From a virus (Duplodnaviria > Caudoviricetes), in the IMG/VR virus record IMGVR_UViG_3300044216_004865, positions 1 to 36,020 of that record: DNA of 36,020 bases; one strand, written 5' to 3'. Within the stretch, counting starts at the first letter, position 1, and each line of letters begins with the position of its first letter. Below the pieces are notes generated by a model that had not been told where the DNA came from, did not search any database, and saw only the letters and a list, made by a program, of their open reading frames with translations. The position numbers and the translations under genes are program-made. Below are positions 1-36,020 of the stretch, in pieces.

Positions 1-489
1 ATGTACTCGAGTGCCGGGACTAAGAAAGCCCTGTTAGAAAAAGGGATGGAAGTAACGGAAATGGGTGTGATGATGCACGGATCCCAAATTGAGGAAGGCA
101 GCTTTTATATCAAAGCCTTTGATGTGATACATGATGCAAAGGAGCCACTGGGATTCATGTTCCAAAGCAAGGTAGATAATGAAAAAGGCGTGTATATCGC
201 TGACAGCAACTATGTGCAGTATTACTTCAACGGGATTACGCACTTTGTTATCGAATGTAACTATGCGGAAGATCTTCTTGAAATGGGTGATGATCCTCAC
301 TTCCTGAAGGAACGCATACGAAGGAGCCATTTTAGCTTTGAGAAGCTTCAGGACTTCTTTTTAGAAACGGATATGAGTGATGCAAAGGAGATACATCTGA
401 TTCACTTATCAGGGAGAAACTCACACGCAAATCGCTTTGTCGATGAGATTCAAAAACAAACCGGTGTACCAACTTATGTACTGGAGTAA
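1..489 (+). CDS. Metallo-beta-lactamase-fold hydrolase, probably 5'-truncated by the window edge (phage recombination-module type)
   Basis: Motifs HDA, YIAD, ECNY, SH and LIHLS match the C-terminal part of the phage YycJ-like MBL family; the N-terminal HxHxDH motif is absent from the window. Confidence 0.85.
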   Translation: MYSSAGTKKALLEKGMEVTEMGVMMHGSQIEEGSFYIKAFDVIHDAKEPLGFMFQSKVDNEKGVYIADSNYVQYYFNGITHFVIECNYAEDLLEMGDDPHFLKERIRRSHFSFEKLQDFFLETDMSDAKEIHLIHLSGRNSHANRFVDEIQKQTGVPTYVLE

Positions 490-491
490 TT

Positions 492-662
492 ATGGATGCA
501 AGGACAATAGATATAGCCTCACAACGAATTATGAATGCAGCTCAGTTAATGGCTGAGATTGAGGCCATGAAAGCAGCAAACGCGGAAAGAGAAAGAGAAG
601 GTCTTGCTCCTGCATATGGAGAAGATGCTTTTAGGAAGGCAATGATACAGTGGCAATGGTGA
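492..662 (+). CDS. Small hypothetical protein (56 aa, MDARTIDIAS...QWQW)
   Basis: Read by hand; ATG lies 2 nt after the upstream stop, with GGAG upstream. Confidence 0.7.
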   Translation: MDARTIDIASQRIMNAAQLMAEIEAMKAANAEREREGLAPAYGEDAFRKAMIQWQW

Positions 663-699
663 ATTTACCCTGGAAGGACATTTGTACCCCGAAAACCCT

Positions 700-794
700 C
701 TTGTCCGAGCCTGACCGCTCGGGCAGGAATTATCTGCGCCCCCTGCGGGGCGTTGATTGCTGAGCCGGTGGGAGAGTTGAAATGCTCTCATCGG
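700..794 (+). ncRNA. Cluster of three stable hairpins
   Basis: Stems CTTGTCCGAGC/GCTCGGGCAGG, GCGCCCC/GGGGCGT and CCGGTGGGAG/CTCTCATCGG; their G-U pairs favour the + strand. Confidence 0.5.
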
Positions 795-799
795 ATTAT

Positions 800-822
800 A
801 GGAGGTGATTAAGATGAAATAG
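800..822 (+). other. Two-codon minigene (ATG AAA TAG) behind a very strong Shine-Dalgarno
   Basis: AGGAGGTGAT at 800-809; ATG AAA TAG at 814-822. Confidence 0.45.
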
Positions 823-843
823 TTCTTTGTACGTATTGAAATT

Positions 844-1090
844 GAGTGAGTGGCGAAAGCGGTAAGAGGAGACTATTAAATGAAACTCCCGACCGGAAAG
901 TAAACGCGCCGTGAATTACGCCAAAAATTAGGTGAAAGACCTACACGGTTAAACCTTTGAGTGAAAATCTCATGTAAGTGGAGTCGATGTGTTTTTGGTT
1001 GGGGAAATGCTCCCGAGCACAAGCAGCGAAATCGCCCTGCTAATCAACTAAATGGTAAACCAATGCAGGTATCGAATCCTGCCTCACTCA
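844..1090 (+). ncRNA. Giant tRNA-like RNA (247 nt) with expanded D, anticodon and variable domains
   Basis: Acceptor stem GAGTGAG (844-850)/CTCACTC (1083-1089); TG-GCG...TAAA-CGC D-stem; CCGTG/CACGG stem; T-arm GCAGG-TATCGAAT-CCTGC. Confidence 0.7.
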
Positions 1091-1095
1091 AACAT

Positions 1096-1194
1096 GGCGA
1101 GATGGCGGAATTGGCAGACGCTTATAGGGATTGGCTAAGTGAAAAACCAAGCACCTTGATTCACTACTTGCAGGTTCGAGTCCTGCTCTCGCTA
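1096..1194 (+). ncRNA. tRNA-like RNA (99 nt) with a Leu-type D-arm and no canonical anticodon arm
   Basis: Acceptor GGCGAGA/TCTCGCT; D-arm TGGCGGAATTGGCAGACGC; T-arm GCAGG-TTCGAGT-CCTGC; 48 nt between the D and T arms with no YU-anticodon loop. Confidence 0.75.
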
Positions 1195-1400
1195 CTATCC
1201 CGGAAAATCCGGGGTAAACATAGAATGTGATTATGGTTTTTGTAATCCTTTCTGTGGAGTCCCTGGCGAGGGTAAACGCAAAATTAAAATCACAATTCCA
1301 AAATTTATGGAGCTGTGCCTTTTGATTGTTTTTGACGGCTCGGAATAGTACGAGAAGTGCAGGATAATCCTGGGCGACAAACTATAGAAGTTTGCATCAC

Positions 1401-1432
1401 CCGGGAGGGGCTTTAAATCCCTTCCGGTTTTT
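1401..1432 (+). terminator. Intrinsic terminator
   Basis: Stem CCGGGAGGG/CCCTTCCGG followed by TTTTT. Confidence 0.7.
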
Positions 1433-1453
1433 AATCAATCAAACACATGACCA

Positions 1454-1774
1454 ATGAATGAGAAAGCCACTGTTACAAAATTACACGAAGATGGGCCGAT
1501 CATGCACAATACCAATTGGGATGATTTTTATGCAGCAAGAAGGAATCACGTTCGGAGAATGAACGCCCTTCTTAATCAACCTATGGGTTTACTCATGGAA
1601 GATGATCCCCGCAAGCTTATCGACAAAAGAGCCAAAGGAATAGCGTTGTCCGACATGGAATCCGAGTACCTGGCTGATTGTATGATCAATGATCCTGAAC
1701 TCGCTGAGGAGTATCAGTTGAATATGGATCTTGCTGAAATGATCCGTCCGAAATTTATAAAGGAAGGAAAATGA
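1454..1774 (+). CDS. Hypothetical protein
   Basis: 106 aa ORF coupled to the next gene by an ATGA overlap. Confidence 0.75.
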   Translation: MNEKATVTKLHEDGPIMHNTNWDDFYAARRNHVRRMNALLNQPMGLLMEDDPRKLIDKRAKGIALSDMESEYLADCMINDPELAEEYQLNMDLAEMIRPKFIKEGK

Positions 1775-2121
1775 TTGAACGAGCGATCGAAAAGAGTTTA
1801 CACGAAAGACGGACTATGAGGGTAACTCATCATCTGCCTAAGCAAAAGAAGGACACCCTTAAGGAAATGGCAGTTCATTTTTGTCAGTATTTCAACATCT
1901 CTTCCCAGATGCTTTACATAAAAAGTAACAAGGAAGAGGTGGTAGAATGCAAAAGACTCTTCATCGCTTACGCTAACCCAAAGTTTGGGCCGTCCAAGGT
2001 GGGATCATTTTTAGGGTATCACCATAGCACAATTATTCATCACCAAGACAGGCACGATGAGTTGATGGATACCGATCCGGACTACAGACACAAATTTCTA
2101 AAATTTAGCATGGAGTTATGA
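1771..2121 (+). CDS. DnaA C-terminal-like HTH DNA-binding protein
   Basis: SKVGSFLGYHHSTIIH resembles the DnaA domain IV signature IG..FG.DHTTV.H. Confidence 0.7.
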   Translation: MIERAIEKSLHERRTMRVTHHLPKQKKDTLKEMAVHFCQYFNISSQMLYIKSNKEEVVECKRLFIAYANPKFGPSKVGSFLGYHHSTIIHHQDRHDELMDTDPDYRHKFLKFSMEL

Positions 2122-2225
2122 TGATGGAGCAAGACCCAATAACAGCCATAACCTTTTTAGTCGCATTTGCCTGGTTACTCAGCTACATGATCAGGGAAGT
2201 AGTGCAGGAGGCAAAGAAGCCATGA
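2118..2225 (+). CDS. Small membrane protein (35 aa)
   Basis: Read by hand: MMMEQDPITAITFLVAFAWLLSYMIREVVQEAKKP; ATGA overlaps at both ends. Confidence 0.6.
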   Translation: MMMEQDPITAITFLVAFAWLLSYMIREVVQEAKKP

Positions 2226-2599
2226 AGAATTGGAAAGAAGTACCGCATTTATTTTGTAATAGTGATTTCTACCTCCTGTTTGGAGAAAAGATAGAAGTAA
2301 AGTTTAACGCTTTCCATCTTGGTCAAGTTGTTTCAGACCCAAAAAATTACACTCTCATAGCCCGCCCTTTATCAGATATGAGTGATGAGGAAATTGCCGT
2401 CAGAATGAATGTATCTGAGCCGTTAGATCATGGATTTTGTGAGTCTGTAAAATCGGGCTTGACAGAATCAATAAAGAGAAAAGAATTAACCTCTGGTGCA
2501 TTTATATACCTACTAACCATAGGCGTGTACCCTTTCGACCAATCTCACTTTGAATCGGGTAAAGTGATTGCCCGATATGAAAACAAGGGGGATGAGTAA
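2222..2599 (+). CDS. Hypothetical phage protein
   Basis: ORF containing LIARPLSDM, a motif common in Bacteroidota phage proteins; translationally coupled. Confidence 0.7.
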   Translation: MKNWKEVPHLFCNSDFYLLFGEKIEVKFNAFHLGQVVSDPKNYTLIARPLSDMSDEEIAVRMNVSEPLDHGFCESVKSGLTESIKRKELTSGAFIYLLTIGVYPFDQSHFESGKVIARYENKGDE

Positions 2600-2808
2600 T
2601 GCCAAAACGCTCTACAAAACTCGAAGTCCATATCAATAAGAAGAGATCAACCATTGAAAGCCGTGGGGCTGGGTTCCTCTCATGGGATCGATTAGAGGAA
2701 CGACTACGGCAATCCGGTGAGCTTCAGAGTGAAGATATCCTTGAAAAGGTATTTATCAGCAGTGAAGGAATTGACTACACGACTCAAACAGATGTGAGTA
2801 AGCGATGA
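2599..2808 (+). CDS. Hypothetical protein
   Basis: TAATG and ATGA overlaps with its neighbours. Confidence 0.65.
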   Translation: MPKRSTKLEVHINKKRSTIESRGAGFLSWDRLEERLRQSGELQSEDILEKVFISSEGIDYTTQTDVSKR

Positions 2809-3107
2809 ACAAGTACAAGAAACTCTATATGGAGATATGGAATGAACGCCCTCATGTTTGCGCGGTATGCGGTGAGCCTATCGGCTATCCAGTTCTTCAT
2901 AATTTCTCACACATATATAGCAAAGGATCTCAACCGGCACTAAAGATGGTGAAGGCTAATATTCAAGTTTGGTGCAGTACAGTGAACCGAAAAGAAGGTC
3001 GTGGGTGCCATGAGCTTTACTCAACCCAGCCTCACAAATTTAAAGAACGTGCCGAGAAACACGGATGGGTTAAACCCACGGTTCAGGAAATAATGGAGGC
3101 AGCATGA
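2805..3107 (+). CDS. HNH-like zinc-binding nuclease
   Basis: Pattern CAVC...SH...N.QVWC...CH. Confidence 0.6.
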   Translation: MNKYKKLYMEIWNERPHVCAVCGEPIGYPVLHNFSHIYSKGSQPALKMVKANIQVWCSTVNRKEGRGCHELYSTQPHKFKERAEKHGWVKPTVQEIMEAA

Positions 3108-3247
3108 TTCATTACCGAGGATATAAAATTTACAGTGGGGTTCAGAAGTGGCATGTAGCTAACAAAACAAGGTGCGTTGCAAGTGGATTTAAAACCCTTC
3201 CTGAAGCTAAAACACGTGTAGATGAACTAAAAAAGGAGAAATCATGA
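3104..3247 (+). CDS. Small hypothetical protein (47 aa)
   Basis: Read by hand: MIHYRGYKIYSG...; GGAGG SD and ATGA overlaps. Confidence 0.6.
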   Translation: MIHYRGYKIYSGVQKWHVANKTRCVASGFKTLPEAKTRVDELKKEKS

Positions 3248-3441
3248 AAATAAACGATCTACCCAAACCATACCAGGATCTAATCAGAAAGAGGTCTAAC
3301 CCGATGAAGCAATTAGAGCAACCATTGATCTCTGCCTTTGGCTGGGCTGACACTCCGGAAGGACATGCCTTTTGGATGGCCGTTGATATGGCTAAGACCG
3401 TGGATGAACTTCCTCCAATCCCTAAGCAGGAGGCCGCATGA
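3244..3441 (+). CDS. Hypothetical protein
   Basis: AAGGAG SD; contains FGWADTPEGHAFW, a motif typical of small phage proteins. Confidence 0.7.
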   Translation: MKINDLPKPYQDLIRKRSNPMKQLEQPLISAFGWADTPEGHAFWMAVDMAKTVDELPPIPKQEAA

Positions 3442-3629
3442 GTTGTGTTCATTTCTTAATAGGGGCTGGTATCGTGATAGGGTTTGTCGGTCTATTCCTT
3501 CTATTCACCTTTTTGATACGAGCAAATAAAGCTGATGAACGACATGATCAGATATTCCGTGAACGCATGGATAAGATGAACAATGATATCAGGCGAGAAC
3601 GTGAACGGTATTTAATGGAGAGTAGGTAA
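3438..3629 (+). CDS. Small membrane protein
   Basis: N-terminal hydrophobic helix; GGAGG SD. Confidence 0.7.
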   Translation: MSCVHFLIGAGIVIGFVGLFLLFTFLIRANKADERHDQIFRERMDKMNNDIRRERERYLMESR

Positions 3630-4558
3630 TGGAATGGATTGAAAGTTTTTTTATGTGGACAACCATCATCTCAACGGCTCTATTTATACCGTTTGCGATA
3701 TGGACTATCAGGGATGCTGTTAAGCACTGGGGGGGAAGAATGAGTGGTATCGATACTCCATTAATGAGATATCCTGGGGCCAAATTCAGATTAAGGAAAT
3801 GGTATCACAGCTTTTTCGCCCCTCATAAGGTATATACAGAGCCTTTTTGTGGCACGGCCTCATTGCTTTTTTATAAAAAACCTGCAATTACTGAAGTAAT
3901 TAACGACACGAATTATGATGTAGTAAACCTTTTCCGGGTTTTAAGAGACAGAGATAAATCAAATCAACTCGAGGAGTTGGTTAGGTTAACACCCTATGCA
4001 AGGGAAGAATATGAGCTTTGTTGGGATCCAGCTGATAATGAAATAGAAAAAGCCCGAAGATTTCTAATGAGGGTTTCAATGGGACAGCGTGGAAAGCTTA
4101 CGAAGTCTGGGTTTGATACTCGTGTTAACACTGATAGTTACTCAGGAAGAGTAAACTATTTAAGTGAGCTTCATGAAAGCATCAGCCTATTTACCGATCG
4201 ATTAAAAAAGGTAATAGTTGAATATAAGGACGGTATTGAAATTATTAGGCAATTTGACTCAGATGTAACACTGCAGTTTGTGGATCCTGAATATTTGAAT
4301 GTGAAGAAGGGGTACCCAGATAAATTCACTTTAGAAGATCACTTTAAGCTTTCCAGAGTTTTAAATGAATGCAATGGAATGATAATACTCTGTGGATATC
4401 CATCAGAAGAATATAAAGAATGGTATGAAGATAAGGGGTGGACTATGCACCAATCCAAAGCCTACGCAGATGGAGGGTATAAAAGGACTGAATGCGTGTG
4501 GCTTAATCCGGTATTGAGCCAAAAACAGAAACAACAAACTCTTTTTAGCCATGAGTAA
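3629..4558 (+). CDS. Dam-like (D12 class) DNA adenine methyltransferase; the enzyme probably starts at 3740, fused here to an upstream TM peptide
   Basis: Motifs RYPGAK, EPFCGTAS, EVIND and FVDPEY (variant of DPPY). Confidence 0.9.
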   Translation: MEWIESFFMWTTIISTALFIPFAIWTIRDAVKHWGGRMSGIDTPLMRYPGAKFRLRKWYHSFFAPHKVYTEPFCGTASLLFYKKPAITEVINDTNYDVVNLFRVLRDRDKSNQLEELVRLTPYAREEYELCWDPADNEIEKARRFLMRVSMGQRGKLTKSGFDTRVNTDSYSGRVNYLSELHESISLFTDRLKKVIVEYKDGIEIIRQFDSDVTLQFVDPEYLNVKKGYPDKFTLEDHFKLSRVLNECNGMIILCGYPSEEYKEWYEDKGWTMHQSKAYADGGYKRTECVWLNPVLSQKQKQQTLFSHE

Positions 4559-4817
4559 GCAACCACCTATCATAACGGTTAAAAGCAGGGCTGACAAGCT
4601 TTGTCCTGGTATTACGATCCCAAAGGATCTAACGAATGTACGTCCATTTCTCGAAGGGGTGATCGCCTGTTGCGCTACCGGGGGCAATCGGGATAGAAGG
4701 ACTAAAAACCCCTATAAGTTCGGGGGTTCTCACTACAACGACTGGGAACGTGGGTGGGCATACGCTATGGAGAACAATACAGAACCTAAATTTTTAAAAA
4801 AATGTGAAGCAGCATGA
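4551..4817 (+). CDS. Hypothetical protein
   Basis: Contains NPY...W.RGW; overlaps both neighbours. Confidence 0.65.
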   Translation: MSKQPPIITVKSRADKLCPGITIPKDLTNVRPFLEGVIACCATGGNRDRRTKNPYKFGGSHYNDWERGWAYAMENNTEPKFLKKCEAA

Positions 4818-5410
4818 AACAAGATGATATCGAAAAAGACTTTTTGGAAAGAGTTAAAGACCATGAAGTAGAAATATTAAAAGATGATGGGGTGTATCGT
4901 CATTTACTCTGTAAGAACCCTGACAGTGTATTTGATCACTTTGAGATCATAACCACTCCAGGCTATTTGTTTTATGCCGGTGACATGGGTTCGTTCACCT
5001 TCACGAGGGTGAATGATATGTTCACCTTCTTCAGAAGAGATGAGTTGGTAATAAATACCGGGTATTGGGGTGAAAAGTGTGTAGCTGGTGAGATCAGAGA
5101 ATACAGTTATGAGTCATTCAAGGAGAATATTAAGGACTTTTTTGAAATGACCTTTCCGGAAGAAACCGAAGAATCAAAAGAAGAGTGGTCAAGAATAGAG
5201 GACTACATCTTAAACACAGAAGCCAGAGAGCATGAATACGCTGCAATGCAAGCAGTAAACAATTACCACGATCCTCATGACGTGTTCCAGGATTTTTGGG
5301 AGTCAACCAATACCGTTAAAACCTATCGCTTTATTTGGTGTTGCTATGCTCTTGTATGGGCAATTCAGCAGTACGATGAGATAAAAAAGCAAGAGGAGGT
5401 AGCGGTATGA
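4814..5410 (+). CDS. Conserved phage hypothetical protein
   Basis: Motifs DDGVYRHL, GDMG.F.F.R..DMF.FFR and YW.EK. Confidence 0.8.
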   Translation: MKQDDIEKDFLERVKDHEVEILKDDGVYRHLLCKNPDSVFDHFEIITTPGYLFYAGDMGSFTFTRVNDMFTFFRRDELVINTGYWGEKCVAGEIREYSYESFKENIKDFFEMTFPEETEESKEEWSRIEDYILNTEAREHEYAAMQAVNNYHDPHDVFQDFWESTNTVKTYRFIWCCYALVWAIQQYDEIKKQEEVAV

Positions 5411-6147
5411 AAGAGCGACCAATTTTATTCAGCACAGAAATGGTACAGGCTATCCTTGATGGCCGGAAAACGGAAACTAGAAGGGTGATTACTCCTCAGC
5501 CTGAAAAGTTAGGTGATGTACTCAACTCTGATCCTTATGAAAGGAGTGGGGGTACCTTGATTTGGAAACCGAACAAAGAACAGGATTGGAAATCACCTTA
5601 CGGAAAGGAAGGAGACTTTCTGTACGTCCGCGAGAACTGGAAGCCTTACTCATGGAATCAAGATGGAGATAACTGGACGCTTCAATACCAAGATGGTGAT
5701 ACTGTAAATGTCGGCCACCTTTATCAGGATAAAGACTGGGAAAAAGAACGCGATTTCTATATAAAACTTACAGATCTGCTTTTGGACAAAAAATGTCCAA
5801 TGACTGAAAATGGAGAACTATTTAAGGAACCTCATAAGGTTCTGCCTTGGCGACCAAACATTCACCTACCAAAGCTTGGATCTCGTATCTGGCTCCGTGT
5901 GAAAGAAGTAACCGTTGAGCGGGTGCAGGATATTACCACTGAGGGTATTAAGGCTGAGGGTGTTCTATCAGGTCTTGATGTCCCTCAGAGTGCTTTTCAA
6001 CCTGACACTTTAAAAAGCGCATGGTTTGACCTTTGGAACTCCATCAATAAAGATAGAGGCTACGGATGGGATAAAAATCCTTGGGTTTGGTGTGTTTCTT
6101 TTGAAGTAGTTAGTACTAATGGAAAGCCGGAGGTAGTAAATGGTTGA
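5407..6147 (+). CDS. ASCH/PUA-like domain protein
   Basis: Motifs MKERPILFSTEMVQAILDGRKTETRR, W.PNIH.P and NPWVW. Confidence 0.85.
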   Translation: MKERPILFSTEMVQAILDGRKTETRRVITPQPEKLGDVLNSDPYERSGGTLIWKPNKEQDWKSPYGKEGDFLYVRENWKPYSWNQDGDNWTLQYQDGDTVNVGHLYQDKDWEKERDFYIKLTDLLLDKKCPMTENGELFKEPHKVLPWRPNIHLPKLGSRIWLRVKEVTVERVQDITTEGIKAEGVLSGLDVPQSAFQPDTLKSAWFDLWNSINKDRGYGWDKNPWVWCVSFEVVSTNGKPEVVNG

Positions 6148-6766
6148 ACTAACTTGTGAATATTGTGGCGATTCATTTGAGGTCTATCCATATAGAGCAG
6201 ATTCAGCAAAATTCTGTTCAAAAAGCTGCTCTGCTAAACGAGATAAGCCAAAAAGACATAAGAAGCATAAATACATAGGAATGCAAAAATGCTATTTATG
6301 TCCAACATGCAATCAGTGGAAGCCACCAGAAGATTTTTATTTAGATAAAAGGACTGCTAATGGTCTTAAATCTCAATGTAAATACTGCCATACTCAAGGC
6401 AATTTAAAGACTCGTGATCCTGAAAAAGCTCGTGTTTCCACAAAAAGAAGTGGGCATAAAAGGCGTGCAAAAGAATATGGTGTTTTCGTATATGCCTTTA
6501 CAAAAGAAGATTGGGATAAGCTTGACGAAATGTTCCCAAAGCACTGTCAGAAATGCGGATCAGAGGAAAATTTAACATGGGATCACATTCATGCGCTTGC
6601 TAAAGGAGGTGCTCATCATCCTTCAAATATTCAAAGGCTTTGCGATCCATGTAATAATTCTAAACACACTACCAAATTTGATTACCGGAGTACTGATATA
6701 AAAGGAATGGTTAAATCAATTTGGGGTGACTGCGAAAGATATAACACTGACGGGAGGCCGGGATGA
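6140..6766 (+). CDS. HNH endonuclease with N-terminal zinc fingers
   Basis: CxxC pairs followed by DHIHALAKGG...NIQRLCDPCN. Confidence 0.9.
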   Translation: MVELTCEYCGDSFEVYPYRADSAKFCSKSCSAKRDKPKRHKKHKYIGMQKCYLCPTCNQWKPPEDFYLDKRTANGLKSQCKYCHTQGNLKTRDPEKARVSTKRSGHKRRAKEYGVFVYAFTKEDWDKLDEMFPKHCQKCGSEENLTWDHIHALAKGGAHHPSNIQRLCDPCNNSKHTTKFDYRSTDIKGMVKSIWGDCERYNTDGRPG

Positions 6767-7083
6767 AATACACAGGAAAGCTATACGGCAAAATAGATGG
6801 AAAGTATTTCGACACGGGCAAAACCACAGAGGATTGGGACGCTATGGTTGATGCTCTTGAAATACACACCCCGGATGAGTTCCCGGAGCCTTCTAAAGAT
6901 GATAATACTTTCAGCGTAGATGTTATCTGTGCTGACAAAGAAGGCATGATGAATATCGGTTGCTACAACTACAAAGATGAGGAGTGGGTATTTCACACCG
7001 ATACTATGGTAGATCCTTATGAATTTAATGAAGTATATCCCTTTGTGTGGATGTACAAACCTGATGAATTGGAGATAAAGTAA
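6763..7083 (+). CDS. Hypothetical protein
   Basis: GGAGG SD and ATGA overlap. Confidence 0.7.
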   Translation: MKYTGKLYGKIDGKYFDTGKTTEDWDAMVDALEIHTPDEFPEPSKDDNTFSVDVICADKEGMMNIGCYNYKDEEWVFHTDTMVDPYEFNEVYPFVWMYKPDELEIK

Positions 7084-7394
7084 TGCCCTTTGATAAATTA
7101 ATGATTGATACCGGTTCCAAAAGCATGTCAATATATCACTGGCTTGTAGAACGACTGCCCGCAACTTTTACCTACGAGGTCTTCGAAAAGCTTATGAATC
7201 AACGTCGTGGACTCACAGAGACCAACGAGGAAGAGATCAAACGCACCCTTCGTCAGCTCAGAAAGCTCCGCATGATCGGAGCGCGTGAGATTCAGAACCG
7301 CTACAAGGAAACGACCTACTTCATCCGCGACCTGTACTGCCAACACTATAAGAAGGGGAAGTATGCCCGAACAACTAATGGAGAACAATTATGA
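7083..7394 (+). CDS. Hypothetical protein, possibly a winged-helix DNA-binding protein
   Basis: Basic helix IKRTLRQLRK followed by a probable beta-hairpin. Confidence 0.6.
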   Translation: MPFDKLMIDTGSKSMSIYHWLVERLPATFTYEVFEKLMNQRRGLTETNEEEIKRTLRQLRKLRMIGAREIQNRYKETTYFIRDLYCQHYKKGKYARTTNGEQL

Positions 7395-7819
7395 ATAGAG
7401 AAATAAAATTTAGAGGCAGAGATAAGGATGGTGATTGGTGTGTTGGATGCTATGCTAAAATAGACGACAAGCACATTATTTATGATGATGACTTTAGATC
7501 AATGGTTGAGGTTGAGGCCAAAACAGTGGGGCAGGCAACGCCATGGAAAGACATGAATGGTGCAAGAATGTTCGACGGAGATCAAGTCAGGTGCTATCAC
7601 TTTACGGACACTAATCATGAAGATAGGTATTTGAAGCACTTTATCAGGTGGGACGATGAAAAGGGTTTATTCAAATTTGTTAGCTGCAATTCTAAAGAAT
7701 CAGATCTTAAAAATGGCACTGTTATGGGCTGGGTTTACATGAAGAACTCACAAGAAATTGAAGTGGTCGGCAACATTCACGAAAACCTAAAAATCTTAAA
7801 AGAAGCAGAATTAGAATGA
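7391..7819 (+). CDS. YopX-family protein
   Basis: MNREIKFRG...TVGQ...D.NG...GD...EVVGNIHEN. Confidence 0.9.
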   Translation: MNREIKFRGRDKDGDWCVGCYAKIDDKHIIYDDDFRSMVEVEAKTVGQATPWKDMNGARMFDGDQVRCYHFTDTNHEDRYLKHFIRWDDEKGLFKFVSCNSKESDLKNGTVMGWVYMKNSQEIEVVGNIHENLKILKEAELE

Positions 7820-8667
7820 GCAGAAGAAGTATTGATACCCACTTTTGGAATGACAGTTATACCGGTGAATTACACCCTGATTTTAAGCTTTTATTCCTCT
7901 ACCTGATCACCAGTCCGCTTAGCAATATGTTGGGTTGTTATGAGATTCAATTCAGAAGGATTGCGTTCGATACCGGGCTGTCAAATGAAAGGTTACGGGA
8001 AGGTTTCGAAAGGTTTAGGGAAGATAAAAAAGCGGATTATGTAGATGGATATGTGATTCTATGCAATTTTGTGACCAATCAAAGTTACAACAGCAATATG
8101 TTGAAGAGCGCGGTTGATGAAATTGACGGATTGCCCGATACGGTGCTTTCAAGCCTGTTTTTTAAAAGGTTGATGGAAGGTTTAAGGAAGGTTAATCAAA
8201 GGTTTGATAAAGGGAGGTTAACCCTTCCTAATATAGAAGTAGAATATGAAGTAGAATTAGAAGAAGAAAGTGAAGGTGAATCAGAAACGGGCGCACCTCC
8301 GCGCGATGAAGAACCTTCTCCGATCATGGCAAAAAGAAATAAAGACCAAAAGACGAGTCTTGACCCTGATGCCGATATACCTGAGAAAGAAATATGGGAT
8401 GAGTATCTACTCGCTAAATTGAGGTACTCAAAAGAATTTGTAGAACATCTCTGGGATCATCTGCAAGTGAAGGGATGGAGTGTTGGAAGCCCGCCCGAAC
8501 CGATCAAGGACTGGCGAGCCTATGCCCGTAAGCAGAAGCAATGGGCTTACGAGTACAACCAAAAGCAGAAAAAATTAGAATCAAACACACGAAAAAATGG
8601 AAAAGGAAAGCTCCCTGATGCAAAACGAATCTCAGATGATGTCGATGAACTCTTCCAAAATGGTTGA
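7816..8667 (+). CDS. Phage replication initiator / replisome organiser
   Basis: FW.D...KLLFLYLIT...G.YEI...IAFDTG N-terminal HTH, acidic linker and KDWRA C-terminal motif; contains internal iterons. Confidence 0.85.
   Translation: MSRRSIDTHFWNDSYTGELHPDFKLLFLYLITSPLSNMLGCYEIQFRRIAFDTGLSNERLREGFERFREDKKADYVDGYVILCNFVTNQSYNSNMLKSAVDEIDGLPDTVLSSLFFKRLMEGLRKVNQRFDKGRLTLPNIEVEYEVELEEESEGESETGAPPRDEEPSPIMAKRNKDQKTSLDPDADIPEKEIWDEYLLAKLRYSKEFVEHLWDHLQVKGWSVGSPPEPIKDWRAYARKQKQWAYEYNQKQKKLESNTRKNGKGKLPDAKRISDDVDELFQNG
7989..8280. repeat. Candidate replication origin (AAGGTT iterons)
   Basis: AAGGTT at 7989, 8000, 8010 and at 8166, 8177, 8188, 8199 (11 bp period); inverted AACCCTT at 8220; then a purine-rich tract. 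Confidence 0.65.
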
Positions 8668-9133
8668 TCTTGAATTACCGGTAGAAACGGACGAAGGCAT
8701 AAAAACAGTCACTTTACGGGTTGACAACTCCGTACCGGCGCATAAAAACAAGGAATTCTTTACAGGCTTTTGCTACATGATGGCTACGGCCAACAAAAAA
8801 GAAAGCCTGGATAAGATGGAAATGTGGATACTTCGACAGGCGTGCAAGAACCACAACATCTATCCGAATGAATTATATCATGCCTACTGGGAAGCGATTG
8901 GGGATGAGTTTGTGAGTAAGGAAGGCATTGAGTTTAAGAACCTGTTTAAGTACGTGAAGAAACACCGGGCTAATACCTACAAAGTTCCTCCGGAGCCAGA
9001 AACCATGCAGGAATACCAGGAACGTATTGTATCGGGAGGTGCTGAGAATATTCGAAAGTTGAAAGAAAGAGGCCCGAAGTCACTTGGTAGTCTGATGCCT
9101 GAATATCGAAAGAATAACGACTCACGGTTTTAA
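8660..9133 (+). CDS. Hypothetical replication-associated protein
   Basis: Follows the initiator; the ATG at 8660 gives the usual short overlap, unlike the track start at 8597. Confidence 0.65.
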   Translation: MVDLELPVETDEGIKTVTLRVDNSVPAHKNKEFFTGFCYMMATANKKESLDKMEMWILRQACKNHNIYPNELYHAYWEAIGDEFVSKEGIEFKNLFKYVKKHRANTYKVPPEPETMQEYQERIVSGGAENIRKLKERGPKSLGSLMPEYRKNNDSRF

Positions 9134-9134
9134 A

Positions 9135-9323
9135 ATGAATATTGAACTTGAATATCAGGCCGAAACACTGGAAAAGGCTAAAAAGTATTTAGATAACCGG
9201 ATATTAGATGTTCGGTATGAGAACAAAGTTATCGCTTTAAATGAGTGGTACAAAACCATTCAAGCAACAGCTTCCAGTTTATATGATCTGGATCCACGCC
9301 AAGAAAGCAAAGTTAAGGCTTAA
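9135..9323 (+). CDS. Hypothetical protein
   Basis: 62 aa ORF abutting the upstream stop. Confidence 0.6.
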   Translation: MNIELEYQAETLEKAKKYLDNRILDVRYENKVIALNEWYKTIQATASSLYDLDPRQESKVKA

Positions 9324-9333
9324 TAAAAACCCA

Positions 9334-9366
9334 ACCACTGCTCTTCGGGGTGGTGGTATTAATTTT
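9334..9366 (+). terminator. cUUCGg hairpin, possibly a weak terminator or processing site
   Basis: ACCACTGCTC-TTCG-GGGTGGTGGT followed by ATTAATTTT. Confidence 0.5.
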
Positions 9367-9738
9367 ATGATGATGAAAACCTTTATAAGTGAACTTGGAG
9401 TAACGATTACTGGAAGGACAAGAGCGGGTGAAGAGTTTGTAGAAAACTTTGCCAAAGATGAAGCGATATGTAGGGAGAGAGAACGAAAATGGATATCCTT
9501 TCTTAGAGATATAGGCATAAAAGGAGCGCTAAGAAATGATGGCTGGGTGAAAAGAGAACAGAAGTATTTTAGATGGGCTTCCTATGCTTTTTTCGATGAT
9601 GGTGTTAAGGAAGGTGATGGAGATTGGTATTGTCCTAACTGCAAGGCTTACATAGTAGATGAAAGGGTGACTTATGAAGAGACGTGTGATATGTGTGGCG
9701 CACCCTGCCAATGGCACGGTTCACCTTACAATGATTAG
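9367..9738 (+). CDS. Hypothetical protein with a C-terminal zinc ribbon (possibly chimeric)
   Basis: ATG run after the hairpin; CPNC...CDMC near the C-terminus. Confidence 0.6.
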   Translation: MMMKTFISELGVTITGRTRAGEEFVENFAKDEAICRERERKWISFLRDIGIKGALRNDGWVKREQKYFRWASYAFFDDGVKEGDGDWYCPNCKAYIVDERVTYEETCDMCGAPCQWHGSPYND

Positions 9739-9741
9739 TAC

Positions 9742-9819
9742 CACTAACGGGCGGGGATTAACCGGAGCTTATGATGTACTACATGGCAATTAAGGTTCCG
9801 GTTGAATCCATTGTTGCGC
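9742..9819 (-). other. attC site (78 bp) of the gene-less cassette 9748-9889
   Basis: Minus strand: GCGCAAC-AATGG-ATTCAACCGGAACCTTA...TAAGCTCCGGTTAAT-CCCCGCCC-GTTAGTG; the L'' box carries an extra C. Confidence 0.8.
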
Positions 9820-9883
9820 GGTCGCTTGCGACCAACAGGGAAGTAATCCCCGCCCGTTGCGCCGAAGGGAGCGAAGCGATCCG

Positions 9884-10007
9884 GCGCAACGGTGAAAGCT
9901 TAAACGGCGCTGAGATTAGGAATATTAATTAAAATTTAAACTAAAACATAAATCACGATAGTGATTGCCGGACGCGAACAGCGTCCGCTTTGAAGCTATT
10001 GTTATAC
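9884..10007 (-). other. attC site (124 bp) of cassette 9890-10228
   Basis: Minus strand: GTATAAC-AATAG-CTTCAAAGCGGACGCTG...CAGCGCCGTTTAAG-CTTTCACC-GTTGCGC. Confidence 0.85.
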
Positions 10008-10021
10008 AACCGGAGTTGATT

Positions 10022-10228
10022 ATGAGTAAGAAGTTATTTGAGTTTACAGCACATGTTAGATGCGCGGCTGTGGTTGCCGCTGATACCGAAGAAGAAGCCC
10101 GAAAAGCAATTGAGACTTGGGAAAGGGCTTGGTTTGAAACTGGCGACGTTGTTGGTGTTGTGGATGTCGATTTGTTTGACGTTAGGGAATCTGAGGATGC
10201 AGAGGAGGAAGCGCATGAGGTTGTATAA
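10022..10228 (+). CDS. Cassette gene: small acidic hypothetical protein (68 aa)
   Basis: GGAG at 10012 and ATG at 10022; V.A.TEEEA motif; the TAA stop lies inside the core GTATAAC. Confidence 0.75.
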   Translation: MSKKLFEFTAHVRCAAVVAADTEEEARKAIETWERAWFETGDVVGVVDVDLFDVRESEDAEEEAHEVV

Positions 10229-10345
10229 CGGTGGAGGCTTAACCGCGCGCTGAAATTATGAACTAACCAAAAGATAGAATTATGAAAGACAGTCAGAAAA
10301 GTACCAAGGACGCGACAGCGTCCGATGTTGAAGCCATTGTTATGC
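10223..10345 (-). other. attC site (123 bp) of cassette 10229-10545
   Basis: Minus strand: GCATAAC-AATGG-CTTCAACATCGGACGCTG...CAGCGCGCGGTTAAG-CCTCCACC-GTTATAC. Confidence 0.85.
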
Positions 10346-10545
10346 CCCCGGCGGATAGGCAACTGGAGTATATGCTTGAAACATACCGCAATGTTGCTAA
10401 AAGGATGACCAAGGCAAAAAGAAAATGCAGAGGTGTTAGATTAACATTTGAGGAGATTCACATTTTAGATGTTTTTAGGGACATCACAACTTTTGCCGAT
10501 GCTACTGATGAAGATATACAGGACATCGTAAAAGAGGGGGCATAA
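10282..10545 (+). CDS. Cassette gene, hypothetical; the start codon lies inside its own attC
   Basis: ATG at 10282 in the AT-rich attC loop (alternatives at 10342 and 10372); the TAA stop lies inside GCATAAC. Confidence 0.7.
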   Translation: MKDSQKSTKDATASDVEAIVMPPADRQLEYMLETYRNVAKRMTKAKRKCRGVRLTFEEIHILDVFRDITTFADATDEDIQDIVKEGA

Positions 10546-10571
10546 CATATACTTATACCGATCGGGATAAG
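10540..10571 (-). other. Candidate attI site
   Basis: Minus strand GTATAAG-TATAT-G|TTATGC (L box, 5 bp spacer, R box); no attC second arm; lies directly upstream of intI and faces away from it. Confidence 0.65.
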
Positions 10572-10602
10572 AACATGAAATATTAATTAAATGGAGAGTA
10601 GT

Positions 10603-11553
10603 ATGAATAAACGAAAATCAGTTGAGGCCGTTAGAAAGGAGATCAGGAGAAGGAATTACGCCTCTCGAACAGAAAAAAGCTATATCCACTGGATAACAGA
10701 TTTCTTTGGGTATCATTCTGAGAACTCTATGGAAGATATCGGGAAGGATGAAGTGGTGGACTATCTGAATTACCTGGCAGAGGAACGGGCGGTATCAGGT
10801 TCAACGCATAATCAGGCCTTGTGTGCGGTTAAGTTCTTGTTTGATACACTGGATAAGGACATGAGTGGGTTGAATGGATTGAAGCAGGCGAAGGAGTCTA
10901 ATCACCTTCCAACGGTATTATCTCCAAAAGAAGTGCGGGGTATTCTGAGCCGGATGAGCGGTATGCCGAAGTTGATTGCGTTTTTGCAGTTTGGTTCTGG
11001 GATGCGCATATCGGAGGTGGTAAGATTGCGGATCAATGATGTAGATTTTGATAATGTACAGATCTATGTGCGGAATGCGAAGGGATTGAAGGATCGTACT
11101 ACTTTGCTTCCTGATATGCTTAAAAAGGCGCTGACTAATCAGGTGATCAGAGCTACTAAGCGGAATCAAAAAGATAAGACAAGGGGGTTTGGTGAGGCAC
11201 CAATGCCGAAAGCACTGGCTAATAAATATCCGTCCGCATCCAAAGAAACGGGGTGGCAGTATCTGTTTCCGTCTTCTCAGATCAGTAAAGGTAAACGATA
11301 CCACATTTCACCCAGCACCGTCCAGAAAGACCTAAAGCGTGCGGTGAGACTGTCGGGCATCAATAAGAAGGTAGGTACCCACACACTCCGGCATTCGTTT
11401 GCTACACAGATGTTGAAGTCTGGGGTTGATATCCGGACGGTACAGGAACTGCTTGGCCATAAAAATATCAGGACTACCGAGCGGTACACACATGTAATCG
11501 GAAAGGAACAAACCGAAAGCCCTATCGCCCAATTAATGCATGAGGCAACCTGA
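10603..11553 (+). CDS. intI: Integron integrase (tyrosine recombinase)
   Basis: N-domain YASRTEKSYIHWI and STHNQALCA; GMRISE, KGLKDR; integron-specific insertion MPKALANKYPSASKETGWQYLFPS; HTLRHSFAT, LLGH and TERYTH; GGAGAG SD before ATG 10603 (alternative start 10591). Confidence 0.92.
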   Translation: MNKRKSVEAVRKEIRRRNYASRTEKSYIHWITDFFGYHSENSMEDIGKDEVVDYLNYLAEERAVSGSTHNQALCAVKFLFDTLDKDMSGLNGLKQAKESNHLPTVLSPKEVRGILSRMSGMPKLIAFLQFGSGMRISEVVRLRINDVDFDNVQIYVRNAKGLKDRTTLLPDMLKKALTNQVIRATKRNQKDKTRGFGEAPMPKALANKYPSASKETGWQYLFPSSQISKGKRYHISPSTVQKDLKRAVRLSGINKKVGTHTLRHSFATQMLKSGVDIRTVQELLGHKNIRTTERYTHVIGKEQTESPIAQLMHEAT

Positions 11554-11605
11554 GACTATTACAACCAAAAGAGCAATTTTTTTACAACCAATCAAACACA
11601 GACCA

Positions 11606-13240
11606 ATGAGTGACCGACCAATTATACTTTTTATAGACCTTTTCTGCGGAGCGGGAGGCGTAACAACCGGCGCGGTAAAAGCACGAATGGGGAAATATCA
11701 GCCCGTGAAAGTGATAGCCTGCGTGAACCACGATCCTTTAGCCATTGAAAGCCATGAATACAATCATCCGGACGCGCTTCATTTCTCTGAGGATATACGA
11801 AAACTTGATACAGGTCCGATTTCCAGGTTAGTGGAGTTCTACCGGGAGAAATACCCCAACGCTGTGGTTATACTCTGGGCATCGATGGAGTGTACCAATT
11901 ACAGCAAAGCCAAGGGCGGAATGCCAAGGGATGCAGACAGCCGGTCACTACCTGATGAAATGGATCGGTACGTTGAAGCTATTCAGCCCGATTACTTTCA
12001 ATGGGAGAATGTAGAGGAGTTTATGAGCTGGGGCCCGCTGGATGATAAGGGTAAACCGGTATCACGAAAGAACGGAAGAGAATGGCTGGCTTGGCAGAAA
12101 CGAATAAAGGCTATGGGGTATCGCCACGAGTGGAGGATGCTTAATTCAGCGGACTACGGAGCTCATACCAAGCGAAATCGTTTGTTTGGGGTATTTGCAA
12201 AGGGTGACCTTCCTATCGTATGGCCGGAACCTACTCATGGAGAGAATCCGGATGTTGATAATATGTTCGGGAACTTAAAGCCATGGAACCCAGTCCGGGA
12301 ATGCCTTGATTTTGAAGATGAAGGGCAGAGCATATTTAAGCGCGATAAACCCTATGTAGAAAACACGCATAAACGATTTTTAGCCGGATTGAAAAAGTAC
12401 TACCTGAACGGAGATGGCTTTTTGTGCAAATACTACGGCAATGGTGATAATGTGGACTCACTCGATGAACCTTGCGCGGTGATACCAACTACCGACCGCT
12501 TCAATTTTGTGCAGACGGCGTTTCTTGATAAAGGATTTTCAGGAGTCCATAATCATCAGTCGATAGAAGAACCCGCTGGCACACTTATGGCTAAAGATCA
12601 CTACTCCGTGGTGAAGGTGAATAAGGCGGTGTGGCTGGATAAGCAGTACAAGGGTGAATTGAATCACGAAAGTGTGAACGGGGCAGCAGGATCTATACTT
12701 GGAAACCCGAAACATCAACTCATGCAGGCGTTTATCACCGATACCAGTTTTAATAATGTGGGCAGCTCAATTGAAGATCCGTTTCCAACGATACTCGCAA
12801 ATCGAAAGTGGCACTACCTAAGCTCGGTTCATAAAGTAAAAGGCGGATGGATTCTAAACCCGCAGTATAGTTCAAAAGGCGGAAGTATCGACGAACCATG
12901 TTTCACGCTGATTGCCCGGATGGACAAAGCCCCGCCACAGCTCGTACAATATGAAATCGGAGTTCCTCACTTGAAGATTACCGAGAAAGACGATCCGACC
13001 ATGAAGGAAATAAAGCGGTTCTGCATGGAGCACGGGATCGTGGACATTAAGTCGCGGATGCTCAGGGTTCACGAGTTGAAGAAAATTCAGGGCTTCCCGG
13101 ATGATTACTACTTAGCGGGGAATCAGACTGATCAGAAGAAATTCATCGGCAATTCAGTGGTGCCACAGGTAGTGAAGGCATGGATGGAAGCAATCGCGTA
13201 CAAACTACAAGATCAGATCAACGAACGGGTAGCTGCATAA
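11606..13240 (+). CDS. C5 cytosine DNA methyltransferase with a repeated variable region
   Basis: Motifs DLFCGAGG, SMECTNYSKA, WENVEEF, RNRLF, QGFP and IGNSV. Confidence 0.92.
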   Translation: MSDRPIILFIDLFCGAGGVTTGAVKARMGKYQPVKVIACVNHDPLAIESHEYNHPDALHFSEDIRKLDTGPISRLVEFYREKYPNAVVILWASMECTNYSKAKGGMPRDADSRSLPDEMDRYVEAIQPDYFQWENVEEFMSWGPLDDKGKPVSRKNGREWLAWQKRIKAMGYRHEWRMLNSADYGAHTKRNRLFGVFAKGDLPIVWPEPTHGENPDVDNMFGNLKPWNPVRECLDFEDEGQSIFKRDKPYVENTHKRFLAGLKKYYLNGDGFLCKYYGNGDNVDSLDEPCAVIPTTDRFNFVQTAFLDKGFSGVHNHQSIEEPAGTLMAKDHYSVVKVNKAVWLDKQYKGELNHESVNGAAGSILGNPKHQLMQAFITDTSFNNVGSSIEDPFPTILANRKWHYLSSVHKVKGGWILNPQYSSKGGSIDEPCFTLIARMDKAPPQLVQYEIGVPHLKITEKDDPTMKEIKRFCMEHGIVDIKSRMLRVHELKKIQGFPDDYYLAGNQTDQKKFIGNSVVPQVVKAWMEAIAYKLQDQINERVAA

Positions 13241-13289
13241 CCGCCCTTACTAGACAATTCCATCGAGAAAACACCCGATAAAACCCGCC

Positions 13290-13321
13290 TTTGTATTCCA
13301 TATAGGAAATAATTAGCTTTA
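13290..13321 (+). promoter_or_regulatory. Bacteroidota-type promoter with a TTCC-N5-GGAA palindrome in its spacer
   Basis: TTTG (13290), 20 nt spacer, TAGCTTTA (13314); TTCCATATAGGAAAT at 13296-13310. Confidence 0.55.
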
Positions 13322-13352
13322 TATATGCCTTATTAATTCAAAATAGGTAAAT

Positions 13353-13967
13353 ATGAAGATACCGATCCCACCCAGTGAGCTTACAGAGAAGCACTACAGC
13401 CAGTTTATACCCGAACCGGATATGCCGGACTTCATGATGGAAACATTTGTCGATGGATCAGGAGAGCTTTTTAATCCGGATCACTCCCACTTATTGGACG
13501 CTACATTCGGTGTGCTATGGACGAACGTGGAGAATATTACGAAGGGCAGAAGGATACTGGCCACAGTTCAGGAGGCAGAACCCAATGGCAGGCCATGGAG
13601 TAAAGGATTGAAAGAAGTACAGCTTCAAGAGTGGTTTACAGACATTCCGACTTTCCTCATCATCATTGACGGGGTAAAGTGGATGGAGTTCTCTAACCTT
13701 CAACGGTGTGCCATTCTCGAGCATGAACTATACCACTGCGCTCAGAAGAAAGACAAGTACGGTATTCCAAAGTTCCATTTTGAAACAGGTCTTCCGCTTT
13801 ACACAACAGTTGGTCATGATGTTGAAGAGTTCATCGGTGTGGTGAAGCGATACGGTGCTCACAGTGAGGGATTGAAGGAGATGGAGAAGGCACTAAACAG
13901 TAAGCCTGAGGTATCCATCGATAGCATAGAAGGCGTGTGCGGTAACTGCATGAAGAAGGTGGCGTGA
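13353..13967 (+). CDS. Phage putative metallopeptidase
   Basis: HELYH motif and HDVEEF.GVV.RYG; located before terS. Confidence 0.85.
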   Translation: MKIPIPPSELTEKHYSQFIPEPDMPDFMMETFVDGSGELFNPDHSHLLDATFGVLWTNVENITKGRRILATVQEAEPNGRPWSKGLKEVQLQEWFTDIPTFLIIIDGVKWMEFSNLQRCAILEHELYHCAQKKDKYGIPKFHFETGLPLYTTVGHDVEEFIGVVKRYGAHSEGLKEMEKALNSKPEVSIDSIEGVCGNCMKKVA

Positions 13968-13997
13968 ATTTAAACGAGTTTAAACAAATCATGAAAA

Positions 13998-14444
13998 ATG
14001 GCCACTCTATCAAATAAACATAAAACATTTATAGTCATACGCTTGGCGTGCTATGATAGTCCGACAGAAGTGGTTGAAGCGTTTAAAGAAGAGTTTGGGG
14101 TAGAGACAGATCGCGTGCAGGTTTCCTACTATAATCCATTATCTGCATTTGGAAAAGAAAAGCTGGCTCAAAAATGGAAGGATTTATTTAACGAAACCCG
14201 CGAACGCTTCAAGGAAGAAATTCAGGGTATCCCTATTGCAAATCAGGCTTATCGACTAAAAAAGCTTCAGAAAAACATGGAGCAGCTTGAAAGAATGAAA
14301 AATTACAAGGGTGCGAACGACACTATTGAACAAGCTGCAAAAGAAGTTGGCGGCGCCTATACAAACAAACTCGAGCATACTGGTAAAGATGGTGGCCCAA
14401 TTCAGGTGAGTGAGGTTGAAATCGTAAAGAATAAGAATGGTTGA
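13998..14444 (+). CDS. terS: Terminase small subunit (DUF2280-like)
   Basis: MATL...K.FIV.RLACYDSP, IPIANQAYRL, EQAAKEVGG and EHTGKDGGPI. Confidence 0.85.
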   Translation: MATLSNKHKTFIVIRLACYDSPTEVVEAFKEEFGVETDRVQVSYYNPLSAFGKEKLAQKWKDLFNETRERFKEEIQGIPIANQAYRLKKLQKNMEQLERMKNYKGANDTIEQAAKEVGGAYTNKLEHTGKDGGPIQVSEVEIVKNKNG

Positions 14445-15747
14445 TACGCTTCAAATATCAGATATCGCCTATGTGAATGAGGATGGAAAGCTCAGGGTAG
14501 AGTTTCACCCCGGTCAGACTAAGGCTTGGGAAAGTGATGCGCGATTCGTTTGCGTCCTTGCAGGGACTCAGGGAGGGAAGACAAGTTTCGGTCCTTATTG
14601 GTTATGGAGGGAAATTAAACTAAAGGGACCTGGTGATTATTTAGTGGTAACCCCCACCTTCACGCTACTTGAAAAGAAAGCACTACCTGAATTTTTAAAG
14701 TTATTTGAAGAGCGACTAAACCTTGGTTCTTATGTAGGTGGGTCAAAAAAAACGTTTACCATAAGCGACCAGGGGGAAAAGAGGTTGTTTGGGGAAGTTC
14801 AGGAGACTAAAACAAAGATATTCTTTGGACACGCCCAAGATCCGGAATCACTGGAATCTGCGACTGCAAAAGCAGCATGGTTAGATGAGGTTGGGCAGAA
14901 GAAGTTCAAATTGAGCTCATGGCAGGCTATACAGAGAAGGCTCTCTATCTTTCAAGGGAGGGCGCTGTTTACCACCACACCGTATAATCTTGGCTGGTTG
15001 AAATTAGAGATTTGGGATAAAAGAAATACTGATCCAGCTATTGAAGTTATAAGATTTGAAAGCAAGGACAATCCCATATTCCCGATTGAGGAGTGGTACC
15101 GAATGAAAGAATCACTACCTGCATGGAAGTTTAACCTGTTCTATCGTGCAATCTTTACAAAGCCAGCTGGACTTATTTATGATTGTTTTGATGAGGACCA
15201 ATACAAGATACCGAGATTTCCTATACCGAATGACTGGCCCAGATACTGGGGGCTTGACTTTGGTGGTGTTAATACGGTTTGTATTAAGTATGCAAGGGAG
15301 CCTGAGACTGAAAACTATTATGCCTATCAGGAATATAAAGCAGGCGGAAAAACAGCAAAAGAGCATTCCCAATACCTAAAGAAAAATGATAAGATGCCTC
15401 ACGAAATACGGGGTGGCGCTCCAAGTGAGACTCAATGGAGGAATGAATTTCAATCAGGTGGGCTGCCAATTAAGAGACCCAAAGTAAAAGAAGTAGAAGT
15501 TGGCATTGATCGGGTTTATGGTGCTCACAAGCGGGGAATGATATATGTGTTTGATGATCTTGAAATGTATCTGGAAGAGAAGTTAACATATTCCCGAGAG
15601 CTCGATGATAATGATGAACCAACAGAACAGATTGAAGACAAGAACAAATTTCACTTTATGGATGCCGAGCGATACATAATCGGCAGTATAGTAAGCGACA
15701 AAAAAACACCACGCAAAAACCGGTCCTACTCCTACGGATCAACCTAA
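14437..15747 (+). CDS. terL: Terminase large subunit
   Basis: Walker A AGTQGGKT, Walker B AWLDE, TTTP, and nuclease motifs GLDFG and HFMDAERY. Confidence 0.92.
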   Translation: MVDTLQISDIAYVNEDGKLRVEFHPGQTKAWESDARFVCVLAGTQGGKTSFGPYWLWREIKLKGPGDYLVVTPTFTLLEKKALPEFLKLFEERLNLGSYVGGSKKTFTISDQGEKRLFGEVQETKTKIFFGHAQDPESLESATAKAAWLDEVGQKKFKLSSWQAIQRRLSIFQGRALFTTTPYNLGWLKLEIWDKRNTDPAIEVIRFESKDNPIFPIEEWYRMKESLPAWKFNLFYRAIFTKPAGLIYDCFDEDQYKIPRFPIPNDWPRYWGLDFGGVNTVCIKYAREPETENYYAYQEYKAGGKTAKEHSQYLKKNDKMPHEIRGGAPSETQWRNEFQSGGLPIKRPKVKEVEVGIDRVYGAHKRGMIYVFDDLEMYLEEKLTYSRELDDNDEPTEQIEDKNKFHFMDAERYIIGSIVSDKKTPRKNRSYSYGST

Positions 15748-15759
15748 ACCACGAATATT

Positions 15760-17430
15760 ATGGCAACTGCATTTTCAGAATACACGAAAACCGATGCTGA
15801 AAAACGAATCAATGATTCTTTTAAAGATTATAAAGATGATTTCGAGTCGAATAAGAAATTCTATAGCGGAGACCACTATCAGGATGGTGATGGATGGGCG
15901 GGGGCACTTCCATCTACGTCTAAGGATAAGTCCGCGACACTGAAGAAGATTCAAGCCCTATTTTCTTCACAGAACGTAATCAAAGAGGTTGTTTGCAGGC
16001 TTCGTGATGCGGTTATCTCAAAAGACCCGACCTGGAATGTTCACCTTACCCGCATACTCAAAGAAGAAGAGGGTCCAAAAGATGAGGAGCAGAAGGTCAT
16101 CGACGAGACGGAACAGGCGCTCACGGAATGGTGGAAGGATTATGATATCCATGGGGTGCTCAAGGAGTATGTGAAGATCGTGTCGATCGGAAAGAAGGCC
16201 GTACTTAGAATCTATGTTCCAGCCACATTTACAGATGGTGGGAATGTAAAGTCAGGTGATTTTACTGAGCAACTCGACAAGATCCGTGTTGAGGTGGTTG
16301 ACGGGAACAAAGCCACGGTTTATGAGGACAAGGACGAGGCGCAAAGTGCAGGGCTTCTATCGTACAAAGATGAAGATGATAATGAGATCATTGAAATATG
16401 TTATCTGAATGAGAAGGGAGAAACGATTGTACGTAGCATCATAGACGGTAAACCCGACGACAGTGCTCCGGTTAATCTTCAGGGCAACCTTCTCATGCAC
16501 GAGTCAGGCGCTGAGATGCTGATCACTAAGCAGGTACGCCAGCTCAATAAGATGGTGAATAAGGCTCACACCATGATGAACGGGAACCTTGATAATGGAT
16601 TCCTCGAGCGAATATTTCTGAACGCCCAGCCACCAGGGAAATGGGAGAAGGATTCGGAAACTGGAGAGGATGTTTTTAAACCCGATCCTGTAAATGTAGG
16701 GCCAAATACAATCAACTTCCTTGCCGGGCTTGAAACCGAAGATGAGGATGGTAAAAAACGTATAGCCACTCCTTCGGTAAACTTCAGGGAGCCTGTACCT
16801 AATGAAACCTTTGTGGAGGCCAAGGAGAGCGCATACCGTTCTATACTTGAAGAAGTGCATCAGAAGCACGCTCTTATATCCGGAGATGCAAGCCCAAGCG
16901 GTGAAAGTCGTATTCAGGCACTCGTTGATTTCATCAAGAGCGCTCAGGAATATAAGTCAGATTTGGACACTGCCGGCCGATGGTTACTTAAGACGGTCAT
17001 GTACCTTGCTTGGGACTTTGCGGGGCAGGCAAGTAGATCAGAGCAGTACAGCGTTGATTTTGATGCACGGATTGACCCCGGACACCTACCGGCCGAGATG
17101 AGGAATCAGATCATTACCGAGTATGAGAAAGGAATGCTATCTCGTGAGACAGCCATGGCTATGCTGGGTGTGGATGATATCGACGCGGAGATCAGTCGCA
17201 TTGATACCGCCACTGCTCATGTGAAGGAGGTCTTTGAAGTGCTTGAAGTAGCCAACATTAAACCTAAGACGCTGATGGTTGAGCTGATCAACAAGGTTAT
17301 TGCCGACAAAGAGATATTGACTGATCTCAAAGAAGGGGATAAGGCGAATGCAATAAAGGCCGAGATCGAGGCTATACTTGACCGCTCTGTTCAGGAAGAT
17401 GATTTAACCGGAGCCTTGGGGTTATCATGA
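15760..17430 (+). CDS. Portal protein
   Basis: 556 aa, directly after terL; FY.GDH, SGESR and G.LSRETAM motifs. Confidence 0.85.
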   Translation: MATAFSEYTKTDAEKRINDSFKDYKDDFESNKKFYSGDHYQDGDGWAGALPSTSKDKSATLKKIQALFSSQNVIKEVVCRLRDAVISKDPTWNVHLTRILKEEEGPKDEEQKVIDETEQALTEWWKDYDIHGVLKEYVKIVSIGKKAVLRIYVPATFTDGGNVKSGDFTEQLDKIRVEVVDGNKATVYEDKDEAQSAGLLSYKDEDDNEIIEICYLNEKGETIVRSIIDGKPDDSAPVNLQGNLLMHESGAEMLITKQVRQLNKMVNKAHTMMNGNLDNGFLERIFLNAQPPGKWEKDSETGEDVFKPDPVNVGPNTINFLAGLETEDEDGKKRIATPSVNFREPVPNETFVEAKESAYRSILEEVHQKHALISGDASPSGESRIQALVDFIKSAQEYKSDLDTAGRWLLKTVMYLAWDFAGQASRSEQYSVDFDARIDPGHLPAEMRNQIITEYEKGMLSRETAMAMLGVDDIDAEISRIDTATAHVKEVFEVLEVANIKPKTLMVELINKVIADKEILTDLKEGDKANAIKAEIEAILDRSVQEDDLTGALGLS

Positions 17431-17621
17431 GCAGCATTAGCAACTCCATAGAACGCACACTAGCAAAAACACCTTTAAAAACAAGAATCAAGGTGATGCT
17501 TGAGATGGATGATTATGAAAACTGGGAGAACGGAACATACCAAGGGGACCAGGAAGAAAATGCCAACATGATTGTTGGTGTAGTTCGTGAATGGCAAAAA
17601 GACGGAGCGGATCTTGAGTAA
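17427..17621 (+). CDS. Hypothetical protein
   Basis: ATGA overlap with the portal gene. Confidence 0.6.
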   Translation: MSSISNSIERTLAKTPLKTRIKVMLEMDDYENWENGTYQGDQEENANMIVGVVREWQKDGADLE

Positions 17622-17784
17622 AATCCCTTGTGCATATTGCGGAAAAGAGTACGACCGTAGCGAATACCCGAACCGTAATTACGCTGAGTGCATGGAGTGT
17701 GCTAAATCAAACCGCAAATCATGGTGGAGTAAGTTGAAAGACTATCTGCGTAAAATAAGACTTCCAAGGGTGGTGTTGAGATGA
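17614..17784 (+). CDS. Small zinc-finger protein
   Basis: GGAG plus TTG start; CAYC...CMEC. Confidence 0.55.
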   Translation: MSKIPCAYCGKEYDRSEYPNRNYAECMECAKSNRKSWWSKLKDYLRKIRLPRVVLR

Positions 17785-17930
17785 ATTACTTTATCCTTCC
17801 ATATGAACATGTTTTTGTGATTAATGGGATTATCTGTACAAGTAATTCGTTGATTGACTATGAAGAGTTTGAAGTACGTTTGACTAACGGTGAGCTGCAA
17901 GAAATGATATTTAATAGCATTGAATCATGA
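17781..17930 (+). CDS. Small hypothetical protein (49 aa)
   Basis: Read by hand: MNYFILPYEH...; ATGA overlaps at both ends. Confidence 0.55.
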   Translation: MNYFILPYEHVFVINGIICTSNSLIDYEEFEVRLTNGELQEMIFNSIES

Positions 17931-18388
17931 AAAAGGTATATCAAACCATAGTTGACTCTGAAAAAGGTAATTGCGCACAGGCTGCTATTGCATCTCTTTT
18001 TGATAAGGATATTGAAGGTGTGCCTAACTTCATAGAATACCAGGAGCGATATACTGAAAAGTTGATGGACTTCTTTGAAGAGCATGGCTATCCAAATGCG
18101 ACCAATATAGGTATCAAAAGGTTTGAAAAAGAGATCATCCAGAAAGCCATTGATTTGGATGGTGGTGTGAATGGATTATTCTATGCCTCGGTAAACAGTC
18201 AGACGTTTGAGAGCGTTACTCATGCGGTAATTGTTGATAAAGGACTGAGTGTTGTCCATGACCCGAACCCGAACTGCAGGGCGCTTGGGTTAGGCGCGTT
18301 TCATATTAAGTCTATGATATTTCCCAACGGGATTGTCATAGGCAAACATGGCGGTGTGATGAAAATGGAAGAGGTGCTGAATGGATAA
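17927..18388 (+). CDS. Hypothetical protein, possibly papain-like (Cys/His/Asp)
   Basis: GNC..AAIASL, HAVIV and HDPNP. Confidence 0.65.
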   Translation: MKKVYQTIVDSEKGNCAQAAIASLFDKDIEGVPNFIEYQERYTEKLMDFFEEHGYPNATNIGIKRFEKEIIQKAIDLDGGVNGLFYASVNSQTFESVTHAVIVDKGLSVVHDPNPNCRALGLGAFHIKSMIFPNGIVIGKHGGVMKMEEVLNG

Positions 18389-18638
18389 AGCCCTGGGATA
18401 CATAGAATGTGAGATACTATGCTTTGAAGATGATCAGGCTGTGCATTTTGAAGAGATGGGAATTAAATCACCTACCGAATACAGGTGGGGGATCATCATG
18501 GTTGATAAGGTAGAAACCATTGTACCTCGGGATGATGGTAATGCCACTGTTAGCCTTATAAGTGGTGATTCTTTAGAGGTAAACGAGCCTTACAGCGACT
18601 TTTTAAAACGATTCAAAAAAGTTTTAGATGCCCTATAA
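18381..18638 (+). CDS. Hypothetical protein
   Basis: GAGG SD; overlaps both neighbours. Confidence 0.7.
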   Translation: MDKALGYIECEILCFEDDQAVHFEEMGIKSPTEYRWGIIMVDKVETIVPRDDGNATVSLISGDSLEVNEPYSDFLKRFKKVLDAL

Positions 18639-19725
18639 AAACGCATATCAGCAGGCCCTACTCGAGGCCAGAAAAGCAGCTCTTTCAGGCGGTGGTATTC
18701 CGCGCCGGGCCTATGATCTTCTTATCCAGGTGTTTGGTCGTGCCATTGTTGATATCGATCGAGATCTTGGCACTGGGCGTATAACTTCTGAAAGAGCCGA
18801 AGCGTTAAGGCGTCAAATAAACCGCCGTATTATTGAGCTTGGACGAAGATTGGGGATTTTGCTCGATGATCAGAAGCAATCGATGATACGTGCGGCCATT
18901 GCCGGGCATGAACAAGGTATTCTTCGAGCGACAGAGATCACCGGGGTAAGTGTGGCCGTTAACTTCGATGCCATTCCGGATCGCGCTCTTCAGACCATGA
19001 TGTTGCGCCGGGGACTATTTGGAGCAGAAGATTACAAGGCGGTGATCAACCGGGGTCTTGTTGGTATGGCTGATGATATTGATCAGTACATCGGATCAGC
19101 GGTTGCACGTGGGGTTAATAGCAGAACGGCCTCCCAGGAACTTGCTGCTATGCTATCCCGTGGTAATGATGACATCCTGAAGTATGTGGAAGAAGGTAGG
19201 CTTACCCGTTCAGCCATCAACAACGCACTAAGAGATGGGGAGTTGAACCTGGAACAGTATCAGCAGGCCAGAAGCATGTTCTATGACTCACGTAGGATCA
19301 TGGTCACTGAGACCAATAATGCATTCCGGGAGGCTGACAGGCTATCACAACAAGAAAGCCCTATTGTTGGCGCTACCAAATGGCAGGTATCAGGACGACA
19401 CTATGGCCTTCCATCAAGTCCTGATATTTGTACAATTTACCATGAGTATGATCTTTTTGGAATGGGAGAGGGGGTATTCCCTACTCAAAACTTCCCGGCG
19501 CCACCTCATCCATATTGTGGGTGCTATGCCATGGCTGTAATAAGAGATGTAGAGCTATGGAACACACCAAAACAAGCCCTTACCCAACCCCCAGAGCTTA
19601 CCGAAGAACAGTTCTCATCCATGTTTGAAGATGCAACACCTCGCAAACTTGAAACGCAGGTAGAAGAGGCTAATAAGTATCTTAAATTAGCTTATGAAGT
19701 AAGCACTCGTTCTGCTGCTGCATAA
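18628..19725 (+). CDS. Head morphogenesis / minor capsid protein (SPP1 gp7 / Mu F-like)
   Basis: RI..TE.NNA, DIC and PHPYCGC. Confidence 0.85.
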   Translation: MPYKNAYQQALLEARKAALSGGGIPRRAYDLLIQVFGRAIVDIDRDLGTGRITSERAEALRRQINRRIIELGRRLGILLDDQKQSMIRAAIAGHEQGILRATEITGVSVAVNFDAIPDRALQTMMLRRGLFGAEDYKAVINRGLVGMADDIDQYIGSAVARGVNSRTASQELAAMLSRGNDDILKYVEEGRLTRSAINNALRDGELNLEQYQQARSMFYDSRRIMVTETNNAFREADRLSQQESPIVGATKWQVSGRHYGLPSSPDICTIYHEYDLFGMGEGVFPTQNFPAPPHPYCGCYAMAVIRDVELWNTPKQALTQPPELTEEQFSSMFEDATPRKLETQVEEANKYLKLAYEVSTRSAAA

Positions 19726-19736
19726 TTATTAGCCAA

Positions 19737-20195
19737 TTAATTTCTCTTCAACATGAAGTAGAACATAGCCTTCACGGGTTGACTCATAGGCCTCTTACCA
19801 TTGATCCATGCGGAAAGATTTGTTTTGTCCACACCTGTAGCCCCTTCTATTTGCTTGAGGCTAATTCCCCTATCATTCATTCGTTTCTGTATCCAATCTG
19901 GGGTCACATTGTCTGCCGGTGGCCGTTGGTATGGCTTCGGTCGAACATGGACATCATGATCTGGGTAGAAGTGATTGAACAGTTTTTTAGCGCGATCGAT
20001 AAGTTCTGAGGTATCCAGGTATTTGTCTTTCTGATTCTTTCCCTGTCGTACTTCAACCACAAGCTCTTTACCATCGACCTTCAGCACTTTGAAGGTAATG
20101 TTTGAGTTAGCAGCATATAGTCCGGCAGACTTGTTAAGGTTTTCTTTATCCTTATCGGGAAGGTCCAGGTAATGGATGTTTTTAAGTGTGCTCAT
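19737..20195 (-). CDS. XRE-type HTH domain protein
   Basis: C-terminal ISLKQIEGATGVDKTNLSAWINGKRPMS. Confidence 0.85.
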   Translation of the reverse strand: MSTLKNIHYLDLPDKDKENLNKSAGLYAANSNITFKVLKVDGKELVVEVRQGKNQKDKYLDTSELIDRAKKLFNHFYPDHDVHVRPKPYQRPPADNVTPDWIQKRMNDRGISLKQIEGATGVDKTNLSAWINGKRPMSQPVKAMFYFMLKRN

Positions 20196-20208
20196 AATAG
20201 TAAAATTT

Positions 20209-20226
20209 GGGAGGGTTGCCCCTCCC
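20209..20226. repeat. Intergenic GC hairpin
   Basis: GGGAGGG-TTGC-CCCTCCC. Confidence 0.55.
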
Positions 20227-20233
20227 GTTGTGA

Positions 20234-20566
20234 TTAAAGAATGATCAGTTCATCGTTTTCTAAATCGAAAATTGCGAACTGTTGGTTCAACTTTCCGAAG
20301 CCAATGGCCTCTTTTTTATCGTTGATAACCTTCACGGCATCCCAGTAGAATTTTTGATCGGTCTCTGAAAACCAACCGCCGATACTCATATCGTTTTCTT
20401 TAGCGAATTGAGCGACGTTTTTAAGTCCCTCTTCACCAAAAGAATCCTGAGTGTCGATTACAGCAACGGCAAAGCCTTTGCTTAGGTGGTTCATATTGAG
20501 ATCAACCGTAAAACCCTGAGGCTGGTTTTGTGAAAGTTGTTTAAGAGAGTTGATTAGTTTTTCCAT
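20234..20566 (-). CDS. Hypothetical phage protein
   Basis: GFTV, IGGW, YWD and Q.AIFDL pattern. Confidence 0.75.
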   Translation of the reverse strand: MEKLINSLKQLSQNQPQGFTVDLNMNHLSKGFAVAVIDTQDSFGEEGLKNVAQFAKENDMSIGGWFSETDQKFYWDAVKVINDKKEAIGFGKLNQQFAIFDLENDELIIL

Positions 20567-20628
20567 ATTAACTTGGCTTTTTGTATCCCGTCGCCGGCGG
20601 ATTTGTTAGGGTGCTTAATTGCACTGCT

Positions 20629-20662
20629 TTAATATAATGATAATGTTTGTTATTTACAAACA
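20629..20662 (-). promoter_or_regulatory. Promoter with an overlapping palindromic operator
   Basis: Minus strand TTTG, 20 nt spacer, TATATTAA; palindrome TGTTTGT-N5-ACAAACA at 20644-20662. Confidence 0.55.
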
Positions 20663-20704
20663 AAACAAAGTAAATAATTCAATTAAATCCATATTAATCA
20701 GTAC

Positions 20705-20998
20705 TTAGAAAAGCTCATCCCAAAGGTAATCAGTAACGGTGTTTGAAATCCTTTTAAGCCATTCACCGGTCTTAATATCAGAGTGTTCTTTGCGGATCCT
20801 ATCAGTATCCCGCCAGACCCGGTAAATAAGTCTATTACGATCTCGATCGGGAAGGTTGATATTTAGGACCTGGTTGATCTCGTTAGTCAGGTGTTTTTGG
20901 AAGTGGTGCTTAAAATAATCGCCCAGGTGATCGTCGCTTTTATTGAAAGCATTGCGCGTTACTTGGGTTATGAGTTTATTTAGTTCTGTCTTTTTCAA
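20705..20998 (-). CDS. Hypothetical protein
   Basis: 97 aa ORF with a TTG start. Confidence 0.55.
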   Translation of the reverse strand: MKKTELNKLITQVTRNAFNKSDDHLGDYFKHHFQKHLTNEINQVLNINLPDRDRNRLIYRVWRDTDRIRKEHSDIKTGEWLKRISNTVTDYLWDELF

Positions 20999-21012
20999 AA
21001 TAGAGCCATTTC

Positions 21013-21138
21013 ATGAGCGTATATGATAACCCTAAACACAGCTTTCCTTTCCCTTGGTGGGTGTATGTGTTGATAATACTGGGTGTGATTGCTTACGGGT
21101 TTATAAGCGGGGAGCTAAAACTTAACTTGCTAAATTGA
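21013..21138 (+). CDS. Small single-TM protein (41 aa)
   Basis: Read by hand: MSVYDNPKHSFPFPWWVYVLIILGVIAYGFISGELKLNLLN. Confidence 0.5.
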   Translation: MSVYDNPKHSFPFPWWVYVLIILGVIAYGFISGELKLNLLN

Positions 21139-21173
21139 GGACCATTAAGTTATATTCATGTACGAATTAAAAG

Positions 21174-21247
21174 TACCCCCGCCGGGATTCGAACCCGGAA
21201 CCAAGCCTCAGCCAGAAGCGTGCTCAATCCAATTGAGCTACGGGGGT
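21174..21247 (-). tRNA. Aberrant tRNA or pseudo-tRNA with a GGC anticodon on a non-Ala body
   Basis: ACCCCCG-TA-GCTC AATTGGATT GAGC-A-CGCTT CTGGCTG AGGCT-TGGTT-CCGGG TTCGAAT CCCGG-CGGGGGT-A. Confidence 0.7.
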
Positions 21248-21255
21248 TTTAAACT

Positions 21256-21289
21256 AAAGATCAGTAGTTCACGCTGCTGATCTTTTTTT
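21256..21289 (+). terminator. Intrinsic terminator
   Basis: AAAGATCAGTAG-TTCACG-CTGCTGATCTTTTTTT; the G-U pair favours the + strand. Confidence 0.7.
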
Positions 21290-21483
21290 ACGCCTGTAAT
21301 TTAATTATCATATTCGTTGGAAAAAACTACTTTTGATATAAAGTATTTTTTGATGTACGAATTATCTCAGAATAGCGTTAGGGAGTATATAAATTCAATT
21401 CGTACATACACTTACATCATGTAATTTAAAATTATTTTTCTGCAAAAGTGGTTTTCTGTGCGTGAAACCTATTAAGGCCAATG

Positions 21484-22320
21484 CTACATCACCCAGTCTT
21501 CAATATGATCGGGCTTGTACTCGTTTTCGATTGCTTCTTTGACCTCTTCAATGGCAAACCCGTCGCGGAACGTGTGGCCGATCTTGCGTTCTACTTCAAC
21601 GTACCTATCCAACAGCTCCGGATTAGCATACCCGGCAGTAACAAGGGCATCGAATGGACTGAAGATGCAAAAGCAACAGGATAGACGGGGCATTCCCAGA
21701 TCATATGCTTCGTGATAGGGTATGCCGTTTTCCCTGATCGTACGCCAGACCTTTTCAGTGCCCCAGTGATGGACAGGCAGATAGTCCCAAACCTCACGGC
21801 CACTCTTGGTGGTGTAGTTCTTATTCAGCGAAAGCGGTTTCTTCTTGCTGCGTGCCGGGCTTTCCTCTGCCCGGAATCCAAACACGTACAAAACCTTGCT
21901 TTCTTCCCGTCCTGATTGCAGCTTGGTTATGATCCTTCCGCCGGGGCCTCTCTTGAAATCACTGGTGCAATATCGTTGCTGACTGGAGGGCCACATGCCC
22001 CGGCGCTCTACATATTCCAAAAGCGTTTCCTCGTACCCGGTGTGATCCCGGCGCTTGGAGTAGTGGATCTGTAATCCGAAATGATCCGCCTGTTCTTTGG
22101 CAAGTTCTTTTGTTCCCTTCCACTCCATTTCTCCGAGATCCTGATGAGATACATGGATATTGGCCTTATCGTAATTCTGCTCATGGGCCATGCGGCAGAT
22201 TTCGAATATAGCAACGGAGCTGTCCTTCCCGGCGCTCGAGTTGATGATCACTACATCGTACTCATGCAGATCAACTTCAGGCGGGTCTTCGGTAAATAAA
22301 GCTGTTTGTTTATTCGCCAT
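21484..22320 (-). CDS. PAPS reductase family (PP-loop) protein
   Basis: SAGKDS, RYCT..K, GFRAEESPAR and RLSCCFC. Confidence 0.9.
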   Translation of the reverse strand: MANKQTALFTEDPPEVDLHEYDVVIINSSAGKDSSVAIFEICRMAHEQNYDKANIHVSHQDLGEMEWKGTKELAKEQADHFGLQIHYSKRRDHTGYEETLLEYVERRGMWPSSQQRYCTSDFKRGPGGRIITKLQSGREESKVLYVFGFRAEESPARSKKKPLSLNKNYTTKSGREVWDYLPVHHWGTEKVWRTIRENGIPYHEAYDLGMPRLSCCFCIFSPFDALVTAGYANPELLDRYVEVERKIGHTFRDGFAIEEVKEAIENEYKPDHIEDWVM

Positions 22321-22534
22321 CTATAATCCTCATTGCTTCTCGTAAATCTTCAATATCAGCCTGATCTTTAAGAGCTTTTGTAAGTTTGTCTTTAAGTCCT
22401 TCCAGGGAAGCATTGCGATCATAATAAACCCTATCCCTTCGAGCCACTTTGTCAACAGCTCTTTGATAGCAACTAATGCTATTAAGGGCATACATGGCCT
22501 CCACGGAGTCTATTTCGATTGTTACCTTACCCAT
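22310..22534 (-). CDS. Hypothetical protein
   Basis: 74 aa ORF tightly packed in the operon. Confidence 0.65.
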   Translation of the reverse strand: MGKVTIEIDSVEAMYALNSISCYQRAVDKVARRDRVYYDRNASLEGLKDKLTKALKDQADIEDLREAMRIIDGE

Positions 22535-22536
22535 AC

Positions 22537-23970
22537 TTAAATCTTCTCCGGAAGCGGAAACCCTTTGATCTCTGCTACTCGTCGGTTAAACATTTCCCAT
22601 GCTTTCTCGTCTTTGAACCAGCAGTGGAGCGTTCCTTTCTTGTATCCCCGGACCTCAAAGAATCCCCAGTCGTATTTGGTGTGGAAGTCGAGATCTTCAA
22701 AGTCTTCTTTGCTATTTCGGTCATAAGGAACCAACTCTCCATCCCTATGCCTTGAAGACCTGTCAATAGAGGCTACATCTTTGTTTTGACCAGTTATGTA
22801 TGAAAGGGCCTTAGTTAAATCCATCAACTTTGTAGCATTACCCCATGAGTTAAGCTTAAACTTCATTTCCCCACGGAATCCGGGTTCAACCACATTTGGA
22901 AGAATAAACTTCTGATTGATCAGATAGTGGGAGTTCGTCTTCCATCCTTCAAGCTGATATCGGTTATCGTGGTAGTGCTTAGTGATCTTATCGAAGGCCT
23001 CTTCGAGTGCCCGGTTCATGGTCTGTCCGCGCGTACCGATAATGATCTCAATCATACGGTAGATATTATTCATCGTGAACGGATACCGGCTCTGCGTTTC
23101 CACAAACTTATTTATGTCCTGCATCACGCCTGAGGTGATGAACTTATGCAGATCCATCTTATCGAAGATGTTCTTCCAGGCTTGCTTTTGCAGCTCCTTA
23201 GTGAAGTCCTCCTTGGTGGTTACAGTGGTGTTGTATCCGAACTTGAACTCAAACCCATCTTTCAACCCAAGTGGTGATACCAGCTCGTTCATTTCCTTGG
23301 ATACGACCGCAAAGCGGTCAAAGCACTTGAGGGCCCCGACATAGCGTTGAACAATAGCCCGGATCTCATTGTATGGTATCAGTCCGTCAGGGTGATCCTC
23401 CTCCGGTTCCACGTCCATAAAGAACCCATCGTAATCAAAGTCGCGTGAGGTCACAGGTTTAAAGAGCCTGACAAGCGATACATTTACATTCGTTTTACGC
23501 TCACTCGTTGAAAAGCAGTCGCCAAGATCCTGAGAAGCGTCGCCATAATCATTGATGATCGTGCCGAGTCTCTTACGGTAACTCGTGTATTGGTTTTTAA
23601 CAGTCTCAGAGTTACACAGGGCAATGATCTGACATCCTTCCGGCGCGATATCCCATGCGTGTAAGATGTGCTGCTCGTCTCGTGAGAACGGCGGATTCAT
23701 GATGATAAAGTCAATATGGGAAAGCTGCTCTTTAGTGGCATCCATGAAGTCACGCCCAAGGTACTTGCTCTTCTCCATAACAATGGTTGCAAGGTCTTGG
23801 TTCTTTTCGAAGGTCAGCACCTCGGCGCCAAGGCGGTTAAGCTCGTCAACGATATTGCCTTTACCGGCGCTGGGCTCGAGTACTACTTTACCGACGACAT
23901 CTACACCGGCCAGCATTTGGGCGATTACATCGGGAGGGGTGGGAAAAAAATCACGATCAAATATGCTCAT
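22537..23970 (-). CDS. Amino-methyltransferase with a DUF4942-like C-terminal domain
   Basis: FFPTP, VLEPSAGKG and IMNPPF; C-terminal WGFFEVRGYKKGTLH..F. Confidence 0.88.
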   Translation of the reverse strand: MSIFDRDFFPTPPDVIAQMLAGVDVVGKVVLEPSAGKGNIVDELNRLGAEVLTFEKNQDLATIVMEKSKYLGRDFMDATKEQLSHIDFIIMNPPFSRDEQHILHAWDIAPEGCQIIALCNSETVKNQYTSYRKRLGTIINDYGDASQDLGDCFSTSERKTNVNVSLVRLFKPVTSRDFDYDGFFMDVEPEEDHPDGLIPYNEIRAIVQRYVGALKCFDRFAVVSKEMNELVSPLGLKDGFEFKFGYNTTVTTKEDFTKELQKQAWKNIFDKMDLHKFITSGVMQDINKFVETQSRYPFTMNNIYRMIEIIIGTRGQTMNRALEEAFDKITKHYHDNRYQLEGWKTNSHYLINQKFILPNVVEPGFRGEMKFKLNSWGNATKLMDLTKALSYITGQNKDVASIDRSSRHRDGELVPYDRNSKEDFEDLDFHTKYDWGFFEVRGYKKGTLHCWFKDEKAWEMFNRRVAEIKGFPLPEKI

Positions 23971-23972
23971 GA

Positions 23973-24257
23973 TTAAAAGGGTAATCCGTCAAATTCAAAT
24001 TCTAACTCATATTGATTAGCATGGGGACACGTGAAGTTCTCTGCACATGAAGGACACACCATTAGGTCGTAGCAATCTCCGTAGTGAACACTACAGTATG
24101 GCATTTCTAAATCATCCCAATCATCAACCAGCTTACCGCACTCTTCGCAGGTTGGCTCAAGTTCCTCTACGATCCTGATGGCATCACAATTCGGGCACTC
24201 ATCTTCATCAAAGAAATGAAACCCGCATTCTATGCAGCATTGTTTGTAGTCGGTCAT
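23973..24257 (-). CDS. Cys-rich zinc-finger protein
   Basis: Multiple CxxC motifs. Confidence 0.65.
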   Translation of the reverse strand: MTDYKQCCIECGFHFFDEDECPNCDAIRIVEELEPTCEECGKLVDDWDDLEMPYCSVHYGDCYDLMVCPSCAENFTCPHANQYELEFEFDGLPF

Positions 24258-24505
24258 GCTAAATTATACCCGTGGTCATAAAGCCACTTTTGTATCTCTC
24301 GTTGTTCTTGCTTGATTCGTCCACGTAGTTGAGCGGCTTTAGTGACTCGCGGATCGGTATTGATATACATCCGTGCAGCCATGCCGTCTTCATATTCTAT
24401 GTGAGCCCTTCTGTAGTTTGATAGCCTCCGCAACCGGCGCTCTAATATCCAGAAGCGCTTCTTTCTGTTGATAACTGGGTTATTTGATAGGGATAGTTTG
24501 GGCAT
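24254..24505 (-). CDS. Basic hypothetical protein
   Basis: Coupled by TAATG and ATGA overlaps. Confidence 0.65.
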   Translation of the reverse strand: MPKLSLSNNPVINRKKRFWILERRLRRLSNYRRAHIEYEDGMAARMYINTDPRVTKAAQLRGRIKQEQREIQKWLYDHGYNLA

Positions 24506-24657
24506 TATTCTAAATCCCGAATCTCTTTTTTCACATCAAGCCAGGCACGCTTCCAAGCCTTTGCTGTGTCTTCTCTACCTTTCAGCTTTTTATAAGAGTG
24601 GTATCGGTCCTTAAATCTTTCCTCTAGGGATTTTAGCCGGTTTAATTGACCACTCAT
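24505..24657 (-). CDS. Small basic protein (50 aa)
   Basis: Read by hand: MSGQLNRLKSLEERFKDRY...; GGAGG SD and overlaps. Confidence 0.65.
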   Translation of the reverse strand: MSGQLNRLKSLEERFKDRYHSYKKLKGREDTAKAWKRAWLDVKKEIRDLE

Positions 24658-24818
24658 TTCGCCTCCCTTATATAAGTCTCATAAATAGCATTTCGGTAAA
24701 GCTGTGCTCTGCTACTGGCTTTCTCTTTTGCCAGCTTATCAACTTTGTCTTGCCATGGTTTAGGTAGGGTAAAATTGTCCTTTACAGAGGTGGTGCCGTG
24801 TTCATTTTTCTCACTCAT
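24654..24818 (-). CDS. Ribbon-helix-helix (CopG/Arc-like) regulator (54 aa)
   Basis: Read by hand: ...KDNFTLPKPWQDKVDKLAKEKASSRAQLYRNAIYETY. Confidence 0.7.
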   Translation of the reverse strand: MSEKNEHGTTSVKDNFTLPKPWQDKVDKLAKEKASSRAQLYRNAIYETYIREAK

Positions 24819-24854
24819 GGGCAGATGTATGTATGATTGGGGTTAAACACACCT

Positions 24855-24890
24855 CAAATATACATACTGGATTTCCCATATGGAAGTAAA
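24855..24890 (-). promoter_or_regulatory. Bacteroidota-type -7 box with an upstream TTCC-N5-GGAA palindrome
   Basis: Minus strand TATATTTG (24862-24855); TTCCATATGGGAAAT (24885-24871). Confidence 0.6.
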
Positions 24891-25027
24891 TCACTAAAAA
24901 AGTGTATAAAAATTACCCATCTTGAACCCAAGGCGATTTGGCAATGACACTTGCCAGCTTATCCAGGCCAAGGGTCTGAGTTCCCAATGAGCCCGTCAAG
25001 GACGAACTCAAACAAACCCATACTTAC

Positions 25028-25771
25028 ATGTTTATATACAACCGATTTTTCCCAGGAACTTCACAGATCTTATTTGATGCCGCTAATGACGATGGAAATG
25101 GAGAAGCTATCGCAGATCAGATCCGAAAGGGATTTGAAAGCCTGATCAAAAAAGAGGGCGGCGAACGAGATGCAGCCCGAACATTATATGAAGAGAATTA
25201 CCAGCACCGGGAAGAGATCCGAAAGCTGAAAGAAGAAAAAGAAGAGCTCAAGAAAAACAGCCTGTCTGAAGAACAGATTGCCGAATACAAGGAATTGAAG
25301 GCCGTGCTAACCGAAAACGAATTTGAGAAGCCGGAAGACCTTAAGGAGACCCTAAAGACCTCTGTGGAAGCCAAAGAGAAACTCGCTAAGCTCGAAAAGG
25401 AGAAGTCAAACGCTGAGATAGCAGAGCTTATGGGATGGAACCCCAAGGTGTTGAACCGTATTGGCGGCGACAAAGAATATGAGATTAAGACTCGCCAGAA
25501 TGCAGATGGAGAGGACGAGAAGTACCCAGTTGTTAAAGACGGTGACAAAGAGATTGATCTTTCCAAATATGCCAAAGACGAGTGGAGCGATCTGCTACCG
25601 GCGCTTAAAGTAACCGAAAACGGTGAAGCCGGTGGTGAAGAAGACAAAGGAGGCAAGAAGTTCACTTCTCAGAACTCCAGCTCCGACAAGAAAGGCGGAG
25701 GAGAAGATGATCCCGTTGCAGCTCGTATTGCCAGAAACAAGAAAGCGCGTGGCTTAGAGGAAGAAAAATAG
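25028..25771 (+). CDS. Capsid scaffolding protein
   Basis: Highly charged coiled-coil protein upstream of the decoration and capsid genes. Confidence 0.75.
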   Translation: MFIYNRFFPGTSQILFDAANDDGNGEAIADQIRKGFESLIKKEGGERDAARTLYEENYQHREEIRKLKEEKEELKKNSLSEEQIAEYKELKAVLTENEFEKPEDLKETLKTSVEAKEKLAKLEKEKSNAEIAELMGWNPKVLNRIGGDKEYEIKTRQNADGEDEKYPVVKDGDKEIDLSKYAKDEWSDLLPALKVTENGEAGGEEDKGGKKFTSQNSSSDKKGGGEDDPVAARIARNKKARGLEEEK

Positions 25772-25834
25772 TTTCACAATAATCATTAATCGGCCTGAGA
25801 TACAAGGAGATTGAGGGCATAAATCAAAAATACT

Positions 25835-26452
25835 ATGTATACAAATTACGCTGTATCACGTCCTGGATTTATTGCCGACCCAAGCTCGGCATCAAGAGTA
25901 TCCAGGCAAGTAGATTTTAGCCGTGTACCTACTTCTTTTCAGGATGCTGATGGGAATAAGGTAGTTAGCGGGGCTACGATCGTATCTGAGCTCGGGAGCG
26001 GTAAAGTTGTTCCGAGAAGCTCTACAAAAGGCACTATTTCGAATCTTACCGAAACTGGTGAAACCGCAACTGCAACTGAGGCCGATCATGGACGCGAAGT
26101 TGGAGACACTATTGTTGTTTCCGGTGCCGCCCAAGCCGGTTATAACGGAACCTGGGTAATTGCCTCTGTAGTTGATGAGGACTCTTACACATTTGACGTT
26201 GGCGCTACTGTTGCTGACGATGCAGGTGGGGCAACCGTTATTGTACCATCAAGCGGAATTTTAGAGGCTTCAGCAGTGGAGAACTCTGAAAATGCTGCGT
26301 TAAGCGGACAGTCGATGTTGATCGGAGGTGCAGTTTATGCAGACCTGCTGGAAGATGCGGCAGACAATGACTTTGAAACCTATAAGACCGAGCTCAAGGC
26401 GGCCGGTATTGGATGGTATTTCGAGAAGTACGCTGATAACAGGGCTTCCTAA
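25835..26452 (+). CDS. Head decoration protein with an inserted beta domain
   Basis: Position before the capsid gene; G.KVV.GAT...GIL framework. Confidence 0.65.
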   Translation: MYTNYAVSRPGFIADPSSASRVSRQVDFSRVPTSFQDADGNKVVSGATIVSELGSGKVVPRSSTKGTISNLTETGETATATEADHGREVGDTIVVSGAAQAGYNGTWVIASVVDEDSYTFDVGATVADDAGGATVIVPSSGILEASAVENSENAALSGQSMLIGGAVYADLLEDAADNDFETYKTELKAAGIGWYFEKYADNRAS

Positions 26453-26489
26453 CCATTCATAACTATTAAACCAAAAGAGGAATAAAATA

Positions 26490-27611
26490 ATGATTCTTAA
26501 TTTTGCACAAGCACTTAAAGAATTAGGACCGGACGCCGCCTTTCGATTAATGCGGGAGACCCGACCTACAAGTGCATATTTGCTAACCAGCTTTTTACCA
26601 GAGATGCTTAAAGCGTCTTATAGTGTAAAGGGCGGTAATATGCTTATTCGCGCTACCATGGCCGGACTATCCGGGCAGGACTCACCCTATCCAGAGGGAG
26701 GAGTAATCTCGGCCTCTAAGTTCTTATCAGAGACCGCGAAAGTTTCTAACCAAGTAACGATGACCGAATCGGCAATTCGTGAGCTTCAGGAAATGATGTT
26801 CCGAATTAACGGGTCGGCCAGTGCTGATAAAATCAACTTAACCGAAGAGGCTCTTAACTTCTTCGAGAAATTGGTCATTCAGCCACACTGGGATACTAAT
26901 GAATATCTCATCGGTCAGATCCTAACCACTGGTCAGATTGACTGGACGTTTGGGAAGCTTAAAGTGAATGTTGATTACAAAATCCCTTCTGGGAATAAGT
27001 TAACCAACAGGTCAGGTAATGATGCCTATGACGGATCTACTTCTAAATTCTGGGCTGACGTTCGGACTATTCAGAAGAAGCTTAACTATGCTGTTGAGCA
27101 GATCGTTTGTCACCCGGACACCTTCCAGTTAGCGTTGGATAACGATGTTAACAAAATCGAAGTACTGGAACAGACGCAGACCAAATATGGCGCTTCTTAT
27201 CGAATTGCCAGACTTGTAGGTGATAACGAGCGTCGCTCAAGTGACTCTCGTGATACACTGACGATCACCACCTATGGTGCATCTGGTGAGCTTATCGACA
27301 CCACTGATCCAACCAATACGATCAAGAAGCCATTCTTGACTGCAGGTAAGCTGGTAGGTATTGGCGCAGCGGATGTTCGCGGTTATATACCCGGTGAAGG
27401 ATCTACTGATGACCCAAGCCGTAACCGCGCATTGGGATATACTCATATCGCACCCACCACAGAAGGTGGCGGACAATTAGGACGCTGGGGACGCTTGTAT
27501 GTTCCTGAAGAGCGACCTATGCAACTCGTTGGACAAGGAGTTGGAAACGTTCTTCCAGTAGTTGAATCGCCTGAGAAGATCGTAATCGCAAGTACAGACA
27601 TGCCAGCATAA
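26490..27611 (+). CDS. Major capsid protein (lambda gpE-like)
   Basis: 373 aa; E....QILTTG.I and VDYKIP motifs; gene position. Confidence 0.85.
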   Translation: MILNFAQALKELGPDAAFRLMRETRPTSAYLLTSFLPEMLKASYSVKGGNMLIRATMAGLSGQDSPYPEGGVISASKFLSETAKVSNQVTMTESAIRELQEMMFRINGSASADKINLTEEALNFFEKLVIQPHWDTNEYLIGQILTTGQIDWTFGKLKVNVDYKIPSGNKLTNRSGNDAYDGSTSKFWADVRTIQKKLNYAVEQIVCHPDTFQLALDNDVNKIEVLEQTQTKYGASYRIARLVGDNERRSSDSRDTLTITTYGASGELIDTTDPTNTIKKPFLTAGKLVGIGAADVRGYIPGEGSTDDPSRNRALGYTHIAPTTEGGGQLGRWGRLYVPEERPMQLVGQGVGNVLPVVESPEKIVIASTDMPA

Positions 27612-28114
27612 TGGGTGAACAAAAGACTGTACTGGTAGATCTTAAAAGCTCTGTTGAGGTGGGGGGTACAATGTATCACCCCAACTCGCAGGGCGTTAGG
27701 ATGCCAGTAAATCACGCCAAAGCAATAGGAGCTACCATTAAGAAGGAAGTCAAAGAGACCTCTTCAAAGAGTAGCGATAAAGAAACTTCTGAAAAGAAGG
27801 GCTCCAAGAAATCAGATGAATCAGTAGAAGAAGCGGACAAATCTGAAGAAGAGATTGTGGAAGGCCCACAGGATCAATCTTCTGAAAGTTCCGTTTCTGA
27901 ATCTGAGGAACCGGCAGCCGATAAAGCTGAAAAACAGGTAAGTGATATTAAGCAAGTCGCTGACCTTCCGGTAGATGATGACATTTTGGAGAAGCTGTTA
28001 GCCGATGAGCGATTCAGTTCAATGGAAGCCCTGGTAGAGAATCAGGATCAGCTTACCGATGTGAACGGAATTGGTCCTGCTACTGCCAAAACTATTGTTG
28101 AAGCACTTGGATAA
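27611..28114 (+). CDS. Acidic-linker protein with a C-terminal helix-hairpin-helix
   Basis: LTDVNGIGPATAKTI. Confidence 0.75.
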   Translation: MGEQKTVLVDLKSSVEVGGTMYHPNSQGVRMPVNHAKAIGATIKKEVKETSSKSSDKETSEKKGSKKSDESVEEADKSEEEIVEGPQDQSSESSVSESEEPAADKAEKQVSDIKQVADLPVDDDILEKLLADERFSSMEALVENQDQLTDVNGIGPATAKTIVEALG

Positions 28115-28119
28115 AAGGT

Positions 28120-28506
28120 ATGAGCGCAACCTACAACATAACCGCGCACCCGTTACTCTCAGACAAGGCGAAGAAGCTTTACGCTGATAGTCCGAGTGCG
28201 TTTGATGCGGTAGCCGAAGCGGCTGAACGCACGTTGGGGTTGCACGCTACCTCTTTTACCGACAGCAAGGCAGAAGATGCCAAGTTGGCGATAACTTACC
28301 AGGTGAATCACGATCTGGCACAAACCGAAGATGCTGAGATTTATGAAGCTGTTGAACGCGGAGAGCGGACATGGCGATATCGTAAATCAGTTGACCCGGT
28401 AAGCAGTAAAGCCAGTGGCATAGCACAGCGATTGCTTGACTCCCTCAAATCGAATAGCACAAGGAGCTCTTCATCAATAGGCGTGGGGGTAACACGTGGA
28501 TGGTAA
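28120..28506 (+). CDS. Putative head-tail adaptor
   Basis: Size and position after the capsid module. Confidence 0.55.
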   Translation: MSATYNITAHPLLSDKAKKLYADSPSAFDAVAEAAERTLGLHATSFTDSKAEDAKLAITYQVNHDLAQTEDAEIYEAVERGERTWRYRKSVDPVSSKASGIAQRLLDSLKSNSTRSSSSIGVGVTRGW

Positions 28507-28840
28507 CTACGAAAGTCACCTAAAGATCATTTCAGCTACTTCAGGAACACAGGATCCGGATACCGGAGCATGGACACCTGATGGAGCGGCAACCACTATT
28601 TATGACGATGAGTGTGACGCACAGGAAATGAGTCAAAAGGGGCTTGAAATAGCCAAATCCATAGACGGCGTGCAAGATCTTCAAAACGTACTTGAAGTCT
28701 ACCTGAAAGACGAATATAAACTAAACAGCATTCCAATTAATGCCAGCGGTACACTCACCAGAAACGGAGAAGATCTCCCGGTAAAGGTGATGGCGAAGCG
28801 AGTCATTGACGGCGTGCTGATCATAGAATCTAACCCTTAA
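28496..28840 (+). CDS. Putative head closure protein
   Basis: DPDTGAW motif, beta-rich sequence and position. Confidence 0.55.
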   Translation: MDGNYESHLKIISATSGTQDPDTGAWTPDGAATTIYDDECDAQEMSQKGLEIAKSIDGVQDLQNVLEVYLKDEYKLNSIPINASGTLTRNGEDLPVKVMAKRVIDGVLIIESNP

Positions 28841-28863
28841 TACCTAACAAAACGGAGAATGAC

Positions 28864-29217
28864 ATGAAGTCTATTTTTTCCTTTTGCCTGGTCTTTTTAC
28901 TGATGGTGATGGCGGTGCCGAGCGCTGCTAATTACATTGATACTCAGGACCAAGTGCAATACGAGCAGGTGATCGATATGCCGAGTGCAGATCAGGTTGC
29001 TACCCAAGCAGAATTTGAATCCTTTGATTATGTGATGATCGATGTTGGTAAGGATGCAAGCCAATTGATCACCACTGACTTTGAAGATGATCACCAGGTA
29101 TTTAGTGCTGAGTTCAGGCAATACGAACAGCTCAAAGATCGTGCCGATACCAAACCAAAGACCGCCAGAGGACACAGGAGTATGAATCACTCTCCGCCTC
29201 AGATCGGATTCAACTAA
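28864..29217 (+). CDS. Secreted protein with a signal peptide
   Basis: MKSIFSFCLVFLLMVMAVPSAA; GGAG SD. Confidence 0.7.
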   Translation: MKSIFSFCLVFLLMVMAVPSAANYIDTQDQVQYEQVIDMPSADQVATQAEFESFDYVMIDVGKDASQLITTDFEDDHQVFSAEFRQYEQLKDRADTKPKTARGHRSMNHSPPQIGFN

Positions 29218-29230
29218 TTGAAAATCAATT

Positions 29231-29262
29231 AAAAGCCCCTTGTCCAGATAGGGGGCTTTTTT
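29231..29262. terminator. Intrinsic terminator, possibly bidirectional
   Basis: AAAAGCCCCT...GGGGGCTTTTTT. Confidence 0.8.
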
Positions 29263-29273
29263 AAAAGAATATC

Positions 29274-29762
29274 ATGAACTCATTTAAACCCGAAATAATC
29301 AACGACGATCATCTTCAGTACGCAGAAAACACGCTGAATGACGATGAAGGATTTGTCCAACAGCCCTACCAGGATACGAAGGGTATTTGGACCGTCGGAT
29401 TTGGATTCAATCTACAGGCAACGCCGATGCCTCGAGCAGTGGCTAACCTATGGAAAACCCTGCTTGTGGAGAAGATCGACAAGTGGTTGACCGAGAAGTA
29501 CGGATACTATAGCAAGCTAAGTGATGTACGCAAAGCCGTGTTAATAAACATGACCTACCAGATGGGTCAGGGCGGGATTCAGAAGTTCGTGAAGATGCAC
29601 AAAGCCTTGATGGGCTCTGATTATGTAACCGCGATAGACGAGATGAAGGATTCGAGTTGGTATCGCAATCACAAGCTACGTGGAGACCGGCTTGTGTATA
29701 TGATGAGATTTGATCAATACGCTACCCGGGAGGGGGCTAAAAGCTATTACACCAATGAGTGA
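29274..29762 (+). CDS. Endolysin, T4-type lysozyme (GH24)
   Basis: EG...Y.DT.G.WTVG.G catalytic E/D/T; NM.YQMG; DS.WY. Confidence 0.9.
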   Translation: MNSFKPEIINDDHLQYAENTLNDDEGFVQQPYQDTKGIWTVGFGFNLQATPMPRAVANLWKTLLVEKIDKWLTEKYGYYSKLSDVRKAVLINMTYQMGQGGIQKFVKMHKALMGSDYVTAIDEMKDSSWYRNHKLRGDRLVYMMRFDQYATREGAKSYYTNE

Positions 29763-30042
29763 TCAATCAAAAGAACAATCAAAAGAATGGGTAACACCTA
29801 AGAGCTTACTAACCATACTTGAGATCGTTGTGATGGGAGTCATGGTGGTTTGGGTTTTCGCCTTCATGAGAGCAGACCTAACCCGGCATGACAACGAGAT
29901 CAAAGAGAATATAAATCAGATAAAGGAAAACAGATCTCGATTGAACACGGTGGATATTAACCAAGCTGTTACCCAGGAGCAGTATCGGCAGATCATTGAT
30001 AAGATTGATGAATTAGGAAGAAAGTTAGATGAGCAACGATAA
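29755..30042 (+). CDS. TM plus coiled-coil lysis-associated protein
   Basis: One TM helix followed by a coiled coil, next to the endolysin; start at 29755 preferred. Confidence 0.65.
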   Translation: MSDQSKEQSKEWVTPKSLLTILEIVVMGVMVVWVFAFMRADLTRHDNEIKENINQIKENRSRLNTVDINQAVTQEQYRQIIDKIDELGRKLDEQR

Positions 30043-30589
30043 AGACATACCGAAAGTAAGTAACGGCGAGGCACCGGAGTTTGATCTTGATAGTGCAAAG
30101 GTGCCTTATGGAGATCGTGATCTGGATTCATTCATGAAAAAGAGCAAAGGAAATTTTTGGAAGCATACCGCCGCAGGGCGCACGCTGACTTTAAGAAATA
30201 AAACAGGCAAGACTATTGCCGGTGTGCTGACCACGGCGGTCGGTGTTGTAACCGGTCTGGACTTGTCACCAATTATAACCCCTATTATGGGAGGAACCGA
30301 GATGGATTTTTTAGCAGACATGGGATTGATCGAGATCATTATAACCGCTGCAACCTTTTTACTTGTGGCCGGAGTGAGCTGGATAGGAGCCTACTTTAAG
30401 CTTCCATCTGCTTTCCAAAGAAAGCTTACACAGTTTATTGAGGTAGCTTCCACTGAGCTTGAAAAGGCCGTGGACGAGGAAAGCGAAAAAGGCCGCAAGG
30501 TCACTCGAAACGAGATCAGGAACGGACTTTATGCCACTTTTAAAGTGGTGTTTAAAAAAAACCCGGAAGAACTAACCAGCGCTAAATAA
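30029..30589 (+). CDS. Holin-like membrane protein
   Basis: Two hydrophobic segments; located in the lysis cassette. Confidence 0.55.
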   Translation: MSNDKDIPKVSNGEAPEFDLDSAKVPYGDRDLDSFMKKSKGNFWKHTAAGRTLTLRNKTGKTIAGVLTTAVGVVTGLDLSPIITPIMGGTEMDFLADMGLIEIIITAATFLLVAGVSWIGAYFKLPSAFQRKLTQFIEVASTELEKAVDEESEKGRKVTRNEIRNGLYATFKVVFKKNPEELTSAK

Positions 30590-30594
30590 GAATC

Positions 30595-31074
30595 ATGTTA
30601 ACCCCAACCCGAACAGCAGACATACTACCGGAGTGCAAGGAATTACTTTCCGTTGCTGACATCAACTCCGCTTTAGGTGGAGCTGATCGTACGTTTGTCG
30701 CTGAAGGTGACGAGTTAACCATAGACTTCCCTACTCCGGACAGTAATGGCTTTGCAGGGCGCATTGTGCTTATGGATACCATTAACGGAGCAGGAGGGCA
30801 AACAGAGTATCCAGACAAAGTGCGTGGGTATAAGTTCAAGGCTCGTGTTGATATCCTGCCCATTGAAAGCCCTGAGTACAACACCAAGCTGGTGGCAGAG
30901 TATATCCATCACCTGATTTACATGAAGCTTCATGGACAGAAATTAACGCTTGCACATGCAGATCAAGTTTATAAGCTGAAAAGACTTACTGAAACAACAC
31001 CGCTCTTTGCAACCGAACAGGGTTGGAAGTATATGAGCGCTACCTATTTAACCATTTTAGCCCCGAAACCATGA
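30595..31074 (+). CDS. Putative tail terminator
   Basis: Size, alpha/beta pattern and position before the tail tube genes. Confidence 0.55.
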   Translation: MLTPTRTADILPECKELLSVADINSALGGADRTFVAEGDELTIDFPTPDSNGFAGRIVLMDTINGAGGQTEYPDKVRGYKFKARVDILPIESPEYNTKLVAEYIHHLIYMKLHGQKLTLAHADQVYKLKRLTETTPLFATEQGWKYMSATYLTILAPKP

Positions 31075-32261
31075 GTCAAAAAGAAGAATATCGAATAGGT
31101 CCGTGCCGAATTTTAAGCGCGGCCAATGTTACAGACCCTATCGCAGATTGGTTTGATCACGGCTACACACAAGGCAATGTGGTAGCCTCTATTCAACCGG
31201 GAAAAACTATTTTGAACAGGGTAGATCAGCTGGGCTCTATTCCACTTGCCAGTGCTGTATGGAAATTCGGAGATACTTTTGAGCTATCATTTCCGCTCAT
31301 TGACAAGCAGCTCGATAACCTGCTGAAAGTTGTACCAGGTAGTGTGAAGCTGACCAATAACGCTAAAGATGCCCTTGGGATCAAGGTAAACGTAGCGAAG
31401 TTCACAGGAAGAGCTTGGGCATTGGTACCTGTAGATGAATATACCGCAGGAGATCCATGGTGGGACGCTGACCATGCAATTATGGTATTCAACGGATATG
31501 CGAATGTGAATGACCGCATTCAGACTTACAAGCTTGCTGAAGAGAATGATCTTGCTCCATTTGAAGTAACCGTAACCCATGTAAGCTCTACTCATGGCCG
31601 AGGCACGATTGGTACTGCCTACCTTGCAGGTGTTGACGTTATCGGATTTGATTTAGCTGCAGAGATCGATAAGCGTGTAACCTCCGCTGCAACGGTAACA
31701 GCACTCAATGGGGCGGGTATTGACACGCTCCGTGACCTGGTGGATAATAGCGGTGCTTTGGATCTGTCCAGTGCAACCCTTACCGATCCGGCAGGACTTG
31801 AATATGCGTTCAACAGTTCAGCAATTAATCTGAGCACGAACAGTATTCCGGAAGCGGAGATGAGTGACCTTATTGATGCTATTTGGAGGGCACGTGCTTC
31901 TTTTGGATCCGCCTCATGTGCGCTGACGATAACGGGTAATAACGGGGTGGATGCCGACGCTACCGCCCGAATAAACGGAACCGGTGCTTATGCCTATGCC
32001 ATCAACGCGGTAGATCAGGCGAATAAATCTTTTACTATCGCCGGAGACCATCGGGATACCTTTATAAACGGACAGACTGTTGAGGTAGAGAATAGTACGG
32101 GCAATGATGGTTCTTTCACTTATAACGGAGCACTTGAACCGAACTATGACCCGGTAAATAACCAGACTACTATTTATGTGAACGAGGCTATTTCGAGCGC
32201 CACCGCGGACGGGAATGTTAACGACGGACTGATTGGTGCCGGAATGACTGTAACCACTTAA
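31071..32261 (+). CDS. Tail tube-like protein with a C-terminal extension
   Basis: The N-terminal half aligns by eye with 32622-33263; ATGA overlap at 31071. Confidence 0.7.
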   Translation: MSQKEEYRIGPCRILSAANVTDPIADWFDHGYTQGNVVASIQPGKTILNRVDQLGSIPLASAVWKFGDTFELSFPLIDKQLDNLLKVVPGSVKLTNNAKDALGIKVNVAKFTGRAWALVPVDEYTAGDPWWDADHAIMVFNGYANVNDRIQTYKLAEENDLAPFEVTVTHVSSTHGRGTIGTAYLAGVDVIGFDLAAEIDKRVTSAATVTALNGAGIDTLRDLVDNSGALDLSSATLTDPAGLEYAFNSSAINLSTNSIPEAEMSDLIDAIWRARASFGSASCALTITGNNGVDADATARINGTGAYAYAINAVDQANKSFTIAGDHRDTFINGQTVEVENSTGNDGSFTYNGALEPNYDPVNNQTTIYVNEAISSATADGNVNDGLIGAGMTVTT

Positions 32262-32271
32262 GGAGATCATT

Positions 32272-32619
32272 ATGAGTAAAACGATTGTAGTTATAAAGAA
32301 TCAAAACGGAGCCTATCAGGACGAAGGCGGAGAAAGGTTCAATCTTTTTGTGGTACCTGATGGAGCAACGGTAGCGACCAAGAAGCCGACCTTCAGCGCT
32401 TCCTCACTTAGTGAGTTTTGCGAGGAGAAAGGCTTTGAGAAGATCCAGTCCGATACTCCGCTTGATAAAGATACCCCGGAGTATGACCGTCTTATAGAAA
32501 GCGGTATTGAAACCAACGAGTCAGCCCTTGAATGGGATCTAACAGAAATTAAAGGAATTGGCCCGGCAACGGCCAAAAAGATTGTCAATCACATCAATTC
32601 AAAAAAACAAGGTGAATAA
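32272..32619 (+). CDS. Helix-hairpin-helix domain protein
   Basis: LTEIKGIGPATAKKI; AAGGAG SD. Confidence 0.75.
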   Translation: MSKTIVVIKNQNGAYQDEGGERFNLFVVPDGATVATKKPTFSASSLSEFCEEKGFEKIQSDTPLDKDTPEYDRLIESGIETNESALEWDLTEIKGIGPATAKKIVNHINSKKQGE

Positions 32620-32621
32620 CC

Positions 32622-33263
32622 ATGCCAGAAGTATATAAAATTGGACCCTGTGCAGTTCTGTACGGTGATCCTACACAAGCAGCAGGAGCGGGAATGCAGT
32701 TCCTCGGTCATATCCGGGGCGAAGTTACTGTAAACCCTCAGATCAACATTTCAATGGGCCGCGTGGACGCCAAGGGCATGATCGGCCTTGCGAGCACTCT
32801 TTTTAACTCAGGCGCTCAGCCTGTGGCTTCTATCCCTTTTGTGGATGAAGAGAAGGCAAAGCTCAAGGAATTACTACCCGGAAGCTCCATTGAGAGTAAT
32901 GGTGGTAAGACAGCCCTTGTACTTGGTAAAGGAGTAAATCGTATTGCTCTTTCTGATATCAAGACGCTGGCGATCGTTCCTATCGATGAACTGGACCAGG
33001 GGACAAACGGTATTGATGCGCCAAACGCATGGTGGTTCCCAAGAGCTATCTGTAATGACTTCGGATCAATTACATTCAACCTTCCTGAAGGAGAGGACAA
33101 CCTTTCGAGCGTAGCACGAACTACCGCCTTTGCGAGTTTGTACCATCCTACGGATCTGGCCGGAGAAGATGTTCCTGAGAATGCACGTGTTGGATTTCAA
33201 GGATCACCCGAAGGTGCCGGATGTACCGGTTGGACCTTACCTGACTTAAGCGCCGTACTCTAA
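32622..33263 (+). CDS. Major tail (tube) protein
   Basis: IGP...LG..RG.V and FPRA motifs; position before the chaperone and tape measure genes. Confidence 0.75.
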   Translation: MPEVYKIGPCAVLYGDPTQAAGAGMQFLGHIRGEVTVNPQINISMGRVDAKGMIGLASTLFNSGAQPVASIPFVDEEKAKLKELLPGSSIESNGGKTALVLGKGVNRIALSDIKTLAIVPIDELDQGTNGIDAPNAWWFPRAICNDFGSITFNLPEGEDNLSSVARTTAFASLYHPTDLAGEDVPENARVGFQGSPEGAGCTGWTLPDLSAVL

Positions 33264-33281
33264 AATAGAAGGGAATGGTAC

Positions 33282-33923
33282 ATGAGCCTGTCAACATCGT
33301 GTTTGAAGAGAAAGATTACCCTTGGTAGCTCTGTAGCATATATAGAGCCTCCAACGGTGCGTCAAGCCGTGGAGATTCTCCATGTTCTTACGAACATGGA
33401 GGACTCCGAAGACGAGGCGCTTCTCTTTGAACTGATTGCTGGTCTTGGGTGGTATAAAACCGCAGATGCTGTACATAAGCTTAGGCTGATGTACGGTAAG
33501 AATAGGTTTCTATTTGCCCGCACCATATCCAACTTGCTTCTGCAAGGGTATTCACCGCCCGAGAAGACAAATAAAGACGAAGAAGGGGATAGGAAGGTTA
33601 AGTCTTCCTCCCCGGATTGGTCGGAGTTAGTGCATGATTATTGCCGCGCTTATGGCAGTGATCCGTGGACGGCTTACAACTTACCCTTCCCTTTCTTCAT
33701 GGAGATGATGAATGACAGGAATCGGGAAATTGCACGGCGTCATCTTGACCGGGCTTTTGAAGTTTCTGCCGGGTTTGGTTCGAAAGAATTATTCAAGCGG
33801 TGGACGGAAAATGCTGAATATGGTAAAAGTGAAGCCGAAGAAAAGGCGGATAAGTACTCTGAGGATTTGAGTGAAGAGCAGATCAACGCTAACCGACGAA
33901 ACCTGAAACGGAGGTTCCAGTGA
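33282..33923 (+). CDS. Tail assembly chaperone (G/T-like domains in one frame)
   Basis: PPTV N-terminal half, a charged linker, and a YG.DP....LP...F C-terminal half. Confidence 0.6.
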   Translation: MSLSTSCLKRKITLGSSVAYIEPPTVRQAVEILHVLTNMEDSEDEALLFELIAGLGWYKTADAVHKLRLMYGKNRFLFARTISNLLLQGYSPPEKTNKDEEGDRKVKSSSPDWSELVHDYCRAYGSDPWTAYNLPFPFFMEMMNDRNREIARRHLDRAFEVSAGFGSKELFKRWTENAEYGKSEAEEKADKYSEDLSEEQINANRRNLKRRFQ

Positions 33924-34348
33924 AGTTTAAGAGCCGAATAGATTTGAGTGAGTTTCGGGCGAAGATCCGGAAAGAGGAACAGAATGTGATTGTGCGTGCG
34001 CAGCGTATTTCTGAGTTGGTAGCGCGTGAAGTGATTAATTATGCCCGAAGCCATACCGGGCAAATGAAAGAAGGAGCGGCTATAAATGCAGCGGGAAATT
34101 ATATCCCAAAAAGCCAAAGAACTCCAAGACGTGTTCACCCCGGTGGATGGGCAGATATTACCAGTAATCTTGCAAACTCCATTAAATACAGCATGGTTAC
34201 CAATGGATTTCGGGTTGAGGTAGTGATTGAGGCAACGATGGAGTATGCAGAGGCCCTTGATGCATTAACAGGATATGATGTTTTGGGTGGTGCGGATGAG
34301 ATAATCAGAAAATCACTTAAAAAACATGGGAGGGATTTCTTTAGATAA
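33920..34348 (+). CDS. Tail completion / neck protein (HK97 gp10-like)
   Basis: TSNLANSI and MEYA motifs. Confidence 0.65.
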   Translation: MKFKSRIDLSEFRAKIRKEEQNVIVRAQRISELVAREVINYARSHTGQMKEGAAINAAGNYIPKSQRTPRRVHPGGWADITSNLANSIKYSMVTNGFRVEVVIEATMEYAEALDALTGYDVLGGADEIIRKSLKKHGRDFFR

Positions 34349-36020
34349 TGGCTATTCGAGAACAATTTACCGTAGATGCCTCCCAGTACCGAGCTGAACT
34401 TAGCCGTGTAGAGCGAGAAACAGAGCAGTCGGCTCGTAAGATGAGCCGGGCATGGAAAGGGTATTCCGAAAGCATGGAGTCTCAGACCGGAAGTATTAAT
34501 AATCTTCGTGATCGAATTAAGATACTTACCGATGCAAGGGATAAGTTTGCGGATCCTGCAACTGTTGACCGCTACAACCGAAGGATTCAAGAGCTCACTA
34601 ATGAGAAGAAAAAACTTGAAACCCAGACTGTAGAGACAGCCAATAAAACAGAGGGATCTCTTAAGAAGATTGGTACGGCTGCAAAACTTTGGATTACCGG
34701 TTTAGCTGTTTCTGCATTTATGGGATTAAGAAAAGCCCTTGGTGTTGCTCAGGAAATACAAGAGGTCGGAAGTACTTATGAAACCGTTCTGGGTCCGTCA
34801 ATTGAGAGGACGAACAAATACATCGAAGAAAACGCCCGCCTTTTAGGGCTTACTGATGCCCAGGCAAAGCGAATGATTACCACTACTACGAACATGGCGA
34901 TGGGTATGGACTTTACCCGGAAGCAAGCTGTGGCCATGTCAACAGATATTTTAACTCTTGCAGGAGACCTGCAGTCATTCAACGATATCCCAATTGAACA
35001 AACTCAGAGAGCTATTGAAAGAGCGTTGACAGGGGAACGTGAGGCTCTTAAAACCCTTGGTATTGTAGTTAAAGAAACAGAGGTACAGCAGAGAGCCTTG
35101 GCAAATACAGGACTTGATGCTGCCGATTCATTGACGCAACAGCAGAAAGCTGCTGCAACCCTTGAGTTGATTACAGAAAGGGCTGGACTGGCTGTTGGTC
35201 ACATGAATGAAAATCAAAACACGAACAGGAATGTAAGTCGACAGGTTTCTGCTCAGATGAGAAATATCTGGGAAGTAATGTCTTCCAAGTTAAATCCTGC
35301 CCTTGAAACTGGGCTTAGAGTTCTTCGACCATTTGTGAATGCACTTAGTGACTGGGTAGAAACTTCACCATCCGAAGAAATAATGGCTGAACGTGATGCT
35401 TTGAATACCCTTGTTCTTGGTATAACGAGCGCCAACACAGATCAGGAGCGAAGGAATGAGCTGATCATGGAGTTGCAGCAGGAATATCCTGATTTCCTTG
35501 ATAACCTGAATATCGAGAAGGCAACAAATGAAGAGATAGCAGATGCTCTTAGGGATGCTAATAAAGAGTACGCTAATCGTATAGCTATTGCACTTGAGGG
35601 TGAGAAGGTGGCGGAAGCACAGCAACGTGCCGGAGAGCTTCAGAATAAAGTTCTTAATGAAGAAATGGATATCCGGGACAATCTGCAGCGTATCATCAGA
35701 GAGCAAGGCCTTCAGGTGGATCTTACGGGTAAAACAGAACTCGAAAGGATTCGGGCTGTTCAAGAAGCTCTTCGTGAAACCGCTGATTTCGGAGAAGGGT
35801 ATGACCTGGCAAACTTTAGTTATGGAGATGCCAATGAATCAGCCAGGGCACTGCAGACATTGAGTGGTGAAGGCCTTCGTTTGATAAGATTGAGTGAAGA
35901 CCTCAAGGAGGCTCAGCAAGAACTTGCAGAAGCAGAAGAGCGTAGAAATGAGATCATTGAAAGGCTTACTTCCGGGCAGGGTAACCTATCAGAAGAGGAG
36001 GAAGAAGCTACTAAAACACT
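34348..36020 (+). CDS. Tape measure protein, 3'-truncated by the window edge (missing from the ORF track)
   Basis: ATG at 34348 (TAATG overlap) opens a frame that appears to run to the window end; Ala/Glu-rich helical sequence with AGDLQSFND and ALTGEREALKTLGI motifs. Confidence 0.88.
   Translation, partial: MAIREQFTVDASQYRAELSRVERETEQSARKMSRAWKGYSESMESQTGSINNLRDRIKILTDARDKFADPATVDRYNRRIQELTNEKKKLETQTVETANKTEGSLKKIGTAAKLWITGLAVSAFMGLRKALGVAQEIQEVGSTYETVLGPSIERTNKYIEENARLLGLTDAQAKRMITTTTNMAMGMDFTRKQAVAMSTDILTLAGDLQSFNDIPIEQTQRAIERALTGEREALKTLGIVVKETEVQQRALANTGLDAADSLTQQQKAAATLELITERAGLAVGHMNENQNTNRNVSRQVSAQMRNIWEVMSSKLNPALETGLRVLRPFVNALSDWVETSPSEEIMAERDALNTLVLGITSANTDQERRNELIMELQQEYPDFLDNLNIEKATNEEIADALRDANKEYANRIAIALEGEKVAEAQQRAGELQNKVLNEEMDIRDNLQRIIREQGLQVDLTGKTELERIRAVQEALRETADFGEGYDLANFSYGDANESARALQTLSGEGLRLIRLSEDLKEAQQELAEAEERRNEIIERLTSGQGNLSEEEEEATKT

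What the first reader, a model, noticed from the sequence alone, without database searches (positions are those of the whole stretch)
9742..11553. Complete integron inside a phage early operon, with cassette genes antisense to their attC sites
Seen in sequence: an integrase with all catalytic residues and the IntI-specific insertion (ALANKYP...GWQYLFPS), an attI-like site upstream facing away from it, and three minus-strand attC sites. The attC sites share AAC-AATRG-MTTCAA...TTAA...GTT and have the extra L'' base. Each cassette end is complementary to its own R'' box (GTTATGCCCCC/GGGGGCATAAC, GTTATACAACC/GGTTGTATAAC, GTTGCGC/GCGCAAC), which is the footprint expected from circular-cassette integration. 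Established: integron cassettes normally read away from intI under Pc, and integrons are rarely reported in phages. Here both ORFs read toward intI, in line with the surrounding phage genes. Inference: the phage uses IntI to add, remove or shuffle small accessory genes in its own early transcript.
Basis: partly seen in the sequence, partly recalled or inferred. Interest (0 to 1): 0.95.

Follow-up and report, generated by a model that had tools for sequence, protein, structure and literature searches.

The report
Marine phage integron, reversed gene cassettes
This phage carries a complete integron (an integrase gene, its insertion site and three recombination sites) whose captured genes point the opposite way from those in the integrons of its likely host family, and related phages hold different genes at the same junctions, so it likely uses the system to swap small accessory genes into its own early transcript.

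Summary
Confirmed. The window is a tailed-phage contig. Its integrase passes the integron-integrase cut-off (TIGR02249, 337 bits against 265) and is under purifying selection. Three attC sites lie in the normal orientation to attI, but both cassette genes read the other way, toward intI.

Three related phages (L001, L002 and prophage L271, in a Balneolaceae genome) share this attI just upstream of packaging genes. L001 and L271 carry other cargo, all reversed, and share one cassette. Balneolaceae chromosomal arrays are canonical: 94 sense, 0 antisense, 31 unclear. IntI-bearing viral contigs gave 36 antisense, 5 sense, 16 unclear. Seawater contigs branch at one of the window's crossover sites.

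Caveats: recombination and transcription are untested, and no excision joint was seen. The integrase lacks a six-residue loop that binds an extrahelical base, so host IntI could act in trans.

Ten literature searches found no description of reversed-cassette phage integrons. This scan has noted the same layout before on other DNA (46 notes, some with complete integrons). Verdict: new variant of a known kind.

The parts
10591..11553 (+). intI, integron integrase (320 aa from the first ATG; gene callers start at 10603, 316 aa); IntI-specific insertion present but 6 aa short in the beta-4/5 loop
10543..10574 (-). attI; crossover G|TT on the minus strand (AA|C at 10545/10546); conserved in L001, L002, L271 and ending like host attI sites
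10229..10545 (.). cassette 1 (317 bp): attC on the minus strand, gene on the plus strand
10223..10345 (-). attC of cassette 1; 92% identical to an attC in L001 that has other cargo
10372..10545 (+). cassette 1 ORF, 57 aa (87 aa from an in-frame ATG at 10282 inside the attC); its stop is the TAA of the crossover; no homologue or family hit
9890..10228 (.). cassette 2 (339 bp): attC on the minus strand, gene on the plus strand
9884..10007 (-). attC of cassette 2; 93% identical to an attC in L001 that has other cargo
10022..10228 (+). cassette 2 ORF, 68 aa, acidic, unknown function; its stop is the TAA of the crossover; 5 homologues at 60-68%
9748..9889 (.). gene-less 142-bp distal unit
9742..9819 (-). 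attC of the distal unit
9844..9864 (-). 21-nt exact inverted copy of the 142-bp unit's own circle junction; predicted to pair with the R'/L' arm and block this attC in the linear array
7816..8667 (+). context: DnaD-like replication protein upstream of the array
11540..13240 (+). context: C-5 DNA methyltransferase directly after intI
14437..15747 (+). context: terminase large subunit, start of the packaging module

Best explanation
This is a phage-resident integron whose attC and attI sites are arranged as in bacteria but whose cassette genes lie on the opposite strand, and the phage's own IntI likely inserts and removes these cassettes so that their genes would be read from the phage's early transcript instead of a Pc promoter. 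Shown: a bona fide IntI under purifying selection; an attI conserved in four related phages; attC sites with the extra base and asymmetric spacer on the expected strand; reversed genes; different cargo in relatives; canonical orientation in the host family's chromosomes. Inferred: IntI recombines the folded plus strand (attC bottom strand, here also the coding strand) of a circular cassette into attI at 10545/10546, so new cassettes enter next to intI and older ones move upstream. intI is likely co-transcribed with the array, because the TGTAAG...AC element found before host intI genes is missing here. Activity would then peak during phage early transcription and replication. If the origin lies in the upstream replication gene, the recombinogenic strand would be the lagging-strand template, the orientation that favours excision (PMC5371416). 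The distal 142-bp unit is predicted to fold into a non-recombinogenic form and may anchor the array end.
For: IntI identity. Purifying selection against the L001 IntI: pN 0.074, pS 0.749 over 305 codons. Conserved attI. Same position in phages with unrelated head modules. L271 is a chromosomal prophage with its own separate phage integrase, so IntI is not its integration enzyme. L001 has 6 complete units and L271 has 2 units with intact attC plus 1 with a remnant attC; every ORF is on the intI strand, including RtcB, DUF551 and PHROG-matching genes. One cassette is shared between L001 and L271 at 94% identity and is followed by different cargo. Host control: 94 sense, 0 antisense, 31 unclear of 125 intervals in 12 of 22 loci. 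Phage attC spacer is 8 nt in 10 of 11 sites; host spacer is 9 nt in 142 of 143. Seawater contigs branch at 9891/9898 into two other attC types. In another phage lineage a 451-bp unit is absent exactly between two AAC crossovers, and a shared unit begins at the attC to the left of its gene.
Against: No recombination, circle or transcript was observed; no joint excising a window cassette appears in 6 contig sets. The integrase lacks 6 residues of the loop that carries VchIntIA P232, a contact for an extrahelical base. In array form the window's attC sites fold poorly into the recombinogenic shape by my own measure (0.063, 0.0005, 0.039; host median 0.5). 120 of 216 genomes of the host family encode an IntI that could act in trans. 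No promoter was found above chance. The cassette 1 ORF has no homologue.
Confidence: 0.74

Rival explanations
1. The reversed cassettes are real and mobile, but the host's chromosomal IntI moves them in trans; the phage IntI is weak, specialised or a passenger.
For: 120 of 216 host-family genomes encode IntI. The phage enzyme lacks the P232 loop. Earlier unchecked notes of this scan describe many phages with such cassettes and no IntI.
Against: Strong purifying selection. Intact catalytic set and W222/K212/Y213. Its own conserved attI. The loop deletion is shared by a whole subclade of full-length or near full-length homologues (L001, L002, P0003-P0009). The phage attC family differs from the host's.
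Confidence: 0.13
2. The integron was once active but this phage's array is now frozen.
For: The window's own array is unchanged wherever it is covered in runs X1-X4, with no excision joint. Array-form folding is poor, and the distal attC is predicted to be blocked (1e-7).
Against: intI is intact and conserved. Circle-form folding is good (0.71, 0.30, 0.18). Co-occurring relatives differ at the crossover. Contigs drop rare variants.
Confidence: 0.07
3. These are ordinary cassettes (gene, then attC on the plus strand) in an inverted-integrase integron, and the strand was misread.
For: End complementarity is symmetric and fits both readings. Phages with real inverted-integrase arrays exist (L028, L064, L292).
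Against: The extra base and the 5 nt versus 8 nt spacers sit as in a minus-strand attC. The last AAC is followed by an attI that resembles host attI, not by a hairpin. One unit end is followed by different attC types. Shared units in L029/L030/L066 start at the left-hand attC.
Confidence: 0.03
4. The region is a piece of host chromosomal integron picked up by the phage, with cassettes flipped by top-strand recombination.
For: The IntI nests among Balneolaceae IntIs (support 0.957). The published complete phage integrons are host- or class 1-derived (PMC9892861).
Against: Top-strand insertion would flip attC together with the gene (PMC5027507), but here attC is not flipped. 0 of 125 host intervals are antisense. 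The attC family differs from the host's. The cargo in relatives matches phage families. The phage clade is long-branched and distinct (support 1.0).
Confidence: 0.03

Closest known systems
Regular-type sedentary chromosomal integrons, here those of Balneolaceae (L115, L262-L281)
   Same: IntI family and clade, similar attI end, attC on the strand opposite intI, about 11-nt end complementarity.
   Different: Genes antisense to attC (host 0 of 125). attC spacer 8 nt against 9 nt. intI-to-crossover distance about 45-57 nt against roughly 175-260 nt. TGTAAG...AC element absent here (present in 19 of 22 non-prophage host loci by regex). 6-aa loop deletion. Located in a phage operon.
Integrons and CALINs in phage genomes (Qi et al. 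2023, PMC9892861; main text read, supplement searched for 3 terms)
   Same: Integron parts inside phage genomes; phage attC sites shown there to recombine with IntI1.
   Different: Their 3 complete integrons among 10,705 genomes are a Vibrio chromosomal fragment, class 1 mosaics and a Shewanella-type integron in a cryptic prophage. In the Shewanella record all 14 annotated genes between the repressor and intI read away from intI and a LexA site is annotated. No reversed-gene architecture is described in the text I read.
[quoted passage not shown]
   Same: intI and cassette genes end up co-directional.
   Different: There attC follows its gene on the same strand. Here attC is on the opposite strand and precedes its gene. 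Phage examples of the inverted type turned up separately (L028, L064, L292).
SALINs and attG insertion (Loot et al., bioRxiv 10.1101/2022.09.11.507474; passages read)
   Same: IntI can place cassettes outside canonical platforms, which could seed arrays in phages.
   Different: Here a dedicated intI and attI are present and conserved.

Membership tests
Integron | Tyrosine recombinase of the IntI subfamily | tested here: met
   TIGR02249 337 bits against cut-off 265; best PDB match VchIntIA 2A3V by sequence and by fold; tree
Integron | Catalytic R-K-H-R-H-Y set | tested here: met
   R139, K164, H264, R267, H290, Y299 invariant in 16 of 16; reference set from PMC3053210
Integron | IntI-specific insertion with extrahelical-base contacts | tested here: inconclusive
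   Equivalents of K209, Y210, W219 and H241 are kept; H240 is Tyr; the 6 residues around P232 are deleted
Integron | attI site beside intI with a G|TT crossover facing away from intI | tested here: met
   Conserved in 4 of 4 related phages and similar to host attI ends; function not assayed
Integron | attC sites with R''/L''/L'/R' boxes, extrahelical base and unpaired central spacer | tested here: met
   outer stem present in the circle-form minimum-energy fold of 11 of 11 phage sites
Integron | Variable cassette content at the crossover | tested here: met
   L001 and L271; contig branch points at 9891/9898
Integron | Bottom-strand-specific recombination by this IntI | not testable with these tools
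   needs a conjugation or excision assay
Regular-type (canonical) integron | Cassette genes in sense with attC, read away from intI under Pc | tested here: not met
   2 of 2 window genes and all L001 and L271 cassette genes read toward intI
Inverted-integrase integron | [quoted passage not shown] | tested here: not met
   intI is on plus, attC on minus
XerC/XerD or prophage integrase | Family score above cut-off; absence of the IntI insertion | tested here: not met
   XerC 143 against 335, XerD 139 against 330; L271 has a separate phage integrase

The most novel reading that the evidence does not exclude
Tailed phages run their own integron economy. They have a separate pool of cassettes built from phage genes, exchanged between phages, and kept apart from the host pool by orientation alone: a host cassette (often anti-phage) entering a phage attI would be silent, and a phage cassette entering a host integron would be silent under Pc. 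Phage lineages seem to have recruited IntI from their hosts more than once and rewired it to the early transcript. The gene-less 142-bp unit, which holds an inverted copy of its own circle junction, would be a footprint of how cassettes or attC sites are made.
Probability: 0.3. Interest if true: 0.95.

Novelty: new variant of a known kind. Interest (0 to 1): 0.8.

Why it matters
Integrons are treated as bacterial devices whose function depends on cassette genes facing away from intI, and complete integrons in phages are thought to be rare host leftovers. A conserved phage lineage with its own IntI, attI, attC family and reversed cassettes would give phages a site-specific mechanism for accessory-gene mosaicism in early regions, including candidate counter-defence cargo such as the RtcB ligase in L001. 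It also bears on the open question of cassette origin: if gene orientation relative to attC follows the strand of the surrounding transcript, models of cassette formation become testable by comparing phage and host pools within one family. A prophage version sits in a Balneolaceae genome (G071:C2), which offers an experimental handle.

Tried and rejected
Rfam scan: 0 hits. Pfam and PHROG scans of the window's cassette ORFs: no hits; the 145-aa minus-strand ORF 9925-10362 also has none and is treated as a shadow frame. Sigma-70 promoter scan: 3 found against 5.3 expected, uninformative. No RNA holder listed. Exact attC-arm searches of viral contigs found only L001's contig and one chance match, L260. 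A longest-ORF rule for orientation was too crude for GC-rich viral loci (18 antisense, 16 sense, 23 unclear) and was replaced by a per-locus codon model; both give the same host result. No further attC elsewhere in the window with a relaxed scan up to 260 nt, and no upstream partner for the leftmost flank. The 1201-nt 'skip' joint in run X3 (side 26 nt) was rejected as coming from a relative's contig. Loose ends of 20-25 nt showing one foreign cassette end before both attC families are below the 31-nt bridging rule and count only as a hint. The AlphaFold model (pLDDT 76, pTM 0.54) confirms only the fold. End complementarity was rejected as evidence for orientation because it is symmetric. Multiple origins of phage integrons were not formally tested (no one-clade test; deep nodes weak). 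No complex prediction was run.

Full report
WHAT THE WINDOW IS. The window is a whole 36,020-base virus record. PHROG hits give a DnaD-like replication protein (7816-8667), terminase large subunit (14437), portal (weak), major head protein and endolysin. The main genes from base 1 to 19725 run on the plus strand. The finding lies between the replication genes and the methyltransferase/terminase block. Six seawater metagenome runs hold the stretch or part of it; two may be its source.

THE OBSERVATION. Three attC sites lie on the minus strand at 9742-9819, 9884-10007 and 10223-10345, with crossovers giving units of 142, 339 and 317 bp. My detector finds only these 3 in the window and 1 hit in 66 shuffled windows. 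Each site has a 5-nt spacer before L'', the extra C, and an 8-nt spacer before R'. Ends are complementary over 7, 11 and 11 nt within a unit and 3, 3 and 5 nt to the neighbouring unit. The integrase scores 337 bits on TIGR02249 (cut-off 265) and fails the XerC/D cut-offs. Its best solved relative is VchIntIA, 2A3V, by sequence and by fold. Catalytic residues are invariant in 16 close homologues. Against the L001 enzyme, pN is 0.074 and pS 0.749 over 305 codons; synonymous sites are near saturation, so the ratio (0.017) is rough. The deletion is shared by L001, L002 and P0003-P0009. Of 31 tree rows from host-family loci, 27 have the full loop, 1 a loop three residues short, and 3 were not parsed.

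GENE DIRECTION. The 68-aa ORF (10022-10228, plus) has 5 full-length homologues at 60-68% among 6 hits and scores 18.5 against -12.3 for the minus strand in a codon model. The cassette 1 ORF (plus; 57 or 87 aa) has no homologue but itself. Both stop at the TAA of the crossover. End complementarity cannot fix which neighbour an attC belongs to, so I tested that separately. The last AAC (10544) is followed by a sequence conserved in 4 of 4 related phages that ends like host attI sites. In seawater contigs the end of the 142-bp unit continues into two other attC types, at 9891 and 9898 (the 8 nt after AAC are shared between families); records carry 58 and 45 nt on the window side and over 250 nt beyond. 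These records may come from co-occurring relatives. In an unrelated phage lineage, L030 lacks a 451-bp unit of L029 exactly between two AACs, and a unit shared by L029 and L066 begins at the attC to the left of its gene. The unit is therefore attC followed by a reversed gene.

RELATIVES. L001 (IntI 88% identical) has 6 complete units plus a cut one. None shares cargo with the window and all ORFs are on the intI strand, among them RtcB (PF01139), DUF551 and phrog_13210; two of its attC sites are 92-93% identical to the window's. L001's contig belongs to genome G071 of the family of L115, a Balneola sp. record. The same genome holds a complete prophage on C2 (L271, L287, L288), flanked by host genes, with its own phage integrase, RecT, initiator, three plus-strand cassette genes, an IntI of the same clade, portal, capsid and tape measure. 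L001 and L271 share one cassette at 94% identity, followed by different cargo. L002 (IntI 76%) begins at the attI crossover and continues into portal and capsid genes. The window, L001 and L002/L271 have different portal families, so the integron keeps its place across mosaic genomes.

HOST CONTROL. 120 of 216 genomes of that family encode an IntI at E <= 1e-60; apart from L001's own, these are 43-54% identical to the window's. I took 20 loci chosen for long contigs, plus L115 and L187. 12 of these 22 gave cassette intervals: 94 sense, 0 antisense, 31 unclear. The longest-ORF rule gave 101/1/5 for the 20, 13/0/0 for L115 and 5/0/0 for L187. Other genomes gave 36/1/18 (15 of 79 loci) and metagenome contigs 11/1/9 (10 of 79). 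Viral contigs with IntI (best 80 of 122, plus the window) gave 5 sense, 36 antisense and 16 unclear in 25 of 81 loci: 19 mainly antisense, 1 mixed, 2 sense, 3 unclear; several are near-duplicates (L029-L031). The 2 sense-only loci are inverted-integrase arrays. Of 18 such loci checked with 46 of 72 long ORFs, 8 had virion or packaging hits and the others replication, integrase, transposase or methyltransferase hits. The host attC spacer is 9 nt in 142 of 143 sites; the phage spacer is 8 nt in 10 of 11. A TGTAAG...AC element precedes intI in 19 of 22 non-prophage host loci and in L271 and L002, but not in the window or L001, where the ATG lies only 45-57 nt from the crossover. Its role as promoter or operator is my inference.

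TREE. FastTree on 156 proteins and 329 columns, rooted on two Xer-like proteins, places the window's IntI among Balneolaceae IntIs (0.957), in a long-branched clade (1.0) with L002, L271 and P0003-P0017. Other antisense phage integrons fall in separate parts of the tree. Left out: odd-numbered genome loci, short or broken frames, duplicates, and L001 itself (lost in deduplication). The P proteins have no genomic context. Deep nodes are weak and no one-clade test was run, so several origins are suggested, not shown.

MECHANISM. Established: IntI cuts the folded attC bottom strand at AAC, which ensures 'correct' gene orientation under Pc; top-strand use flips the whole cassette (PMC5027507, passages). 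Here the sites are not flipped; the genes are. Inferred: cassettes enter at 10545/10546 and are read from the upstream phage transcript together with intI. The bottom strand is then the coding strand and, if the origin is in the upstream initiator gene (not mapped), the lagging-strand template, which favours excision (PMC5371416, passages). Several long attC loops contain ATG-started frames that run through the site into or up to the cargo (window 10282; L001 274, 1061, 3176; L271 10791), which might carry ribosomes across the hairpin. The 142-bp unit contains a 21-nt exact inverted copy (9844-9864) of a sequence that is contiguous only in its circular form. In the array this copy is predicted to capture the R'/L' arm (-39.7 kcal/mol, z -5.5) and cut my folding measure for that attC from 0.063 to 1e-7.

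AGAINST. No joint excising a window cassette was seen in 6 contig sets, which cannot show rare variants. Array-form folding is weak for the window's sites. The loop deletion and the common host IntI leave action in trans open. No transcript data exist.

LITERATURE. Ten searches found no report of reversed-cassette phage integrons; subscription papers are largely outside the library. Qi et al. 2023 (PMC9892861; parts 1-4 of 7, covering the main text; supplement searched for 3 terms; Supplementary File S1 not seen and may bear on novelty) found 3 complete integrons in 10,705 phages. Among 50,697 GenBank phage records, 9 match this IntI at E <= 1e-40, all below 60% identity; the Shewanella record is canonical. 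A 2026 review mentions only Qi et al. (PMC13492144, passages). PMC13323075 (passages) names two orientation types, regular and inverted integrase. Single reversed cassettes are known, for example symE in Xanthomonas (10.1101/2025.06.18.660453, passage). Host integrons as stores of anti-phage genes: 10.1101/2024.07.02.601686, listing and start of abstract only. Passages of PMC11551772, PMC10500605 and 10.1101/2022.09.11.507474 added nothing on this layout. bioRxiv supplements were not available. The family name Balneolaceae comes from source names and the record title.

EARLIER NOTES OF THIS SCAN. 46 notes hold the same keywords on other DNA, some describing complete integrons with reversed cassettes; none matched this protein or genome. 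They are unchecked and are not counted as support. My reading was stated before I saw them.

VERDICT. Real, and a new variant of a known kind: an integron by every feature testable here, but neither regular nor inverted type. Confidence in the mechanism 0.74; interest 0.8.

Noticed in passing
window 9844-9892: The gene-less 142-bp unit holds an exact inverted 21-nt copy of its own circle junction and a strong hairpin (z -3.5). Relatives in runs X3 and X4 share the hairpin from 9854 but have other sequence upstream.
   Followed up: partly
L001:1825-3125: A 1301-bp reversed cassette encodes an RtcB RNA ligase (PF01139), a candidate counter-defence gene (function inferred).
   Followed up: partly
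L292:6611-10071 (GenBank KX853513), L028, L064: Phages with inverted-integrase arrays: attC sites on the intI strand downstream of intI, genes in sense. A second way to keep all genes co-directional; the GenBank record labels the enzyme xerD.
   Followed up: partly
L029, L030, L031, L066: Another phage integron lineage with shared 847- and 916-bp reversed cassettes in different contexts and an exact 451-bp presence/absence difference.
   Followed up: partly
L271:10500-10750: The leftmost crossover of the prophage array coincides with the stop codon of an ordinary phage gene whose C-terminus resembles window ORF 9135-9323; the attC there is reduced to a short remnant.
   Followed up: partly
upstream of intI in L081, L115, L187, L262-L281: A conserved TGTAAG-N-GGTCTTAC-like element precedes Balneolaceae intI genes; promoter or operator unknown.
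   Followed up: no
window 19737-24505: A minus-strand block inside the head module (methyltransferase-like DUF4942 gene, PAPS-reductase-like gene, small ORFs); part of it is 74-86% identical to L001 12748-14482.
   Followed up: no
window 9334-9357: Terminator-like hairpin on the plus strand about 400 bases upstream of the array; count not above chance.
   Followed up: no
window 10022-10228: Two homologues (P0123, P0124) end at the same residue as the cassette ORF, which suggests that they too are cassette-borne.
   Followed up: no
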